IMG/VR virus record: IMGVR_UViG_3300017705_000602
DNA from: a virus
Lineage: Duplodnaviria; Heunggongvirae; Uroviricota; Caudoviricetes
Reading direction: 5' to 3' (one strand)
Length of the DNA stretch: 64,000 nucleotides
Shown here: positions 1-64,000 of the stretch, piece by piece
How the letters are laid out: every line of letters begins with the position of its first letter
Position numbering within the stretch: the first letter of the stretch is position 1
Position numbers and translations under genes: made by a program
The notes under the pieces: generated by a model
Databases searched by the model: none
The model's input: the letters and a program-made list of their open reading frames with translations, nothing else
What the model was told of the DNA's origin: nothing

Positions 1-234
1 CAGAAGAAGTTGCCCAAACTGTCGATCAGCTAGGATTTCTAGACACTGTGTATGTGTGCGATGTTGCGCTTTATCGGGATATCGGAAACGGAAGAATGCA
101 CATTGGTATTATGGAATTTAATGCTGCCTCTACATCCGATTTACACAACTGCGATATAACAGCAGTGTTCACAGCAATGGTCGACTGTATCAACAAAGAA
201 AACGGTTGCATTTGATTACAAGGTGTGTAACAAT

Positions 235-558
235 ATGAGCATGAAAAAATTTAAGCCCGAAACAGTTGTTCGAAGACTTGCCAAGATTGAGCAAAACAAA
301 GTCGACGAACAGGCAAGGTACAGTAAAGCCATGTACCAGTATGCCGCTGATATCGAAGCTGTGCAGGACAGATGTCCGCATCCGGATATCAAGTGCAATT
401 GGAACAACACCTGGGACGGGTGGGACCAACACGACGACCTAAAAGGGCACTACGACTATATCTGTACTACATGCAAGAAACGGTTACGCAAGGATGTAGT
501 CAAAAGCGAGCACGAAAAGTTGCGTCACAATATCAGACAAGCTTGCGGACTCGAATAA
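235..558 (+). CDS. hypothetical protein with CPH...CTTC putative zinc-binding motif
   Basis: ORF 223..558, ATG at 235 chosen; Cys/His pairs CPH and CTTC. Confidence 0.6.
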   Translation: MSMKKFKPETVVRRLAKIEQNKVDEQARYSKAMYQYAADIEAVQDRCPHPDIKCNWNNTWDGWDQHDDLKGHYDYICTTCKKRLRKDVVKSEHEKLRHNIRQACGLE

Positions 559-649
559 CAATTTCCCTGGTAGGTTACAGGCAGTGTCTTTAAAACCCGC
601 GCCTTGGAGTTCAACTCTCCACAGGGAAACCATTTTACAAGGAAAGTAA

Positions 650-1552
650 ATGCTTAAAATATATCCTCAACTGTGGTACGTCACACGATCAACCTCCCAA
701 GGGCAACCATCTGTACTTGCCTACATGACCCATTACGAAGACAATGCCGCATGTCGCAAAAGACAACATACAGGAAAGAGTTGGAGTGGTAACACAAACA
801 ACACAGGCACCATCTGCGATAATGAACCGACAACCGGATTTAAAATTACCGACAGTGTATCGCGCTGGAGTACACAAAACAAACTGTTTCGCGTTATGGA
901 TCCTCGTGGCTTTGAAGTTGAAATCCCGACTGGAAACCTGAATCAGTTGCTACAGTGCTCTACTGTGGTTAACGGAGAGATACAAGGCGAATGCGTGTGG
1001 GGTCGTGATGATAGCTCTCACATACTGATACCCACTGCCTCGGTGCTGTACCAAGAAGCAACCATGACCATGGAAAAGCTAAACAAAACTATCAAGATGT
1101 CGGACATTCAAGTTGGAGAGATAATCGAAGCTAGTGCGTGGGGATCAATGTCCAAAATGATCTACCTGGGCAAAGTAAAAGCTACTCACACTGGCACACT
1201 CGAAGAAAGATCTTACTCATGGCATCGTACTGGAAGCGCCAGCGATAAAATCAAAGCACAGCTCGGCGAGCATACCGATACTAAATGGTGGCTGGGGTTT
1301 GCACACGAACGTGATCTAAAGCGTCTGAGCCAAGATACAAATTATTTTAGTATCGAACAGCGTCGAACTTTAAAAGTTACCAATCGCACAGGACAAAAGC
1401 TCGATAAGGACATTGTAGAACAACTGCGCGAAAAGATTTCATATTGCGATCGTTCAGAAGCAATACGCGCATTTCACAAAGAACGCGATGCAGTGTGCCC
1501 GAATATAAGCGGACAAGTTCAAGTACAGTTAAAAGAAACAGTGTGGCAATGA
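650..1552 (+). CDS. phage hypothetical protein (300 aa)
   Basis: Long ORF with SD AAGGA; DPRGFEVEI...GECVWGR segment resembles proteins of large phages (from memory, not searched). Confidence 0.8.
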   Translation: MLKIYPQLWYVTRSTSQGQPSVLAYMTHYEDNAACRKRQHTGKSWSGNTNNTGTICDNEPTTGFKITDSVSRWSTQNKLFRVMDPRGFEVEIPTGNLNQLLQCSTVVNGEIQGECVWGRDDSSHILIPTASVLYQEATMTMEKLNKTIKMSDIQVGEIIEASAWGSMSKMIYLGKVKATHTGTLEERSYSWHRTGSASDKIKAQLGEHTDTKWWLGFAHERDLKRLSQDTNYFSIEQRRTLKVTNRTGQKLDKDIVEQLREKISYCDRSEAIRAFHKERDAVCPNISGQVQVQLKETVWQ

Positions 1553-1677
1553 CACCGTACTGGAAAGGAAGAAGAATAGGCTTTTACCACGGGCTGGCAT
1601 ATGGTGTGGTGATAACACTGGTGCTCGGGTTCTTGTTTATTCTCTTCTGGACTGGTGCGCATCAGTATTTTTATTAA
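1549..1677 (+). CDS. small membrane protein
   Basis: ATG overlaps upstream stop (ATGA); one hydrophobic helix GLAYGVVITLVLGFLFILFW. Confidence 0.55.
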   Translation: MTPYWKGRRIGFYHGLAYGVVITLVLGFLFILFWTGAHQYFY

Positions 1678-1686
1678 AGGATTAAA

Positions 1687-2004
1687 ATGAATACATATTT
1701 AAAAACTCAAGCAAAACTGCTCGCAGTGCTAATGGTCAAGGAAGTTCTTGCTAAAGGCATTGTGTCAATTGAATTCTACAAAGCCGACGACACAGTTAGG
1801 CCCATGCGTGCTACACTAGATCCGAATCTTTTGCCTGCAAGCGAAAAGAAAGATGAATACGATTCTGCAATTGATCTTAACGTTGTAAAAGTTTTCGACG
1901 TTGAAGCAACAGCATGGCGTTCATTTCGCATGGACAGACTAAAGTCAATCGACGGACTTGACTACAAATTGTACTTTAACAATTTTTTCGAGTCAGCAAT
2001 TTAA
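1687..2004 (+). CDS. WYL_2-like Sm/SH3 beta-barrel protein
   Basis: FYKADDTVRPMRATL...VFDVEATAWRSFRMD matches the FxKxDGxxRxMxAT...WRSFR pattern of phage WYL_2 proteins. Confidence 0.75.
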   Translation: MNTYLKTQAKLLAVLMVKEVLAKGIVSIEFYKADDTVRPMRATLDPNLLPASEKKDEYDSAIDLNVVKVFDVEATAWRSFRMDRLKSIDGLDYKLYFNNFFESAI

Positions 2005-2017
2005 TTGTAAAAAGCAG

Positions 2018-2046
2018 TTGACAAAGATACTGGCCTACCATATAAT
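2018..2046 (+). promoter_or_regulatory. sigma70 promoter
   Basis: TTGACA-17bp-TATAAT, perfect consensus, upstream of the 2076 CDS. Confidence 0.85.
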
Positions 2047-2075
2047 GTGGCTATATTAACAACAAGGAACACAAG

Positions 2076-3869
2076 ATGTCATTAGTTAAATTATCACTTG
2101 CATTGTTCAACGTAGTGCCAGAAAGCACAAAACCGCCAGCAAAGTCTGCGCATGTAGACCTTGACAATGGCATAGTAATTTCAAAAGAAGCAAGATATGC
2201 TAAGGCTGATATCGTTGCGTTCCTGAAACAAAAGAAACTGTCGGGCGAAGATCTAAACAAGACATGGCACAAAACATGGGCCGAAGTCAAGTCAAGAGAA
2301 AACTCGCACGATGTTGTCCAAGCAGTCATGGGGTTCATTAACGGACTCGGTGCAAAGCTGGACAAAGAAATTCGTTTACCGAACGAAACAATCGGCATTG
2401 ATGATCTAGATTTGCGATTGCAGACTGTGGTTGCAGTGCCAGTTGATGAAATCAACGACCGTGCTTTGCAAATGTTACAATCTGGCATGGCACTAAAAAC
2501 ACAAACAATACACGATTTGTTTGAGATATTGTCTGCTACAGGTTATCAGTTTACTGGCGACGAAGATATACGCAACAAAGAAGCCGTTGTTATACTTGCT
2601 GATACTCATGGTATCTATCCAAAAGAGCCAGTTGAGGCTCTACGCTATGCAGTATACAAAGCTACCGATTCGGCCATGCTGATCAAGAGTGCGGGTGCAG
2701 TAGAAGCAATCAAGGCGTCTTCATTTGATGCAACAGATGTATTCAAAGACGTAGGCGAGACTCGAATGTCCGAAGTGTTCAATCGCTTCAAGCCATTGTT
2801 TCTTGCATTCAAAGGCAAGTCTGCTAAGTCACGTTCGTCAGTTAACCGTATTGCAAAGCTGAGCAAAACACATCACAAGCCAATGCCTGTGAATGCCTTG
2901 CAAGAAGTTACTGCTCGTAGACTGGTGGACACTGAATTACACTGGCTGTCCAATGCAACTGTGTTTGCACTGTTCAAGGCATTGTCTGCTTGTCATACAC
3001 GCATGAATGGTCGCACAGTGTTTGCATACCACATACGTAACGGTAAAGGCTGGTACAAGACAGAATCGTGCAAAGCGTCTTCGGATGACTTACAGCACAA
3101 CTTTGATCTAATAGTGAATGAACTAAAAGGTCGTGTGAACACCGAAGGTAAAAAGATCTTTATACCGGAAGGTATTGAATTTGCCCTGCCTACATCCGAA
3201 AAGATGTTTGTTGGCAATATTCCAACTGGTACCAAGTTCACATCCGATGGTATTGCCGCTGGCATATATTGGAGAAACGAATGGGGTGCAACCGATCTCG
3301 ATTTGTCTACTCTGGACGTCCGTGGTACAAAAACTGGCTGGAACTCTTTTTATACCAGCCAACACGGCGAAATTGCATACTCGGGTGATATAACCGATGC
3401 ATACAACGGCGCAGTCGAATACATGAATATTCAGTCAGGTATAACCGAACCGGTGTTGTTGCTTAACAATGTGTACTCAGGTAACGAAGATTGCGAATAC
3501 AAGGTTGTTGTGGGTCAAGGTACCGATATTACAAAATCGTACATGATGGATCCTAATAGTGTATGGGTAGAAGCAATGTCCGCATCGGTGAAACGCGAAA
3601 CCATAGTCGGATTGTTTTTACCGGAGACTGGTAACCGAGCTTCGTTTGTGATGCTTAACACTGCTATCGGCAATGCGAATGCGTCTGCAGGCAATATACA
3701 CTCTACTCAATTCAACCGTGCGTTGGTTGAGCAGTACAGCAATCAATTTTCGTTAAATGAATTGTTAGAATATGTAGGTTTTGAGTTGACACCATCGCAG
3801 GATGATGCTACAATAGACTTATCGTTAGACAACTTGGATCGTGATACATTTGTATCGTTATTCAGTTAA
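2076..3869 (+). CDS. 597-aa protein: helical (possibly TROVE/Ro-like) N-terminal region plus C-terminal TerD-like domain
   Basis: C-terminal W...DLDLS...GWN...YSGDITDAYNGAVEY fits TerD-family DLDLS/SGD motifs; the Ro/TROVE likeness of the N-terminus is inference. Confidence 0.6.
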   Translation: MSLVKLSLALFNVVPESTKPPAKSAHVDLDNGIVISKEARYAKADIVAFLKQKKLSGEDLNKTWHKTWAEVKSRENSHDVVQAVMGFINGLGAKLDKEIRLPNETIGIDDLDLRLQTVVAVPVDEINDRALQMLQSGMALKTQTIHDLFEILSATGYQFTGDEDIRNKEAVVILADTHGIYPKEPVEALRYAVYKATDSAMLIKSAGAVEAIKASSFDATDVFKDVGETRMSEVFNRFKPLFLAFKGKSAKSRSSVNRIAKLSKTHHKPMPVNALQEVTARRLVDTELHWLSNATVFALFKALSACHTRMNGRTVFAYHIRNGKGWYKTESCKASSDDLQHNFDLIVNELKGRVNTEGKKIFIPEGIEFALPTSEKMFVGNIPTGTKFTSDGIAAGIYWRNEWGATDLDLSTLDVRGTKTGWNSFYTSQHGEIAYSGDITDAYNGAVEYMNIQSGITEPVLLLNNVYSGNEDCEYKVVVGQGTDITKSYMMDPNSVWVEAMSASVKRETIVGLFLPETGNRASFVMLNTAIGNANASAGNIHSTQFNRALVEQYSNQFSLNELLEYVGFELTPSQDDATIDLSLDNLDRDTFVSLFS

Positions 3870-3875
3870 TAGTTA

Positions 3876-3966
3876 TGCGGTGAAAGCGCCGGGCTGATAA
3901 ACCGGAGAAGCTGAAAGGAATAATACAAGAACAAATGCTTGTACCTTGCGCATGTCGCACACCGCA
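3876..3966 (+). ncRNA. putative structured RNA with tRNA-Ile(GAU)-like anticodon loop
   Basis: Closing stem TGCGGTG(3876-82)/CACCGCA(3960-66); hairpin CCGG-G-CTGATAA-A-CCGG; hairpin TACAAG/CTTGTA. Confidence 0.55.
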
Positions 3967-3984
3967 GTTGTTAGGAAGTATGCA

Positions 3985-4206
3985 ATGACAAAGCCGTTCA
4001 AAGTAAAAGTTAAAGATCAAGACGAGTTCGAATCATGCGTGTTTGGTGCCGACGATTTACTCGAACAGTGGCCAGCACTGCTTACCGAAGGCGCAGAAGT
4101 AATACAAAGCGGAAGCATGTATTACTTGTGCGATGCGAAACAAGGTATCATATCCGACTCGGCTTTCTTTAGCAAAAACGAAATGCAATACTTAGAAAAG
4201 ATTTAA
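3985..4206 (+). CDS. small acidic hypothetical protein
   Basis: SD AGGA then ATG at 3985; lies between the two RNA elements. Confidence 0.65.
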   Translation: MTKPFKVKVKDQDEFESCVFGADDLLEQWPALLTEGAEVIQSGSMYYLCDAKQGIISDSAFFSKNEMQYLEKI

Positions 4207-4212
4207 AAGTTT

Positions 4213-4464
4213 TGGGCAAAAGTGGTTCCTATAAAAAATTATTGGAAATGAATACTACTCGCCCACCCAGTTTTGACATAGAGTGTTCCTATAAAAAATC
4301 ATTCGGGCTAAAAACCCGAAACCAGCAAAATACACTCCGTCAACTATTTTTAGGCACAAGCAGTTCCTATAACATACTACGAATATATATACTGCTCGCC
4401 TACTTATTTGGGCACATAAGGTTCCTATTACAGTCTTGAAAACTACTATCATACCTTTCGCCCA
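4213..4464 (+). ncRNA. tandem array of four structured RNA units, each carrying an anticodon-like loop
   Basis: Units 4213-4265, 4273-4343, 4351-4402, 4409-4464. Each has a 5-bp outer stem, AnA/C internal loop, 5-6-bp inner stem with compensatory changes, invariant GTTCCTAT and an inner 7-nt YT-NNN-AA loop. Confidence 0.75.
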
Positions 4465-4514
4465 CCCAACTCAGAAATGCTAGCTTTCGCTAGCTTGAAA
4501 CACTAAGTAAATAC

Positions 4515-4751
4515 AAAGGTTGTCTCGCTTATATTTTTGGTTGATGTGTAACGTTATATACCAGTATCTCTGTAACGTTAATCAGTTTTGTAGCATCTGT
4601 AAAGCCGAATTAAGCTACTGTTACAAGAGGAGCTCCCAGGTAACAGATAATTGGCTTAAACCTGCGAGTTAGGATAGAATTAAGTTTCACGGCGTGCTCC
4701 CTGCCTAGACAGTCGCTTATACAGGCGTGATACTGTTATGAGACAACCTTT
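4515..4751 (+). ncRNA. large multi-branched, probably pseudoknotted ncRNA (~237 nt)
   Basis: 12-bp closing stem AAAGGTTGTCTC/GAGACAACCTTT, nested stems, complementary loops, no ORF; TAAATA at 4508-4513. Confidence 0.7.
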
Positions 4752-4783
4752 TTATTTTTTTGGTAATACTATACGGAGATAAA

Positions 4784-5068
4784 ATGACCATTAAACCTTT
4801 ACACGATTACGTAGTAGTCGAAGCAAAACAAAAACAAGTTTCGAAAGTTATCCATGTTGCTGGCGATAGCAAAGGTGACACAGGAACAGTTATCGCAGTT
4901 GGCCCCGGTGAGTTGTTACCATCAGGTGAACGCGGAGAGATGTCTCTTAAAGCAGGAGACGAGATTATCTTTGCAAACGATGTTATTCGTGAAGATAAAC
5001 AAGACGACGGTTCTATCCAATACTGGATGAGAATTGTTAATGTTATGGGTATCCTAAGAGAATCGTAA
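4784..5068 (+). CDS. groES: co-chaperonin GroES
   Basis: IKPLHDYVVVE...GTVIAVGPG...LKAGDEIIF, typical Cpn10 motifs; SD GGAG. Confidence 0.9.
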   Translation: MTIKPLHDYVVVEAKQKQVSKVIHVAGDSKGDTGTVIAVGPGELLPSGERGEMSLKAGDEIIFANDVIREDKQDDGSIQYWMRIVNVMGILRES

Positions 5069-5069
5069 A

Positions 5070-5711
5070 ATGATAGAGCTCGGTAAGCTAGCGTCGGAAC
5101 TTGAAGAGATTGGCGACACAATTAGAACGATGTCCAGGCAGGACATCGTTCAGTTGTCGCAAAAAGTAAAATCAATAACTGATCGTCACCAGTTCGAAAA
5201 CTCTTACCGGGCCAATTCTTTGTCGCTATCATACAACCAGTATGCCGGGATTACGCCTTGCGATGATATATTCAATGCCTCCAACAGTATAATCGATATA
5301 ACGCTGGAACGCACAAATCGCATTAACTGCCGGGAAGGACTAATTGTTATTGTTCGCGCACGCACGCGGCACAATATTGGCGTAATGTCGTTTACCGTTG
5401 CATTAAAGCAAACGTACAGCAAGCTTAATATCGACCAGATCTACTTTACATATGGTGGTGACAATGAATATAGCGTTACAGCACTTGGATCCTCATTTCA
5501 ATTAAACCCAGACAAACATCCTGAATGGTTTCTTTCGAAAGAAAACTTGTCATACGCTATTCTGCTTGACAATAACATAATAACACATCTCCCGCGTGCC
5601 ACGCTTGCACTCGGTCCTATTGTAAATTTAATTTATACAGTAGACAGAATGACGTGCCCGAAAGAACTTAACTTCCATGCGCTAAATGATTTTTACGACA
5701 CAATAAAATAA
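5070..5711 (+). CDS. hypothetical protein
   Basis: 213-aa ORF coupled to groES. Confidence 0.7.
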   Translation: MIELGKLASELEEIGDTIRTMSRQDIVQLSQKVKSITDRHQFENSYRANSLSLSYNQYAGITPCDDIFNASNSIIDITLERTNRINCREGLIVIVRARTRHNIGVMSFTVALKQTYSKLNIDQIYFTYGGDNEYSVTALGSSFQLNPDKHPEWFLSKENLSYAILLDNNIITHLPRATLALGPIVNLIYTVDRMTCPKELNFHALNDFYDTIK

Positions 5712-5783
5712 AAGTCTTGCTCTGAAGCCTATCTCTTGTTATATTAACAATACACAAACAGGCACACAGAGATAGAGGTCGTT

Positions 5784-6320
5784 ATGAAAAAGCAATATCT
5801 TTTAGCAACAGCAGTTTTAGGCACATTGGCTTTAGGCGGATGTAGCTCAGTTACAAATCCTTTAAACACTACCGATGTCGATCAAGACATCTACGATGAG
5901 TATGCTGCCGAATGTACATTCAAAGACGGCAAGACTCCTGCACCGAAATGGATATGCGGTTACAAGTTACCGGACTACCCAGTTAGCGAAGTAGGCTATT
6001 CTCATTCAGCAAGCGAAATGGAAGGACTAGCAAACGCCAAAACCAAACTGGCGGCACGCATCAGAACAGATGTTGAAAGTGTACAAGAAGTTCGTACCAA
6101 AACATATGGTCGCCAAGAGCGCAAAGAGTTCTCAGCAGTTGACAGACACTTAGTCGACGAAAAGCTTGTGAACACTCGTGTCTTACTGCGCCAAATTGAT
6201 CCGACAACACAAGGTCTTTATGTTCTTGTTGTTGCAGACCAAGATGCATACGAACGTTCAATGCGCGAGTCACAGCAAAGACAAGAGCCAATTGCTAACA
6301 CAGACACTTCGGTGGAGTAG
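5784..6320 (+). CDS. lipoprotein, LPP20-like
   Basis: Lipobox LGGC after signal peptide; APKWIC...GLANAKTKLAARIRTDV pattern of LPP20 proteins. Confidence 0.7.
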   Translation: MKKQYLLATAVLGTLALGGCSSVTNPLNTTDVDQDIYDEYAAECTFKDGKTPAPKWICGYKLPDYPVSEVGYSHSASEMEGLANAKTKLAARIRTDVESVQEVRTKTYGRQERKEFSAVDRHLVDEKLVNTRVLLRQIDPTTQGLYVLVVADQDAYERSMRESQQRQEPIANTDTSVE

Positions 6321-6325
6321 TCAAA

Positions 6326-6961
6326 ATGAAAGCATTGTTAATATTATTTTCAATTGTATTAACCGGGTGTGTTTCGACTGGTAGCGGTGATCACCGCTAC
6401 TGCTCGGCTGCTGATGTTAATGACCCTTTTTGGTACACCAAGGTCAAGAACGATCATGTTGTAGCAAAATTCGGAGTCGAGTACAGCCGTGAAGCAGAAC
6501 GAGATATTAACCGTGTTGCACAGCTCATGTTGGCACAACAGCTTCACAGTCGTGTAGCCAGTTCAGTTACACTGATAAACGGTACCATCGACGATGCTTC
6601 ACAGCGTAGCATGGTTGCAAGCAATGTATATCTTAACTCCGCTAAGGTCGAGTGGATCAAGCAAGGCAACTGTTTGATTGCATGGTCGGGTATATCAAAG
6701 CAGGATGCCGATCTGTCGCTTGATAAAAGTTTAGCAATCAATCAGCAAGAAAGAAAAGCATGGTTGCAGGTGCATAATACATTTTCGGTGGCACTACTAG
6801 AGCGACACATCAGACAATATCCATTAGGTATATATCGCGAGGCAGCACAACAGCGAATACACGAGCTTTACAATAAGTCAAGACGAGAAGAAATAAGAGA
6901 CTCTCAATTGATGCCAGGTGCTAAATTATTGTTAAACGGTTTAGGAAGTATATTTGGGTAA
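6326..6961 (+). CDS. lipoprotein, LPP20-like
   Basis: Lipobox LTGC; PFWY...AQLMLAQQLHSRVAS. Confidence 0.65.
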   Translation: MKALLILFSIVLTGCVSTGSGDHRYCSAADVNDPFWYTKVKNDHVVAKFGVEYSREAERDINRVAQLMLAQQLHSRVASSVTLINGTIDDASQRSMVASNVYLNSAKVEWIKQGNCLIAWSGISKQDADLSLDKSLAINQQERKAWLQVHNTFSVALLERHIRQYPLGIYREAAQQRIHELYNKSRREEIRDSQLMPGAKLLLNGLGSIFG

Positions 6962-7042
6962 ATCGGATTTACCCATACAGCTAAAAATCGTGCTTAGTGC
7001 TTTTGCAAGCAAGTAAAATCACTAAATACAATAAAAAACACT

Positions 7043-7387
7043 ATGGACATAAAAGACTTTACAGCACCTTACGGACAAGAAGAATTTTTATATTTTGTTT
7101 TGTCGACACCATTTTCAGTTGAGTCGGTTGTAAACCGAGTATCTCCTAATCGCCGTGTTGATATATTTTCAAGCGAAGCTTTATCGAACTGGACAATCGC
7201 CAACTGGTACTGGGCAGTCGATGGCATAGCGGTGGCATCCGAGCATATCACTGTCACTTACGCACACAACAGAATACTTAACTCCGAGCACGAGCCAAGC
7301 GGAATATACAGCATGGCACACTTTCATAAACGCTTGCCTATCTACCAATACTATCAAGAAGTACAAAGTCTTTATCAACCATTGTAA
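7043..7387 (+). CDS. LPxT-EE family small protein
   Basis: APYGQEEFLYFVL; preceded by CTAAATA late-type promoter. Confidence 0.7.
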   Translation: MDIKDFTAPYGQEEFLYFVLSTPFSVESVVNRVSPNRRVDIFSSEALSNWTIANWYWAVDGIAVASEHITVTYAHNRILNSEHEPSGIYSMAHFHKRLPIYQYYQEVQSLYQPL

Positions 7388-7443
7388 CGCACTGTAAAGC
7401 ACGCTATAATGAAATAATACTAAACACTAACATCGAGCATTGT

Positions 7444-7785
7444 ATGTCAGCACCTCTTGTAAATTTGCCCAACAGTCGCGAGGCTTATTTATTGTATCGT
7501 TTAGAAGATAATCGGTTCAAGTCAATGGTCGCCCTTATGCGCTGGGTATATCAACGTTCAAACTACAACAATTCAAACGAAGTGGTGTTCAAACGCCTGG
7601 CTGTTTGGATCAGGAACAACTGGTCGTGGGCAGTGAAAAGTTACACATTTAATGATCGACGACTAATAATTGAATTTTCAGTTACAGGTATTGTTAGTAG
7701 TGACCAATGGGGCGTAGACCTCGATACAGTAATCGGCGAAGAAAAGCAGTTGATTGAGTTTGCGAGAAGTAAAGATGTTTTTTGA
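7444..7785 (+). CDS. LPxT-EE family small protein
   Basis: LPNSREAYLLYRLE. Confidence 0.75.
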   Translation: MSAPLVNLPNSREAYLLYRLEDNRFKSMVALMRWVYQRSNYNNSNEVVFKRLAVWIRNNWSWAVKSYTFNDRRLIIEFSVTGIVSSDQWGVDLDTVIGEEKQLIEFARSKDVF

Positions 7786-8359
7786 TTTAACTGATGTTTC
7801 CGAGAAAATCAAAGATATCGATCATGACATCATTAAGAAAATCATGCATTCGATTAACTATCACAAACCATTCCCGGATGTTGGCAGTACAATAGATCAC
7901 ATAGTAATAAACAAAGACCGCAATGCAGTCATAATAGTTGGCGACATATACATACGCATTGAGTTTTCTCACAGTGACGTAGTTTCACTGGAGCACAAAA
8001 ATCTCTTGTTGCAATTGTACAAAGACTTTGTTGCAGTTTGTCCAAGCGTATTTCCTATTGGTCTTGCCGACAGTATGTATTGTGGATTGGTAGCAACCGA
8101 CCTCATATCTGACAAAAAGTGCAGTGTCAAATTTAGAAATTTTCACGACAGTCATATCGATATGACGCAAGCCGCTTTAAACGGCGACCAGGTCGGCTTA
8201 TTGAATGCAGAGCGTGCAATTGGAGCAATGTCGTTGATTGCTAAATCTTTGCCGGCAGTGTACATGCCTTATTATAACTTTTCATACAGAAAATACTTTA
8301 TGCGAAGAATATTTCACGGTAGATTCGGCAAGGAAAAAAGGATAATACTGAATGTATGA
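7775..8359 (+). CDS. hypothetical protein
   Basis: ORF overlapping both neighbours, ATG at 7775. Confidence 0.7.
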   Translation: MFFDLTDVSEKIKDIDHDIIKKIMHSINYHKPFPDVGSTIDHIVINKDRNAVIIVGDIYIRIEFSHSDVVSLEHKNLLLQLYKDFVAVCPSVFPIGLADSMYCGLVATDLISDKKCSVKFRNFHDSHIDMTQAALNGDQVGLLNAERAIGAMSLIAKSLPAVYMPYYNFSYRKYFMRRIFHGRFGKEKRIILNV

Positions 8360-8717
8360 GTTACCTGAATCACTGGAAGAACTTTCGGCATTTTATTTGT
8401 CAACCGGAATGACAGTGTTCGAATACATTGACTTTCATGATATCAATGAAGAAATCAAACACACCTGGATTGCGAATAGCAAAGACTGGGCAGTAGAACA
8501 AGTCACACTAAAAGTTCTGAACATCGAACATGTGCCGGTACTGGTTATTAGATTCAAAGCGCGTGCAATAATACACAACAAGGTTATTCTTGCTTCATTT
8601 CGCACAAATTGGGCAAGAGAGATCATTTTCGAAGCGTTTGGACTAACAGGCACACAAGAAGAGATAAGACAGCAAGCAATCAATCATATTCAAGGCACAG
8701 TAATATTTGAGAATTAG
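8352..8717 (+). CDS. LPxT-EE family small protein
   Basis: LPESLEELSAFYL. Confidence 0.75.
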   Translation: MYELPESLEELSAFYLSTGMTVFEYIDFHDINEEIKHTWIANSKDWAVEQVTLKVLNIEHVPVLVIRFKARAIIHNKVILASFRTNWAREIIFEAFGLTGTQEEIRQQAINHIQGTVIFEN

Positions 8718-8799
8718 GTAGTATTGCAGTTTTTCTTGTGCTATAATGTTAATAATAACTTAGAATAGCGATTTTAACTAAAAAGTGGTCCTTTTAACT

Positions 8800-9156
8800 A
8801 TGCAAAAATTCTCAGGGTTCGAACTACCGGAAACGCCACAGTAACTTACTCTATTGGAATTGCAAAACCAAGAAGGAGCAAAAGAAACTGCGCTCGGAGT
8901 TTTAGCTACACTTCGTGTACAGTCACCGTATTCGAGTACAGTTCTAAAGTTGTGTAAGTGGGCAACGATTGCATCAGATAATCTTGTACCGCATGTGTAT
9001 GCATACACTGTGCATCAGCAAGGCCAACACAAACTGGTAATAAACATGTTCGGTAATATAGTAAACGTTGATATTGCAGACGACAACACCACTTTACAGC
9101 GTATTGCCAGCCAAGCAAATAACCATACTCACGATCATTTTATACTGGCCTGTTAA
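8800..9156 (+). pseudogene. LPxT-EE family member with in-frame TAA (or sequencing error)
   Basis: Reads MQKFSGFELPETPQ*LTLLEL; TAA at 8842-8844 where the family has Glu (GAA). Confidence 0.65.
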
Positions 9157-9167
9157 GGAGTAACACA

Positions 9168-9509
9168 ATGCAAGATATATACGGAATTGTTGAGTTTCCG
9201 GTGTCGCATGAAGAATTTACAGTTGATGTACTGGGCGCTCATTTAGATGACAAGATTACTAAACTGGTACATTTTGTAGACGAACATCCGAATCTTCGCG
9301 ACACTGTGGTAATGATGTACTCAGAGTGGGTAATGGATAACATCGACACAATCAAAGAATTCGGAATGCTGTCGACCGAAAACTGTATCGAGTATATCAA
9401 TATCATTGTAGGAATCAGCGCAGAGTACTGCATAAAAATAAGCTGGCCTTGTGCAACAGCAACCGAGCAAAGGTTGTATGATTTAACGGTAGGCACAGAC
9501 AATGGTTAA
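9168..9509 (+). CDS. LPxT-EE family small protein
   Basis: FPVSHEEFTVDVL; SD AAGGAG. Confidence 0.75.
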   Translation: MQDIYGIVEFPVSHEEFTVDVLGAHLDDKITKLVHFVDEHPNLRDTVVMMYSEWVMDNIDTIKEFGMLSTENCIEYINIIVGISAEYCIKISWPCATATEQRLYDLTVGTDNG

Positions 9510-9816
9510 ATTACCGGAATCCGAGCAAGAATTCTTGCTGTGGAAATTAGAAAAGCAGGACTACGAAGCACCTTTTTCACAGCAAGAGTTAGAATGTACA
9601 TGGCAGTGGTTGATAAGAAACCACGCTCGTTTCCAGGATCGTATGCTTTACATCCTGGAAACAGATGCAGGACTCGGCTATCAGACTTATGTTTACCTGT
9701 TTGACAATACTTGCGTCTTTTATGCATGCGATGCGGCTGTGCATCACGAATACACATTTGATCACTTCGAGCAAGCGATTGGCAAAGTGATCGAATTCGA
9801 ACACAGGTTGATTTGA
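9502..9816 (+). CDS. LPxT-EE family small protein
   Basis: LPESEQEFLLWKLE. Confidence 0.75.
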   Translation: MVKLPESEQEFLLWKLEKQDYEAPFSQQELECTWQWLIRNHARFQDRMLYILETDAGLGYQTYVYLFDNTCVFYACDAAVHHEYTFDHFEQAIGKVIEFEHRLI

Positions 9817-9817
9817 A

Positions 9818-10150
9818 ATGATTACAATAAACGGTATCAACATACCAGAAACTCCAGAAGAAATGCTCATGGTGCATCTCGAAACATCGGGCGAGACTGG
9901 CACCATGCTGGCAGGTTTATTTTCGATAACTTCTAGAATAAGCCGGCACGAGGAATGCGAAATAATATCCAATTGGTTGTGCGAGCAGACACTTATTGAG
10001 TTCGATTACAAGTATTCCCGCTCCAACGGGAACCTACACATGAAGCCTGTGAACAGTACCCACTGGCATATTATAAGCAAAAGACACCACGACTGGTTTT
10101 ACAAACTTTCGAGTTTTGTGACTACAAAGATGACATACGAATATGTTTAA
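9818..10150 (+). CDS. LPxT-EE family small protein
   Basis: IPETPEEMLMVHLE. Confidence 0.75.
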   Translation: MITINGINIPETPEEMLMVHLETSGETGTMLAGLFSITSRISRHEECEIISNWLCEQTLIEFDYKYSRSNGNLHMKPVNSTHWHIISKRHHDWFYKLSSFVTTKMTYEYV

Positions 10151-10487
10151 AGTTGATGCAATAAGCGAAACATACGAACTGCCGTTATCGGATCACGAAT
10201 GGACTGTGTTTATGTTACAAGGCAGTGACGATATTAATTGCCTGGTAGATACAATGGACAGTGGCGCCTTAACACCACAACAGCGCGATGCTCTTATACG
10301 TCGATTTAACACATGGGTTGCTCAGAATCTGGACAAGTTCGACGTAGACTTTAGCAAATCTGACGACACGGAACTTTGTGCAGTAATGAGATGCAAGCAG
10401 GTTCCTGATTTTCGATACCATGTTTACGACGAACCATTCGACCGAAAATTGTGGGAGTTAATTGTTCAATATGCAGACAACAAGTAA
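10143..10487 (+). CDS. LPxT-EE family small protein
   Basis: LPLSDHEWTVFML. Confidence 0.75.
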   Translation: MFKVDAISETYELPLSDHEWTVFMLQGSDDINCLVDTMDSGALTPQQRDALIRRFNTWVAQNLDKFDVDFSKSDDTELCAVMRCKQVPDFRYHVYDEPFDRKLWELIVQYADNK

Positions 10488-10803
10488 CACACAGAATATC
10501 GAGTTACCAGAAAGTAAGCAGGATCTATTAATGTGGGCCATGCTGTATTCTGACATAGGACGAAATTTTCAAAACTATTACTACCAGCATCACGCGCAAC
10601 GAGATACCTTGCCACGAAGTGCCGCGGTGAAAGACATTACCGAATGGATTTTCAGAGTGTGTGAATTTGCACCCGAATCAGTGGTTTTAGTTTCTGATAC
10701 CCGTCCGTTTGATGTTCTCAAGATTAACGGAATTACTATCTGCAGAATGATGCACGACACAAAAAAATACAGAGCAATAAAACGACTGCTCAAAAAAGCG
10801 TAG
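10471..10803 (+). CDS. LPxT-EE family small protein
   Basis: LPESKQDLLMWAML...EWIFRV...INGI. Confidence 0.75.
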   Translation: MQTTSNTQNIELPESKQDLLMWAMLYSDIGRNFQNYYYQHHAQRDTLPRSAAVKDITEWIFRVCEFAPESVVLVSDTRPFDVLKINGITICRMMHDTKKYRAIKRLLKKA

Positions 10804-10807
10804 CGCC

Positions 10808-11176
10808 GTGAACAGTGTTGTACTAAATAACTGCATGTATGCAAAAGACCTTCCGGTAACCGAACAAGAAGTTTCAGCTTGGGCTCTCGACTATTCACCA
10901 TCTTTTACGTGGAAAGATATAGATGACCACGAAGACATAGTGCTGAATACCAATCTCATCATCGACTGGATATGCAATGTTGTTACTATAAATTACCCGC
11001 ATCTGATCACACTAGATTTCAGAGAACATAAAGTACCACGAATAAACATTGCAGGCGTGAGAGTAGCAGGTGGCTTAATTCCGATGATACTTGTAAAGCG
11101 ACACATTGACAAACACAACGTTGATGTTCAAACTGTAGGAGAATTTAAACAAATGATAGAGCTAAAGTTTGACTAA
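10808..11176 (+). CDS. LPxT-EE family small protein
   Basis: LPVTEQEVSAWAL...DWICNV...YPHLI...IAGV. Confidence 0.75.
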   Translation: MNSVVLNNCMYAKDLPVTEQEVSAWALDYSPSFTWKDIDDHEDIVLNTNLIIDWICNVVTINYPHLITLDFREHKVPRINIAGVRVAGGLIPMILVKRHIDKHNVDVQTVGEFKQMIELKFD

Positions 11177-11513
11177 CCGATTACCAGAAACCAGAGAAGA
11201 ATACACTGCATGGTCGCTTGAGTGGAACGGAAGGTTTCGCACAACATATCAGATGTATCTTACTATAAGAACAGAAATGCTAGATGTTCTCAAGCAATGG
11301 ATTATGTTTACAGTAGAACAATACCCCGATTTGGTCACAGTTGAAAGGTCTAAGGCCGGAACAAACTACAAAGTATGGATAGCTGGTGTTGAGCTATTAC
11401 AGTTTTCGTGCCTGCAACATGCCGATTTATTTCGTGTGTTACAGGATTCCCCGGGCGTTACGCACAAGGTAAAATCTTATGCAATACAAACCAACACTAC
11501 CTTCCGATTCTAA
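11169..11513 (+). CDS. LPxT-EE family small protein
   Basis: LPETREEYTAWSL...QWI...YPDLV...IAGV. Confidence 0.75.
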   Translation: MTNRLPETREEYTAWSLEWNGRFRTTYQMYLTIRTEMLDVLKQWIMFTVEQYPDLVTVERSKAGTNYKVWIAGVELLQFSCLQHADLFRVLQDSPGVTHKVKSYAIQTNTTFRF

Positions 11514-11787
11514 AGAATACGCAGTGTGGATTTTAAGTGGCCGCACTGCAACCGAGTTAGTAAGCCACAATGAAGTCGACGGTTTTTGGATACTGGATAA
11601 CTTTGTTTGGTTACACGAATGTAAAGTTATTTCAAACGTCACATACGAAAACAGCGATCAGTTAGGCTGGCATGTGTCTGTTTACATTGATCACGCATAC
11701 GCCCAATACAGCATGTTTTCTGGCACTGTTTTCTCTCGTGCAGTTGAACTTGCCAGGCAATATTACCCCCACTTGTTTGCTTCGTAG
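11479..11787 (+). CDS. LPxT-EE family small protein
   Basis: LPSDSKEYAVWIL. Confidence 0.7.
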   Translation: MQYKPTLPSDSKEYAVWILSGRTATELVSHNEVDGFWILDNFVWLHECKVISNVTYENSDQLGWHVSVYIDHAYAQYSMFSGTVFSRAVELARQYYPHLFAS

Positions 11788-11844
11788 GTTGACGTGTGGC
11801 TTCTATGTGTTATACTTTAGTATACATACACAGGGGCACACAGC

Positions 11845-12153
11845 ATGAACCAGTTACCAAAAACAATCGAAGAAGTTACTGCATGGAAGCTCACAATTCA
11901 AGACCCAAACCAGTCTGTTGAAAAAATACTTTGCCAGGGAGTTAGCATTGATCGTATCCATTCAGTAAGATCTGCTATTATCGGTTGGGTATCATTTGTG
12001 ATAAATGAATGGCCAGGACAAGTCGAATTAAAAGAAACTTCAAGTTCTTTTAAGGTTTACTGTTTCGGCGTGTTCATGGGTTACTACGAAAGCGATGACA
12101 TCATTCGCATGCTGTGCAGATACAGCCATGTTAAGCTAGAGACAATATTTTAA
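11845..12153 (+). CDS. LPxT-EE family small protein
   Basis: LPKTIEEVTAWKL; own TTGACG..TATACT promoter. Confidence 0.75.
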   Translation: MNQLPKTIEEVTAWKLTIQDPNQSVEKILCQGVSIDRIHSVRSAIIGWVSFVINEWPGQVELKETSSSFKVYCFGVFMGYYESDDIIRMLCRYSHVKLETIF

Positions 12154-12419
12154 TGTTACCAACTACCCAGCATGAGTTAAGCATGTGGTGCCTGGCACCG
12201 GAATCGGATCTCGAAAACTTTGACACATGGCTTAAAACAGAAGCGCCGAAGTTTGCCGAGCATGTGCATATTGATCAAGATCCGAACCAAAACATGTTCA
12301 AATTTTATTTGTGTGGACACTTGGTCGCTAGAATTCCTGTGAACGGAATTATCAAGTTTACACTTGCTTGTGTGCATGCCGGAACAGCCGAAGATTTCAC
12401 ATGCGATATTTCAATTTGA
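12153..12419 (+). CDS. LPxT-EE family small protein
   Basis: LPTTQHELSMWCL. Confidence 0.7.
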   Translation: MLPTTQHELSMWCLAPESDLENFDTWLKTEAPKFAEHVHIDQDPNQNMFKFYLCGHLVARIPVNGIIKFTLACVHAGTAEDFTCDISI

Positions 12420-12451
12420 TAAGTACGTAGTTAATCAACTACGGAGATAAA

Positions 12452-13204
12452 ATGCGAAACACAATTACCGAAACTGTTACACATGTACACCACTGGAACG
12501 ATACTCTGTTTTCGTTCCGTACCACTCGTCGGGATTCTTTTCGATTTGAGAACGGACAGTTTGTAATGATCGGTCTTGAAATTGAAGGCAAGCCTGTGAT
12601 GCGAGCATATTCTGTTGCTAGTGCAAATTGGGAACCCGAACTTGAATTCTTTTCCATTAAGGTCCCAGATGGTAAACTGACCAAGCACTTGCAAAAAATC
12701 AAAGTCGGAGACACAGTTACGCTGTCTTGTAAGCCTGCAGGAACATTAGTTGCTGGACAACTGTTACCAGGCAAAAACTTGTATTTGCTAGCAACTGGCA
12801 CAGGGCTTGCACCCTTTATGAGCATAATAAAAGATCCAGACATCTACGACCGTTTTGAAAAGGTAGTGCTGGTCCATTCTGTGCGCTACTGTTCCGAACT
12901 TGCATACCAGGATGAGATACTGAATGTGTTGCCACAGAACGAATTTATTGGCGACACAGTAAAACAAAAGCTCGAATACTTTCCTATTGTTACACGCGAA
13001 CCTTTTCATACACAACAGCGAATCACACGACTTTTGCAAGACGACCACTGGCATACAAAACCGTCGCAGGACCGATTTATGCTGTGCGGAAATGATGCAA
13101 TGCTCAAGGACACCATGCAAATACTTGATGCACAAGGATACGAAAAGGCCACGTCACGTTCACAAGGACATTATGTTATCGAGCATGCATTTGTAGAGAA
13201 ATAA
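12452..13204 (+). CDS. fpr: ferredoxin--NADP+ reductase (bacterial subclass I-like)
   Basis: FRFENGQFVMIGL, RAYSVAS (FAD), GKLT, ATGTGLAPF (NADP), MLCG, C-terminal AFVEK. Confidence 0.95.
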   Translation: MRNTITETVTHVHHWNDTLFSFRTTRRDSFRFENGQFVMIGLEIEGKPVMRAYSVASANWEPELEFFSIKVPDGKLTKHLQKIKVGDTVTLSCKPAGTLVAGQLLPGKNLYLLATGTGLAPFMSIIKDPDIYDRFEKVVLVHSVRYCSELAYQDEILNVLPQNEFIGDTVKQKLEYFPIVTREPFHTQQRITRLLQDDHWHTKPSQDRFMLCGNDAMLKDTMQILDAQGYEKATSRSQGHYVIEHAFVEK

Positions 13205-13205
13205 C

Positions 13206-13749
13206 ATGACCGTTGCTAAATTAGAATACATTCAAACAGAACAAGAACTTACAGCTTGGTCAATTGAGCACCAAGGCCAACAGTTGCCGTACCTGATTCG
13301 TGTTGCTGAACACTACGGGTTCTGTGGTGAAATAATGTCCGAATCGATATTATGGTTCAGGTATATGTTGCGAACCTTCCCTGATCATGTTCAGCACAAA
13401 GAGCACGGAATATACATTGCTGGTGTTCATTGCAGTGCGAAAACCTAGTTTGGTCGAATGCATAGAAAAGGTTTATGCACACAATGCCGCAATTGATGGT
13501 GCGGCCGTGTTACACACTGCGCAAGACCTTACTGCGTTTACTATCACTTACTCGAGCTATGTTGTGCTCACATTCGGTGCAAATGAGTCAGTGACCGAAT
13601 GGTTTTTACACACACGCCAAGCATTACCCAACTCAATCGAATATCAATTCAAAGGTGCCTGTGACCATGCTTGTTATTATGTGGCATGTGTTGCAGGCAT
13701 ACCAATTATAGATTTTTCAGTATTGCATAAAACAGCATCAGTGCTATAA
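13206..13749 (+). CDS. LPxT-EE family, two tandem domains in overlapping frames (13206-13448 and 13387-13749), possible frameshift
   Basis: IQTEQELTAWSI...FPDHV...IAGV and LHTAQDLTAFTI...LPNSI...VAGI. Confidence 0.55.
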
Positions 13750-13779
13750 TAATGTTTTATCACAAAAGATGCAATACAC

Positions 13780-14091
13780 ATGGAATCTTACACCTTTCCT
13801 GAAACCCGCGATGAAATTCTTTTGTGGGCACTTGCTACCAGTGTCCCGGTTGATTCTACCTGGTTCGACGAACATGAACTGGCAATTGGACCACATCTAA
13901 AGCTGGCAAACGACACTTTAAAGTGGATTGACTACGTGTGCGAAACTTACCCAGACTTGATCAAGTGGCGGTGGGTCGAAGGCGACGAAGACAAAATAAT
14001 ACCCCGTGTTGCTGGAATACCTATAGGCAAAATAAACATCCATCGCGAACTTGGTCAAACTGTGGTAGAAACTGCTCGGTCTAACACTTGA
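13780..14091 (+). CDS. LPxT-EE family small protein
   Basis: FPETRDEILLWAL...WIDYV...YPDLI...VAGI. Confidence 0.75.
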   Translation: MESYTFPETRDEILLWALATSVPVDSTWFDEHELAIGPHLKLANDTLKWIDYVCETYPDLIKWRWVEGDEDKIIPRVAGIPIGKINIHRELGQTVVETARSNT

Positions 14092-14144
14092 CTTCTTTTG
14101 TGCCTAGTGTATACTGATAGTATGTAGATTGCAGGAATCACAGT

Positions 14145-14372
14145 ATGAGACTAATGATATCTTTGTGCTTGTATGTTATCACAATTGCGCTGACAGGTGC
14201 TTTTGCAATGATAGCGGCAAATGCGGCACCGAACCCAAACGCACCACTGTGGATACTAATGGTGCTGATGGCTAACGTTTTGGCTTTTTGTACACTGTTT
14301 TCGGGTGCATTAAACTACCGAATGCGCATGTACGAATTGGAAGATCGTGATGATACCATTACCAAAAACTGA
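14145..14372 (+). CDS. small two-helix membrane protein
   Basis: Two hydrophobic segments; promoter TTGACT..TATACT and SD upstream. Confidence 0.65.
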   Translation: MRLMISLCLYVITIALTGAFAMIAANAAPNPNAPLWILMVLMANVLAFCTLFSGALNYRMRMYELEDRDDTITKN

Positions 14373-14742
14373 TCTAGAGTTCACACAGTTTGCGTTACAG
14401 TACTCGGGCAAAAGCGACACAGATTGGGCGCTAATCGAAGAATACGAATACACTGACTGTGACCAAGAATGGAAACAGATACAACAAGAACTGCATCGCT
14501 GGATAGACTGGACAGTTGCCAATCGTGCAGACCTTGTGCAATATCGTATTGCTGTAAACTCGCACCTTTGGTTGAAAACAAATAATCGTTGCATGCGTAT
14601 CTGGATAGCAGACATTGCCATAGATAATCTTGTGTTTGATGAAAAGTTTTATTATCATTACAAGAACATGCCAACCAAAGCAAAATCAAAATGGGGTGCC
14701 AGGCACGATGACATTGTTGAACGTTGTCGGCGCAAAGACTAA
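14350..14742 (+). CDS. LPxT-EE family small protein
   Basis: LPKTDLEFTQFALQYSG. Confidence 0.75.
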   Translation: MIPLPKTDLEFTQFALQYSGKSDTDWALIEEYEYTDCDQEWKQIQQELHRWIDWTVANRADLVQYRIAVNSHLWLKTNNRCMRIWIADIAIDNLVFDEKFYYHYKNMPTKAKSKWGARHDDIVERCRRKD

Positions 14743-14754
14743 CAAGGAATCGCC

Positions 14755-15156
14755 ATGAACAAACTGCAAAAATACTTTCCGGCTAGCAAGCAAGATTTGC
14801 TGATGTGGAAATTGACGTTGGACATATCTTATCCTGACTGTTACTACACTTTGTTAGGAGACCACTTGTCGGAACATGGCCGCGAAGCATTCCAGCAAGA
14901 TTTTGTCAACTGGAACACCCATGCGCTCGAAGACGAGAAAGCTTTACAACGAACATGCATGCAGTGGATAGAACATGTGTGCCGGTATGCTCCGAGCACT
15001 TTGTCGTGGGCATACACAGACGACAAGCGATCAATTGTGATCATGGTTTGCGATGTGTGCATTGGCAGCATGGAGGACGACTGTAACGAACGTGACTTTG
15101 CTGTTCGTGAACAAGTGATTTTAACCGGAAGGCACTGCAAGGAGTTTGTATGGTAA
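14755..15156 (+). CDS. LPxT-EE family small protein
   Basis: FPASKQDLLMWKL; SD AAGGA. Confidence 0.75.
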   Translation: MNKLQKYFPASKQDLLMWKLTLDISYPDCYYTLLGDHLSEHGREAFQQDFVNWNTHALEDEKALQRTCMQWIEHVCRYAPSTLSWAYTDDKRSIVIMVCDVCIGSMEDDCNERDFAVREQVILTGRHCKEFVW

Positions 15157-15476
15157 TCGAAATACCCGACCTGCCCAGTGAATGCTGTTTGCCTTGCAAT
15201 GAACAAGACCGATTGGTTTGGGCCATGACACATGCTAATCGCACAGAATGTCAGCACATGTGGATCGCCAAGCACATGCCTAATTCAGACGTATTGGGCA
15301 CCTGGATCTTGGTAAACGAATATCTCATGAGCTGGCTGGATCTTGTGCAAGAACAATGGCCCGGTTCTATCAAGCACGACAATTACTGGTTGTTGGTCGA
15401 CGGTGTTCGCATAACATCAAGTTCGGTTGTTTCTTCGAGCTCGATAGTGCAACACATAAAACAAACAAGGGGTTAA
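15150..15476 (+). CDS. LPxT-EE family small protein
   Basis: LPCNEQDRLVWAM...WLDLV...WPGSI...VDGV. Confidence 0.7.
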   Translation: MVIEIPDLPSECCLPCNEQDRLVWAMTHANRTECQHMWIAKHMPNSDVLGTWILVNEYLMSWLDLVQEQWPGSIKHDNYWLLVDGVRITSSSVVSSSSIVQHIKQTRG

Positions 15477-15478
15477 CC

Positions 15479-15877
15479 ATGCTTCCTGACTTGCCACGCA
15501 CACGTGAAGAATTCACCCAATTGGCGCTTGTGTACAACTTTGACTTTAAAGAAAACGGCTTGTACGGACACTTGTGTACACAGCTCGCAGAACACGATGA
15601 ATTTCAACTCAGCATGTACATGGTAAGCTGGTTGTTGGAATCCGTAGAAAAATTCCCAGACTTGATCACATACCAAATAGTAGAAGATCGTTCATGTGGC
15701 GAAAAGCTGGTGCTGTATGCTGCCACAGTGTTTGTGTTTGTGTTGGTTGCTGACAAAGCTGAACACGCCTTGCAAGAACTGCAAGACAAACCCGATGCTG
15801 AACAAGCTCGCAACTGCATATATGCCATACAACGTCTGGATCATGTGGTTCGATCTTGTTGTCGCAAGCGTGATTAA
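15479..15877 (+). CDS. LPxT-EE family small protein
   Basis: LPRTREEFTQLAL...FPDLI. Confidence 0.75.
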   Translation: MLPDLPRTREEFTQLALVYNFDFKENGLYGHLCTQLAEHDEFQLSMYMVSWLLESVEKFPDLITYQIVEDRSCGEKLVLYAATVFVFVLVADKAEHALQELQDKPDAEQARNCIYAIQRLDHVVRSCCRKRD

Positions 15878-15878
15878 C

Positions 15879-16181
15879 ATGAAGCTGAGTGATTGGGTAC
15901 ACATGCCCACAAACTCGCAAGAAGTCACACAGTTTGCGATGGCGCACAGTGGACATTACAGCTTGTGTTTGCACATTGCACAATTGGCAACTGCGGCAAC
16001 ACCCATACAAGATCGAAACCGGTGGACCATGTTGCGCATGATCGCGCAGGCACATCTGGCCTTGCAACAATGGCAACAGCACACACCATTGCAACAGTAC
16101 GTGCAACGCACCACAACCCAAGTTGTGTTTGCAGGTGTTGTGTTATACCCAATACCACAAAGGAGAACTCGTGATGTATAA
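15879..16181 (+). CDS. LPxT-EE family small protein
   Basis: MPTNSQEVTQFAMAHSGH...FAGV. Confidence 0.7.
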   Translation: MKLSDWVHMPTNSQEVTQFAMAHSGHYSLCLHIAQLATAATPIQDRNRWTMLRMIAQAHLALQQWQQHTPLQQYVQRTTTQVVFAGVVLYPIPQRRTRDV

Positions 16182-16470
16182 CTTGCCCACAACTGATCTT
16201 GAATTCACACAGTTTGCGATGGAGCACAGTGGACACTCACAGTCGTTTTATGCGCGTGTGCTGGATCGTGCAGTGCCTGTAGACAAAATGAAAGTGCGTG
16301 CATGGGTAAAACAAACATGCCGAGACAGACCCAAACAGTGCCGAACACAGCCAGTTGTGCGTCGAGAGCGCACTTGCACTGAGTTGTACATAGCCGGCGT
16401 CCTGATCTTGACTTCCAATCACGAACGCACAGTGCAACAGTTTGCTGACTGGGAAAAGCTTGATGCATAA
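16174..16470 (+). CDS. LPxT-EE family small protein
   Basis: LPTTDLEFTQFAMEHSGH...IAGV; DNA-level identity to the preceding gene (CACACAGTTTGCGATGG.GCACAGTGGACA). Confidence 0.75.
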   Translation: MYNLPTTDLEFTQFAMEHSGHSQSFYARVLDRAVPVDKMKVRAWVKQTCRDRPKQCRTQPVVRRERTCTELYIAGVLILTSNHERTVQQFADWEKLDA

Positions 16471-16813
16471 ACCAGACCCATTGCCGCGCACACGTGAAGA
16501 ATTTATGGTGTGGTACTTGCAACATCATGACTGGCACCGGCGCTCCACCATCGCAGAAGAGTCTTGGGGTACCTGGTACAAGAACGAAACAGTGTGTTAC
16601 CAACTGCAATGCACACGCGAACACATCATGCACATGAGCTTTCGAGAACATGAAGCAGTCGACAGCGTGCTCACGACGGTCAACCATGCAATCAAGTCAT
16701 GGCTTGCCCACACACAACAACACTTTCCTGACCTGGTTGAATCAGAACACACCGGTTGCGTTGAACACACTCGTTTCATGGGCATCACAGTGTACAGCAG
16801 TATAGTGTTATGA
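16463..16813 (+). CDS. LPxT-EE family small protein
   Basis: LPRTREEFMVWYL...FPDLV. Confidence 0.75.
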   Translation: MHKPDPLPRTREEFMVWYLQHHDWHRRSTIAEESWGTWYKNETVCYQLQCTREHIMHMSFREHEAVDSVLTTVNHAIKSWLAHTQQHFPDLVESEHTGCVEHTRFMGITVYSSIVL

Positions 16814-17094
16814 AGTTGCCCGACTTGCCTCACACACGTGAACAATGCACACAGTTTGCATTAACATACAGCGGCCTTGCGCTGCCTGTGTTCAACCATT
16901 TTCTTGAACAGTTTGCACATCTGCGTCACGATCCTGACTGCAATGCACGCGCAATCCGGCGTCACATAAATGTGTGGCTGATGCAGATTGAACATGAACT
17001 TCCCGACTTGTTGTACACAGACACAGACACCATAGAATCCGCTCGCTTGATACGTGTGGCCGGCGTCACTGTGTTCTCCAGTTACCGAACCTGA
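16810..17094 (+). CDS. LPxT-EE family small protein
   Basis: LPHTREQCTQFALTYSG...LPDLL...VAGV. Confidence 0.75.
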   Translation: MKLPDLPHTREQCTQFALTYSGLALPVFNHFLEQFAHLRHDPDCNARAIRRHINVWLMQIEHELPDLLYTDTDTIESARLIRVAGVTVFSSYRT

Positions 17095-17109
17095 CAGCGG
17101 TATCACGTC

Positions 17110-17406
17110 TTGAAGTTGCCACACACAGCACCGGAGTTCACACTGTTCGCATTAACATACAGTAACAGCAACGAACCCTGGATCAACCTGGTGTACAACC
17201 GCCCCAGATCACGCACAACCGATCGAGGCACTTATCTGGGCATTGCATTAGCATACCAATACACTGCAATCATGCCCGAACTTGTCCGCTGGCTTGAACA
17301 CGTAGAACACAACTTTCCTGACTTACTGCGCACAGACAACTGCGATCTTGAACGAGCACTGTATATTGCAGTAGCAGGTGTTTGCATATACGACAGTCGT
17401 CCTTGA
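17110..17406 (+). CDS. LPxT-EE family small protein
   Basis: LPHTAPEFTLFALTYS...FPDLL...VAGV. Confidence 0.75.
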   Translation: MKLPHTAPEFTLFALTYSNSNEPWINLVYNRPRSRTTDRGTYLGIALAYQYTAIMPELVRWLEHVEHNFPDLLRTDNCDLERALYIAVAGVCIYDSRP

Positions 17407-17887
17407 TTGTACATAAAAGAAAACAAAAATCACTGTTACAGTACACAGTACAAATAAAAGCACAAAAGACCCATGTGTACACGTAGTAGTCGAGACACTG
17501 TACAGTGACAAAATCAGCCAAATACCATGCAATTTTAAGCCCTGTAACACACAAAACAACCACGCTCAAGCCCGCATAAACACTAGCATGCACACAGCCT
17601 AAACACACCGTGAATGTGCAAATGATAGTGAAAAACACCACATAGTAGCGAAAAGCACTATTTTTTACAACATAAATAAAAGCTTAAAACGCTTGTGTCT
17701 CTACGCGAATGATAGTAGTATAAAATGATACAGTATAACAGTAGTAGACAAGAATGAACGCCAAGAACCAAGCAAAACTTTACGCAATTTGGATAGCAGC
17801 CGCAGTAGGAGCCTGCACAGTGAGCACAGCCATTGCAGTCTTGATTTGGGTAGCAGTACGCTAGTGAACACTCAGGAACAGGATACC

Positions 17888-18106
17888 ATGCCCGTGAAGG
17901 ATTTAGAAATCACCATTGCTGTTAGCCCAGCAGACATTGACGCAATAGTCGCAATGATAAACCGTGATCGTGCGCCCTGCAATCACATTACTGCACAACA
18001 GTTCCGCAAGAACGAAAACTTGAAAACACCGTATGTTTGGCTAACAGAACTCAGCCAAGACGATCCACTGGAATTGGATATGACATTCAGTGTACGGTTG
18101 CCATGA
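17888..18106 (+). CDS. hypothetical protein
   Basis: SD AGGA then ATG 17888. Confidence 0.5.
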   Translation: MPVKDLEITIAVSPADIDAIVAMINRDRAPCNHITAQQFRKNENLKTPYVWLTELSQDDPLELDMTFSVRLP

Positions 18107-18377
18107 ACATGCATGACGCACATGTACAGTTAAAGCGCAGGCTAGACATCTGTTTCTACTTGTGCTTTCCACCGTACCTAGCACACTGCGTTGAACGCTG
18201 GGATTGAATATATGTATTGGCCAAATACCTATCTCAGATTCGGAATCTTGAATAGCAATCTCGGTCTAGGTCATGTGGTCAGATTCGGTACACAACTTGC
18301 GCGGGTGTGTGCCATTCTTGCGTGCCGATCTTGTGTGGCATTCTTGCGTCAAGATCCTGAATACCACAGTGGAGAAC

Positions 18378-18890
18378 ATGCACATGCGTAACACCACACT
18401 CGGAACAACTGTTTATGTTCAAGGACGTCCACATGACGTGATACATGCACGTGAAAACGATTGTAGTCAGTATGATATACACTACTTGTTAGACCATGAA
18501 CATGATCGACTTTTACACGTTAACCGCACCCACAGCACCACGTTCTTGACGCAGTGCATAGACTGGCCACGCACAAACATGAGTCGTGAGCAACGTGTTC
18601 AATACATGCTGGATCCTACAGGTCATGTACATGCTCGGGATTCGCAATGTTTTCACTGTGTGTATCGTGACCAGGCACAAGTGTTCTATCTTGATCGTGC
18701 GCATCAAGTCTTGACACATTACGTACATACAGCGGCAACTGGACATATACGTGTTCAAGAATGGAGTACCGATTACACTGTGCATGATACTGCACAAACT
18801 GTGTATGATCGTGCTCGCTGGTTTGCACAAACAATACTACAACAAGACTACAACGCGCAACCTCGTAGACCTTTTCCTCTGTTTCAATAA
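18378..18890 (+). CDS. His/Thr-rich hypothetical protein with internal duplication (YLLDHEHDRLLH / FYLDRAHQVLTH)
   Basis: SD GGAG then ATG 18378. Confidence 0.55.
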   Translation: MHMRNTTLGTTVYVQGRPHDVIHARENDCSQYDIHYLLDHEHDRLLHVNRTHSTTFLTQCIDWPRTNMSREQRVQYMLDPTGHVHARDSQCFHCVYRDQAQVFYLDRAHQVLTHYVHTAATGHIRVQEWSTDYTVHDTAQTVYDRARWFAQTILQQDYNAQPRRPFPLFQ

Positions 18891-18960
18891 CACTACTAGT
18901 GCGGCAACCGATCGCGCGAACATGTTCGACCTGAACATGATATTCGAATACCTCAACGCG

Positions 18961-19021
18961 GAGATCTTCTATTCAGAATAGGAAATTTTCTATCCAGGAT
19001 AGGAGATCTTCTATCCGAATA
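18961..19021 (+). repeat. three 21-bp direct repeats (DUE/iteron-like)
   Basis: GAGATCTTCTATTCAGAATAG / GAAATTTTCTATCCAGGATAG / GAGATCTTCTATCCGAATA. Confidence 0.75.
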
Positions 19022-19025
19022 CCCC

Positions 19026-19190
19026 TGTGGATAAAGTTATCCACACCCTGTGGAAAAGCTGTGGATATCATTGTGGATAAGCTGTGGATAACTTTATTCA
19101 CACCCTGTGGATAACGGTGTGGAAAACCTGTGGATAACCTTGGGGTCAGGGCTGTGGATAAGGCTGTGGATAAGTCAAAAGTTATCCACA
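19026..19190. promoter_or_regulatory. cluster of 13 DnaA boxes
   Basis: Perfect TTATCCACA/TGTGGATAA at 19026, 19037, 19072, 19083, 19106, 19129, 19153, 19165, 19182; near-matches at 19049, 19060, 19094, 19118. Confidence 0.9.
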
Positions 19191-19204
19191 AGGAATTTTG
19201 ATCA

Positions 19205-19293
19205 GGGTTCGGCCGGCTATAGCCCAGTCGCTTCCCACTTCACTGTGGTGTTGCTTTATGTGTACATAATAACACAGCTAGAGAAAAGGTCAA
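19205..19293 (-). ncRNA. minus-strand promoter plus small RNA, copy 1
   Basis: TTGACC-16-TATTAT then ACATAAAGCAACACCACAGTGAAGTGGGAAGCGACTGGGCTATAGCCGGCCGAA; paralog at 26555-26644. Confidence 0.6.
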
Positions 19294-19493
19294 CAGAAAA
19301 AATGCAAAAAAAAGATAAAAAAATTCTGAATTAATGGGTTGACTTCGGTAATGGGATTTCGTACTATACACACACGCACATAAACATATAAATGTGTCAC
19401 CCAAAATAAATGCAAAAAAGATACACAAACAGGTAGACACAAGAATCCAAAACCGTTATTATGTACGCAACAGTTAGGAAATAGGAGAGCAAC

Positions 19494-20291
19494 ATGTCAC
19501 AACAGAAACTAGAACAGTTTAAAGCAGAAGTCCGCAAGTGCCTGGACCGGGCAGGCAAGATGTACGGACTTGAAAAGCAAATGAAGAATGTCGACATCCG
19601 CTTAGACATACGTGGATATCGTGTAGCGGGCATGGCATGTAGAAAAGGATTTGTCAACTTCTCATTGCGCTTTCATCCAGACGCTATCCTAAAGCACTGG
19701 GACGAAATGGTTGACAACACCATTCCACATGAAGTTGCGCACACCGTATGCCAGATGAACCCTACACTGGGCAAGAACCACGATGCGGGTTGGAAGCGTG
19801 TGTGTCGCGCACTGGGCGGTGATGACAGTCGTACGCATACACTGGAGTTTGGTGAAAAGCCTAAGCGCACAGAGTGCTGGTACCGCACTACAACAGGTGA
19901 ATTGGTTGACTTAGGTCCTATCCGTCATGCTAAGGTGCAGAAGGGTGCCAGATACAATGCGCGTGGTAAGGGCAAGATACAGGCAGATGGTTATGTTGGA
20001 AACACAAAACCGGGTGCAAGTCAACCAGAGCCGCAACTTGAACAGGCAGCAAGAACACAGGCACCCAAGCAGAAAACAGTTTCAAAGTCAACCCCGAAGA
20101 CACAATCTGGTAGCAAGGCTGAACTGGCACGTGGTTACATCCAGAACTTGATTGACGCTGGACAGTCACAAGAACAGTTGTTGACAGACAAAGGCATTCA
20201 TGCTAAACACCTGCATGTCGCATTAGGGTTCGGAACGCTAGGGGCAGCTCGTTCTTGCTTTGTTGCTAACACCAACAAACTTTTCAAATAA
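19494..20291 (+). CDS. SprT-like zinc metalloprotease with C-terminal helical extension
   Basis: AG.A...TIPHEVAHTV...HDAGWKRVCRALGG, SprT HExxH signature. Confidence 0.85.
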   Translation: MSQQKLEQFKAEVRKCLDRAGKMYGLEKQMKNVDIRLDIRGYRVAGMACRKGFVNFSLRFHPDAILKHWDEMVDNTIPHEVAHTVCQMNPTLGKNHDAGWKRVCRALGGDDSRTHTLEFGEKPKRTECWYRTTTGELVDLGPIRHAKVQKGARYNARGKGKIQADGYVGNTKPGASQPEPQLEQAARTQAPKQKTVSKSTPKTQSGSKAELARGYIQNLIDAGQSQEQLLTDKGIHAKHLHVALGFGTLGAARSCFVANTNKLFK

Positions 20292-20366
20292 AACTCCAAA
20301 AAGTGGTAGACATCATCTACCACTTGCTCTATACTGTACACACAGTTAGGAAATAGGAGCAACACA

Positions 20367-20564
20367 ATGTCACTAGTAAACGAGATCAAAGCTTTTTGCG
20401 TGGACAATTACGAAGCCGGTTATGACGCTTGCGTAGAGTGCTGGGACACTGCAGATTACGAAGAGTGGATACGCGATTACAAAATTACTTCAGTAGAAGG
20501 TTTTGCCAAGTCGTATCAGTTCATGATTGATCATGCAAACGATATTCGTTCCACAGCATTTTAA
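20367..20564 (+). CDS. early small acidic protein
   Basis: Cassette promoter and SD. Confidence 0.75.
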   Translation: MSLVNEIKAFCVDNYEAGYDACVECWDTADYEEWIRDYKITSVEGFAKSYQFMIDHANDIRSTAF

Positions 20565-20628
20565 AATAGGTTGACTTCCTTTCTGTGTGTGCTAACATGT
20601 ACACACAGTTAGGAAACAGGAGTAAACC

Positions 20629-20835
20629 ATGCGCTACTACGTTGAAGCATACGATAAGAACGATAACCGTATATTCGGTAACCTGGACGGGCAAGGTGTG
20701 ATTGTAGCACAAGACTTTCGTCGCACCAAGCACTATAAGTCGCTGAGCACGTTCAAGACGCTGGACAACCGTGTTGCATACTACAAGATAACCAGTGGTG
20801 ACACCACGTTTGATGTGGTACAGAATCAAGCATAA
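20629..20835 (+). CDS. early hypothetical protein
   Basis: Cassette promoter and SD. Confidence 0.75.
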   Translation: MRYYVEAYDKNDNRIFGNLDGQGVIVAQDFRRTKHYKSLSTFKTLDNRVAYYKITSGDTTFDVVQNQA

Positions 20836-20909
20836 AATTAGCAAAAAGGAGTTGACACCGGTTGGCTCCTTTGTTACTATAAACACACGTTAACACACAG
20901 GCACGCACA

Positions 20910-21275
20910 ATGGATATGAAAAAGATTACGTTCGAGCACAACCTTAACACCGCGGGCGATGGCTTGTGGTCTGATCAGGCTCGCAAGGTTGCAACCACGT
21001 ACATGGAGACAGTAGTGTACTGTCCCGAGAGCAGTTACGGTGAACTGCGAGTTTACTTTGACACTGACACGTGGAAAGTGAACAAGCATGGGCTGATTTA
21101 CACTGACGAACGCTTTATTGCAGAACTCAGGCATGCGCTGACTCAGCACGGGCTGGCAGGTCACGATGCTTATTACAGTGAGCAAGGCATGCAAGGCAAC
21201 GACTATGTGAGCCTGGACATCAATGCTGAGTTTGTTGCAAGCTGGCAAGCATTAGGATACGAATCTTTAAAATAA
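20910..21275 (+). CDS. early hypothetical protein (GDGLWS...YTD..F...YSEQGMQG)
   Basis: Variant cassette promoter; ORF 121 aa. Confidence 0.75.
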   Translation: MDMKKITFEHNLNTAGDGLWSDQARKVATTYMETVVYCPESSYGELRVYFDTDTWKVNKHGLIYTDERFIAELRHALTQHGLAGHDAYYSEQGMQGNDYVSLDINAEFVASWQALGYESLK

Positions 21276-21337
21276 TGGTAGACTTCTTATCTGTGTGTGC
21301 TATTATGTACACACAGTTAGGAAACAGGAGCAACAAA

Positions 21338-21610
21338 ATGGCAAAGTTTACATTATCAAATCACGGGCTAATGGCCCTGGGCATCTACATCGGACACAAG
21401 GCAGCATTTCGTCGCAAAGAAATGGAATCGTTTGGTGTTGATTACGAAAAGGCACTGGAAGAGTTCCACAAGGTCGGACTGATGAAAAGTCGTAAAATGG
21501 ATATGACTCAGGCACGTGCCGCATTCAAAGAGCGTATCCCATCTGGCTTGGGTTCGCAGACTCATCAGTACTGTAAACAGCTTGGTTACGAGCGCTTGTC
21601 TTATTATTAA
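21338..21610 (+). CDS. early hypothetical protein
   Basis: Cassette promoter, SD AGGAG, ATG 21338. Confidence 0.75.
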   Translation: MAKFTLSNHGLMALGIYIGHKAAFRRKEMESFGVDYEKALEEFHKVGLMKSRKMDMTQARAAFKERIPSGLGSQTHQYCKQLGYERLSYY

Positions 21611-21687
21611 AAAAATGCAAAAAGTGGTAGACATTGTTTGCCACTTGTTCTATAATGTACACACAGTTAGGAAATAGGAATAATATT

Positions 21688-22131
21688 ATGTTTAACTTAA
21701 ACGAAAAGCTTAACGGTGTAGTCGAAACAAAATTAATTAAACGTATCGAGCACGAACTTAAAACAACGAAAGTGAATTCGAAAATTGGCGCCGATTCGCA
21801 TATTGCTACATGCATTTTAAAAGCGTTGCTAAAACTCGGTGAGGACACGCCGAAGTGGAAACGAAACGGATACGAAACACTGTATCGCGATTTACGAAAA
21901 GGCAACAGCTATATAAGCGGGCGACAGTTAAAATTCCACTCGGTAAATGGCGACACTTGCGATGAAATTGCCGAGCAAGCTAACAACGTGTTTAAGGCAC
22001 TTAAAATTAACGCTAGTGCGGAAGCATCGTTTAGCGAGGGCTGGCCCGGCTTTTTTTCGATAGCAGTACACAAGCGCGATAACACTATAACATCCGAAAC
22101 CGGTGCTGACATGTTAGAGCTAATCGAATAA
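21688..22131 (+). CDS. early hypothetical protein, paralog of 22209
   Basis: HIATCILKALL...GYETLYRDLRKG...GRQLKF. Confidence 0.8.
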   Translation: MFNLNEKLNGVVETKLIKRIEHELKTTKVNSKIGADSHIATCILKALLKLGEDTPKWKRNGYETLYRDLRKGNSYISGRQLKFHSVNGDTCDEIAEQANNVFKALKINASAEASFSEGWPGFFSIAVHKRDNTITSETGADMLELIE

Positions 22132-22208
22132 TTTATTATTTAAAAGTGGTAGACATTGTTTGCCACTTGTTCTATAATGTACACACAGTTAGGAAATAGG
22201 AGTAACAC

Positions 22209-22601
22209 ATGACAGATTTAAGTTTATTAGACAGTTCGTACACTAAGAAGAACATTGCGCGTATACAGGCAGCACTGGATACACATTCGCAACATGTTAT
22301 ACACGGCGACACCCATATTGCAACCTCAATTGTAAAGGGCTTGTTGGCGCACGAGGAAACAGCCCAGCCAGCCAGTAGCGGGTACATGACACTGTATCGC
22401 GAAACTCGCAAGGGCAAACAATTTGTGGGCGGACGCCAAATCAAGTTTTTTGGTTGTAGTGTACCGGGCATACCGCTAGACACCGTTGTAAGGCAGATTA
22501 ACCGGTCATACGACTCGCTGGGTATTAATGCGCAAGCTCGCTTGATAGACCCGGACAGCTGGAGCATTCCTAGTATCGCAGTGACAAAAAAGGAATATTA
22601 A
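22209..22601 (+). CDS. early hypothetical protein, paralog of 21688
   Basis: HIATSIVKGLL...GYMTLYRETRKG...GRQIKF. Confidence 0.8.
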   Translation: MTDLSLLDSSYTKKNIARIQAALDTHSQHVIHGDTHIATSIVKGLLAHEETAQPASSGYMTLYRETRKGKQFVGGRQIKFFGCSVPGIPLDTVVRQINRSYDSLGINAQARLIDPDSWSIPSIAVTKKEY

Positions 22602-22674
22602 TTGCAAAAAGTGGTAGACATTGTTTGCCACTTCTTCTATAATGTACATAACAGTTAGGAGATAGGAGAAAACA

Positions 22675-23328
22675 ATGAAAACACTTACAATTGCAAATCA
22701 AACATTTACGCCAGCAGACATCGTGACTCGCTTTACGGCAGCTCAGGACTCACCGGAGACCATGGGTATACAGTTAGCTGGCGACATTGGCAACTTGCTA
22801 CGCAATACAGTGACCACCTTTGCTCACGTAGTGCAAGCAACACCAGTCAAGCTTGCGGCCAAGAACAAGGCACGCAACATCTTGAAACTTAGCACAACCA
22901 ACGTGATGCTGTCAAGTTCACATGCTACGTACCAGAACGCTGTGAAAAACTCAGCTACCAAACAAGGTTCGGACCAGCAAAAGGTTGAAGACTTCAAACC
23001 ACAAGAAACATGGTTTACACGTGACGAAAAGTGTGCTGCCTTAGCAGTATCTAAAAAGAACGGGCTGCCTGTACTAGTGTACATGATATTCCCAAACCCT
23101 GTTAACACAGGCAAGCGTTATTACATAGACGCAGACACTGATCAAATTATGTCAATCGAAGACGTTACTGCGCTAATGACGCCCAGTGAAGCTAAAAAGG
23201 TGCTAGAACCAAGCACTGTACACCACAACAAAAAGCACGATATCGAACACACTGTGAGCACTCGTGCGGTGTACTTGCACAATGTAATCAAAGTGATTGC
23301 AAACAAACAAACGGTTGACAACTATTAA
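22675..23328 (+). CDS. early hypothetical protein, paralog of 39616
   Basis: TFAHVVQATPVK...HTVSTRAVYLHNVIKVIANKQT. Confidence 0.8.
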   Translation: MKTLTIANQTFTPADIVTRFTAAQDSPETMGIQLAGDIGNLLRNTVTTFAHVVQATPVKLAAKNKARNILKLSTTNVMLSSSHATYQNAVKNSATKQGSDQQKVEDFKPQETWFTRDEKCAALAVSKKNGLPVLVYMIFPNPVNTGKRYYIDADTDQIMSIEDVTALMTPSEAKKVLEPSTVHHNKKHDIEHTVSTRAVYLHNVIKVIANKQTVDNY

Positions 23329-23329
23329 C

Positions 23330-23376
23330 CCTCTCCTAACTGTGAGGTAAAAGCGTCCTACGGGACGCTTTTTTTT
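23330..23376 (+). terminator. anti-leader hairpin (CCTC-TCCTAACTGT-GAGG) followed by intrinsic terminator
   Basis: AAGCGTCC-TACG-GGACGCTT plus T-run at 23351-23376. Confidence 0.8.
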
Positions 23377-23454
23377 GAATAAAATAAACAAAAAGGTAGA
23401 CACACGATCTAGCTATGCTATTATATACACACAGTTAGGAAATAGGAGTAACAC

Positions 23455-23841
23455 ATGTTTACACAAGCTTTACACCCAGATTTTATTCAAGCAATGGGTC
23501 AGTCAGGATTAGGTCTGATCGTGAGCGCACTTAGCAAGCATCCTGAAGCAGTAGCGCAAGTCAATCAACTTGCAGACGATGCAAACACAGGGTCAGTTGA
23601 ATATGTCTCACTGCCTGAGTACGATTTGATTAGTACAGCATTGCAAGTCAGTTCAGCAGAAGCAGAGCACGACAACAAACCCGACTGGATGAATCTGGAA
23701 GAAAATGATTCGATCACATACTTGTGGGATCTTCCAACCGGTGAGATTGCAGGGTTTAACAGCAGAACTGATAAGTCAAGTGAAATTCGTTTGTTGTTTG
23801 AAAACAATGTAATTGTTGTACTTGATTCACATCTTAAATAA
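23455..23841 (+). CDS. early acidic hypothetical protein
   Basis: Cassette promoter and SD. Confidence 0.75.
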   Translation: MFTQALHPDFIQAMGQSGLGLIVSALSKHPEAVAQVNQLADDANTGSVEYVSLPEYDLISTALQVSSAEAEHDNKPDWMNLEENDSITYLWDLPTGEIAGFNSRTDKSSEIRLLFENNVIVVLDSHLK

Positions 23842-23906
23842 AAAGGTTGCATTCAGATCTGTGTGTGCTATTATGTACACACAGTTAGGAAATAGGAAGA
23901 AAAGAT

Positions 23907-24215
23907 ATGTACTTACCAGTAACAGTTTACAACCCATCATTCGGGAATTGCTCTAACAACGGTGTGACAGTAACACATCAAGACAAGCTTGTAGTACCTT
24001 GTCCAGACGGGCATGTCACGCAAGCGGACGTTGACGATCATGGTTACGTAGTGCTTGACATTGAGCACAAGGCACCCGGGTACACCAGTTTCAAACCACG
24101 CGGTGATAAGCGTTGGTTAATGATGGGCGGTGCGTTTGTGTACAGTTCGGACAGTCGCTTTGGTAGACACTATTCGCGACACCCGATACCAGTACATGAT
24201 CGCTACGAGGGGTAG
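23907..24215 (+). CDS. early hypothetical protein (CSNNGVT...MMGGAFVYSSDSRF...PVHDRYE)
   Basis: Cassette promoter and SD. Confidence 0.8.
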   Translation: MYLPVTVYNPSFGNCSNNGVTVTHQDKLVVPCPDGHVTQADVDDHGYVVLDIEHKAPGYTSFKPRGDKRWLMMGGAFVYSSDSRFGRHYSRHPIPVHDRYEG

Positions 24216-24217
24216 TC

Positions 24218-24352
24218 ATGTACTCAGTCATAACCAATTTTGGAAACTTCCCAGGGTTTGGCAGCTATGATGCTGCCAGACGCTTTGCTGTAAATTTGGC
24301 ACCCGGTTACATCTGGGGCATAGACCATCCGTCATACAGGAACATACCATGA
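24218..24352 (+). CDS. 44-aa hypothetical protein (not in ORF track)
   Basis: SD GAGG; MYSVITNFGNFPGFGSYDAARRFA...; stop overlaps next ATG. Confidence 0.5.
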   Translation: MYSVITNFGNFPGFGSYDAARRFAVNLAPGYIWGIDHPSYRNIP

Positions 24353-24747
24353 TACTCGAAGTCAGTCATCGCACAAGAAAGATCTTGATCAGAATCTTGA
24401 TCGCAACTTTGATTTTAACAGGAATGTATTCATTTGTCAAGTGGGCGAACTATGCCGCTGAAGACTTTCGTCACGCGCACAAGCTAACAGTGGACCGCAT
24501 AATCGAATGCTTCAACACAGATCACGAGATACAGTGTCGCGTTGACGCAAGCGACGGTGAAGAATACGTGCTGGACGGTTTAGTCAACCGGGGTCGTACA
24601 GTGTACAAGGAATGCTGGATCAAAGATCCGCGCACAAAAGACGCTAATCAAGAATGGTGTTACACAAATCTGCGCACCAGTTCACGTTATCGTGACGTGA
24701 CACACGAACAAGCTTGGAAAAAACAAGAACAGGAATTATCAGAATAA
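24349..24747 (+). CDS. membrane-anchored protein with periplasmic Cys pairs
   Basis: N-terminal TM helix, four Cys. Confidence 0.7.
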   Translation: MILEVSHRTRKILIRILIATLILTGMYSFVKWANYAAEDFRHAHKLTVDRIIECFNTDHEIQCRVDASDGEEYVLDGLVNRGRTVYKECWIKDPRTKDANQEWCYTNLRTSSRYRDVTHEQAWKKQEQELSE

Positions 24748-24810
24748 AAAGGTTGCATTCCGATCTGTGTGTGCTATTATGTACACACAGTTAGCAAACA
24801 GGAGCAACAC

Positions 24811-25101
24811 ATGAAACTTTCAAAGCGTAATCTTAAAATTGTAGAGCAGTTACAGGAACAGATCGAGCACCATGCGCTGATCATTGCACGCATCAAAGCT
24901 GACTGTCCGTACTTGCCGGACTGGTTCAAGAAAAAGCCTGTAGCATGGTACCAGGGCGCACAAGAGGCAGCGGCAGGCACACTCAATTCAATACTGATGG
25001 AGCACGGTTGTTACCAGGGCTTTCGTACCACATACGCAAAGAACAAGCAATTCAAAGTTGAATATCGATACGATTATTACTTCTTGAGTTCAGCAAAATA
25101 A
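24811..25101 (+). CDS. early hypothetical protein
   Basis: Cassette promoter and SD. Confidence 0.75.
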   Translation: MKLSKRNLKIVEQLQEQIEHHALIIARIKADCPYLPDWFKKKPVAWYQGAQEAAAGTLNSILMEHGCYQGFRTTYAKNKQFKVEYRYDYYFLSSAK

Positions 25102-25175
25102 TTCCAAATAAAGGTTGCCCTGGGCAACCTTTCCTCTTATAATGTACACAACAGTTAGGAACGAGGAAACGCAAA

Positions 25176-25400
25176 ATGGTTTTAAATGGTTTTTGGTTTG
25201 ACGAGAAAGTTGAGCAACTGGTACTCGACTTGCAGGCTGCGCACAAGGCAACCGCAGGTGACTTTCAAAAGGCACTCAAGCTTTTATATCCCGAACATCG
25301 TCAAATCACGTGCGAGCAAGACTTTCGTGACTTTGTAGAAGCTTACACCGACTACGTGGACAATCAGGAAGCCTTGGCCCACTACGGTAGCAACTATTAA
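25176..25400 (+). CDS. early hypothetical protein
   Basis: Cassette promoter and SD. Confidence 0.75.
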   Translation: MVLNGFWFDEKVEQLVLDLQAAHKATAGDFQKALKLLYPEHRQITCEQDFRDFVEAYTDYVDNQEALAHYGSNY

Positions 25401-25475
25401 TTGAAAAAAAGGTGTTGACAACAGTTGGCACCTTTGCTATTATGTACACAACAGTTAGGCACTAGGAGAAACAAA

Positions 25476-25970
25476 ATGGCATACGTATCACAAGAAGACA
25501 AAAAAGCATTAGCACCTGCAATCAAGGCAGTTCTCAAAAAGTACGGCATGAAGGGCACCATTGCCGTACGCCATCACTCAACGCTTGTGGTCAACATCAA
25601 GTCGGGTGACTTGGATGTAATGGGCGCTTGGAAAAAGGCAGCTCTTGAAAAGAACATTCACAAATACGACCTGTATAGCCCTGCAGACGTTGACAATCTC
25701 AATCGCTGTTTGGATGCCACTTACATAGATGTCAACACGTACTGGATAGACACAAACTACGCAGACGAACGTGTGGTTGCATTCTTGAACGAGCTCAAGT
25801 CAGCAATGGAAGGTCCGGACTTCTTTGACGAATCCGATGCAATGACTGACTATTTCCATCGCTCGCACTACATTGACATCAACATTGGGCAGTGGAATAA
25901 GCCATACGTGTGCAACAAAGAGGTTGCCAAGTTTGAGCCTGTTCAAGTTCGAGTTGCAGATCCTGTTTAA
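25476..25970 (+). CDS. early phage protein (MAYVSQEDKK...HHSTLVVNI...SDAMTDYFH...IGQWNKPY)
   Basis: Cassette promoter and SD; motif familiar from marine phage hypotheticals (not searched). Confidence 0.8.
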   Translation: MAYVSQEDKKALAPAIKAVLKKYGMKGTIAVRHHSTLVVNIKSGDLDVMGAWKKAALEKNIHKYDLYSPADVDNLNRCLDATYIDVNTYWIDTNYADERVVAFLNELKSAMEGPDFFDESDAMTDYFHRSHYIDINIGQWNKPYVCNKEVAKFEPVQVRVADPV

Positions 25971-26047
25971 AATAATTGCACAAAAAGGTAGACTTCTTAT
26001 CTGTGTGTGCTATTATGTACACACAGTTAGGAACGAGGAGCAACAAA

Positions 26048-26497
26048 ATGGCAACACAAGCAACAATTGCACGTCACAACACAGATGGCACGTTTGACAC
26101 AATCTATTTACACTTCGATGGCTACCTTGATCACACGTTTCGCATACTGCGCGAGCACTATGCAACACAAGCAAGCGTAGACGAACTGATTGAGTTGGGC
26201 GACCTCAGCGTAATTGCTGAGCATGCTGACCCAGGCCCAGGGCAAGATTATCACAGCTTTGAAACGCCTGCACAAGACGTCTGTATAGCATATCATCGCG
26301 ACAGAGGCGAGTCGTATGCAAAGACCAAAGCACAGCGAGTTCCGTTGCTTACAAGCGACGACACAGCGTTTTATACATACGTGTGGAGCAACGGACAATG
26401 GTACGCTTTTGCAGGTGGCAAGCCAGTTGAAGACCAAGAGCTGGGCACAATGGCATTGGCTGACAAACTGCACCAAATTGAACACATCACTTCCTGA
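26048..26497 (+). CDS. early protein (IYLHFDGY...LIELGDLS...AYHRDRGE)
   Basis: Cassette promoter and SD; motif familiar from phage/MGE hypotheticals. Confidence 0.8.
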   Translation: MATQATIARHNTDGTFDTIYLHFDGYLDHTFRILREHYATQASVDELIELGDLSVIAEHADPGPGQDYHSFETPAQDVCIAYHRDRGESYAKTKAQRVPLLTSDDTAFYTYVWSNGQWYAFAGGKPVEDQELGTMALADKLHQIEHITS

Positions 26498-26504
26498 CTG
26501 TACT

Positions 26505-26547
26505 GGCCCTCCGGGGCCTTTTTTAGCGGTGGTCCACGCTATTTTTT
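26505..26547 (+). terminator. tandem intrinsic terminators
   Basis: GGCCC-TCCG-GGGCC-T6, then AGCG-GTGGTCCA-CGCT-A-T6. Confidence 0.65.
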
Positions 26548-26554
26548 ATAGATA

Positions 26555-26644
26555 GATTTCGGCAGGCCGTGGCCTAGTCGCGTCCCATATCCTCATGGTG
26601 TAGCTTTATGTTTCTTATAATAGCATAACGCACACACAAGTCAA
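26555..26644 (-). ncRNA. minus-strand promoter plus small RNA, copy 2
   Basis: TTGACT-16-TATTAT then ACATAAAGCTACACCATGAGGATATGGGACGCGACTAGGCCACGGCCTGCCGAA. Confidence 0.6.
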
Positions 26645-26737
26645 CCCTAAATAAAATAAAATATCTTGCAGAAAAAGGTTGCACTCTATTCTAGTCGTGC
26701 TATTATGTACACACAGTTAGGAAATAGGAGTTACACA

Positions 26738-27022
26738 ATGTCAGTAAAACAAATTAACAATTGCGCAGACAGGCTAGAACAGATCGTGGAAGAAATGCAA
26801 GAACTGCTTGACGAAGCCGGGACTTTAATCACCGAGATTGATACGCACGGTGAACTCGCAGGGTCAGATTTGAACTTGGAATTCAAGAACTACATTCGCC
26901 CTCACTTACAGATACGCATAGGCGAGGATGGCGGTGGGTACATGTCAAATGAAAAGGGCCTTGGTGACATGGTCAATCGTGCGCGTGAAGTTGCAGATGA
27001 AATGGAACACATGCAAGATTAA
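26738..27022 (+). CDS. early acidic helical protein
   Basis: Cassette promoter and SD. Confidence 0.75.
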   Translation: MSVKQINNCADRLEQIVEEMQELLDEAGTLITEIDTHGELAGSDLNLEFKNYIRPHLQIRIGEDGGGYMSNEKGLGDMVNRAREVADEMEHMQD

Positions 27023-27094
27023 TTGAAAAAATAGGTTGCACTCTATTCTGTGTGTGCTATTATGTACACACAGTTAGCAAACAGGAGTTACACA

Positions 27095-27337
27095 ATGTCA
27101 CAATTATTTCAGCACAACAACATCGAACGTTCAACTTCACGCATCTGGAAAAAGCGCGAGCTCAACAAAATTGTCAAGGCATGCGCCGAAGCTGAGTACG
27201 ATGTGGTTGACACAGGTACACAGATTATAGTTGGTCTCAAAGACACAGATCAAATATTTCTGAAAGCACTCAAAGGCAACGGCTCTTGGTTGGTGCGTTA
27301 CGACAAGGGCTTGTTTGACGAGTCACTGGTAAATTAA
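27095..27337 (+). CDS. early hypothetical protein
   Basis: Cassette promoter and SD. Confidence 0.75.
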   Translation: MSQLFQHNNIERSTSRIWKKRELNKIVKACAEAEYDVVDTGTQIIVGLKDTDQIFLKALKGNGSWLVRYDKGLFDESLVN

Positions 27338-27409
27338 TTGCAAAATGGAGTTGACTGATGTCAACTCCTACTCTATACTGTACACACAGTTAGGAAATAG
27401 GAGACAGTT

Positions 27410-27601
27410 ATGCAAGAAGTTTTAGGTTACGATGTACGCGAGTTGTTCGACCCGGTTCAGACACATGCCGCTTACCGTGTTCCCAGTGATCAGATTGATC
27501 ACTTAAAGCAACACCTCAAGTCCGAGCACAATGCAACCCGCTTTCGTCGAGTTAAAACCATGATATCTGGTATCGAAATTTTGTGTTTTAAATTGAAATA
27601 A
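27410..27601 (+). CDS. early hypothetical protein
   Basis: Cassette promoter and SD. Confidence 0.7.
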   Translation: MQEVLGYDVRELFDPVQTHAAYRVPSDQIDHLKQHLKSEHNATRFRRVKTMISGIEILCFKLK

Positions 27602-27664
27602 AAGGTTGCATTCTTTTCTAGTCGTGCTATTATGTACACACAGTTAGGAAATAGGAGTTACACA

Positions 27665-27901
27665 ATGTCAAACAAAACTTTAATGCTAGGCTTGATCGGA
27701 ACCACCAAAAACGGCACTACCAAGACCGAAATTCATTTTGCGCAGGACAAGCGTTTTCTTGAGTTGCATCAGGAGTCCGGGTACGTGGTAGCAAGCTTGC
27801 CAGTTGGCACAGCACGCGCATTGGCACAAGCAGACAACCGCTGGGAAGTGGCAATTGCACTGTATGATCTGCATGTTGGCACTGGCAAATTAATTGCATA
27901 A
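27665..27901 (+). CDS. early hypothetical protein
   Basis: Cassette promoter and SD. Confidence 0.7.
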   Translation: MSNKTLMLGLIGTTKNGTTKTEIHFAQDKRFLELHQESGYVVASLPVGTARALAQADNRWEVAIALYDLHVGTGKLIA

Positions 27902-27964
27902 AAAGGTTGCATTCGTTTCTGTGTGTGCTATTATGTACACACAGTTAGGAAACGGAGATACAAA

Positions 27965-28210
27965 ATGAAATTTGTTGAGATTGAATTTGAAAACGCAGGC
28001 GCAGCCACCACAGAAACTATTGTGGGTGAGCTGTTGAACAACGTTGCATACGATCACGTCACTGGTTGTGCTGGTTGCTTGATTGGTGCAACTGCTCAAG
28101 ACATTAGCAAATTTACCAGCGAAGTGCAAGACATTGTTTGGAAACATAACGGTGGCATGCTTTGTGAAGTGACGGTAAAGACCGAAGCTGAAGTTGAGCA
28201 TTTGCTTTAA
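27965..28210 (+). CDS. early acidic hypothetical protein
   Basis: Cassette promoter and SD. Confidence 0.7.
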   Translation: MKFVEIEFENAGAATTETIVGELLNNVAYDHVTGCAGCLIGATAQDISKFTSEVQDIVWKHNGGMLCEVTVKTEAEVEHLL

Positions 28211-28274
28211 AAAAAGGTTGCATTCAGATCTGTGTGTGCTATTATGTACACACAGTTAGCAAACGGAGAACAAC

Positions 28275-28412
28275 ATGAGACAGTCCAGTTTAGATACACA
28301 GATTCAGGACCTCAACGACCAGATCGAAGAGGCACAGGCAGCAGGGCGCCAAGGTGAAGCCGAAGAGCTTTACATGGAACTCGAAGAACTTTGTAGAGAA
28401 GAAGACCTATAA
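28275..28412 (+). CDS. 45-aa very acidic early peptide (not in ORF track)
   Basis: Cassette promoter, SD GGAG; MRQSSLDTQIQDLNDQIEEAQAAGRQGEAEELYMELEELCREEDL. Confidence 0.7.
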   Translation: MRQSSLDTQIQDLNDQIEEAQAAGRQGEAEELYMELEELCREEDL

Positions 28413-28690
28413 AAAGGTTGCATTCGTTTCTAGCTGTGTTAGTATAAGCACAGTTAGGAACGAAAGTGTTAACAAGTTTTTTATTTTACGAAATTAAAAA
28501 AAAGATAAAAAACTTATTGACACTACTTGTAGAGTAGGTTATAATAGCTACACACAGTTAGGGCAAAGAACAAAACTTTGCACTACACAAAAAAAATTAA
28601 AAAATTGGTAGACACACAGGTTAGAAAGTGTATAATACACACAAGTTAAACAAACTTAGTTCATAAACACACAGTCCAGGAGACACTATT

Positions 28691-29164
28691 ATGACAAACG
28701 CAACTGTAAACGCAACAAACACAAACACAGCAACTGAAGCAACTGTAGAGCAGCCAGTATTCCGCCCAGGCACAAGCCGCGCAACTGCACTTGATATCTT
28801 TACGCAAATGCTACCACAGCGTGCTGAGTTAGGTAACACAGAGTTCCGTAAGGGTGTTATCGCTAAGATGATGGAAGAGCAGGGCATGACGCTAGCAAGT
28901 GCGGCAGCAACGTACAACATCATCAAGAAGTACGCAGTAAACAATCAGATCGTTGACGACTTTGGACGCACACCGGCAGAGCCAAAGCCAGCTAAGGCAG
29001 CAAAGAAAGCGCCTAAGCCAGAAGCTAAGCCAGAAGTAAAGACAGTGAACGTAGCACGAGCTAAAGACGGCGAAGTCGTAGCAGAAGGCGTTACAGAAGC
29101 TGAAGCGCAAGAGCTTATCGCTAAGGCAGTCAAGCAAAAGAAAGCCAAGCTAGTAATTGCTTAA
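28691..29164 (+). CDS. putative DNA-binding early protein (helical/HTH-like core plus Lys/Ala/Pro linker)
   Basis: SRATALDIF...RKGVIAKMMEEQGMTLASAAATYN; three tandem promoters upstream; terminator after. Confidence 0.65.
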   Translation: MTNATVNATNTNTATEATVEQPVFRPGTSRATALDIFTQMLPQRAELGNTEFRKGVIAKMMEEQGMTLASAAATYNIIKKYAVNNQIVDDFGRTPAEPKPAKAAKKAPKPEAKPEVKTVNVARAKDGEVVAEGVTEAEAQELIAKAVKQKKAKLVIA

Positions 29165-29177
29165 ACTGACAACAAGA

Positions 29178-29202
29178 AAGCGTCCTAAGGGGCGCTTTTT
29201 TT
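29178..29202 (+). terminator. intrinsic terminator
   Basis: AAGCGTCC-TAAG-GGGCGCTT plus T-run; near copy of the 23351 terminator. Confidence 0.8.
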
Positions 29203-29286
29203 GTGACTTTTATTTCAAAAAGAGGTAGACTTCTTTTCTAGCTATGCTATTATGTACACACAGTTAGGAAATAGGAGTAACACAAT

Positions 29287-29571
29287 ATGTCAGTACAATT
29301 TGCAACCAAAAGACTTATCGACTCAGTTTGGACTGTAGCGTTTAAGTGGGTAGACGGTAAAGTAGAGATTGTTAGCTACGATCGCGAGAACACAGTTGGC
29401 TACCAATACGAAAAGGACTTGCCACAGTGTACGCTGATTGAACAAGACGATCGCACTGTAACAGCTATTAGGCTACGCAAGCATCGCTCATTTGACTACC
29501 AGTGGGCCGAAGACGCAGGCGAAGTGTTCGAAGTTGTCAACCCACAGCACGTTTTTAGCTACTCGGATTAA
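29287..29571 (+). CDS. early hypothetical protein
   Basis: Cassette promoter and SD. Confidence 0.75.
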   Translation: MSVQFATKRLIDSVWTVAFKWVDGKVEIVSYDRENTVGYQYEKDLPQCTLIEQDDRTVTAIRLRKHRSFDYQWAEDAGEVFEVVNPQHVFSYSD

Positions 29572-29643
29572 TTAGCAAAAAGGAGTTGACATCAGTCAAC
29601 TCCTACTCTATACTGTACACACAGTTAGAAAACGGAGTACAAC

Positions 29644-29946
29644 ATGCAACAACCAATTTTAACACCACTTACTACCAGCGCATTCATCAAGCGTGTGCGC
29701 AAGGCAGGCTTTATTGAGCGCAACGAAAACTATCCTGTGGTAGCAGAAGTGCCAGACGGATATGTGTTTGTGTGCTTCAACGACAACGACGGCACATGGT
29801 TCGTGAACAAGTTCTGGCTCAACACAAATGACTGGAACTGTCAACCGATATTCGAATGTGACACTTATTCGGGTGCGTTTGCTTACTTTCAGTTAGAGTA
29901 TGTGAGACAGCTTGAGCAACGTAAAATTAAATTGTCTTTGTTTTAA
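29644..29946 (+). CDS. early hypothetical protein
   Basis: Cassette promoter and SD. Confidence 0.75.
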   Translation: MQQPILTPLTTSAFIKRVRKAGFIERNENYPVVAEVPDGYVFVCFNDNDGTWFVNKFWLNTNDWNCQPIFECDTYSGAFAYFQLEYVRQLEQRKIKLSLF

Positions 29947-30011
29947 TTAATGGTAGACTTCTTATCTGTGTGTGCTATTATGTACACACAGTTAGGAAAC
30001 GGAGATACAAT

Positions 30012-30458
30012 ATGTCACAACTAGAACAGCTACAAGATTTAATCAAGCAAGCCAAGCAACAGAACTGGCCAGGCAGTACCTTGTCATTTTCACGAGGTGT
30101 GTTCTCAAGCAACATCATGTTCGCAAGCGTAACGCTAGGCGCAACAATGGACGAGATGCCAAACCGCATTTTACAGAATGATCCGCTTCGTGTCAAGTTT
30201 TATATTGAACAGAAACTTAGCGGTGAGATCTCAGTAGAGCCGACCATGATCATTGGCAGACTCAAGCCGGAAAGTGCAATGTACGCAATGTCAAGTGAAA
30301 AGGTACGCACACGCAAGGTCACTGGCTCTGCAGAAAAAGTTGCACAGTCAATCGGTAAAATGCTTGACAAGTTGCGTGTTAGGATTGAACAGCTGGACAA
30401 CGAAGATCGTTTCCTGGACGGACTAACGTATTCAATTTCAGAAAAAGTTTGCAAATAA
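30012..30458 (+). CDS. early hypothetical protein
   Basis: Cassette promoter and SD. Confidence 0.75.
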   Translation: MSQLEQLQDLIKQAKQQNWPGSTLSFSRGVFSSNIMFASVTLGATMDEMPNRILQNDPLRVKFYIEQKLSGEISVEPTMIIGRLKPESAMYAMSSEKVRTRKVTGSAEKVAQSIGKMLDKLRVRIEQLDNEDRFLDGLTYSISEKVCK

Positions 30459-30522
30459 AAGGTTGCATTCAGATCTGTGTGTGCTATTATGTACACACAG
30501 TTAGGAAATAGGAAGAAACGAA

Positions 30523-30768
30523 ATGAACGAATTAACAATTGCAGAACTTGAAGAATTGATTGCAGATGCCAAAGCTTGTGGTGCAACAGAAGACACGCCT
30601 GTACACTTTAGCTACAACTACGGCGACCACTGGCGTACTACAGTTGCACCAAGCGCAAGCAATGCAGAGCTATTGTACGTAGAGCGCAGTGACTACCACC
30701 GCATGGACAAGTTAACCGAAGACGAAGGTGAACAAGAAAGCGATCGTCAAGTGTTTGTAATCTCATAA
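30523..30768 (+). CDS. early acidic protein (FSYNYGDHWRT...SDYHRMDK)
   Basis: Cassette promoter and SD. Confidence 0.75.
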   Translation: MNELTIAELEELIADAKACGATEDTPVHFSYNYGDHWRTTVAPSASNAELLYVERSDYHRMDKLTEDEGEQESDRQVFVIS

Positions 30769-30845
30769 AAAATAAAACAAAAGGGTTGACACCAGTTAAC
30801 CCTTTTCGTATAATGTACACACAGTTAGGAAATAGGAGCAACAAA

Positions 30846-31109
30846 ATGAACAACGTAGAAATTTATGCACAAGCCATAGCAGACTCAATTGCTGGATCTT
30901 CAGCACAAGGCGTAACCAGCTGGGACGATCCTGAGTTTGGTCGAGTTGCTTGCAAAATTGTCGAGCCTGTTATTGGCAACGCAGAGGCAAGCGAAGAGTA
31001 CTTCGAGTACATGGAAACAGACGCTGACAACTGGGCCAACTGGATTGCGCAGACGTTTGGTGAGGACTGGGGTCGAGTTGCACGAGTAGTAGCTGAAGAA
31101 GGATACTAG
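30846..31109 (+). CDS. early acidic protein
   Basis: Cassette promoter and SD. Confidence 0.75.
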   Translation: MNNVEIYAQAIADSIAGSSAQGVTSWDDPEFGRVACKIVEPVIGNAEASEEYFEYMETDADNWANWIAQTFGEDWGRVARVVAEEGY

Positions 31110-31180
31110 CGCACAAAAAGGAGTTGACATCAGTTGGCTCCTTTGTTATCATGTACACAGTTAGGAAACAGGAGCAACAC

Positions 31181-31558
31181 ATGCGCACAGAACAAAAGAA
31201 ACGTTTAATAAAAATGATTAAGGTAGACGCAGTCTATCTTGCGGCAGCATCATTGATGTTGATTGATCACTGGATAGGCACAGCGGCAGCAATCGTGTTC
31301 ACTGTTTACATTGCTGTCATATGGGCCACGCTCATGCTCAAATGGGACAGTATTGTGATTGAAATGGATCGCCAGTATCGGCACTCGGGCTCACCGCAAC
31401 TGTTCGTGCTCAATTGTGCAGTTGCTGTCGTGATGTCGTGTATCATATTCTTTTCGCCCATTGATGCAGTGTGGTCAGGTGTCATATTCGGATTGTACAT
31501 GATCACCTCCTTGTTGTCAGCAAAAATATATCAAGACATAATGAAAAATAATCTTTAA
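31181..31558 (+). CDS. early four-helix membrane protein
   Basis: Four hydrophobic segments. Confidence 0.75.
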   Translation: MRTEQKKRLIKMIKVDAVYLAAASLMLIDHWIGTAAAIVFTVYIAVIWATLMLKWDSIVIEMDRQYRHSGSPQLFVLNCAVAVVMSCIIFFSPIDAVWSGVIFGLYMITSLLSAKIYQDIMKNNL

Positions 31559-31697
31559 AAAGGTAGACTTCTTATCTGTGTGTGCTATTATGTACACAGT
31601 TAGGAAGCAAAGGAACAGCTTTTAAAACCACAAGGAGTGTGCGTACAGCACGCTCCTTTTTTATATTGTACACAACACTAAACGAGAGGTACAACAC

Positions 31698-33149
31698 ATG
31701 CGACACACACAACTAATCGCAACCGCACTCGCAACAGTTATCTTGACCGCATGTGGAGGTGGAGGTGGCTCAGAGACCACAGTAGCACAAACACAGGCAG
31801 TGGCACCACCTCCTGCACCACCAACACCACCTCCTGCACCAGTTGCAACAGACGATCGTGAAACTGTGTGGACATTTGCAGTTGGCACCGAAGTTGTAGC
31901 AACAACAATCGGCGGTGAGTATCCAGCTCGCATCGGAGACTTTTTTGTCGACGACTTTGACGGAGATGGCATCAACGACATACTGATAGGCGGCGCAACC
32001 TGGGACAACGAATCCGGTGCCGATGACTGGAGCGGACAGCCAGCACAGTACGAAGTGCTACGCGGCACAGACACAGGCTTTGAATTGGATACCCGCATGC
32101 TGTTCGGAGACTACGACGCAGAAATGATAATGCCGGTTGACTTTCTTGTACATGACTATGACGGCAATGGTACACTTGACATTGTGGTAGCAGGCACAGG
32201 ACTTGACAAAGCACACGGCAGTGGTGACAAGGCCGAACTGTGGATTAACACAGGACAGCTACCACTTGTGAACCGATCTGCAGACTTGAACTTTGACGAA
32301 ACACTGTTCACGCACTCGGCAACCAGAGGTGACTTTAACGGTGACTCGTTTATGGATGTATCGCTTTGGCAGTGTTGCGTAGTGCCTAACGTGTCGTTTC
32401 AGGAGTCATCAGGTGCTACCTTGATCAACAACGGCAGTGGTGAATTCGAACATGTCAAGGAATATGTACCTGCAGAGTTTGACCCAGAGTATATACGAGC
32501 ACGCATGCCAGGAACAGGGTCCTGGGCAGTGATTGACTCACTTGCTATTGACTTGAACGGTTCGGGCTGCGACGACTTGATACTGGGCGCTGTAGGCACT
32601 GTACACCCATCGCAAATACTGTGGAACCATTGTGAAGGTTCGTTAAGCAAGCCTGTACTGTCAGCAGACGAGCAGTCGGAAACAACTGTTATACCAGATG
32701 ACGGAGAGTGGGTACAAATACTTGGCATCATGGAGTATCCTGTTAACAACGACGAACACAAAGACCTGTTAGTAATACGTAGCACGCACGAAGGTCAAGG
32801 TACACACTTGCAACTGTTACGCAACAACGGCGACAACACGTTTACAGATGTGTCAGAGAACAGCACCATTGAGCCATACACATCTATTCCTCAAAGTCAA
32901 AACAGATTGTTCGATTTTGACAATGACGGGTACCTGGACATAGCATTCATTGACGCAGTGTATCGTGGCACACCGCAAGGCTTGGTCAAAGTTGAACTTG
33001 ACATCAATGAATTTTACGGTGCAGTGTTTGCAATTGACGTAGACAACGATGGTGACACTGACCTTGTGCATCGCAACATAACAGAGTCAACATTTGGATA
33101 TGTCAACCAAGAAGTGCAATACACAGTGTTAGAAAACACCACAATCTAA
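31698..33149 (+). CDS. lipoprotein with FG-GAP/VCBS (DxDGDG) beta-propeller repeats
   Basis: Lipobox LTACGGGGG, Pro-rich linker, repeats DFDGDGIND, DYDGNGTLD, DFNGDSFMD, DLNGSGCDD, DFDNDGYLD, DVDNDGDTD. Confidence 0.85.
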   Translation: MRHTQLIATALATVILTACGGGGGSETTVAQTQAVAPPPAPPTPPPAPVATDDRETVWTFAVGTEVVATTIGGEYPARIGDFFVDDFDGDGINDILIGGATWDNESGADDWSGQPAQYEVLRGTDTGFELDTRMLFGDYDAEMIMPVDFLVHDYDGNGTLDIVVAGTGLDKAHGSGDKAELWINTGQLPLVNRSADLNFDETLFTHSATRGDFNGDSFMDVSLWQCCVVPNVSFQESSGATLINNGSGEFEHVKEYVPAEFDPEYIRARMPGTGSWAVIDSLAIDLNGSGCDDLILGAVGTVHPSQILWNHCEGSLSKPVLSADEQSETTVIPDDGEWVQILGIMEYPVNNDEHKDLLVIRSTHEGQGTHLQLLRNNGDNTFTDVSENSTIEPYTSIPQSQNRLFDFDNDGYLDIAFIDAVYRGTPQGLVKVELDINEFYGAVFAIDVDNDGDTDLVHRNITESTFGYVNQEVQYTVLENTTI

Positions 33150-33233
33150 ACACAACAATTTCGAAATAAAGGTTGCCCAGTGCAACCTTTTCTTGTATTA
33201 TATACACACAGTTAGGAAATAGGAATACACAAC

Positions 33234-33659
33234 ATGACACAGTACACAACACAACAGCTAGAACTTAAAGCACACATCGAAGCAGAGAACGAAAAGTTCA
33301 CAGCACGGGCAGTAGAGAGCGGGGCAACCATGATCATGACGCCTGCGGCTGATTTGGATATGTGGGCCAGCATGGGAGTGTTCAACATCGAGCAGTACAC
33401 ACGAAGCACGCTGGAAGGCGAAATCAGCGACATGGAGAAAGAACTGTACGGCATCAAGCTTCGCAGAGACTTGTCACAATGCACTGTGGAACAGCTACAA
33501 GCTGAGCTAGACAGCTTGCACACATACGCAAGGCGCGAACAAGAGTTTGCACAAGAGCTTGAGCGCAAGCGTAGACAGCGCACACAACAACGCAACCAAG
33601 AGTTCAAGCAACAAGGCAATGTGATGGCGCAGGCATTTGCACAAGCAAAAGTCAAATAA
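33234..33659 (+). CDS. early coiled-coil protein
   Basis: Cassette promoter and SD; weak similarity to 35760. Confidence 0.75.
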   Translation: MTQYTTQQLELKAHIEAENEKFTARAVESGATMIMTPAADLDMWASMGVFNIEQYTRSTLEGEISDMEKELYGIKLRRDLSQCTVEQLQAELDSLHTYARREQEFAQELERKRRQRTQQRNQEFKQQGNVMAQAFAQAKVK

Positions 33660-33718
33660 AGGTAGACTTCCGATCTGTGTGTGCTATACTGTACACACAG
33701 TTAGGAAATGAGGAGACG

Positions 33719-34168
33719 ATGATGGGACAAGGCGCAGAAGACGCAGGCGGTTACGAAATAGATTACGACCCGGCTTACGAAGGGTTGTGGCATGCCGAAC
33801 CACGTTGGGCAAACGAAACGCCTGTCAGTCAAATGACAACACAGCATGTCAAGAACGCACTCAGAGTGGCACGCAGGCATGCAGGCACCAGCACGTTCGA
33901 ATGTGACGACGACAAGTGGGAAGACTGGGTAGAAATACTAGACCGAGAACTTGCCAGTCGCAGTCAGAAACGCAAGGCAGTAGCCGCAACAAAAGCAAAA
34001 GCTAAACAGCCTGTGCGCGGTGCAAAGCACAAGATGCAATGTCATTGCGGCAAGCACTACGAAGCACGCAAAGCTGACATCAAGCGTGGCTACGGCAGGT
34101 CTTGTTCTAAGCGATGCGCAAGCATACGCAGAGAGTTCGGTAGAGCACCTGCAAAAATAATTGAATAA
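33719..34168 (+). CDS. early protein with C-terminal zinc finger (CHCGK...RGYGRSCSKRC)
   Basis: Cys cluster; cassette promoter. Confidence 0.75.
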   Translation: MMGQGAEDAGGYEIDYDPAYEGLWHAEPRWANETPVSQMTTQHVKNALRVARRHAGTSTFECDDDKWEDWVEILDRELASRSQKRKAVAATKAKAKQPVRGAKHKMQCHCGKHYEARKADIKRGYGRSCSKRCASIRREFGRAPAKIIE

Positions 34169-34229
34169 AAGGTTGCATTCAGATCTTGGTGTGCTATTAT
34201 ATACACAGTTAGGAAACGGAGTAAACATT

Positions 34230-34466
34230 ATGTCAAAAGAATTAGTAATCGTATACAACAGCCAATACCAAAATTATGATGTCAAAGACATCGGTGGTGT
34301 ATATCCACGTCACAGTGTGTTAGCTGGGCAGCCAATGATTGTGTTTATCGATTCGTTCGAAACACTGGATGAGGCACAAGCGGCTTATCCTCAAGCAACT
34401 GTGAGCAACGACTTGTTGATGCCACAAAACACGTTTGATCACTTACCGGATGAAGCAGACTATTAA
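34230..34466 (+). CDS. early hypothetical protein (SVLAGQ...FDHLPDE)
   Basis: Cassette promoter and SD. Confidence 0.75.
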   Translation: MSKELVIVYNSQYQNYDVKDIGGVYPRHSVLAGQPMIVFIDSFETLDEAQAAYPQATVSNDLLMPQNTFDHLPDEADY

Positions 34467-34538
34467 GGCAAAAAAGGTGTTGACAACAGTTGGCACCTGT
34501 CGTATAATAGCTTTAACAGTTAGGAAAAGGCGAAACAC

Positions 34539-34742
34539 ATGTTACAGTATTGCGATTACATTGCGGCGCAGGCTCAACAAGCGATCAAACAGGATCCTGA
34601 GAGCTTACTGAAAGAAACAGGCGCTGTCAAGCTTGACTTGCACCCACAAGAAGGGTACTTGCAGAGCACAACAAAGACCGTTGAAGTTACCGACAAGTAT
34701 GGACAGCGATATCGTGTAACTGTAGAGGCAGTAGACGCCTAA
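34539..34742 (+). CDS. early hypothetical protein
   Basis: Cassette promoter and SD. Confidence 0.7.
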   Translation: MLQYCDYIAAQAQQAIKQDPESLLKETGAVKLDLHPQEGYLQSTTKTVEVTDKYGQRYRVTVEAVDA

Positions 34743-34897
34743 AACGAAGTTTAGCGATCTGCCCCGGCTACACGCTAGCAACTACGCAGTCTGTACAAGA
34801 GGCAAATCCAGAATTGAACCAATACGTGGCGATTAGTACGTTGGTACTGGTCCGGTTCGATTAACGGCATTTTAAATGAAGTATAACATTATAAAGG

Positions 34898-35136
34898 TTG
34901 ACATAACACACAAACACTGTATAATGTATGTAACACAATTTAAAGATTTATTAGTGCTGGGTACAAGTTTTCATGTTGTTCCTTTTAGTTAGCACCAATT
35001 GTTGTTAGGTCATGTACCCAGCACTAATAGATTTTAAAGAATACTACCGGCAAGTGCTCTTGCCAATTGTGTCTCCTGATAGCGAGTTGGCTATCATCCT
35101 AACTGTTAGGGGTCCTTCGGGGCCCCGCCTCCTTTT
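34898..35136 (+). ncRNA. promoter plus ~200-nt small RNA antisense to the shared early leader/RBS
   Basis: TTGACA-16-TATAAT; 17-bp stem 34949-65/35013-29; TGTGTCTCCT and TCCTAACTGT flank a hairpin; ends in GGGGTCC-TTCG-GGGCCCC hairpin. Confidence 0.7.
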
Positions 35137-35213
35137 ACAAATCCTCAAAAAATGGTTGCATTCTGTTCTGCTCCTGCTATACTGTACACACAGTTAGGAA
35201 CAAGGAGCAACAC

Positions 35214-35438
35214 ATGCAACACACAAATCATTTCGCGCAAGACACAGACGTAACTTATTACGGTTCTGTTGTAGGCTACGACTTTTACATGACGGACGAC
35301 AACATTGTGCTGATCCAGTTTGGTGAGCAAGAACAGGAGTACATGTCTATGTCACTTGAGTCGGCTCGACGCATTGAACAGCACCATTATCGTGCCGCTG
35401 TTATGTTGTGGGACTTACACCAACAAAAGGTTGCATAA
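35214..35438 (+). CDS. early hypothetical protein
   Basis: Cassette promoter and SD. Confidence 0.7.
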   Translation: MQHTNHFAQDTDVTYYGSVVGYDFYMTDDNIVLIQFGEQEQEYMSMSLESARRIEQHHYRAAVMLWDLHQQKVA

Positions 35439-35489
35439 CGCAGCCTTTTTTCTTATAATGTACACACAGTTAGGAACAAGGAACCGCAC

Positions 35490-35705
35490 ATGAAAGACTA
35501 CGTTAACCAGGCAGCACCCAAGCAAGAAAACAAGATTGTTACCATGATATTCTTTTCAATAGCCATGTTTGGCATGTTCATGTTTCTTGGTGTTGTTACT
35601 ATAGCAACTGTGAGCACAGCAAGCGATAACACCGTGAACGCAGGCATTGCAGGTGCCGTGATGTTTGTGATAGGAACCATTGCAGGTTGGAACCGAAAAA
35701 CATGA
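35490..35705 (+). CDS. early two-helix membrane protein
   Basis: Two TM segments. Confidence 0.7.
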   Translation: MKDYVNQAAPKQENKIVTMIFFSIAMFGMFMFLGVVTIATVSTASDNTVNAGIAGAVMFVIGTIAGWNRKT

Positions 35706-35759
35706 GTTGACAACAACGCAACAACATGTTACCATGCACACTCACAAGGAGATAAGTGC

Positions 35760-36020
35760 ATGGACGAACTGTTAGAACACATCGGTGAGCTGAACGTAAT
35801 GAAAAAGCTGACCGGTGATTACATTTTTTATTCACAGGAAGCTGAGTATTGGAAATCACAAAAGGTCGAGTCTGTCAAGGACTTTGAACACTGGCAAGCC
35901 AAGCAAGAGTACGAACGAACATATCGTGCCCTTGGCCACAGAGGTTACTTGCCAATAGATCCCGATGCATACACAGCTGAACAACTACAACAACAAACGC
36001 GAGCAATGACACAAGGATAG
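35760..36020 (+). CDS. hypothetical protein
   Basis: SD AAGGAG. Confidence 0.7.
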   Translation: MDELLEHIGELNVMKKLTGDYIFYSQEAEYWKSQKVESVKDFEHWQAKQEYERTYRALGHRGYLPIDPDAYTAEQLQQQTRAMTQG

Positions 36021-36024
36021 CACA

Positions 36025-36471
36025 ATGGAAAACTTCAACTTCGAAGTACTCGACAGCGATCAAATTGACATCAACGGCACTGTTATCGATTTGCACACAG
36101 TCCCGCAAAACAGATTGGACACCATGCAAGCCAGGTATTCGAACAAGGCGGGCAGTGATGCCGACTGGGAAAGCGGTGGATACTATGCGGCAGCTCTTGA
36201 GGCCATTGAGCGAGTTCAAGCACATCGAGTTGAATTTCCTGAAGTGACCAAGGACCCCGAAGACTTGTTGGCCATAGCTAAATCCAAGCAGGTAGACGAG
36301 ACCGTGATATGTCCGCAATGCAAAACTCCATTTGTCAAGACACAATCACAACAGACTTTTTGTTCAAACGGCCGAGGTGACAGTCAAGGCAACTGCAAGG
36401 ATCGATACTGGAACCTGCACTCACCTGCACGCAAACAAAGACTTGACAACATTCACGAGAACTATGTATGA
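36025..36471 (+). CDS. protein with C-terminal zinc finger (CPQC...FCS...CKDRYWN)
   Basis: Cys motif. Confidence 0.7.
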   Translation: MENFNFEVLDSDQIDINGTVIDLHTVPQNRLDTMQARYSNKAGSDADWESGGYYAAALEAIERVQAHRVEFPEVTKDPEDLLAIAKSKQVDETVICPQCKTPFVKTQSQQTFCSNGRGDSQGNCKDRYWNLHSPARKQRLDNIHENYV

Positions 36472-36710
36472 AAGACAGTACAAAAGGATTTGTGGCATTT
36501 GCCATGTTTGCATTATCGGTAACCATGTGCTTGCTCAGCTTTAACAGCATTCTTGGATTCATGTGCGGCATAGTTGCACTGGTCCTGATCGGTAACGGAC
36601 GCATGCAAGACTGGGCTGACATAGGGCAGTTTATAACTCCACGTGTGTTCACTTTCATTGTGTTGCTGTCAGGTACACTGTTAGTGATCGGACAGTCACT
36701 AAATACGTAA
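36468..36710 (+). CDS. small membrane protein
   Basis: Three hydrophobic segments. Confidence 0.65.
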   Translation: MKDSTKGFVAFAMFALSVTMCLLSFNSILGFMCGIVALVLIGNGRMQDWADIGQFITPRVFTFIVLLSGTLLVIGQSLNT

Positions 36711-36731
36711 AAATAAAACGAGTATAACACA

Positions 36732-36974
36732 ATGATGGAAATAGAAAAACACGAAGTGATATTTTTCACTCACAACAAACGCAAGTACGCCAGGTTCCCC
36801 GATTGCGAATGGTTTCGCAAGAGCAAGAAAGGAAACTGGAAGCAATTGGACGAACACGACACTGATCTGATCGAAAATCGTTATCGCGCAGTCAAGCGTG
36901 AGATGCGCAAGAACTTTCTAAAAGAACTTGAATTCTTCTCAGGTTGGAGACCAAAAGACAAAGACAAAGATTAG
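36732..36974 (+). CDS. small basic protein
   Basis: Preceded by CTAAATA late-type motif. Confidence 0.65.
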   Translation: MMEIEKHEVIFFTHNKRKYARFPDCEWFRKSKKGNWKQLDEHDTDLIENRYRAVKREMRKNFLKELEFFSGWRPKDKDKD

Positions 36975-36975
36975 G

Positions 36976-37137
36976 TTGACACCTGGTCAGTCAGTTGCTA
37001 TTATAGTGACAGTGTTAGCGCACAGCAAGGTGTTGTTAAGTCCTCGCCTTGTACTACTTGATTGTCAAAGTCATCACCCCCAACCGATGACCCTTCATGT
37101 ACAATCGCAGGCTTGCAGAAATGTAAGCCTTTTTTTT
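36976..37137 (+). ncRNA. promoter plus ~125-nt small RNA with C-rich loops and terminator
   Basis: TTGACA-17-TATTAT; hairpins CAAGGTG/CGCCTTG and GTCATC-ACCCCCAACC-GATGAC; terminator AGGCTTGCA-GAAA-TGTAAGCCT-T-run; no SD-led ORF. Confidence 0.7.
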
Positions 37138-37193
37138 GACTTCTGTTTCTGAGCATGCTATCATATGCACAACCAACCACTTAAGGAATCAAC

Positions 37194-37757
37194 ATGAAAT
37201 ACTGTATCATGATTGTGCTGGCTGTGTTCAGTTTCAGCACACTAGCACAACAGGCACCCGAATGCAAGATCGATCCGGATTGGAAACAATCCAAAATACA
37301 AGAAACACTGGAGGCCTGTAAGCAATCGACCACGGCTGTAGTGCCACAAGCAGTAGCACAAGACGTGAGTGCGTATGCAGAAATTGCCAAAGGTGTAGCT
37401 GAAGCTATAGGTATTGCCGCACGCGAAGTAGGTGTAGCTGTAGACGAGTTTGTGAAAACAGACACAGGCAAGATGACCGTTGCACTTATAGTGTGGCACG
37501 TTGCAGGAGATGATATCAAAGGCATGCTGTTTGGCATTCCCGGCATCTTGTTTGCAGTGTGGTTGTGGTTTACCATTGCTGCCAGACTCAAACGAACAGG
37601 TGAGTATGTTACTGTCAAGAATCGTTGGGGTCGCGAAGTGAGCGTACACAAGCTCAAGGCAGTGGCCGACTTTGATGGACCAGATGGATTCAGCTTTCTG
37701 ATACTGTCCGTGTTCTGTGGCGCCATTGTGGTAGTGTGCTTGGCAAACATATTCTAA
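37194..37757 (+). CDS. membrane protein with signal peptide
   Basis: Signal peptide; AIGIAAREVGVAVDEFVKTDTGKMTVALIVW; TM helices. Confidence 0.8.
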   Translation: MKYCIMIVLAVFSFSTLAQQAPECKIDPDWKQSKIQETLEACKQSTTAVVPQAVAQDVSAYAEIAKGVAEAIGIAAREVGVAVDEFVKTDTGKMTVALIVWHVAGDDIKGMLFGIPGILFAVWLWFTIAARLKRTGEYVTVKNRWGREVSVHKLKAVADFDGPDGFSFLILSVFCGAIVVVCLANIF

Positions 37758-37846
37758 AAACATATCACAAAAAACAAATAAAAGGTTGCATGGTGCAGCC
37801 TTTTTTCTTATACTGTACACAACAGTTAGGAAAAAGGAAAAGCAAC

Positions 37847-38071
37847 ATGTCACAAGAACTAAACCAAGTAGTAACAGAATTGAACCGTGAACGCAAGTTC
37901 GAAGGCCATGCACCTGTAGACAGTGCTAGCAGTCAAAGGTGGGTAGTACTTGACTACATCTACGATCAGCTTGCATCTGAAACACTGTACGGCACACGCA
38001 CAGCACGTCAAGCACAAAAGCGCAAGCGCGAGCTTGAGTCAGCCAAGTCACAGTTGTTGGAGCAAGCATAA
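37847..38071 (+). CDS. early hypothetical protein
   Basis: Cassette promoter and SD. Confidence 0.7.
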   Translation: MSQELNQVVTELNRERKFEGHAPVDSASSQRWVVLDYIYDQLASETLYGTRTARQAQKRKRELESAKSQLLEQA

Positions 38072-38580
38072 TGCCAAAGAGCAAAAGAACAACACCGGTT
38101 ACACCTTGGGACCCCAGCAAGCGTGCAACAGCTCGTGTAAAGAATCCAATCCCGGTACCAACCGACTGTCCACACTGCGAAGGCACCGACATCGAGATCT
38201 GCAAGAACTCACGTGTGTATCGCGGTCGAACATATGGTGAATGGCCTTGGGTGGTCATGTGCAATACATGTTCAGCCTACGTGGGCTTGCATCCGTTTAC
38301 AGGTATTCCTCTAGGCACACTGGCCGATCGCCAGACCAGAGATGCACGCAAACGAGTCAAGCAGGAATTTATTACATGGCAAGAAACCAACTGCCTGTCG
38401 CGCAACGATGCGTACCGATTGCTGGCACAAAAGATGCGTATACCCAGCGAACAGTGTCACTTTGGCTGGTTTGATTTTGACCAATGCGATCTTGCAATGC
38501 ACGCAGTACGCAAACTGGAGCAACAGAAACGTTACCGTCCAGACTCACCTTTTGCAAAATTGAGAGAATTACTCAGTTGA
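38071..38580 (+). CDS. DUF3268-family zinc-finger protein
   Basis: CPHC...C..C.AYVGLHP.T.IPLGTLA...CHFGWF...C. Confidence 0.85.
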   Translation: MPKSKRTTPVTPWDPSKRATARVKNPIPVPTDCPHCEGTDIEICKNSRVYRGRTYGEWPWVVMCNTCSAYVGLHPFTGIPLGTLADRQTRDARKRVKQEFITWQETNCLSRNDAYRLLAQKMRIPSEQCHFGWFDFDQCDLAMHAVRKLEQQKRYRPDSPFAKLRELLS

Positions 38581-38641
38581 CAACGCCAGCCATGTGCGTT
38601 ATCATGTACATGAAACAATATGCAATCAAAGGAATAAAAAT

Positions 38642-39118
38642 ATGACCACAGTAGCGCAATTGATTATTGAAAAGCTAACCGCAATCGAAGATCGTCTCGC
38701 ACAGATTGAACAGCGACTTGACAATCACGAAACAGCATTTTTAAACGACATTGTTGAGCCGGCCACGACTGCCACAGTTTCGGTTAAGCCCACACGCAAA
38801 CGCAAAAAAGGAAACCGGCATGCCAAGCATCTTCCGCATCGCATTGCAACCAAGTTGCTGGAAGACCATGAGCTGGCCGAAAGCACTCGCAACACGTATG
38901 CCAACACACTGCGCCGCTTGCTAGAAAACACCTGGATGGTACCAACCTTGATCAAGAAGCGTAACCAAGGCGTGCCATACGAATACATTGCTCAAGACCC
39001 ACAGTTCAGCGACTACAACAGCAAGCGTCTGCAAAACATGGTCAGCGTAGGATTGCGTTATGGTGTAATCGAACGTGAGTCAGATGGCAAGTACCGCGAA
39101 GGCAACATCACAGCATAA
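38642..39118 (+). CDS. putative DNA-binding protein (coiled coil, basic linker, winged-helix-like C-terminus)
   Basis: KPTRKRKKG linker; GVIERESDGKY wing-like end. Confidence 0.6.
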   Translation: MTTVAQLIIEKLTAIEDRLAQIEQRLDNHETAFLNDIVEPATTATVSVKPTRKRKKGNRHAKHLPHRIATKLLEDHELAESTRNTYANTLRRLLENTWMVPTLIKKRNQGVPYEYIAQDPQFSDYNSKRLQNMVSVGLRYGVIERESDGKYREGNITA

Positions 39119-39176
39119 TCATGCAAGCACAGGGTTGCCACCGGGTAGCCCTGTACCAACACAAGGATAACACAAC

Positions 39177-39374
39177 ATGGTAGTAGGATCAATCTGGTGG
39201 GGCATGATTGGCATTGCACTTGCACTGTACAACAGTGTCATGCTTTATCAAAACACACAAGCCTGCATCGAAAAACCTGAACGCGCACGCAGACCATTCA
39301 TGATATTCATGCTAGTGATAGGTGCCATAACCGGCCCTGTGTTGCTAGTATACGTTGTGTACGGAATGTTATAA
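39177..39374 (+). CDS. small membrane protein
   Basis: Two TM helices, SD AAGGA. Confidence 0.65.
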   Translation: MVVGSIWWGMIGIALALYNSVMLYQNTQACIEKPERARRPFMIFMLVIGAITGPVLLVYVVYGML

Positions 39375-39375
39375 C

Positions 39376-39549
39376 ATGTGGTGGGTCACTGTACTGAACG
39401 CAGTGCTCGTGGTGTTTCACGGCACCATGCTGATACACTACGCACGCAGTATGAAACAAGACAACAACGACTGGAATTGGTTTAGCTGTAACATGTCAGC
39501 GTTCTTGTTTGTAATGCTGGGCGCAAGCGTGATTGATAATATTTTTTAA
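39376..39549 (+). CDS. small membrane protein
   Basis: Two TM helices. Confidence 0.6.
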   Translation: MWWVTVLNAVLVVFHGTMLIHYARSMKQDNNDWNWFSCNMSAFLFVMLGASVIDNIF

Positions 39550-39615
39550 AAAGGTGTTGACAAGTGTACCCGTTCAATCTATACTGTACACAACAGTTAG
39601 GAAACGGAGCAACAC

Positions 39616-40203
39616 ATGCAAATCACAAACCAAACAGCACAACAAATTGTTAACACACTAAGCAACGCAACCAACAGCATCACAGCACCACAAATTGTAC
39701 AAGCATTGCGCACAGTGAAAGGTGCTACATTTGCAACGCTAACACAAGCAAGCAAAGTAAAAACAGCGGCAGCACACCGCGCACAAAACATTTACAAAAT
39801 TACTGTGCAAAACGTTACACTGTGCAACAGCGATGCCAGCTTGTATTCAAACGCAGTAGCACGTGAAACTGAACAAGCGTTCACAGCCGTGCCTAGCAAC
39901 TACGACATGATTGACAACAGCTACTCAGTGTGCTCACTCAAAAGCAACCCTGCTAAACACTACCTGCGTGCTATTGTTAACCGTGCATTGCAAGTTGTTT
40001 ACTATTGTGCTAACACAGACACTATTGTAAGTAAAGCACATGTTGCACAATACTTGACCAACAGCGCACGCGAGCAACTGTTAAACCCTAGCACTAGCAC
40101 ACACGTAGCACACGCTGATGTTACGCACACAGTAACAGCACGCACGTTTGCATTGCAAAACATATACAGCATCAACGTTAACAAGCAAACGCTTACAGCG
40201 TAG
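39616..40203 (+). CDS. early protein, paralog of 22675, compositionally skewed
   Basis: TFATLTQASKVK...HTVTARTFALQNIYSINVNKQT; last cassette of the array. Confidence 0.8.
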   Translation: MQITNQTAQQIVNTLSNATNSITAPQIVQALRTVKGATFATLTQASKVKTAAAHRAQNIYKITVQNVTLCNSDASLYSNAVARETEQAFTAVPSNYDMIDNSYSVCSLKSNPAKHYLRAIVNRALQVVYYCANTDTIVSKAHVAQYLTNSAREQLLNPSTSTHVAHADVTHTVTARTFALQNIYSINVNKQTLTA

Positions 40204-40710
40204 CACACACGCGCAATATGAGCACTGTATATCAGTACAGTGCTTTTTTGTATCCGCAAAATATCCAACCGCAAAAACGACCCCTCAGCATGTAGCACAG
40301 GATTTGTCAACCTTTTTTTGAGGGGGCGCCAACTGCGCGCCTGTTTTTTTATTCTCAAAATACCCTGGGGCAATTATCCTTGCAGACCCTGGGACAATCG
40401 TTCTGAAAATACCCAGGTGACATTTTCTATGCTGCCGCCACTACTGTACGGAACCTTGGCTAAATCATGAACACAAAAATTTTTGCGCACATTTTTTTAT
40501 GAGCACATGACCCAGGGGCCGTATACACATGCATACGCATGTATAAGCACAGTGCTAAACTGTTTCATGATCTTGTGCGTATAATACAACTACACAGACA
40601 CACCACAACACACCACACAACACGGCAAGGACGCCGGTCCCACACATGATTGACACAGTCGCTATCTTTGTGTACAGTAACAACACCATTACACCAACAC
40701 GGACTGTACC

Positions 40711-40944
40711 ATGATCACACCGTTTATCACCGTTGCCATGGCCACACACGATTCAAGTGCGCACGATCGCATACACGAAATTGCTGCCAGCTGTAACGGT
40801 ATCACTGTTAGCACGGTGACCACCAACAACTGCACATACGTTGCCAAGTATTGTTATCCTAGCATGCACGATCGGGCACAGTGTTCGTTGTTGTTGCGCA
40901 TGTATCGTGCTGACATAAAAGTGTTTGAACACGAACATGGTTAA
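40711..40944 (+). CDS. small protein, C-terminal-helix family
   Basis: RAQCSLLLRMY. Confidence 0.55.
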   Translation: MITPFITVAMATHDSSAHDRIHEIAASCNGITVSTVTTNNCTYVAKYCYPSMHDRAQCSLLLRMYRADIKVFEHEHG

Positions 40945-41197
40945 TGTGACTGTGAGCATTCCAGAAGTTTCTGTGACTTCGTATGGCAGTGTGTCAGACA
41001 CAGCATGGAAAAGATTGTGCGCAGTGCGGGCACGAGCACGTGAATTGGGTGCCACACAAACACGCGCACCGTTTGTGGGTCGTGTTGCAACCTTGTACTT
41101 GGCATGGCCGGATGCTCACAGTGCGCAACAAGCATGCACCGTGTTGGTCATGCAGTTTGAGCAAGTGCGTTGTGATGTGAATATAAACAGTGAGTGA
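40937..41197 (+). CDS. small protein, C-terminal-helix family
   Basis: AQQACTVLVMQF. Confidence 0.55.
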   Translation: MVNVTVSIPEVSVTSYGSVSDTAWKRLCAVRARARELGATQTRAPFVGRVATLYLAWPDAHSAQQACTVLVMQFEQVRCDVNINSE

Positions 41198-41304
41198 ATT
41201 GTGTGCGTGTTTAATGCGCACAGCACACGCCGGGTGCGCTTCGGCGGCTTGCTGTCGCAAGCTGTGCCTGGACCTGAACCGCCCGACCTGACCTTGGAGG
41301 CAGC

Positions 41305-41670
41305 ATGGAAATCATGATTGAACACACTGTGGGCAACACCTGGTGCATGCAGCCACCTGCACGCTTGACACAAATGATTGTGGAACGACCTGGCATGGAT
41401 CGCGACACTGTGTTGCGAGACTATGTTACCGGGTTTGGTGCCACACACGCAGATCAACTGGCCATGATGTCGCAGTTGGCACAGGACACCGGTGCTCGAA
41501 CACTGCAAGCTGTGTGCGAACCAGACGTGACCTTGACCACCACCGATCAAATAGAACAGTACTATTGTGTGAGTTTTTGTGTTGCAGTAACGTTTGAGTG
41601 GTTGCAACCGATTGAACAATTTGTTACACTAGCGCAACTGAATGGATTCACTGTTACCAATACACCTTAA
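41305..41670 (+). CDS. small protein, C-terminal-helix family
   Basis: IEQFVTLAQLNGF; SD GGAGG. Confidence 0.7.
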   Translation: MEIMIEHTVGNTWCMQPPARLTQMIVERPGMDRDTVLRDYVTGFGATHADQLAMMSQLAQDTGARTLQAVCEPDVTLTTTDQIEQYYCVSFCVAVTFEWLQPIEQFVTLAQLNGFTVTNTP

Positions 41671-41679
41671 GGACAGCAC

Positions 41680-42102
41680 ATGCGCAGATACAAACGACAC
41701 CAAGTGAACATGGGCCTAACAGACTTGTTGGGAAATGGCACCTGGATGGTCAATGTGGTAGGTGACCCGGACTGGGTAAATCAAGCCATTGACCAAGCAT
41801 GGTTTTCGATTTCTAAAACACGCGGCATTTGGCGTGTGTTTTTGCCTTACACAGAATTTTTTGACGTCATGGGAAGCACACGCGAACCAGCTGCCGTGGC
41901 CACTGAACACTACATTGCCAGTGTGCGATCTGTGCTGGCACAACTGGGCATACATTATCGTGATCAAGCCGGCTTGGGCGACATCGGTCTGTTTCGTGTA
42001 AAGTTTCAAACACGCCAGCAAGTCAACCAGTTTGTGTTGCTCATGCAAATGAACGGGTGCAAGTACATTGAAACTGCAAGGATCAAGCATGGACCACGAT
42101 AA
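41680..42102 (+). CDS. small protein, C-terminal-helix family
   Basis: VNQFVLLMQMNGC. Confidence 0.7.
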   Translation: MRRYKRHQVNMGLTDLLGNGTWMVNVVGDPDWVNQAIDQAWFSISKTRGIWRVFLPYTEFFDVMGSTREPAAVATEHYIASVRSVLAQLGIHYRDQAGLGDIGLFRVKFQTRQQVNQFVLLMQMNGCKYIETARIKHGPR

Positions 42103-42400
42103 AAACTTGCTGGTTGAAATGCAAGTCGGGCAAGTGCCCGGGTACTACAAGATTGATGTTCGTATTCAGTTTCCTGCAAACAGCATGCAAGCATATCGAG
42201 GTTTGTATGCTGCCGAACCTTTTTTGAGATCATTGGTCAACGACATCAAAGAAAACTTTGCGGTCAGTCGTGTGTCATTGTCGGCCGATTCAATCTTGAT
42301 CAAGTGCGAACGACAAGAACTGCGAAAAATTGAAATGTGGCTTACCTTGGCAGGTTACAATCTGGAACCATTAAAAAGGTGGAAAAATGAAAAGACGTAG
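42089..42400 (+). CDS. small protein, C-terminal-helix family
   Basis: LRKIEMWLTLAGY. Confidence 0.7.
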   Translation: MDHDKNLLVEMQVGQVPGYYKIDVRIQFPANSMQAYRGLYAAEPFLRSLVNDIKENFAVSRVSLSADSILIKCERQELRKIEMWLTLAGYNLEPLKRWKNEKT

Positions 42401-42695
42401 GCAAACATACACAACAGCAGGCCAAGTGAACGATCGACCAAAAGATACAACAATTACGGTGGTTTACAAGCCTTACTGGCGCGAATCATCGCTTGTGATG
42501 TACAACGATGTAAACTCGCTAAAACTGTACCATGAAATAAAAGGCATGTTTAGCAAAGGGTCAGTCACGTGCAAGACCAAGCGATTGCGTCGAGTACGCA
42601 TTACCGGTATTTCTGCAGATCAACATCATGAACTGGTCACCATGTTGTCATTGGCGTCAACACAAGCAATAAAATCTTGTATAAGGAATAACTAG
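42387..42695 (+). CDS. small protein, C-terminal-helix family
   Basis: HHELVTMLSLAS. Confidence 0.65.
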   Translation: MKRRRQTYTTAGQVNDRPKDTTITVVYKPYWRESSLVMYNDVNSLKLYHEIKGMFSKGSVTCKTKRLRRVRITGISADQHHELVTMLSLASTQAIKSCIRNN

Positions 42696-42713
42696 TGTAT
42701 AGAGGTACACTAG

Positions 42714-43049
42714 ATGGACATTACTTTACCTAGCATTCCGTTGCCACGCAACAATACAGAACTGACACAGTTTGTACTTGCTGGCAACACTTTTTTTAAT
42801 TTTAAAGGCACTGACAATTCGAGTTGGTATCATGCGTATTATCAGTCAACTGTTCACATTGCAGAAAATTTGTTTCTGGTCGAACGTGCCAGCTACATGC
42901 AGTATGACACAATCGAGCTGGTCATGCGTGGCACAAATGAGCACGTACTATTGAACAGATATGATCAGTCGGATCGTTTGTTGTTTCGGGTACTTGTTGA
43001 GCAAGTTATACTTACGGAGTTTAGACATGCTGTATATAACAGTTCGTAA
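42714..43049 (+). CDS. LPxT-EE family small protein (outlying copy)
   Basis: LPRNNTELTQFVLAG. Confidence 0.7.
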   Translation: MDITLPSIPLPRNNTELTQFVLAGNTFFNFKGTDNSSWYHAYYQSTVHIAENLFLVERASYMQYDTIELVMRGTNEHVLLNRYDQSDRLLFRVLVEQVILTEFRHAVYNSS

Positions 43050-43281
43050 ATCAGAATACGGATTCCATTTAAGGCCTACCATGGCCAATGACATGAGTGA
43101 ACAAGCAGTTGGTAAATTATCAAGCATAGCTGAACGTTGCGATTTGATGCCTGACTACACAGCTCACGGTTTTCAAATCTCAAGTTCTGTTGATCGTGCC
43201 AACCTTGAAGATTTTTGTTTACTGGCTCAGCTAGAATTAATACATGTAACCATGGAAGACTTTGATTGTGTGCATGTTTAA
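43027..43281 (+). CDS. small protein, C-terminal-helix family
   Basis: LEDFCLLAQLELI. Confidence 0.65.
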   Translation: MLYITVRKSEYGFHLRPTMANDMSEQAVGKLSSIAERCDLMPDYTAHGFQISSSVDRANLEDFCLLAQLELIHVTMEDFDCVHV

Positions 43282-43573
43282 TATTTCGATATTCAAGCAC
43301 ACGTATACCATAATCACTATACAGTCCGGTTCTGGCGAAAATCGAGTTGGCAGTGAAGCCGACATCATGAATCAATTAAAAGACTTTATGTACCACGAGT
43401 TTGGGTTGGTTGCAGTTAGGTCACGAGCAACTTTGTTTGTTATACCTGAGATTGGCAATAACTGTCGCAAGCTTACAGAAATGCAAACACTGTTTGCATT
43501 GCATGATAACACATATCAGTTTATACTTAATGACACACAGTTTGCACTGAGGATGTTACTACATGAAAGTTAA
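43274..43573 (+). CDS. small protein, C-terminal-helix family
   Basis: LTEMQTLFALHD. Confidence 0.6.
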   Translation: MFNISIFKHTYTIITIQSGSGENRVGSEADIMNQLKDFMYHEFGLVAVRSRATLFVIPEIGNNCRKLTEMQTLFALHDNTYQFILNDTQFALRMLLHES

Positions 43574-44051
43574 AATCGGTAAGTACCCTGAATACTTTAG
43601 TCCGTATCTGTTTGCAGAGAAGCTAAAATGGTTTGGTGTGCCCGAAGACAAATGTACCTGGGTCGGCGAGTGGCTATCAAACTGCGATTGGCTCACCAGC
43701 ATGTTTGAATGGGTTAACGAAAAGAACAAACGACAAATAAAAGTTCACATCGACGATTACGATGTTTGGTCAATGGATCATACACTGGCGCTTGTAGTAG
43801 CACCCATGCTTAGACGTTTGCGAGATCTCAAACACGGGTCGGCTATAGTTGAAGACAGTGACGTCCCAGACGAATACGTTAACAAAGATGTTCACGAAAG
43901 ATGGGAATGGGTACTCGACGAAATGATTTTTGCATTTGATCAAGTAGCCGATGAAGAGGTCGATGTACAATACAGCAATCAATCTATACGCGAGCGTGTC
44001 AACAACGGACTAAGGTTGTTTGGTACATATTACTTTGCGCTATGGGATTAA
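43563..44051 (+). CDS. myophage hypothetical protein
   Basis: DVWSMDHTLA...WEWVLDEMIFAF...NGLRLFGTYYFALWD motif familiar from T4-like phages. Confidence 0.8.
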   Translation: MKVKIGKYPEYFSPYLFAEKLKWFGVPEDKCTWVGEWLSNCDWLTSMFEWVNEKNKRQIKVHIDDYDVWSMDHTLALVVAPMLRRLRDLKHGSAIVEDSDVPDEYVNKDVHERWEWVLDEMIFAFDQVADEEVDVQYSNQSIRERVNNGLRLFGTYYFALWD

Positions 44052-44052
44052 C

Positions 44053-44289
44053 ATGAAAAAACAAAAAAAGATATCTTACATACGCAAAGATGATGTAATA
44101 GAAACTGGCTCAATACACCCCGATGAAGTACAAGGTGCATTAAAAGAACTTGCTTCATGTCTTAAAGGTTTAGATATTGAGTTTATCAGTCTGTTTGGCA
44201 CATTCTACATCAGCAAGCACTTGTCAGATGACGAGATACTCATGATCAATCTTACAATCGACGATGATTATAAAATTGTTGCGGAATAA
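44053..44289 (+). CDS. small hypothetical protein
   Basis: Coupled ORF. Confidence 0.6.
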   Translation: MKKQKKISYIRKDDVIETGSIHPDEVQGALKELASCLKGLDIEFISLFGTFYISKHLSDDEILMINLTIDDDYKIVAE

Positions 44290-44347
44290 TCATGTTGTGC
44301 AAAATATAGACATCTTGCTCGATAAGTAATAATACAGGAGTTTGATT

Positions 44348-44641
44348 ATGATTAAACAGATTAACAAATGGTGGATGTCGCTAGACCCTGCCGAACAGTA
44401 CATGTACTGGATTATTACATTTTGCATGATGCTGATGTCAGGTGTTGGTTCTTATGTTGCAGTAGCAGGTTTTATCGTTACTAGCAGTTTTTTACCATCG
44501 ATATTATTAATGATGGTAGCAGGCATAGCTTGCTTTATAACGATGTTTATGATGGTGGTGCTATTTTTAACTTGCATATGGCCTAACCATTATACTAAAA
44601 CTGCTAACACAAAGAAGACAAAAAGCAATCACGCTCTTTAA
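44348..44641 (+). CDS. membrane protein
   Basis: Two long TM helices; GATAAGTA motif and SD AGGAG upstream. Confidence 0.7.
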   Translation: MIKQINKWWMSLDPAEQYMYWIITFCMMLMSGVGSYVAVAGFIVTSSFLPSILLMMVAGIACFITMFMMVVLFLTCIWPNHYTKTANTKKTKSNHAL

Positions 44642-45560
44642 TTGAACTTTCAGCAAGTTCAATATATCTTTGTTTATTTTTACGAAGCCGATGTTCGAGG
44701 TGACACTTGATTGCGCACACATCGGCTATATCAACTTCTGCCCAGTGTTCTATAACTGACATTATCTTTTCCATTCGCAAACTATTGTCGTGTATGTTGT
44801 CATACGAATGATCAACAAAATCATCGAACATGTCAAACCCTAAATTTCTTAAATGCTGAACCACGCCAGGCGCAGACACAACTATCGGTACATGATATTT
44901 GTCAAAAGCTTTCCACGACTTTTCAGTTGGGAAAATGATATCCTCGTGGAACAATGATTCTGTTACAATAGAAAACATAGTTTCCTGCCATATGTGTGCT
45001 GGCAAGCTGTCAAGTTCGCTCAGTATATTGGTGCTCGGTGTATCTCCGAATGCAGTGTCTAGTTTAATCGAACGTTCGGTTTCGGGCTGGAAATGCTTAG
45101 GATTGTAGCTGTACAAAGCAGTATTGGCAATTCCAGTGTCTTCCAAAAACTCTACAATTTGTTTGCGATGCGGTTTAGGAAAGTTGTTCAGTGTTAAAAA
45201 ATGACGCGATACTGTCGGTGTAAACTCAACATCGTTTACCCTTGAATTGTAGTACTCTTCTATAGTTCCGTTAAAGTAGTGCGTGTTCTTCCATTTAAAC
45301 TTTTCAATTGGTGTTATCCAGTGTATGTTGTCAGTTGATACTCCGGCTATATCACAGCATTCCGATAAAAACTGAAATACCGGCAACGGATAATTACGAT
45401 GCCGGGTATATCGATGCAAATCGCATGGCTCAAGCGATGAATCAAAAACTACTGGTTTGTTCTCAGCCAACAGTTTGGTAACAGGAGAATGCAACGGAGT
45501 ATGGTCGCTAGTAAACAACCTTTCCACTTGCCAAGTAAATCTTAATTTAATTAAGTGCAT
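44604..45560 (-). CDS. GT10-like (fucosyltransferase-fold) putative glycosyltransferase
   Basis: FLTLNN..KPHR...FSIVTES...FPTEKSWK...P.VV...G.V..LR.LGFDMF...DHSYD. Confidence 0.6.
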   Translation of the reverse strand: MHLIKLRFTWQVERLFTSDHTPLHSPVTKLLAENKPVVFDSSLEPCDLHRYTRHRNYPLPVFQFLSECCDIAGVSTDNIHWITPIEKFKWKNTHYFNGTIEEYYNSRVNDVEFTPTVSRHFLTLNNFPKPHRKQIVEFLEDTGIANTALYSYNPKHFQPETERSIKLDTAFGDTPSTNILSELDSLPAHIWQETMFSIVTESLFHEDIIFPTEKSWKAFDKYHVPIVVSAPGVVQHLRNLGFDMFDDFVDHSYDNIHDNSLRMEKIMSVIEHWAEVDIADVCAIKCHLEHRLRKNKQRYIELAESSIKERDCFLSSLC

Positions 45561-46452
45561 TCTTCCAAAACTCGATTGTCATGTCTAAGCCAGTGTCTAA
45601 ATCAATTAGTGGTTCCCAACCGATTGTGCTTGTTATTTTATCGTTAGTGCTGTTCAAGTAATAAATCTCGCCTGCTCTTTCTGGCTTGGTATCCCAGTTA
45701 ATATCGCCCTGCCATCCCAGTTTTTTAGCACATATTTCGGCTAATTTTTCGATCGATAGTGCATTGTTGGGGCCAACACAAAAGGTCTCGTTTTTAACTG
45801 CGCTAACGTTGCTTAATATTGCAATATACGCATTTATAAGATCGCTAATGTGCAGGAAATTGCGATACGGTTTTGCATACCCAAGGTTAACAGTATCACC
45901 TTTTAACATTTGAGTAATGATCTGCTCAACAACAAAAAAGTCATTATCGGTGCGTCCGTATGTGTTTGTTTGTCTCAGTATGCAGTACGGTAAGTTGTAC
46001 GCACGTGATGCGTACTCTAGATATTTTTCACAGCCTAGTTTTGCAACTGCGTATGGTGCATTAGGATGCTGTATGGTAGTTTCGTCAAACGGTGCGTGAT
46101 CAAACGGTTCGTTGTTTTTAATCTTGTCCGATATTGGTTGCCAGCCGTAAGTTTCCATAGTCGACGAAAACAAAAATAATTTTAGATTAGGTGCTTCTCT
46201 GGCACTCTCAACTAGATTTACTGTACCGGTATAGTTAACGTCTGAGAACAATGCTTGTTGGTAAAAAGAATGCTCTACTTCAGTTAATGCTGCCAGGTGA
46301 ATTATCACATCTGGATTAGCAGATTTCACGCACTGTCTGGTTGCATCGTGGTCTCTTAAGTCGCAATCGAATAGCACAATTTCGTGAGATGATAAACGTT
46401 GTATCAAGTGTTGTCCTATAAAGCCGGACGAGCCAGTTATTAGTATTTTCAT
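45547..46452 (-). CDS. NAD-dependent nucleotide-sugar epimerase/dehydratase (extended SDR)
   Basis: TGSSGFIG, IHLAA, SST, YAVAK. Confidence 0.9.
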   Translation of the reverse strand: MKILITGSSGFIGQHLIQRLSSHEIVLFDCDLRDHDATRQCVKSANPDVIIHLAALTEVEHSFYQQALFSDVNYTGTVNLVESAREAPNLKLFLFSSTMETYGWQPISDKIKNNEPFDHAPFDETTIQHPNAPYAVAKLGCEKYLEYASRAYNLPYCILRQTNTYGRTDNDFFVVEQIITQMLKGDTVNLGYAKPYRNFLHISDLINAYIAILSNVSAVKNETFCVGPNNALSIEKLAEICAKKLGWQGDINWDTKPERAGEIYYLNSTNDKITSTIGWEPLIDLDTGLDMTIEFWKNALN

Positions 46453-46453
46453 A

Positions 46454-46909
46454 TTATCCTTCGTATGCACATAAAAGTAAATGTGTGCGTGGTGTGTTTC
46501 CTAAATTAAATGCGCTGTGTTCTAGTCGTGTATTAGCAATGTAAAATTTGCCAACTTCGAAGTGATAAAGATTATCACCAAACACTAAAAAGCTCTTGTC
46601 GTTTGTGTTAACAGGAACATGTACCACATACATTTCGTCGTGGTGTTTGCCATATGCCTGTCCTGGCCAGCAAGTGGTTATTGCAACGTTGTAATTACCT
46701 AGAGCAACACCGTGCTTCTTTATTTGCGAGTCGACGTACATGACCATGTCGTGTAGGGTAAACCCGGCTAGTTCTGCATTGACTTGATAAAACCCGCCGT
46801 CGATTAATTTTTGTCTGGCTTCGTCGTCTTGTCGTTTGTATGTATTGTCAATTGCTTTTAACTGTGACATAAACCGATCGGGCAATTCGAACTCAGTTAC
46901 TTGTTGCAT
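46454..46909 (-). CDS. 2OG-Fe(II) oxygenase, Asp/Asn beta-hydroxylase-like
   Basis: PGQAYGKHHD...VHVPVNTN...NTRLEHSAFNLGNTPRTHLL. Confidence 0.8.
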   Translation of the reverse strand: MQQVTEFELPDRFMSQLKAIDNTYKRQDDEARQKLIDGGFYQVNAELAGFTLHDMVMYVDSQIKKHGVALGNYNVAITTCWPGQAYGKHHDEMYVVHVPVNTNDKSFLVFGDNLYHFEVGKFYIANTRLEHSAFNLGNTPRTHLLLCAYEG

Positions 46910-47264
46910 TTACACCTACCAAAAACAAGCAATAGGCACCGGTGTTGGCTATACCTACATTGTTTGCAAAAACTAATTTACTTTCGTTTCCGTGACTGAT
47001 TGCTTTACCGTCATGCACAATATAACAATTTCCGTCGCCGAACACTGGCATAATAATAGTGTCTTGCTCAAAGAATAAACATTGCTTTGAGCACATATAG
47101 ACTAACTTGTATTCGGTACATTCGGCAATAAACGGAAATTCATGGATATCGTAAGGCTTCACTGTAAAGCGATCACTCTTTATGAGCGAGACATTTTCTT
47201 TAAACAGAGATAACCTTAACGACTCGTGTTTGTTTGCAACATTAACGATTGCGTGTATTGCCAT
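46893..47264 (-). CDS. hypothetical, possibly degenerate double-stranded beta-helix protein
   Basis: IIMPV...NVGIANTG resembles the neighbouring oxygenase but lacks HxD. Confidence 0.5.
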   Translation of the reverse strand: MAIHAIVNVANKHESLRLSLFKENVSLIKSDRFTVKPYDIHEFPFIAECTEYKLVYMCSKQCLFFEQDTIIMPVFGDGNCYIVHDGKAISHGNESKLVFANNVGIANTGAYCLFLVGVNATSN

Positions 47265-48459
47265 AATGTATTACTTTCACTCCAGTAATCTCAGGATGTT
47301 TTCTCCACGGGTCAACAATTACTGATCCTGGAACTGGATCAATTACTGCGTTTAATATATCTTTATCGTCATAAGTGATTGCCGAAGAATGCGCCATTAA
47401 AAAAGTGTGCGGTAAAGTTTCATCGTATGGTTCGTTATCGCGCAGATCGTCGCAGTTGTCGTCGTCGACATAATGAACTTGTGTTCCAAGTTGCTTTACG
47501 TATTCGCCTGTTAGTATACTAATAGAGCCTGCAGAATATTCAACACCCGGCTTATACGATTTGCCTACTATAACAACAGGCAATCCGTATGATACAAGTT
47601 CTTTTGCCATGTTCTTTGCTTGCTGTTCTCGTGCAACCATGATAGCATCAAACAAGTCGTAGCCTAGATCCAGTCGGTTAGCCATTGAACGCAATGCTAT
47701 ATTATCGCGTGGATGACAAGCACCTCCATCGCCTAGCCCGGCTGTCATGTACTTAGGTCCGTTGATGCGGAATGTTGATTTAGCAAGTGCATCAGTTACA
47801 ACATCGACATTCATGTTTCCGTTGCGTTCTGCTACATCTTGCATCATGTTAACTAATGCTAGTTTAGAACTGATCCAGGTATTATAGAATATCTTAATGG
47901 CTTCTGCTTCGTCCCATGTGCCTACTTCGATGCGCGGATCATTTTGCATGATCGGCTTATAAAAATCAATCAGCTCTTGCGCATCACCGGTCAGCGAACC
48001 GTCTTCGGTTCCGATAATAATCATTTCGGGATTGACCATGTCGTATTCAACTGTGCCCATGGCTATTAAATAAGGGTTGTAAACGAATCTAAACGAGTCG
48101 AAATGCTTTTGAAAAATGCGTCTCACTGTACCAGGCAACACGGTACTGATAAGCACCACTAGCTGATCTTTGGTGGTATACTTTGCAATTTCCGACAACA
48201 CTGTATCGGCAATTGAATAGTCAAAATCTTTTGGTTCGAGATGGCAAGTAGGATCTTTACCATCATATCTTTCGTCATGCGGAGTTGGAACAGCTACAAA
48301 AATAATATCTCTATCAGTGACACATTCTTCAATGGTCATTGCTTGCAAAAAGCGAGAATTAACGATAGCAGTGTCGTATCCGATTACATTGTAGTGCTTT
48401 GACATTTGATAAGCACACGGTTCGCCTAGTTTCCCTATGCCAATAAATCCAACGTTCAT
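47242..48459 (-). CDS. ugd: UDP-glucose/GDP-mannose 6-dehydrogenase family
   Basis: GIGKLG, AVPTP, STVLPGT, EAIKIFYN, GDGGACHPRD, GKSYKP. Confidence 0.88.
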   Translation of the reverse strand: MNVGFIGIGKLGEPCAYQMSKHYNVIGYDTAIVNSRFLQAMTIEECVTDRDIIFVAVPTPHDERYDGKDPTCHLEPKDFDYSIADTVLSEIAKYTTKDQLVVLISTVLPGTVRRIFQKHFDSFRFVYNPYLIAMGTVEYDMVNPEMIIIGTEDGSLTGDAQELIDFYKPIMQNDPRIEVGTWDEAEAIKIFYNTWISSKLALVNMMQDVAERNGNMNVDVVTDALAKSTFRINGPKYMTAGLGDGGACHPRDNIALRSMANRLDLGYDLFDAIMVAREQQAKNMAKELVSYGLPVVIVGKSYKPGVEYSAGSISILTGEYVKQLGTQVHYVDDDNCDDLRDNEPYDETLPHTFLMAHSSAITYDDKDILNAVIDPVPGSVIVDPWRKHPEITGVKVIHYGNTRNR

Positions 48460-48484
48460 TGTTTCTTCCTGTGTTGTGTTTAGC

Positions 48485-48492
48485 GTATTTAT
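48485..48492 (-). promoter_or_regulatory. T4-type late promoter TATAAATA
   Basis: Minus strand CTATAAATACG about 30 bp upstream of ugd. Confidence 0.6.
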
Positions 48493-48502
48493 AGTACCGT
48501 AG

Positions 48503-49609
48503 CTACGATTTATTAACTGTTTGACCTATTTCTTTACGTATATATCTCAGCAGTTGAGCTCTAATTGATTTTAGATCTTGCAGATACTGTTCGTGGTCTG
48601 TTATACGCTGATAATTGTGATTTGCCGAAATTTTTAAACTGTAAGAGTATTGAGAAAAGTCTACTGTGCATAAGCGAGCAATCTCATCGGCAACTGCGTC
48701 GGCACGGTCAGCGTCCGGTAACCGATCATACGAATGATCAATAAGATAATCGTAAGTGTCAAATCCTCTATCACGCAACTTTTGCACTGAGCCCGGCTGA
48801 CCCATGATTACAAATGGTACACCGTTTGCCATTGACCTAAATGTTTTTTCTGTTAGGAATAACCCTTCTGTAGACTCGTATATAGTTTCGGTTACTACGC
48901 AAAAGTCAACGTTATCGTACAAGTCCGACAAAATATCTTCGGGTGTGCGAGAATAACCTTGACCTGAAGTCCCTATGTTGTCAGCAGTATAAGGTACCAG
49001 TTTTGCAAAATCAGCAAGCATGTTGTTACAGAAATTGTTTTCCGGTTCAAAAAATTCATTATGTAAAATTTCATTCATTTCACTCACTGTGATATCTTGC
49101 ATACAGTTTATAAAAGACCAATGGCATTGGTCTATTAATCCATATTCGAAAATCTTTAACATAGTATACAAACGGTGAGATTTAGTCCCACGGTTCATGC
49201 AAGCAAATTTGCGCGGCGCTAGACCAGTGTTGTGCGGAGGCAGTTTCCGTTTAAGTTGGAATAATACCTGAAGCTCAAACAAGTCGACTTCAACGATATT
49301 GTACTCGGGGAATAATTTCGATGCGTGGCCGCCCATTGCAAAAATAACATGCTCTGGCTCAAACCCAAAGTAGTCGCCGATGCTCCACCACCAGTCTTCA
49401 AGGTACCTTTTATTGCATTCGAATGTGCAATCAACAAAAAGCATTATTTCTTTTGCTTTAACTTTAGCAACAATTTCTGCGGGTATATAATCTCTGCGTT
49501 GCTTGATATCGCTACTTACCCTTAGCGGATAATAGAATAAAGAGTCAGTGGTGTAGTTGGTATAGTTGCTGTAATAGTGAATTGCAAAATACTTTGAATA
49601 GTTCTTCAC
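48503..49609 (-). CDS. GT10-like putative glycosyltransferase (start may extend to an ATT at 49681)
   Basis: KFACMNR..KSHR...FCVVTET...FLTEKTFR...PFVIMG...GFDTY...DHSYD. Confidence 0.6.
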   Translation of the reverse strand: MKNYSKYFAIHYYSNYTNYTTDSLFYYPLRVSSDIKQRRDYIPAEIVAKVKAKEIMLFVDCTFECNKRYLEDWWWSIGDYFGFEPEHVIFAMGGHASKLFPEYNIVEVDLFELQVLFQLKRKLPPHNTGLAPRKFACMNRGTKSHRLYTMLKIFEYGLIDQCHWSFINCMQDITVSEMNEILHNEFFEPENNFCNNMLADFAKLVPYTADNIGTSGQGYSRTPEDILSDLYDNVDFCVVTETIYESTEGLFLTEKTFRSMANGVPFVIMGQPGSVQKLRDRGFDTYDYLIDHSYDRLPDADRADAVADEIARLCTVDFSQYSYSLKISANHNYQRITDHEQYLQDLKSIRAQLLRYIRKEIGQTVNKS

Positions 49610-49689
49610 AGACTTTAAAACACGCGAAAAGTCAAACGAACCGATATCTTTGTATTTGTCGTTTATGATAAAATCGATAATAGTATCAC

Positions 49690-50808
49690 CTATTTTAAGA
49701 AATTGATCATGTGCTCTATTCGTTCTTGATAGAAATCTTTTTGCATCATGAGATTGTAATTATGCTCGGTAACCCGAGCTATTTGCTCTTGATATTTAGC
49801 AAAATCAATATCGCACAATCTTTCAATTTCGTCTACAATTGCGTGTATTCTTTCATGGTAGTCAAGACTGTCGTAGCTTTCGTTGATTAAAAAATCAAAC
49901 GTTTTGTATCCTAAACTTTGCATGTACTGCAATGTGTGTTTATCGCCCAGTACAACAAACGGAACTTTATTAACAATTGCCTTCATGATCTTTTCAGTTA
50001 TAAAAACTGAGCCATTGCCAGAGTTAACTAATGATTCGGTAATAACTGCAAAGTCAACATACTGATAATCGGGAGAGATAATACCATCGTTTATAGCCAT
50101 CGAATCAGTTAAACTTATGTCGTCGACTTTTAGTGGTAAGCTTTGCTTGAGTTGCTTTGCTCGAGCATGGTCAATTACAAAGTTGTCCTGTTCGAGAACC
50201 TGCACGATGTGGTCGAAATCGTAATGTTCTAAGTCGTTACATTCTGCAGGAAAAGAACAATATCCTTGATCTAAAAGATTGCGTTCGTGTAGCAAATAAG
50301 TTAATGCTAATCTGTGAGGTCGCGGCCGTGCATTAAGCATGATAAACTTTTTGCGTTCTGAAAACCCAAACTGATAAGATAATTTTTCTTTTACTCCGTA
50401 AAATGCTTTTGTTTCAAACATCGGGCAATGACATATAGCAGGATGCGGACTACCGTTTAAATAACCTGCTCCTGATAAAATTCGATACATTGACGGTTCG
50501 ATTCCTAGTTCGTCCATGCGCTCAATAAAACGATTTATTGCAAAGTAATCGCCCTCGAACGAAAAATCAAACAACAGTTTAATACTTCCGGATAATGCTT
50601 GATTGACAATATTGTCGTCAAAGTCAACTTGTTTGTTATTGTAAAATCCGTTGTGTGATACTAAAAAATAATCACAATTTCCTGTGTTTGCAAAGTAACC
50701 ATCAACAGGCATAGCAACCTGATTAGCAAGCCGATAATCGTAAAAATACACACAGTCATAAAAAGTCCTGCCGCATTTTTTGTATGCGCTATCGTTGAAT
50801 GTAATCAT
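49690..50808 (-). CDS. GT10-like putative glycosyltransferase
   Basis: KFIMLNARPRPHR...AVITES...FITEKIMK...PFVVLG...GYKTF...NESYD. Confidence 0.6.
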   Translation of the reverse strand: MITFNDSAYKKCGRTFYDCVYFYDYRLANQVAMPVDGYFANTGNCDYFLVSHNGFYNNKQVDFDDNIVNQALSGSIKLLFDFSFEGDYFAINRFIERMDELGIEPSMYRILSGAGYLNGSPHPAICHCPMFETKAFYGVKEKLSYQFGFSERKKFIMLNARPRPHRLALTYLLHERNLLDQGYCSFPAECNDLEHYDFDHIVQVLEQDNFVIDHARAKQLKQSLPLKVDDISLTDSMAINDGIISPDYQYVDFAVITESLVNSGNGSVFITEKIMKAIVNKVPFVVLGDKHTLQYMQSLGYKTFDFLINESYDSLDYHERIHAIVDEIERLCDIDFAKYQEQIARVTEHNYNLMMQKDFYQERIEHMINFLK

Positions 50809-51430
50809 AAAACTCTCCCCAAATGTAATGAAAATTATGATCCCAGAACTTGTTACCGTGTAATTTTATTTGTTCAGCCGAAACACATTTCGAATTAAAG
50901 AATGTTTGCATGTTGATATTAGACACAGCATCACTAGATGTAATAATAACTGGCATAGCATTTAGTACATCGTTATCTGTGTCTGTTGATGAAACAAAAC
51001 AGATTATTTTATTACCAACTGTTAAAATAAAGTTTGTATCACGTTCGGAAATTAAATTCTTTTCAATAGAAGGATATTTGTGCAACATCGAAAGTATAGT
51101 AAAAGGACTTGTCATTGATGCTTTCGTAACTATCCGAAATCGTAACTTAAGGCTCGAATAGATATAACTGTAATGATGCTCAATTAAAAAGAAAGCATTT
51201 TTATTTTTTGCAACCACTTTAAATAGTTCATGGTCAACAGTATCAAGTAACATCTCATTAGATATATCGTTTCCTAATTTGCCTGGGTATACATAAATTG
51301 CATCGAACGTTTTTTCTTGACCTGGCAAAAACTCGCTTGCTGTTTTTATAACAAGATTTTTGTTACTTGAAAATTTGTTTACATACTCTACAAAATGGTC
51401 GTTTTGTTGCACAAGCAATAATATTTTCAT
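50789..51430 (-). CDS. hypothetical protein
   Basis: Coupled ORF in the operon. Confidence 0.65.
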   Translation of the reverse strand: MKILLLVQQNDHFVEYVNKFSSNKNLVIKTASEFLPGQEKTFDAIYVYPGKLGNDISNEMLLDTVDHELFKVVAKNKNAFFLIEHHYSYIYSSLKLRFRIVTKASMTSPFTILSMLHKYPSIEKNLISERDTNFILTVGNKIICFVSSTDTDNDVLNAMPVIITSSDAVSNINMQTFFNSKCVSAEQIKLHGNKFWDHNFHYIWGEFYDYIQR

Positions 51431-52515
51431 GCAAATTTACTCAACAGATCGACTAGTGCTTTCTTGTAATCTTTCGAGATACAGTGCTGTCGGTTATGTT
51501 GTGTTATTGCTTGCACATGCGCTTGTTTATTATCTAGATCGTTTAGTGAAAAGTTGTCTACTTGAGATACAACCGAATCGATTCGATCGGACAATCCAAT
51601 TAAGCTGTCGTATTCTTCGTCAAACAATATGTCAAATGATTTATAACCTTGCTGTTTTAAAAATCCAATCAGCCCTGGGCTACCTACCATCATAAAAGGA
51701 TGCATAGACAGTATTGCCTTGAATGTCTTTTCAGTTACAAACAACGAACCCGGTGTGTTAATCGATTCTGTTACAATTGAAAATGCAGTGTTATTGTACA
51801 ATTCAACATCGTCGAGGTACTGGTTCTGCAGACACTCTGTTAAAGTTAAGTCTATCATTACCGGATCGCTAAATGTAATTGCATGCAATTCAGCTTTTAC
51901 TTTTTCCGATGTGTTACAAGTATCTATTTCGTTTGCAACTAACTGGTCGCAATATCTATTTTTTAAATAACTTATATATCCGTCGTTGCGATTTTGCATT
52001 TTACGGAACAGCATGGTTCTGTGTACTTTTGCAGTGCCGTTATACGAAAGAAACTTTTTAGCAGGATTAACCGATACTGTTTCTCTACCTTTGATTTTGT
52101 GAGTTGCAATCATGTCGAAATAGAAAAACGGCTCAATTGTTAAATTGCTAGGACAGTTACGATGTGCAATTTCTCCGCACTCGCCAGTTATTATTAAAAT
52201 TGATTTGTTATGGATACCAAGGCGGTTCAATTGGAATATTTCATTCTCAATCATGCTATATGATACTGGTTCTCTCGGATAAAATAAAACCAGCTTATAC
52301 TGACCAGAAAGTATTTTATCTACTTCGCAATCAAGCAACATGTCGACTAATCTACCGGTATCAAAAATATTAATTAATTCGACAATTAATAAACCAGGTT
52401 TATCAGTTGCTTGAGTATAATTTATATCATAAAAATCAAGGTAGTAAAATACCGAATCGTTATCTCGATAAGAAACATTTTGTAAGTCATTGCTTTTGCT
52501 ACGAATTAGATTCAC
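51427..52515 (-). CDS. GT10-like putative glycosyltransferase
   Basis: KFLSYNG..KVHR...FSIVTES...FVTEKTFK...HPFMMVG...GYKSF...DEEYD. Confidence 0.6.
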   Translation of the reverse strand: MNLIRSKSNDLQNVSYRDNDSVFYYLDFYDINYTQATDKPGLLIVELINIFDTGRLVDMLLDCEVDKILSGQYKLVLFYPREPVSYSMIENEIFQLNRLGIHNKSILIITGECGEIAHRNCPSNLTIEPFFYFDMIATHKIKGRETVSVNPAKKFLSYNGTAKVHRTMLFRKMQNRNDGYISYLKNRYCDQLVANEIDTCNTSEKVKAELHAITFSDPVMIDLTLTECLQNQYLDDVELYNNTAFSIVTESINTPGSLFVTEKTFKAILSMHPFMMVGSPGLIGFLKQQGYKSFDILFDEEYDSLIGLSDRIDSVVSQVDNFSLNDLDNKQAHVQAITQHNRQHCISKDYKKALVDLLSKFA

Positions 52516-53776
52516 GGTCTATTAACTCTTTGAATTCTGGAAAGATATCTGAAAAAGACTCTCTTCTTATTTGATCTAGCTCGTCTGTGTAGTTTAAAAA
52601 CAGTTGCCATTTTGCAGGGTCGTGTTCTTTTGTTCGATACAGTTGTTCTATTTCGTGCTTTTGATGACTAGACATATTTTCGCATTCGTTTATTTTGTCA
52701 ATCAGTTGCGACCTTATCGATAAAGGTATAACATCCGGCGACATAAAATCAGGCCACATTACAAAATTGTGAGCTATTTCAATTGAACTGTCGTACTCGT
52801 TCCAATAGTCGTGGAACTCTTTAAGATACGGAAAGTTATATACGCTGACTGTTTGCAGTATCTTTATACGCACAGTATCGGTAGCAAGACACTGATCAAC
52901 TGTTTTTAAAACTTTATCCCACTTGGTTGGGTGTCTAATATAATAGTTTCGATCTTCGATATCATCGATGCTGGCACGAATTTCAACTTCCTTAAACTGA
53001 TCCCACAGTTCAAGCGCGATATCGGGGATAAGCGTCATGTTCAAGCTATACCAAATTTTAATATTTTTAGCAAATCCTTTTTCGATTAGCTTTTCCAAGA
53101 AACGCCAGTGCTGTTTGATTAACGTGGGCTCGCCGCCATTAATGTATAAACTTTCTAAGTTTTCGCATTTGTCTAGGATATCATCGTACACATTTTCATC
53201 TTCGCACCAATCAAATGTCGACCAGTCCAGCCCTCGATACTGAGGAATAACTTTTGCACCTTCCCACTCACCGTCCTGAAGTTTTTCGTAATCTGTTTTC
53301 CATCGGTTTGAGCTTGCAGGGTTGCAAGTGCGACATTTAACATTGCATACATTGCCAAGTCTAAACTCAACAAAGCGTAAATCAGTTTTCTTTAAACTGC
53401 CGTCTTGGTTGGTGTTGTCTGCGGCTTCCGCTAACGAATAGTTAGGATATTCTCTTTGCTCTAGCAGACGTTTACTGTCTAAACCTTTGTCTTCGCGATT
53501 GTAACATCGCATGCATGCTTCGGGTTTTTCTCCTGCTAGCATTTGCTTACGAACTGTTTTAAAGTAATCGCTGTCATGTATTTCTTTAATAGTGTGCTTG
53601 CCAAGGAATTTAATTTCTTGCTGGTCAGCACCTACAATCGATTCTTTAGTATCTTTACTGCTACTAGCATGATTGGTCATATCAGCTTCGCAACAAAGAG
53701 TAACATGCCCCATAGGGTGTGTTGCTAAATGAATCCATGGTAATACACAAAATGTTTTCTTAGGATCGTTGCTCAT
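52499..53776 (-). CDS. twitch/SPASM-domain radical SAM protein
   Basis: CVLPWIH...LCC...ACMRC; CNVKCRTC; GGEP. Confidence 0.9.
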   Translation of the reverse strand: MSNDPKKTFCVLPWIHLATHPMGHVTLCCEADMTNHASSSKDTKESIVGADQQEIKFLGKHTIKEIHDSDYFKTVRKQMLAGEKPEACMRCYNREDKGLDSKRLLEQREYPNYSLAEAADNTNQDGSLKKTDLRFVEFRLGNVCNVKCRTCNPASSNRWKTDYEKLQDGEWEGAKVIPQYRGLDWSTFDWCEDENVYDDILDKCENLESLYINGGEPTLIKQHWRFLEKLIEKGFAKNIKIWYSLNMTLIPDIALELWDQFKEVEIRASIDDIEDRNYYIRHPTKWDKVLKTVDQCLATDTVRIKILQTVSVYNFPYLKEFHDYWNEYDSSIEIAHNFVMWPDFMSPDVIPLSIRSQLIDKINECENMSSHQKHEIEQLYRTKEHDPAKWQLFLNYTDELDQIRRESFSDIFPEFKELIDRESNS

Positions 53777-55101
53777 TTTATCTCCTGATTCCACCAGCTA
53801 ATTGCCTGAGTGTTAACTGCTAAAATTTCTTCCATTGTGATTGGTTGCTTTCTTATTCGTTCTAGTTCGACCAAGCGATGCCGACCTTCTCGAAAGCCTT
53901 CTACATAGTTATCATACTGTTCTTCGAACACTGGGCGCTTTTTCATTTCGTGTAATGTGTCTATGTACACTTGTGTTTTGCGCGTAACACGTGGTTCCAT
54001 ATACTCGAGCAGTTCGTCGATAATATTGTCTAACACATCGCGTGGCATAGACATGGGCGACATCAGCACGGTGCTGTCAAAAGAAAATGTTATTTTTAAA
54101 TATGTTTTTACATCAAGCTCTTGAGCAAGGTCAAACATAGACTTTAGTGAAAACAGTCCTGGCATGGTCAGTGTTACATCGAACACTATTGCATCTTCGC
54201 CAAACTGCTCTTTCAAGAAAAGACCTTGTTTAAAATTGTCAAGCCATTTATCCCAGTTGAGACCACTGCGTATGTATTCACCTATAGCGCCACTTCCGTC
54301 AATACTGGCACATAAATTTACTCGCTTAAAGTGCGGAAGCAATTCATACAACTGCGAGTCTTTGCGACTGAGACGATTAAGATTGGTGTTGTATCTCACA
54401 ACTACATTTTTAGAATGTCCACTGTCGACCAGTTGTTGCATTACAGTCCAGTGCTTTTCCCACATTAATGGTTCGCCGCCCACCCAATATAATTCTTCGA
54501 CAGTTTCGTTATCTACTGCTTGCTGTAATTCGTCTTCGAGCACATTCTCCTGGAAGTCTCGGATAGGTATACGTAGCTCGGGAGCCATCCACTTGTCAAA
54601 TTTAGGATCCCACATGCCATGCTTTCGTTTTTCGGCTTCCCAGCTTGAGCTCAGTTGTTCTCCGCACATGCGACACTTGAAATCACAACGATTACTTAAA
54701 CGATAATCAAAGCTGATAGGGTCAAGTGTAGTGTGGCCATCTGCAGAAGTACTTTCGTAAATCTTGTCAATGTATTGAGGAAACAGTGTCTGCGTGAAGT
54801 AGTTTCGGTAAGTGTGCAAATTTAAAACTTGGTTGTTGCAAACTTCGCACTGGGGTATTTTTTCGCCTGCTATGATTCGGCGGCGAATATCTTTCATGTA
54901 TTCTGAATTCCAGTGCTCGCTTAATGTTGCCGGATCGAATACATCTGTTTTTGTGCCTGAGTCAGCATCAATGTACTGTCGTTGAAAAGACGCATCCTCC
55001 CTGCTTGCACAACACAATCGTCTTTCGCCTTGCGGGCTAACATACGTGTGTGTCCAAGGTGCAGTACAAAAAACATCAGGTATTGTGTTTGGTTTCTCCA
55101 T
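53773..55101 (-). CDS. twitch/SPASM-domain radical SAM protein
   Basis: CTAPWTH...LCC...CEVC; CDFKCRMC; GGEP. Confidence 0.9.
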   Translation of the reverse strand: MEKPNTIPDVFCTAPWTHTYVSPQGERRLCCASREDASFQRQYIDADSGTKTDVFDPATLSEHWNSEYMKDIRRRIIAGEKIPQCEVCNNQVLNLHTYRNYFTQTLFPQYIDKIYESTSADGHTTLDPISFDYRLSNRCDFKCRMCGEQLSSSWEAEKRKHGMWDPKFDKWMAPELRIPIRDFQENVLEDELQQAVDNETVEELYWVGGEPLMWEKHWTVMQQLVDSGHSKNVVVRYNTNLNRLSRKDSQLYELLPHFKRVNLCASIDGSGAIGEYIRSGLNWDKWLDNFKQGLFLKEQFGEDAIVFDVTLTMPGLFSLKSMFDLAQELDVKTYLKITFSFDSTVLMSPMSMPRDVLDNIIDELLEYMEPRVTRKTQVYIDTLHEMKKRPVFEEQYDNYVEGFREGRHRLVELERIRKQPITMEEILAVNTQAISWWNQEIK

Positions 55102-56287
55102 AAATGTATTCTTTTAACTCCGGAAACGTTGATGCAAAATCTTCGTTTCTAAATTCGTCTAAGTTGTGTGTTATATCATTAAACGCAATAAGCTCTTGTG
55201 ATAATCCTGGCGTGTTAACATATTCGCGTATTTCGTTAAGCGATCGTTTAGCTGATTCGTACTTGAATTGATGTGCATTATACATTTTTTCAATACGTTC
55301 AATTAATACTTGCTTGGCAGCCAGTGGCAAGTTTTTAATGTTGTAGTGAGATGGATGATACAGCATGTTGAAATAAATTTCAAGATTGTTATCTTCGGCC
55401 CATAGTACAAACTCGCAGATGTCAAGCACGTTCAGTATATTTACTGTATGGCAAACTTGTAGCACAATATTATCGAACTCGCGAAATCTCATGATGTTGC
55501 TTTCGACAGTTTGCCATTTCGAACCGTGTCGTTGATATTCAAACTTTTTGCCTAGTGCATCAATACTGAGCATGATTTCCACGCGCTTGAATTTGGTCCA
55601 TACTTCGTGCAAGATTTCGTCCGATGGTAAAATCGTACCGTTGGTGTTGTAATGTATTGCAATGTCAGACACATCAGCTTGCTCAGTAAGCAGTTTCAAA
55701 AAGCGATAATGCTCTTTGATCAACAAAGGATCGCCACCTGCAAAGTCTATCTGAACAACATTGTCAACATACTGCAACAAGTCTGCCCAGAACTCTGGGT
55801 AGTCTTCTGCCCATCGACTGTTTGCAAGATAATAGTCAATCGTGTCTTCGTCAGCTAGCTTTAATGCCTTTGCATCTTTTGCCCACTTGATACTGTTCTC
55901 GTATGTGCATATACGGCACTTTAAATTGCAAATCGACCCTAGTTTTAAGTCGAAATAGATGGGATTTTCCTCACTAACTACCTCGTAGCTATGCTCTGGT
56001 GCATAGAATCGGTCTAGGTCGTTAATACGCTTGCTTTTCATGCCACCGTCTTCTAAATCCCAGCAGTATCGGCATTCGTCGGGTCGTTCGTTGTTGAGAA
56101 ACTTTGTTCGCAACGATTGCATGTTTTTAGAGTTCCATACATCGCCGACTGTTACGCCTTCTGATATATGTGTCTTGCCATCGTCGCGTTCAATTTTGCC
56201 CTGATACAAACAGCATGCCCTAAAAGTTCCATCTGTTTCGGCACTAAGGTGTACCCAAGGCAGAACACAGAAATTACTTTTAGACAT
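55076..56287 (-). CDS. twitch/SPASM-domain radical SAM protein
   Basis: CVLPWVH...ACC...CRYC; CNLKCRIC; GGDP. Confidence 0.9.
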   Translation of the reverse strand: MSKSNFCVLPWVHLSAETDGTFRACCLYQGKIERDDGKTHISEGVTVGDVWNSKNMQSLRTKFLNNERPDECRYCWDLEDGGMKSKRINDLDRFYAPEHSYEVVSEENPIYFDLKLGSICNLKCRICTYENSIKWAKDAKALKLADEDTIDYYLANSRWAEDYPEFWADLLQYVDNVVQIDFAGGDPLLIKEHYRFLKLLTEQADVSDIAIHYNTNGTILPSDEILHEVWTKFKRVEIMLSIDALGKKFEYQRHGSKWQTVESNIMRFREFDNIVLQVCHTVNILNVLDICEFVLWAEDNNLEIYFNMLYHPSHYNIKNLPLAAKQVLIERIEKMYNAHQFKYESAKRSLNEIREYVNTPGLSQELIAFNDITHNLDEFRNEDFASTFPELKEYIYGETKHNT

Positions 56288-57494
56288 TCTGATCCTTGTA
56301 TTTTAACATTGGCTCAAGTTCCGGGAATGCTGACAAAAAGTCTTCTTTGCGTATATCGTCAAGTGCATTGTTGCGTTCAAAGAACTCCGGGATCAAATGT
56401 GTGTCGTCTCTACTGTTCATGTAGTCAACAACACTCATTAATCGATTGCTTTCTCTGTATTCCATTGGAATTTGCTGTAGCATACGTTCGTACTTTTTAG
56501 TTATACGCTCTTTGATTTCGGGAGGTAAAATAGTTAAACTCAAATGAGCAGGATAATGCAATATGTTGATATTAATTGCTTCCCAGTGAATATACCCTTT
56601 GTTTAACCAATCTAAGTAAAAGTCAGGTAGATGCCAGCCGTTATAAAGAGATACAGTTGCCGCAACAAAAAAAGAAACGTGCGGACATTTTTCTTGTAGT
56701 TGTCTTCGGTTTTCTTCTATCTTGGCCCAGTTGGTTCCGTGTCGCATATATTCAGCACGAGGGCCAGAATCATCTAAACTTGCACCTACATTTACATCTG
56801 GAAACTTTGACCAGAGATCAAATACATCGCGGCCTTTGAAACGCATTTTACTAAAGTTAGTGTTGTACACCAAGCGTACATCTGTTTTACCTTTAGCAAT
56901 TAAGTATTCGAGTATTTCGTAATGTTCAACCGCAACTAAGGGCTCGCCGCCCGCAAAGTATATTTCTTCCACATGCGGCAGTATCTTGTCTAGGTTGGCC
57001 CACAGTTCTTGTTCTGTTTCGAAAGGCTTTTGTATTCTTTCGCCATCTGCTGAACCGTATAAAATAACTTGATCATCGTACCAAAGTGAACTCAACGACG
57101 GCCCACAACTGCGACATTTGAAGTTACAAATATTACTGAATCGAATATCCATGTAACGTATCTTCATTTCAGGATGATGCCCATCTTCCGCTGTTTTGCG
57201 TGTCGACGTCATGCGATGCCCGAACTTTTGATTCATGTCTTGTCGCATACTAAATGAGCCATGCTCTTCTAGTTTGTAACAGCGTTCGCATGTTTTACTT
57301 GGCTGTCCTTTTAGCATGTTTTTTCGTAGCTTGCGCATGCGCTCACCGTTCCATACATCTTCCATTGACTCAGTTTTTACGTTGCCAAATGGATCTTCGG
57401 ATGGTGAAGTACAGCAAGGGTATATGTTACCATTTGGCCACATGTGCATGTGAATCCACGGCGCCATACAAAAATGCTTGTTTGGTTCTTCCAT
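56280..57494 (-). CDS. twitch/SPASM-domain radical SAM protein
   Basis: CMAPWIH...PCC...CERC; CNFKCRSC; GGEP. Confidence 0.9.
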   Translation of the reverse strand: MEEPNKHFCMAPWIHMHMWPNGNIYPCCTSPSEDPFGNVKTESMEDVWNGERMRKLRKNMLKGQPSKTCERCYKLEEHGSFSMRQDMNQKFGHRMTSTRKTAEDGHHPEMKIRYMDIRFSNICNFKCRSCGPSLSSLWYDDQVILYGSADGERIQKPFETEQELWANLDKILPHVEEIYFAGGEPLVAVEHYEILEYLIAKGKTDVRLVYNTNFSKMRFKGRDVFDLWSKFPDVNVGASLDDSGPRAEYMRHGTNWAKIEENRRQLQEKCPHVSFFVAATVSLYNGWHLPDFYLDWLNKGYIHWEAININILHYPAHLSLTILPPEIKERITKKYERMLQQIPMEYRESNRLMSVVDYMNSRDDTHLIPEFFERNNALDDIRKEDFLSAFPELEPMLKYKDQNV

Positions 57495-58258
57495 TATAAT
57501 CCTTTTAAGAATGCTGTAACAGCTTGTTCAGCAAACATACGTTGATATTTGTTATGCGGATGCATGCCTTCAGGAATGTCATCGCCGAGGTCTCTACAAA
57601 ACTCTCGCAAGCCCTGTATGATATTTTCATCGTTAATATCGGCACCATTGTATTCCCACCAAGTGCCCCGGTCTACTAAATCGTGCAAGTATTCAGTCTC
57701 TGGGTAAGTTGCAGTTAACAGCTCGTGGTCCCATGCTTTAAAGTTCATGAGCGGAATACTGTTTGCTTTACAAAAGTTTTGCAGTAACAACACCGAATGC
57801 ATCGAATCAATGTACTGATTAACATTGCTGTGACAATGCCCGAAATACATTTCCATTAACTGATCAATGTGCTTGTTTTCAAACGTCCAATGTCCGTAGC
57901 CCCCGGTGCTTTTTAACCAAGCAGAGTATTTAGTATCTCCATCGCATAAAAAATTAGTTACTTTATGGTCGTGTGTCTTCTCAACTTTCTTTACTTCGGA
58001 AAACATCGGATGAGTCTGATCAAAGTGAAATTCAAATCGTGTAGGTTCGCTCCATCCGACCACAAGCACTGTATCTTCGAAACTAGTTTGTTTGCTCAGT
58101 TGATACAGTGCATTTCTAGCTATCATAGTGTTACTTGAACCCATTTCTGCGCAAACAGTAACGTTATACGCAGATTTGTCTAAATGGTATGGCCAAGCAA
58201 GATATTCATCGATGCAATGAAACGTATATGAGTCTCCTGCACAAATTACATTTTTCAC
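57494..58258 (-). CDS. SGNH/GDSL-like hydrolase or acyltransferase
   Basis: GDSYT, GSSN, GWS..R.E, C-terminal HP. Confidence 0.7.
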   Translation of the reverse strand: MKNVICAGDSYTFHCIDEYLAWPYHLDKSAYNVTVCAEMGSSNTMIARNALYQLSKQTSFEDTVLVVGWSEPTRFEFHFDQTHPMFSEVKKVEKTHDHKVTNFLCDGDTKYSAWLKSTGGYGHWTFENKHIDQLMEMYFGHCHSNVNQYIDSMHSVLLLQNFCKANSIPLMNFKAWDHELLTATYPETEYLHDLVDRGTWWEYNGADINDENIIQGLREFCRDLGDDIPEGMHPHNKYQRMFAEQAVTAFLKGL

Positions 58259-59919
58259 TTTTCTTGTTCTCTTAAAATCTCTTCGATTAGCTCGGCACGT
58301 TCCCAGTCGGTATTCATTTGCTCAACTGAAACATGCTTGTATGCTTTCATGAGATCCTCGTCGGTCATTGTGGATAACTCTACGATAGTATATTTCTTTT
58401 CTTTATACTCTCTTGCACCAGGATTGGTGTTTTGGTTTTTCCACTCGTCAGTCTTTGCACGCTTTTCGAGCTCTCTGCGTTCTAGTGTTTGCTTGCTTGA
58501 ATCACCATCGTACAATTGCACCACTGGTATTGATTCTTCGTAAGGCAAACTGTCAAACCATTCGGCAAGCTCAGGAAATGCATAATTGAAGTCTTTCTCT
58601 CTGCGTTCGTCGTACTGCATGTAAAACGACTTGAAGTCTTTATGACGAGATTCAATTGAACTTGTGTATCTGTGCGGTTCGTCAACAGAACGTAAATAGT
58701 CAATCAGTCGATCGACTCCGTCAATTTCCATGTCGTGCATGATACCAGAGTCACGATTTGCAATAAGCCATTTCTCGATGTGATCTGCACGTTCATGACG
58801 CAGTTCTTCAGGTAATGTACCAGGCGATTGGAAACTTGGAAAACGTAAAATGTTAACTGAGTACACGCCAAACATGTGACCGTATTTGCGCTTGAGTAAA
58901 TTACAGTAGTCCATAAAATCAGTAATTGAGTACAGACACAAGCTGTTTATAGTCATCATAACATGAAACTCTTTTACGTTACCTTCTTGTAACAATCGAT
59001 CTGTTGCATGCTTCCAGTAATCCCATTCAAGCCCATCACGAATGTACTCTGCTTGTTTGCCTGTTGCTTCACACGAAGAATAAACAATAAAGTCCTTAAA
59101 GTAATGCGAAGTTTCAATAAACTTCTCCATTGTTTTACCTTTATGACCCATGTTGCTGTTTACAGCAAACTTCATGTCTAAGTCTTGTCCGTTTTCTTTC
59201 CACCAGTCGCACAGTTTCCAGTACTCTGGACTCATGGCAGCTTCGCCACCGGTGATACGCAATTGCTGTAACGATTGACTTAACTGTGGCCACCAGTCCC
59301 AGAAAGCATCAGTATACGGATTCGATTCGTTCTTTCTGAACTGTTTAGTCCAGCCGCCGTCTTGCTGAAATGCGCGTGCGCCATCGCTGTGCAAGTTTTG
59401 ATATGCACCGTTCTGACGTATATCTTTTTGCCACGTAGTCGAAAAGCTTGCATTACAGTACGAGCATGCAAAGTTACAGTTGGCATCAAACGCAATTTCA
59501 AGTGTTTTAAGGTCGACGTCTTCTGTTTCAGCATAAACATCACGGCATTCTTCGAGTTCTTCGTCAGTGTATATAACACTTTTAAAAACGCGATCAGAAA
59601 CTTTCTCTGGACCAAGGTCTTCAATTTTCCAGCAATACTCACATTCTTTTGGCCGTTCACCGATTAACATCTGCTTACGTACCATTTTCTTGTATGTAGT
59701 ATTGTGAAGCATAGACGGATTCTTTTTCAAGTCGTCAAATGTTTCGCCACTGTCAACATCAACAATTTTGTGAGCAGGTGGATGGTGACAGCTGGCAGTT
59801 GTTCCATTGTTTAGCCATACAGTGGCATTGTACCACTTGGCACCACAGAACGATGACGATATAGGGTCAATTGCTCTGTCTCGGTATTCTCTGTAAGATT
59901 CGTCTTGGCGTTTTGACAT
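58255..59919 (-). CDS. radical SAM protein, CxAKW...CHHP subtype
   Basis: CGAKW...SCHHP...CEYC; CNFACSYC; TGGE. Confidence 0.9.
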   Translation of the reverse strand: MSKRQDESYREYRDRAIDPISSSFCGAKWYNATVWLNNGTTASCHHPPAHKIVDVDSGETFDDLKKNPSMLHNTTYKKMVRKQMLIGERPKECEYCWKIEDLGPEKVSDRVFKSVIYTDEELEECRDVYAETEDVDLKTLEIAFDANCNFACSYCNASFSTTWQKDIRQNGAYQNLHSDGARAFQQDGGWTKQFRKNESNPYTDAFWDWWPQLSQSLQQLRITGGEAAMSPEYWKLCDWWKENGQDLDMKFAVNSNMGHKGKTMEKFIETSHYFKDFIVYSSCEATGKQAEYIRDGLEWDYWKHATDRLLQEGNVKEFHVMMTINSLCLYSITDFMDYCNLLKRKYGHMFGVYSVNILRFPSFQSPGTLPEELRHERADHIEKWLIANRDSGIMHDMEIDGVDRLIDYLRSVDEPHRYTSSIESRHKDFKSFYMQYDERREKDFNYAFPELAEWFDSLPYEESIPVVQLYDGDSSKQTLERRELEKRAKTDEWKNQNTNPGAREYKEKKYTIVELSTMTDEDLMKAYKHVSVEQMNTDWERAELIEEILREQEK

Positions 59920-59920
59920 A

Positions 59921-60970
59921 TTATAACCTAAACAGTCCCTTTTGTTGAATTTTCAGTTGATTGTGATCACGGAACCATTCAAGGTTTTCGCGATTGTGTT
60001 CGATGTCAGGCAACATTTCGTTGTACATTGCGCGTCTTTCTTTTTCCGACATGTCTGCTACTTTTTTAATAGCATCGCATATCACTTGATATCTTTCCAT
60101 GCTGTACGATGGCATCATGTCGTAATCTAAGTCAAAGTACTTATGAAATGTTCTAAACCCACAAGCACGCAAGTGATTAACAATACCAGTGTCGCCTAAT
60201 ACAATAAACGGACGCATACCTATCATGGGCTTAAATATCTTCTCAGACATAAACATATTAGACTCTACTGTGGTTTCGGTAACTACAACAAGAAAGGTGT
60301 TGTTCCAGATATCCATATTGCCTAGTGAGTATATGTCATGCGGTATCGGTGATTCATTAAGTGCTTCTTGTTCGCCTTGTTCTACGTACTGATCGGAAAC
60401 TTCTGGCACAGTCATTGGTGCTGCCTCAAATGCCAACGGGTACTTTACGTGCGGATTGTGAGTGTAAAACTGATCACCTAATGTTACTATTCCCTGCTTT
60501 TCAAGGCCGTTATGTAGTATTTGGTTGACAAGTTTAAGGCGGTGTTCGTGTGGATTTCGGTTGTAAGATAAGAAAGCGTGCTTAAACGAGTCAGGTCGTA
60601 CTTCGTCGACGGTGTACGGTTTGTGATTTTTGGTTGCATAACCCCAGAAGCTAAAATATCCGCGACCTGTTGTATTGCCGAGGTAATATACGTTTTTAGC
60701 TTTGGCTTCGTAGTCGGCAATACGATTTCCTGGCACAGGTTCGACGGTCGATAAGATGAAGACATTGTCATATTCCTTTTCGTATTTAGGGCTGTTAAGA
60801 TTCTTGTCAGGCGGAATCATCCACTCCCATTGAGTACTTATAAGCAGATTTTTCGCACGAGGAAACCGCGTATTAATCTGCTTGGTAATGTAGTAAATTG
60901 TTTCGTTGTAATCTTTTGCTGTTTGCCAATGCTCGGGTAATCCCCCGTCGACTATATCAATCATTGTCAA
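59921..60970 (-). CDS. GT10-like putative glycosyltransferase
   Basis: FLSYNRNPHEHR...VVVTET...FMSEKIFKP...RPFIVLG...GFRTF. Confidence 0.6.
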   Translation of the reverse strand: MTMIDIVDGGLPEHWQTAKDYNETIYYITKQINTRFPRAKNLLISTQWEWMIPPDKNLNSPKYEKEYDNVFILSTVEPVPGNRIADYEAKAKNVYYLGNTTGRGYFSFWGYATKNHKPYTVDEVRPDSFKHAFLSYNRNPHEHRLKLVNQILHNGLEKQGIVTLGDQFYTHNPHVKYPLAFEAAPMTVPEVSDQYVEQGEQEALNESPIPHDIYSLGNMDIWNNTFLVVVTETTVESNMFMSEKIFKPMIGMRPFIVLGDTGIVNHLRACGFRTFHKYFDLDYDMMPSYSMERYQVICDAIKKVADMSEKERRAMYNEMLPDIEHNRENLEWFRDHNQLKIQQKGLFRL

Positions 60971-62366
60971 GGTCCTTGCACATGTTGTAAAAATCCATTA
61001 GTTCTGGGAATGTCTTTTCGAAATCAGTTTCTCGTCTGCGATCATGCTCGTTAACGAACCGATAAAAGTCTTTTCGTGTTGTTTCAAGATCATAATGTTC
61101 GTCGGCGTGCTTAGGTGCTTTAATAAACTCAACAAATCGTTCAAGCTTTGCGATTTCGAAATCGAAGAACCCTTTGTAATGCGGTATTTTGTTTTCTTCA
61201 TTGCCTTCTTCGTGTGCTCGCATATAATCAAGAGCAGGCTGCATCATGTCGGCATACTCAGGCGGCAATATGTTTGCACGTTGATGTCCTGGCCAACGTA
61301 GTATCGATGTATCAATTGTGATAGCAACCTTACGATACTTGTTAAAATGCTTAACTTTTAGCGTGTAAACATCTTCTAGTAAACGCTTGAAATTGGTTAC
61401 ACTAAAAATGTTTGCTGTACACATTATAGTAAACTTGGTGCGCGGTAACTCGGTCATCATGCGATCGATGTTGTTGTACCACTGGTCGTAATCCAGTCCG
61501 TGTCTTGTGTACTCAGCTGGAGCACCATGAGTGTCAACACTGGTGTATACACGATTCATGCGTATTAGACCTTCAAGTACTTTTGCTTTTTCAATGTACT
61601 TGTTGATCCGTGTGTCTGATACGCCACCGTTAGTGTTTACACTGAATTCTAACGCAGGATTAGGATCCTGTATGATTGCATCCATTACTTTAAAAGTATT
61701 CTTTTCCATTAACGGATCGCCGCCTGTGATTCGGAACACTCTGAGACTTTTACTTAGCTCAGGCCACCATTTCCAAAATGCATCAACGTAAGGATTATAC
61801 TCGTCGTGCGGTATTGGTAACTGTCCGGTTTGTTCGAGCCAGTCGTAGCCATTAAAATGCTGACTAGTCGGATACGGTCCGTGCTTTTTGGATTCTGATA
61901 CCCACTGCGACGAATGCACCGGTGAGCAATACGAGCATTTAAAATTGCAATGATTCGAAAAGCTAACTTCAACATAAGTAGGCAATACATCAGCTTGCCA
62001 ATCACTTTCTGCAACTTCTTGCATTTTGTCATTTGCCCAGGTGATATCACCCGACTTGATATATCGATCAGACAGTTGTTCGCCAGGTAAATCTTCAACA
62101 TTCCAACAGTACTGGCACTCGCTTGGTCGTTCGCCTTCGAGCATTTTCTTTCGTTGTTCTTTCTTGTAGCTAGTGTTGTGCAATGCACTAGGATTATTTT
62201 CGACTTCTGCAAGTGGTATTTTATGTGTCTGAGGGTGGTGACAACTGTGGTTAAAACCATTTTGCAAATGTAGTGTTACTTGTAGCCATTTTGCAGTACA
62301 AAACGAAGGGCTAACCTGGTCGAGTTTGCCCTTGACTGATCGTAGTCTATCGACTTCACCTGTCAT
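60957..62366 (-). CDS. radical SAM protein, CxAKW...CHHP subtype
   Basis: CTAKW...SCHHP...CQYC; CNFKCSYC; TGGDP. Confidence 0.9.
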   Translation of the reverse strand: MTGEVDRLRSVKGKLDQVSPSFCTAKWLQVTLHLQNGFNHSCHHPQTHKIPLAEVENNPSALHNTSYKKEQRKKMLEGERPSECQYCWNVEDLPGEQLSDRYIKSGDITWANDKMQEVAESDWQADVLPTYVEVSFSNHCNFKCSYCSPVHSSQWVSESKKHGPYPTSQHFNGYDWLEQTGQLPIPHDEYNPYVDAFWKWWPELSKSLRVFRITGGDPLMEKNTFKVMDAIIQDPNPALEFSVNTNGGVSDTRINKYIEKAKVLEGLIRMNRVYTSVDTHGAPAEYTRHGLDYDQWYNNIDRMMTELPRTKFTIMCTANIFSVTNFKRLLEDVYTLKVKHFNKYRKVAITIDTSILRWPGHQRANILPPEYADMMQPALDYMRAHEEGNEENKIPHYKGFFDFEIAKLERFVEFIKAPKHADEHYDLETTRKDFYRFVNEHDRRRETDFEKTFPELMDFYNMCKDLDND

Positions 62367-62382
62367 GCGAGTTCCTTGTGTG

Positions 62383-63369
62383 TTACGAGTTTAAATCTCT
62401 CAACTCGTTCATTTCGTCTTCGGTCACATATGACCCTGTGCGTGGCAAATTAATATATGCACTTTTAAAGAATCGACTTTGTGTGTCGTCGAGCTCAGCA
62501 ATTTCCATGCCTGTTTCTTTGCGTATAATTTTGCCTAGGCGTACTATCTCTTCATCGAGTAGTCGCTTGCTCCAATGGTAGTCGGAGTTGATACAATAAA
62601 AGCTGTGCGTTTCTCTACTAGCAAACTTAGGACCTACTTCTTCGGCAAACAGTGTATTAAGATATTCAAAATCTCTTACATTAACAAAGTCCCAGTCTGT
62701 CAAGTTGGTCATGTAAAACCCAAGTCTTGCACCGTATATTGCCCATTCTCCATTGGCAGCATCGGCACCAACAGTTGACCAAATAATCAAGCGATTGTAG
62801 TTACCCCACCAAATGTTATCTTTGATGTTTTTGTAATTAACTTTGTCGCCTTGGTCCAGCGACATTTTTACACCTTCTCTAAAGCCTGCACGAAATGCTT
62901 GGCGTGGAGAACCGTTTGGGTATGTGGTGCAAAAACGATTATTCATCTGAACATACGTATCTTCCCAGCAAAAGTCAACCTGATTTTTTTCATCTTCGGC
63001 AGCTTCGTGCGTTTTCATATTGAGTACGTATTCAACTGGCCAACACTTGAGTCCACCGTTACCGTACTCAAGTCCGTTGACTGCATTCTTGGCAGTCCAA
63101 CTAACAACTTTGTCTTTAAACTTAGGATGCTCAAAGTCAATCTTTTGATCAAAGAATTCTAAATCGACAATGTTATCTGCGTCGACACTGATAAAGCGTT
63201 CTGTTTCGCTTTCGCGTGCTGCCGCTTTGTGTGCCGCATCAGAGCCTTCAACACCGTGTACACGTTTTGCCCATGGTACTTTTGTTAATAAGTCAGCCCA
63301 GTTTTGTTCGCAGTTGTCTTCGTCGTAGCTGATAAACACTACATCTAATTCGTTAAGTTCTGTTGTCAT
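62383..63369 (-). CDS. GT-A-fold glycosyltransferase-like phage protein
   Basis: DVVFISYDE...GV.G..AAH.AAA...FISVDAD (DxD)...NGLEYGNGG...AFRAGFREGVK. Confidence 0.7.
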   Translation of the reverse strand: MTTELNELDVVFISYDEDNCEQNWADLLTKVPWAKRVHGVEGSDAAHKAAARESETERFISVDADNIVDLEFFDQKIDFEHPKFKDKVVSWTAKNAVNGLEYGNGGLKCWPVEYVLNMKTHEAAEDEKNQVDFCWEDTYVQMNNRFCTTYPNGSPRQAFRAGFREGVKMSLDQGDKVNYKNIKDNIWWGNYNRLIIWSTVGADAANGEWAIYGARLGFYMTNLTDWDFVNVRDFEYLNTLFAEEVGPKFASRETHSFYCINSDYHWSKRLLDEEIVRLGKIIRKETGMEIAELDDTQSRFFKSAYINLPRTGSYVTEDEMNELRDLNS

Positions 63370-63950
63370 GTGTACATTAGTTTCCTATAGTGATATTTGC
63401 CTAACACTTTCTTTGTGAATAAAGTTGCATTATTTAGCTCGTCGCCATGGTGTTCTAAATTAACAAACACTTGCCCGTCTTTTAACTCAGCAACAGGAAC
63501 GTCAAACTTGCATATTAGTAAGTTAGGATCACCAAACATAGTAAAGTAAAATGTCAGTTCTCTAAAATTAGCAACCAACGTTTTCTTCATTCTGGTGTCA
63601 GCTGAATTGCCTGTTCCTGACATTGTAACACGTAAATGCTTTCTTCGCACGTCATGCTCAATCATTATATCGTGATCGTTATGGTGCTCGTTTGTAACTT
63701 CAGTTAAAAAACGATTAATTGTGCTAATTTCGTCTTTTTCAGCTTCCTTAGACACAAACTTAAAGTTGTTTGTTTCTTTGTCTTGCACTACTGCATATCG
63801 ATGTATGTTCTTTTCGCCTATCAAGAAAGGCCGAACTTCATCAACTGCGAACTCTGCAGACCGTAAGTCTTCAAGTTTTGAGTTTGCAACTGGTGTAATA
63901 GACATGATGTTACCATCTTCGTCGAAGTATACAAACATGTTATTTTTCAT
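63366..63950 (-). CDS. hypothetical protein
   Basis: Coupled ORF in the minus-strand operon. Confidence 0.7.
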   Translation of the reverse strand: MKNNMFVYFDEDGNIMSITPVANSKLEDLRSAEFAVDEVRPFLIGEKNIHRYAVVQDKETNNFKFVSKEAEKDEISTINRFLTEVTNEHHNDHDIMIEHDVRRKHLRVTMSGTGNSADTRMKKTLVANFRELTFYFTMFGDPNLLICKFDVPVAELKDGQVFVNLEHHGDELNNATLFTKKVLGKYHYRKLMYT

Positions 63951-64000
63951 AATAGATATCCTCGAGACGTTCGATAATCACATCGTTTAACCAAGACTTG

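Follow-up and report, generated by a model that had tools for sequence, protein, structure and literature searches.

The window, that is, the whole stretch of 64,000 nucleotides analysed here, is phage-like marine DNA of an uncultured giant phage in which most open reading frames (ORFs) belong to no family. We found the stretch in 20 marine or seawater DNA runs from 18 studies, with no RNA run containing it among the 22 runs listed, and contigs from four DNA runs held pieces identical to it and no variants. A structured RNA of about 245 nt sits here within a 577-nt gap that extends from a small ORF (3946-4206) to a GroES-like gene (4784-5068). The gene 3' of groES was seen solely in this phage, on a 319,623-bp contig. 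The region contains the following features.

2076-3869, plus strand: gene for a 597-amino-acid protein with a TerD-like domain at its C terminus; its family is large and uncharacterised (predicted model, fold match)
3880-3975 (approximate limits), plus strand: third conserved element, directly 3' of the protein gene (alignment A8, four phages)
3946-4206, plus strand: small ORF, 86 amino acids from TTG (PHROG phrog_25670, E 5.6e-16)
4211-4267, plus strand: hairpin unit 1 (model R1, 56.3 bits, E 3.7e-13; z -3.52)
4271-4345, plus strand: hairpin unit 2, with an inner CGGG/CCCG hairpin (R1, 47.8 bits, E 1e-10; z -4.44)
4349-4404, plus strand: hairpin unit 3 (R1, 58.3 bits, E 1e-13; z -3.82)
4407-4466, plus strand: hairpin unit 4 (R1, 41.9 bits, E 5.4e-9; z -2.32)
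4510-4756, plus strand: structured RNA of about 245 nt with eight helices (consensus of alignment A4; model R2)
4747-4759, plus strand: U-run that begins within the 3' strand of the terminal stem P1 and continues past it (read from the sequence)
4773-4776, plus strand: ribosome-binding site of groES, GGAG, outside the RNA fold
4784-5068, plus strand: GroES-like co-chaperonin gene (Pfam Cpn10, 1.3e-10; PHROG 3188 co-chaperonin GroES, 4.4e-11)

Because blastn of the region against 50,697 phage records returned no match, we sought relatives through the upstream 597-amino-acid protein. This led to one syntenic contig in IMG/VR (L002, 63% protein identity) and, in a metagenome collection, to L248 (79%), L249 and L250 (71%) and L302 (66%), the last of which does not differ from L002 in this stretch. 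Scanning IMG/VR by way of GroES brought up no relative, an exact match to a 29-mer of the window was absent there, and with two loose patterns chance matches swamped any signal. A specific gapped pattern matched the L002 contig and no other in IMG/VR; a second gapped pattern, searched in genome contigs, gave 25 scattered matches against about 37 that we estimated to be expected by chance, all of them scoring at most 12.2 bits with R2. Conservation extends throughout the gap, where 80% of the columns are identical between the window and L002. Alignment A4 comprises the four distinct versions of the RNA, those of the window, L002, L250 and L248, which R2 scored at 238-279 bits (for the window RNA, 263.8 bits on the plus strand and 24.7 on the minus strand). 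A search of all collected loci with nhmmer and R2 placed the RNA in these four phage versions only, and R2 did not find it in the remaining 81 protein-family loci, in the whole contigs L046 and L003 or in the genome of Synechococcus phage S-CRM01. The window has one copy of it, as does the 104-kb L002 contig. As R2 gave no convincing match beyond the four versions, the RNA is specific to this phage clade, and it is known from four sequences of one clade with conserved gene order.

The GroES gene is the next gene after the RNA in L002, L250 and L248 as well, and the distance from the end of the RNA to the groES start is 25-38 nt in all four versions. L002 has the same order as the window (protein, small ORF, small RNAs, long RNA, groES) with a homologue of the small ORF at the same position, and by comparison with L002 the true start of this ORF is probably an ATG near 3985. 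In L248 and L250 the order is protein, small RNAs, long RNA, groES, with no small ORF visible after the protein gene in L248. L248 carries a 180-nt insert with a 56-amino-acid ORF between the hairpin array and the RNA, not between the RNA and groES. This ORF (L248 2388-2558, 3' of the last hairpin unit) is hydrophobic and is absent from the window, L002 and L250.

When the window was folded alone, the plus strand gave -70.6 kcal/mol and a z of -2.79, with 3 of 200 shuffles as stable, and the opposite strand gave a z of -3.83; support for a fold from the window alone is only modestly above chance. Applied to A4, RNAalifold returned 73 pairs, 24 of them with compensating changes. A refined consensus has 72 pairs. 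Counted on the same four sequences from which it was derived, it is 96.2% paired over 287 cells, and both partners have changed in 25 of its pairs. None of 500 shuffles matched it in any of five measures, and sliding it by one to three columns left just 38-45% paired. Its elements, all on the plus strand and taken from A4, are given below.

4510-4526 with 4740-4756, plus strand: P1, terminal stem (12-16 bp)
4532-4537 with 4676-4681, plus strand: P2
4543-4557 with 4571-4583, plus strand: P3, a hairpin
4595-4598 with 4672-4675, plus strand: P2' (ATCT/GGAT)
4610-4615 with 4654-4659, plus strand: P4 (TTAAGC/GCTTAA)
4618-4624 with 4640-4646, plus strand: P5 (CTGTTAC/GTAACAG)
4690-4693 with 4703-4706, plus strand: P6
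4708-4718 with 4723-4737, plus strand: P7
4629-4633 (GGAGC) with 4696-4700 (GCTCC), plus strand: candidate loop-loop contact between P5 and P6

P1 is a 16-bp stem that is almost invariant and very stable. P2 and P2' stack across a junction bearing the hairpin P3, and P4 and P5 make up one extended hairpin. P2 reads TATTTT/AGAATT in the window, TTTTCC/GGAAAA in L002, CTTGTC/GACAAG in L250 and TATTCC/GGATTA in L248; P5 has a different sequence in each of the four versions; and both P4 (TTAAGC/GCTTAA versus TTGAAC/GTTCAA in L248) and P7 (CGCTT/AGGCG versus CGTCA/TGACG in L248) covary. The GGAG/CUCC pairing (GGAGY/RCUCC), with four invariant pairs and one varying pair, is likely to be a contact between the loops of P5 and P6. 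Three junction strands, G.AAAGCCG.A, AA.CUGCGA and CAAG.GGAG..CC, are conserved. Comparison of the four versions indicates that the RNA is real and is kept by compensating mutations, in a fold that differs from the one proposed earlier.

The original prediction combined nested helices with two loop-loop pairings in swapped order, and all of the strings that it quoted are present in the window. The terminal arms AAAGGTTGTCTC (4515-4526) and GAGACAACCTTT (4740-4751) lie exactly where it placed them, as do CAGTATC (4562-4568) and GATACTG (4729-4735). CTCTGTAAC starts at 4568 and its partner GTTACAAGAG at 4620; the remaining helical strings start at 4590 (GTAGC) and 4614 (GCTAC), 4629 (GGAGC) and 4696 (GCTCC), 4637 (CAGGT) and 4660 (ACCTG), and 4703 (GCCT) and 4723 (AGGC). 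At C4568 and G4629, two of these helices overlap an adjacent one by a single base. Pairing of the 61 proposed pairs stands at 79.8% over the four sequences, a figure that includes the window itself, which always pairs, and nine of them have changed on both sides, a number reached by 27 of 500 shuffles. The long terminal stem (100% paired) and GGAGC/GCTCC (95%) hold, and the rest are weaker: GTAGC/GCTAC at 85%, CAGTATC/GATACTG at 83%, GCCT/AGGC at 81%, CTCTGTAAC/GTTACAAGAG at 72% and CAGGT/ACCTG at 70%. An A-to-T change in L002 is compensated inside P7 (AGA/TCT) and not inside CAGTATC/GATACTG.

The swapped loop blocks had been taken to imply a complex pseudoknot, alternative conformers or an intermolecular kissing multimer. 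The window does hold the complementarity on which this model was built, between ATCTGT (starting at 4595) and ACAGAT (4643), AAGCC (4602) and GGCTT (4653), and AATT at 4608 and at 4649. ACAGAT is kept in L248 but is missing from L002 and L250, and across the four versions the blocks are unconserved, at 50% paired for ATCTGT/ACAGAT, 75% for AAGCC/GGCTT and 67% for AATT/AATT. Covariation of the loop pairings among homologues upstream of groES, which had been suggested as a check, amounts to one pair changed on both sides, in the AATT/AATT block. The same bases serve the nested helices P2', P4 and P5, which covary and are already present in the minimum-energy and centroid folds of the window; its minimum-energy fold pairs P4 and P5 as in the consensus. 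These data make pairing of the swapped loops, in cis or between molecules, very improbable.

A4 contains 22 G-U cells and 2 A-C cells, so that the pairing of 96.2% on the plus strand would be 88.5% on the minus strand, which favours the plus strand. No reading frame is conserved: in the window and L248 every frame has 3-9 stops, L002 and L250 each have one stop-free frame across the RNA, and the variable columns are distributed 38/37/44 by position modulo three, without three-base periodicity. These results bear on whether the locus might instead be an element acting as DNA, such as a replication origin, a packaging site or a small mobile element with inverted repeats, or else a short gene. 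The imperfect 25-nt terminal inverted repeats of the RNA and the stop-free frames of L002 and L250 would fit such readings. Searched with a 12-nt seed within 300 nt, the window has 29 inverted repeats, mostly palindromes, among which the terminal repeat of the RNA is the second longest. A DNA element or gene is nevertheless scarcely credible, given G-U pairs that are frequent on one strand only (22 versus 2), a single copy in both the window and the 104-kb L002 contig, stops in all frames of the window and L248, and substitutions that lack a three-base period.

Rfam 15 (4,227 models) gave no match at gathering score in the whole window, none at E ≤ 10 for 4508-4760 and none at E ≤ 1 for the versions in L002, L250 and L248, in agreement with the earlier view of a structured RNA outside the known families and unlike tRNA, tmRNA or RNase P. 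ARAGORN found no tRNA or tmRNA gene in the window, Rfam gave no tRNA-clan match in the region, and no RNase P model matched at E ≤ 10. There was likewise no 6S RNA match at E ≤ 10, and the fold is a multi-junction structure of eight helices rather than a single long irregular helix. ROOL, GOLLD, raiA and OLE had no Rfam match, and the proposed intermolecular blocks are unconserved. The RNA does not match YrlA (RF02553), and the neighbouring protein has no Pfam TROVE match at E ≤ 0.1. An RNA thermometer does not fit either, as pairing ends at 4756, 5' of both the GGAG at 4773-4776 and the ATG at 4784. The UUCCUAU-box hairpin family described below was also rejected, as R1 does not score the 245-nt RNA and the RNA has no such box. 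A literature search found no description of the RNA, the hairpin family or the 597-amino-acid protein. On the basis of the four sequences now available, we rate the RNA as a new family of a known general kind, namely a structured leader or a stable phage RNA.

Upstream of the RNA, the hairpin units share a layout of two 5-bp stems separated by an A-rich bulge, then UUCCUAU and a variable loop, and finally the return strands; in unit 1, which folds as predicted on its own, the bulge is AAA and the variable loop is followed by AUA. R1 was built from 69 hairpin units, with unit 2 outside its seed alignment. Across both strands of the 64-kb window it has four matches, all at 4211-4466, and over the protein family 77 of 85 loci yielded 237 matches in total, in every case on the same strand as the protein gene. 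The other eight loci had none; five of these form a single group of nearly identical sequences, and in three the DNA upstream is missing. The 97.7% pairing of the seed units is circular, because the seed pattern required pairing. As an independent check, both stems were found at 154 of 241 GTTCCTAT sites in the family loci versus 260 of 4,820 with shuffled flanks. The loci L005-L127 hold true members of the hairpin family, and L104, L118 and L121 have several units each. On one 211,612-bp IMG/VR contig (L007-L010), many GTTCCTAT...GTTCCTAT pairs about 80 nt apart lie on one strand over about 7 kb and may be a large array of the family. A match to GTTCCTATA in PMC4916379 is an unrelated CRISPR repeat, and the motifs outlined in a preprint on bacterial tRNA mimics differ from those here. 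The element at 3880-3975, common to the window, L002, L248 and L250, has a 7-bp closing stem (TGCGGTG/CACCGCA) that encloses three arms and is followed by ACCA in L248 and L250; RNAalifold found 21 pairs in A8, just one of them compensatory, and Rfam gave no match at E ≤ 10.

The 597-amino-acid protein is the presumed partner of the small hairpin RNAs. It has 1,070 relatives at E ≤ 0.001 among 7,999 scored candidates, none of them with a Pfam domain. We found no family for it in Pfam, PHROG or NCBIfam and no solved relative by sequence, and in Atlas it falls into clusters labelled 'hypothetical protein' only. In its predicted model (pLDDT 82.5), residues 389-550 match TerD (2qz7_B, Z 9.5, rmsd 3.4, 138 aligned; 2kxt, Z 9.1), and Foldseek also retrieved 2kxt (E 1.5e-4). 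The best match of the N-terminal half (residues 1-385) has a Z of 6.4 and covers a helical hairpin only. Ro60/TROVE is not among the fold matches listed for the whole model or for residues 1-385, which is no proof of different folds. Just upstream of this gene, at 1687-2004, the window encodes a 105-amino-acid protein with a WYL_2 domain (Sm-like SH3 barrel; Pfam E 5.1e-14), which may be a further RNA-binding component.

The setting of the protein and its hairpins resembles that of Ro60 (Rsr) with YrlA/YrlB and RtcB (PMC4201824): tandem small RNAs with paired ends adjoin one large protein gene. tRNA-like inserts in some hairpin units align to full-length Rfam YrlA below the 69-bit gathering score (L279, 46.6 bits, E 2.4e-7; S-CRM01, 35.9 bits; L300, 31.1 bits), and in 27 of 80 metagenome loci, which all come from one bacterial lineage with RtcB 74-100% identical, the gene just upstream codes for RtcB. 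The components differ. The 597-amino-acid protein has no Pfam TROVE match and has a TerD-like domain in place of a vWA domain. The hairpins have an AAA bulge and a UUCCUAU box rather than GNCGAA, the motif to which Chen et al. (2014, PMC4201824) assign the Rsr site. The 245-nt RNA itself shows none of the features of a Y RNA. In the RtcB lineage the protein gene follows RtcB and a 108-nt tRNA-like RNA (L274 2690-2797). In Synechococcus phage S-CRM01 (L001) the protein gene, g174, lies inside a tRNA cluster and is flanked by R1-scored units at 2512-2604, 2743-2805, 2811-2876 and 4824-4879; one more unit, seen by eye only, lies at about 2883-2970, and the YrlA-like RNA of 35.9 bits is at 2619-2733. 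These RNAs are unannotated in the record.

Elsewhere in the window, 34940-35038 holds the longest inverted repeat, with 26-nt arms that are 88% complementary and 47 nt apart. At 19026-19190 there are repeated inverted TGTGGATAA / TTATCCACA strings, which we take to resemble DnaA boxes and which could be an origin or DnaA-binding site. On the minus strand, 52499-62366 has five radical SAM genes in a run, three with SPASM, near sugar-nucleotide enzymes at 45547-48459, a block that is metabolically unusual for a phage.

At the 3' end of the RNA, the U-run that had been reported to follow the terminal stem is present, and it is kept as CCTTTTTATTTT in L002 and L250 and as the weaker CCTTTCTATTT in L248. 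As at an intrinsic terminator, TTTTTATTTT comes after GAGACA(A/G)CC in the window, L002 and L250, and a weaker run does so in L248. The stem encloses 213 nt rather than a short loop of 3-8 nt, which is why the terminator scan was silent at the U-run; a possible role for 4747-4759 is that of a 3' end or an attenuation site. The scan for sigma-70 promoters and terminators gave nothing at the ends of the RNA. It also gave no promoter-like site between the RNA and groES, so that groES would depend on read-through. The spacer to groES is partly conserved, with the kept string TTATTTTAACTAA(C/T)GGAG. At the 5' end, TAAATA (4508-4513) had been proposed as a late promoter, a reading that does not stand; the string is not kept in the relatives, and TATAAATA occurs once in 64 kb where 2.5 are expected. 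Directly 5' of P1, L002 and L250 (two of the four versions) have TACAAT, which could be the RNA's own promoter. A motif derived from the string before P1 had 17 one-mismatch matches versus 7.4 expected, with no clear link to gene starts.

The four versions demonstrate conservation, compensating pairs, the strand, the lack of a reading frame and a constant attachment to groES. Since the RNA keeps its 25-38 nt to groES also in the version in which a small ORF comes between it and the upstream RNAs, our best guess, which we hold tentatively, is that it acts in cis as a leader or attenuator of the groES message. At the terminal stem and U-run, 25-38 nt short of the groES start, some of the transcripts would stop or pause, and the conserved core of junction strands and GGAG/CUCC contact would set groES read-through or the lifetime of the message. 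We infer transcription, the 3' end and attenuation from these features, as we do any sensing of temperature, a ligand or a protein. The long, near-invariant and very stable P1 argues against a leader, being unlike a switching helix, as do the ribosome-binding site, which is not occluded, and the place of the RNA as last member of an island of RNA genes, with its ends paired as in stable RNAs. It is also possible that the linkage to groES is mere synteny, as the four sequences come from one clade with conserved gene order.

Several of the same observations fit a free-standing, stable RNA that acts in trans and is transcribed from just before P1 to the U-run, a reading that we consider less likely than not but almost as probable as the leader. 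The RNA lies at the end of the RNA-gene island (the element at 3880-3975 and the four hairpin units at 4211-4466). A long stem joins its two ends, as is seen in stable RNAs such as Y RNAs, the unpaired strands at its junctions have been strongly conserved, it leaves the ribosome-binding site free, and it has a U-run after P1 and, in L002 and L250, TACAAT just before P1. Such an RNA might, with similar reservation on our part, join the TerD-domain protein and the hairpin RNAs, for example in RNA repair or quality control, where it could be a scaffold, a decoy or a mimic of a substrate. Its absence by R2 from the other 81 protein-family loci, L046, L003 and S-CRM01 speaks against this and means that the protein-hairpin system works without the 245-nt RNA. 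The insert in L248 parts the RNA from the hairpin units and not from groES, the RNA has neither a UUCCUAU box nor an R1 match, and groES has no promoter-like site of its own downstream of the RNA. A leader and a free RNA could both hold if termination is partial. The position between RNA genes and an mRNA, together with a compact multi-helix core, invariant unpaired strands and a candidate loop-loop contact, would also suit a self-cleaving or otherwise catalytic RNA that processes a polycistronic RNA between the small RNAs and groES. We judge this most unlikely, as the Rfam ribozyme families had no match at E ≤ 10 and nothing in the data indicates a cleavage site.

Our preferred reading, a cis-acting leader of groES, can be compared with known kinds of RNA. 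Riboswitch and T-box type attenuators are large structured mRNA leaders that end in a terminator. The 245-nt RNA likewise has a conserved multi-helix core of 200-250 nt directly 5' of one gene, its junction strands are invariant, two of its loops are candidates for a contact, and a U-run precedes the ribosome-binding site. Its terminator-like stem, however, closes the whole fold as a 16-bp helix instead of forming a separate hairpin, it has no known competing antiterminator or ligand, and none of the Rfam families matches it. In ROSE and fourU, the RNA thermometers of chaperone genes, a short hairpin covers the ribosome-binding site; the 245-nt RNA is also folded and 5' of a gene of the chaperone system, but the GGAG at 4773-4776 lies outside its fold. 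In some small RNAs, including leader-derived ones, the last helix and the U-tail are a terminator. The 245-nt RNA resembles these in the GC-containing stem and U-run at its 3' end and in the possible -10-like TACAAT of two of the four versions, and differs from them in that its stem encloses 213 nt and a gene lacking a promoter-like site of its own follows within 38 nt.

The system of hairpin RNAs and TerD-domain protein is widespread, with more than 1,000 protein members in bacteria and phages, and resembles a second, unrelated Ro60-Y RNA particle. It is conceivable, although we find it doubtful, that the 245-nt RNA represents a new class of phage RNAs, sensors or scaffolds, and links an RNA-repair particle, made of the TerD-domain protein and the hairpins, to the supply of chaperonin, or that it is a free RNA partner of that particle. 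In the former case the protein or a hairpin RNA would bind to its invariant junction strands, and its fold would control whether transcription continues into groES. The 245-nt RNA is a large, uncatalogued phage RNA whose eight helices, invariant junctions and likely loop-loop contact suggest a specific binding or sensing job. Should it control groES, it would be unusually elaborate for an element that regulates a phage co-chaperonin.

Follow-up and report, generated by a model that had tools for sequence, protein, structure and literature searches.

A predicted ~205-nt structured RNA, encoded within an array of repeated promoter/leader cassettes in the 64,000-nt stretch of viral DNA analysed here (the window), is most likely a class-specific anti-leader regulator of putative early mRNAs. 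Its gene has its own consensus promoter and recurs in five lineages of marine contigs. Two segments of the transcript, placed on either side of a covarying hairpin, would pair with the first ten nucleotides and the Shine-Dalgarno (SD) sequence shared by one class of cassette leaders, here called class A.

A predicted noncoding RNA gene with its own promoter

The RNA gene and its upstream module comprise the following features.

34743-34897 (+): conserved upstream module, with a GCCCC...GGGGC-type stem, an AGUAC-GUUG-GUACU hairpin and a TTTA(A/G)AATGA(A/C)GT box directly before the -35
34898-34925 (+): sigma-70-type promoter, TTGACA (34898-34903), 16-nt spacer, TATAAT (34920-34925); 12/12 match
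34932-35136 (+): predicted ~205-nt noncoding RNA, both ends predicted
34943-34965 / 35013-35035 (+): long stem of domain 1, 23 bp in RNAfold with two G.U pairs, closing a 47-nt loop that contains UCAUGUUGUUCCUUU
34969-34984 (+): domain 1 loop segment TTTCATGTTGTTCCTT
35049-35064 (+): small hairpin GGCAAG-UGCU-CUUGCC; GTGCTCTTGC conserved in four of five lineages
35068-35076 (+): block A, UGUGUCUCC; CUCC is the predicted exposed anti-SD, UGUGU is predicted to pair with an upstream AUAC (the DNA at 35068-35077 reads TGTGTCTCCT)
35077-35083 / 35090-35096 (+): hairpin 1, UGAUAGC, loop GAGUUG, GCUAUCA; 7 pairs, 3 of them changed on both sides, 100% paired in six sequences
35097-35106 (+): block B, UCCUAACUGU (DNA TCCTAACTGT), exact complement of the class A leader from +1 to +10, ACAGUUAGGA
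35109-35126 (+): terminator-like 3' hairpin GGGGUCC-UUCG-GGGCCCC; 7 pairs, 3 changed on both sides, one U.G pair fitting the + strand only

An earlier note on this DNA had named TTGACA at 34898 and TATAAT at 34920 as a consensus promoter; it is there, as is every sequence feature for which that note gave a position. It is one of two perfect (12/12) sigma-70 promoter matches between 33000 and 38000, and all five lineages keep it as TTGAC(A/T), 16-17 nt and TAT(A/T)AT, with spacers that differ in sequence. Promoter geometry puts the predicted start of the RNA at ~34932. No promoter-like site was found on the - strand upstream of the element; the one - strand candidate in the region, a 9/12 match, is internal to the element and is directed away from the anti-leader blocks. 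The predicted minimum free energy of the 205-nt + strand is -74.2 kcal/mol (z = -7.1); z is -4.8 for the - strand.

That the region lacks an SD-led open reading frame, as had also been claimed, is borne out: the element contains no conserved or SD-led ORF. One 38-aa frame begins upstream of the predicted RNA start and one of 61 aa begins within the long stem. The idea that the RNA encodes a small protein was rejected, the peptide words shared by the five homologues being short, found in every frame of either strand, and confined to the conserved 3' nucleotides. Rfam 15 yields no match anywhere in the window at gathering thresholds; over 34700-35200 at E <=5 it yields just four hits of 12-20 bits, against their own thresholds of 37.8-122, and a tRNA scan gave no match to the element. 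The window holds one full copy of the RNA (109 bits) and a weak relative at 23296-23384 (16.7 bits, E 0.014).

The upstream module (~150 nt), of which the window has a single copy, can be aligned in four lineages and is also seen in the fifth (L010), and it accompanies the RNA gene regardless of which gene precedes it. Its consensus folds at -12.9 kcal/mol in RNAalifold on the + strand versus -1.5 on the - strand. Taken with the conservation described next, these features make it very probable, at the level of sequence, that a + strand structured noncoding RNA gene with its own promoter is real.

Conservation and fold of the RNA

Relatives were collected by scanning metagenomes with a leader 18-mer, which returned ~25 marine contigs, and with degenerate patterns of the 3' domain, which brought in a further contig each from IMG/VR and from a MAG. 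The RNA element is found on nine marine contigs in five lineages (the window and L037; L016 and L058; L034; L056, L024 and L057; L010). Since these relatives were recruited through the leader or the anti-leader, the invariance of the leader and of block B is a matter of ascertainment; searching for RNA homologues with no constraint on block B recovered only an already known contig.

Helix-preserving compensatory changes, the mark of structured noncoding RNA genes in general, are present in the 3' domain. RNAalifold finds two hairpins there with 14 pairs, 6 of which are changed on both sides among six sequences. All 84 of 84 pairing cells are filled in this sample of only five lineages; none of 500 shuffles reaches the observed pairing or covariation, and controls slid along the alignment pair in 37-54% of cells. 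Read as the - strand, the same domain pairs in 79 of 84 cells, because five G.U cells turn into A.C. The long stem tells the same strand: its extension in the window makes use of G.U pairs, and where L016 has C and L058 has T, the difference yields a further + strand G.U. All six aligned sequences have block B without a change, and variable columns number 2 of 9 in block A, 12 of 28 at paired positions and 46 of 59 at other unpaired positions. Such a pattern suggests helices selected for their pairing and linker segments selected for their sequence. The GAGU of the hairpin 1 loop and the small hairpin are likewise conserved in sequence. The order first proposed for 35068-35106, with TGATAGC/GCTATCA forming a hairpin between two blocks, is thus upheld.

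Domain 1 evolves differently. The perfect 17-bp stem of the earlier note (34949-34965 / 35013-35029) is confirmed and is lengthened by RNAfold to 23 bp. A long stem of ~17-27 bp, perfect or with few G.U pairs or a bulge, occupies the same place in all five lineages with unrelated sequences, and its loop is CU-rich in four of the five. The number of long hairpins ranges from one to four per lineage: homologues measure 205, 220, 356 (L034) and 452 nt (L010), the latter two bearing two or three extra. The extra long hairpins of these 356- and 452-nt homologues suggest functions beyond that of a simple antisense seed.

The 3' end is the least regular part of the RNA. After the 3' hairpin the tail runs to 35136 as GCCUCCUUUU (DNA GCCTCCTTTT): the stem is followed by GCCUCC and then by UUUU only, so that the U-tract is short and displaced from the stem. 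The corresponding tails of the relatives are GUCCUCGUUU, GUUCCUCUUU, GUUUCCCUUC and GCUCCCCUAU. With a U-tract that is poor, displaced and variable among lineages, termination and an Hfq-type 3' end are doubtful. The CCTCC that had been pointed out after the UUCG hairpin is present in the window and is not kept in the relatives.

Predicted accessibility of the two blocks is uneven. Block B is unpaired with a probability of at least 0.71 at every position in three of four homologues, the last three positions falling to 0.16-0.29 in L034. The last two bases of CUCC are unpaired at 0.91-1.0 in all four homologues and all four bases at 0.93-1.0 in three of the four, the first two positions being at 0.3 in L016. 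The UGU(G/A)U half of block A, for which the conserved upstream AUAC is the predicted partner, has unpaired probabilities mostly below 0.5, and the G/A difference within block A shows no covariation with the spacer sequences of leaders. On these two grounds only CUCC(U) is counted as an anti-SD seed. The whole of block A had been put forward as a seed; its CUCC stands as predicted to be exposed, and its 5' half, UGUGU, falls away as predicted to be internally paired.

The class A cassettes and their leader

The targets of the proposed pairing form a dispersed family on the same strand.

19470-39602 (+) (19470-39593 for positions): class A cassettes, n=35, each with promoter, ACAGTTAG(G/C)N and (A)GGAG

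A cassette runs from an A-rich stretch through a stem-loop or -35 (GGTTGCA / GGTAGAC), TGCTATTAT, GTACAC and ACAGTTAGGA-AAT-AGGAG to an ATG. An ATG start follows in 32 of the 35; the other three (28450, 28554 and 31596) have no ORF, and the cassette at 31596 consists of a leader and an intrinsic terminator. Terminator stem-loops overlap the cassette -35 at 35425-35449, 37780-37804 and 33168-33190, with a -10 after each. The usual distance from the -10 places the predicted mRNA start on the A of ACAG, which would make the shared tag the extreme 5' end of each message.

Exact copies of ACAGTTAGGA number 30 on the + strand of the window and two on the - strand (23334 and 35097); allowing up to one mismatch gives 44 matches versus 3.8 expected. 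The + strand has just two copies of the complementary 8-mer core, CCTAACTG: one at 35098 in block B of the RNA, the other at 23335 in a second element that is taken up below.

Predicted pairing of the RNA with class A leaders

Block B complements +1 to +10 of the leader and CUCC(U) complements (A)GGAG, with the two blocks in antiparallel order. The earlier note had proposed that they pair with the two leader halves as a three-way junction over the SD, and cofolding reproduces that arrangement: 10 bp on +1 to +10, AAU opposite hairpin 1, and 5 bp on the SD. When the 205-nt RNA is cofolded with 32 cassette start regions, ddG averages -17.5 kcal/mol (sd 2.7) and is -16 or lower for 27 of them, the weakest being AGCA variants and two GGAA-type leaders. 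The controls are random 43-mers (mean -3.7, minimum -11.4, none of 150 at or below -16), shuffled leaders (mean -4.6, likewise none of 150) and 26 non-cassette start regions (-1.2 to -14.8); the contrast in ddG largely restates the 10-mer match, and the independent points are the accessibility of the seeds and the boundary of the complementarity. That the RNA pairs with class A leaders is judged probable.

The boundary is as follows. Immediately after block B the RNA reads UAGGGG or AGGGGG, where a reverse-complemented cassette would give GUGUAC. Complementarity therefore ends at the predicted +1 (the cassettes having TATTAT and GTACAC, then ACAG), which fits pairing between RNAs and not a copied segment of promoter DNA. 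This bears on a different account of the element, as a feature of the DNA: either a decayed inverted cassette or an inverted operator for a protein that binds the initially transcribed region. Loop 1 (anti-AUG), block A (anti-SD) and block B (anti-leader) are colinear with a reverse-complemented cassette, an order that makes an inverted cassette plausible as the evolutionary origin of the element, and a protein that binds double-stranded DNA would be indifferent to orientation. As an account of what the element now is, however, the DNA-level reading is very improbable: the homology to cassettes stops at +1, with no -10 or discriminator; the hairpins set between the blocks show covariation and have G.U pairs compatible with the + strand alone; the seeds lie in predicted single-stranded RNA; and it is the + strand promoter that is conserved, the - strand having no promoter-like site upstream. 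The decayed inverted cassette, which the earlier note had itself raised against its proposal, fails on three counts, namely purifying selection on the element across five lineages, the + strand G.U pairs and the complementarity boundary.

Loop 1 is a separate matter. Its complementarity to SD+AUG regions, also claimed at the outset, exists and is marginal: over 32 start regions the loop averages -12.9 kcal/mol and shuffled loops -10.7, and 16 of 200 shuffled versions do as well. The idea of the loop as a dedicated seed against start sites was rejected as not significant. The segment UCAUGUUGUUC, complement of GAACAACAUGA start regions, is common to the window and the L016 lineage only.

A second anti-leader in a 3' untranslated region

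The other + strand occurrence of the anti-leader lies in the 3'UTR of a gene that itself has a class A leader.

23330-23377 (+): second anti-leader, 3'UTR of ORF 22675-23328; hairpin CCUC-UCCUAACUGU-GAGG at 23330-23347 and intrinsic terminator at 23352-23377

The exact anti-leader 10-mer (23334-23343) starts 5 nt past the stop codon and is displayed in the loop of a 4-bp hairpin. Relatives keep the element in four distinct 3'UTR versions at several loci: with CCTT..AAGG, with CCTT..GAGG, with a loop carrying one changed base (TCCCAACTGT), and as a rearranged variant TCCTCCCTAACTGT (UCCUCCCUAACUGU). The stem changes in a compensatory manner, through CCUC/GAGG, CCUU/GAGG and CCUU/AAGG. The leader of this ORF, ACAGTTAGGAGAT, has the sole GGAGAU of the window and matches its own 3'UTR over 12 nt (CUCUCCUAACUGU); relatives have a GGAAAT leader with UUUCCUAACUGU (UUUCC), again a 12-nt match. 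The homologue in L023 has a class B leader and is without the anti-A element. These facts lend support, from sequence comparison, to functional leader/anti-leader pairing in general.

They also lend some weight to a cis-acting 3'-end module, in which an anti-leader pairs with the leader of its own transcript and sets the translation or stability of the upstream gene, the promoter-driven RNA being secondary. The 23334 element lies in the 3'UTR of a class A-led gene, the 12-nt match joins the unique leader variant of the window to that 3'UTR and is 12 nt in the relatives too, and the class B-led homologue has no anti-leader. The RNA itself could be drawn into the same scheme: no terminator-like site lies between ORF 34539-34742, which has a class A leader at 34516, and the hairpin at 35109, so that read-through transcripts would hold both leader and anti-leader. 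The cis reading is nevertheless unlikely as the general explanation. All five lineages keep the consensus promoter that belongs to the RNA itself; the nearest cassette upstream of the RNA in L056 has a leader that is not class A; and the U-to-C substitution in that 3'UTR has a compensating partner in the local hairpin as well, which leaves a single event behind the leader match.

ORF 22675-23328 matches no family in Pfam or PHROG, tblastn finds nothing like it in phages, and Foldseek with its AF2 model (pLDDT 86) gives no PDB match at E <=0.001. Apparent likeness to WYL domains (VIA-align Z 5-6.2) or to the Hfq/Sm barrel (Z ~4) lies within the background of the tool and was discarded.

Leader classes and the reach of the RNA

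A diverged relative, represented by L023, L024, L056 and L057, limits what the RNA can be expected to address. Four kinds of leader occur among its cassettes: class A (ACAGTTAGGAAATAGGAG), class B (ACGTAGACAATAAGGAAACGGAG), class C and class D. Of roughly 25 cassettes ~4 are class A, and the RNA keeps its anti-A seed. No anti-B, anti-C or anti-D elements were found in the sequences of L023, L024, L056 or G001. The RNA of this relative thus addresses class A alone, which makes it class-specific and not a switch for a whole early regulon. The earlier note had proposed the latter; its claim holds for class A leaders, as predicted pairing, and does not extend to the whole regulon, of which classes B to D go unaddressed.

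The cassette that directly follows the RNA in L056 is of class D, and its leader is not complementary to the RNA. The RNA is therefore not simply acting on the next gene, which favours action in trans. The IMG/VR relative G001 (79.5 kb, rated 22% complete) has the 10-mer also at 9834 and 55715, inside coding sequence; two such copies in 79.5 kb are taken to be chance copies. Matches to a leader 17-mer in IMG/VR number one per contig, and one of these (L001) shares its 79.5-kb contig with the RNA homologue L057.

What the pairing might do

That the independently transcribed RNA pairs in trans with class A leaders and blocks their ribosome-binding sites stands, on the models at hand, at about an even chance, and the odds are similarly balanced that the consequence is translational shut-off in trans. 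The steps would be these. The leader, 5'-ACAGUUAGGA-AAU-AGGAG-3', would pair with blocks B and A around hairpin 1 to form the three-way junction; the SD, hidden in the duplex, would be denied to the 30S subunit, and the duplex might in addition mark the mRNA for decay. The 17-27-bp stems of domain 1 are long enough in principle for RNase III. A compact, GC-clamped fold would let the RNA outlast the mRNAs and accumulate, so that class A early genes would be shut off post-transcriptionally and with a delay. The second anti-leader, that of ORF 22675-23328, would do likewise, in cis, in trans, or both.

The notion of a 'master off-switch' calls for more reserve, because the predicted stoichiometry sets a single RNA promoter against ~35 target promoters of similar type, and the weak terminator also counts against it. 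A fuller scheme, in which an RNA-only circuit of a 10-nt 5' address tag, a stand-alone noncoding RNA and 3'UTR anti-leaders times the shut-off of ~30 early genes, with leader-only decoys perhaps joining in, can be offered only tentatively.

Pairing with class A leaders need not lead to shut-off. The RNA might protect or store the 5' ends of its partners, it might be buffered by decoys, or its main job might reside in the long hairpins as double-stranded RNA or as a protein scaffold. Pairing would start at the predicted 5'-terminal nucleotide of the mRNA, where it could mask 5'-end-dependent decay; the three leader-only transcripts without ORFs (28450, 28554, 31596) would suit decoys; and the long hairpins, varying in number (1-4) and length across lineages, and the sequence conservation of the hairpin 1 loop GAGU and the small hairpin, would suit a further role. 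That the outcome is something other than shut-off is all the same improbable: the SD lies within the predicted duplex, a placement that is normally repressive, and the entire reading is conjectural.

Relation to known systems

Known phage regulatory RNAs mostly target single genes or the host. None of the RNAs in Table 1 of the 2025 review PMC12197685 addresses a leader common to a class of phage genes. The same source describes c4 of P1/P7 as a 77-nt trans-acting structured antisense RNA that blocks the ribosome-binding site of ant, in lysogenic immunity (PMC12197685). Like c4, the window RNA is a phage RNA with predicted exposed segments complementary to the surroundings of a target ribosome-binding site. 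Unlike c4, it is 205-452 nt long among its homologues, belongs to a lytic-type early region and has a seed that matches ~30 mRNAs by way of a shared 5' tag; no Rfam family is matched by it, and the likeness involves no homology of sequence or structure. Reportedly, c4 also pairs with its target by two separate segments.

T4 RegB is an endoribonuclease that inactivates many early mRNAs by way of GGAG in their start regions (PMC3014915). It differs in being a protein nuclease that reads GGAG with ribosomal protein S1, whereas here an RNA would do the reading, and what it reads would be a 10-nt 5' tag together with the SD. By analogy, c4 may be regarded as the closest mechanistic precedent and RegB as the closest functional analogue.

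Among bacterial small RNAs, GcvB and RybB address many mRNAs near their ribosome-binding sites through a conserved single-stranded seed placed between hairpins; sRNAs of this type recognise motifs that are short and degenerate, and they need Hfq as well as the U-tail of a terminator. The window RNA instead matches the 5' end of the mRNA exactly over 10 nt and has a poor U-tail: it has the conserved single-stranded seed of Hfq-dependent sRNAs and lacks a U-tail directly after the stem.

The cassettes have a counterpart in the PeSLs of T4-like phages, terminator/promoter motifs between small early genes of a hyperplastic region (PMC4122927, PMC2839356). The window cassettes also have stem-loops over the -35 and are repeated between small genes. 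The abstracts of those papers present PeSLs as recombination and regulatory motifs and make no mention of an RNA antisense to them (PMC4122927, PMC2839356); the window phage differs further in having no detectable DNA relatives among deposited phages. Keyword and motif searches of open-access papers and bioRxiv brought up no RNA antisense to a shared phage early leader, and in the same literature the leader 11-mer and its reverse complement occur in unrelated papers only.

If the pairing is true, the promoter/leader cassettes of large phages, so far discussed as recombination and transcription modules, would double as a post-transcriptional address system, a compact and portable way for one RNA to switch many genes. 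Should the RNA-only circuit hold as well, it would match T4 RegB at the level of RNA and would be the first antisense switch of a whole regulon in a lytic phage. Whatever the mechanism, comparison of the homologues points to a genuine, new and previously undescribed family of conserved noncoding RNAs in marine jumbo phages.

Genomic context

The window reads as a phage-like early region. GenBank phages contain no DNA relatives of the RNA element or of 28000-40000, and the flanking small proteins have relatives in non-syntenic phages only (Alteromonas phage PT11-V22; IMG/VR L007-L009). With relatives confined to marine metagenomes, with close homologues of a window protein encoded on contigs that reach 320-332 kb, and with the 79.5 kb of G001 rated as 22% complete, the element is attributed to an uncultured marine jumbo phage.

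ORF-less cassettes and leader classes

One class A cassette (early promoter, shared 10-nt 5' leader tag and SD) at window 31560-31668 lacks an ORF: its leader is joined directly to an intrinsic terminator (AGGAGUGUGCGUACAGCACGCUCC followed by U6). The product predicted from this arrangement would be a leader-only transcript of ~70 nt, and the cassette could serve as an attenuator or as a decoy for the anti-leader RNA, the predicted noncoding RNA complementary to the tag. It lies upstream of an FG-GAP-repeat gene at 31698, and its copy in the related contig L029 is identical. At window 28415-28690, three promoter-like cassettes follow one another, and two, with leaders at positions 28450 and 28554, are without an ORF; this segment is noncoding, yet ~88% conserved across many related contigs.

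In a diverged related phage (contigs L023, L024 and L056), early promoters that are otherwise similar are followed by no fewer than four distinct classes of conserved leader. The occurrence of several classes behind like promoters suggests that they constitute separate sets, each of them addressable.

The module upstream of the RNA promoter

A structured module of ~150 nt (window 34743-34897) directly precedes the promoter of the anti-leader RNA in all five lineages that carry the RNA gene, whatever gene lies before it. Within this module, a conserved TTTA(A/G)AATGA(A/C)GT box adjoins the -35 element; it could be an UP element or the site of a regulator.

The protein encoded with the 3'UTR anti-leader

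The mRNA whose 3'UTR bears the second exact complement of the class A tag also carries ORF 22675-23328, which encodes a 217-aa protein. It is 58-75% identical to 15 metagenome proteins and matched no Pfam or PHROG family. Its AF2 model is confident (pLDDT 86), and the top structural matches are to WYL domains, at Z 5-6.2, and to Hfq/Sm barrels, at Z ~4; because both sets of scores fall within the background of the tool, the idea of a nucleic-acid-binding barrel is no more than a lead.

Other observations

Among 26 non-cassette start regions, the sole sizeable predicted interaction with the anti-leader RNA (-14.8 kcal/mol) is that of the minus-strand start region at window 53794. In the long minus-strand block at 44604-63950, six or more of the encoded proteins match a radical SAM PHROG; a UDP-glucose dehydrogenase-like protein is also encoded there, as is an NAD-dependent epimerase/dehydratase, a concentration of such genes that is unusual for a phage. 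Contig L058 (NZGE01000032.1), where class A cassettes occur alongside the phage RNA gene, has been binned into a Magnetococcales MAG and is probably a mis-binned phage contig.
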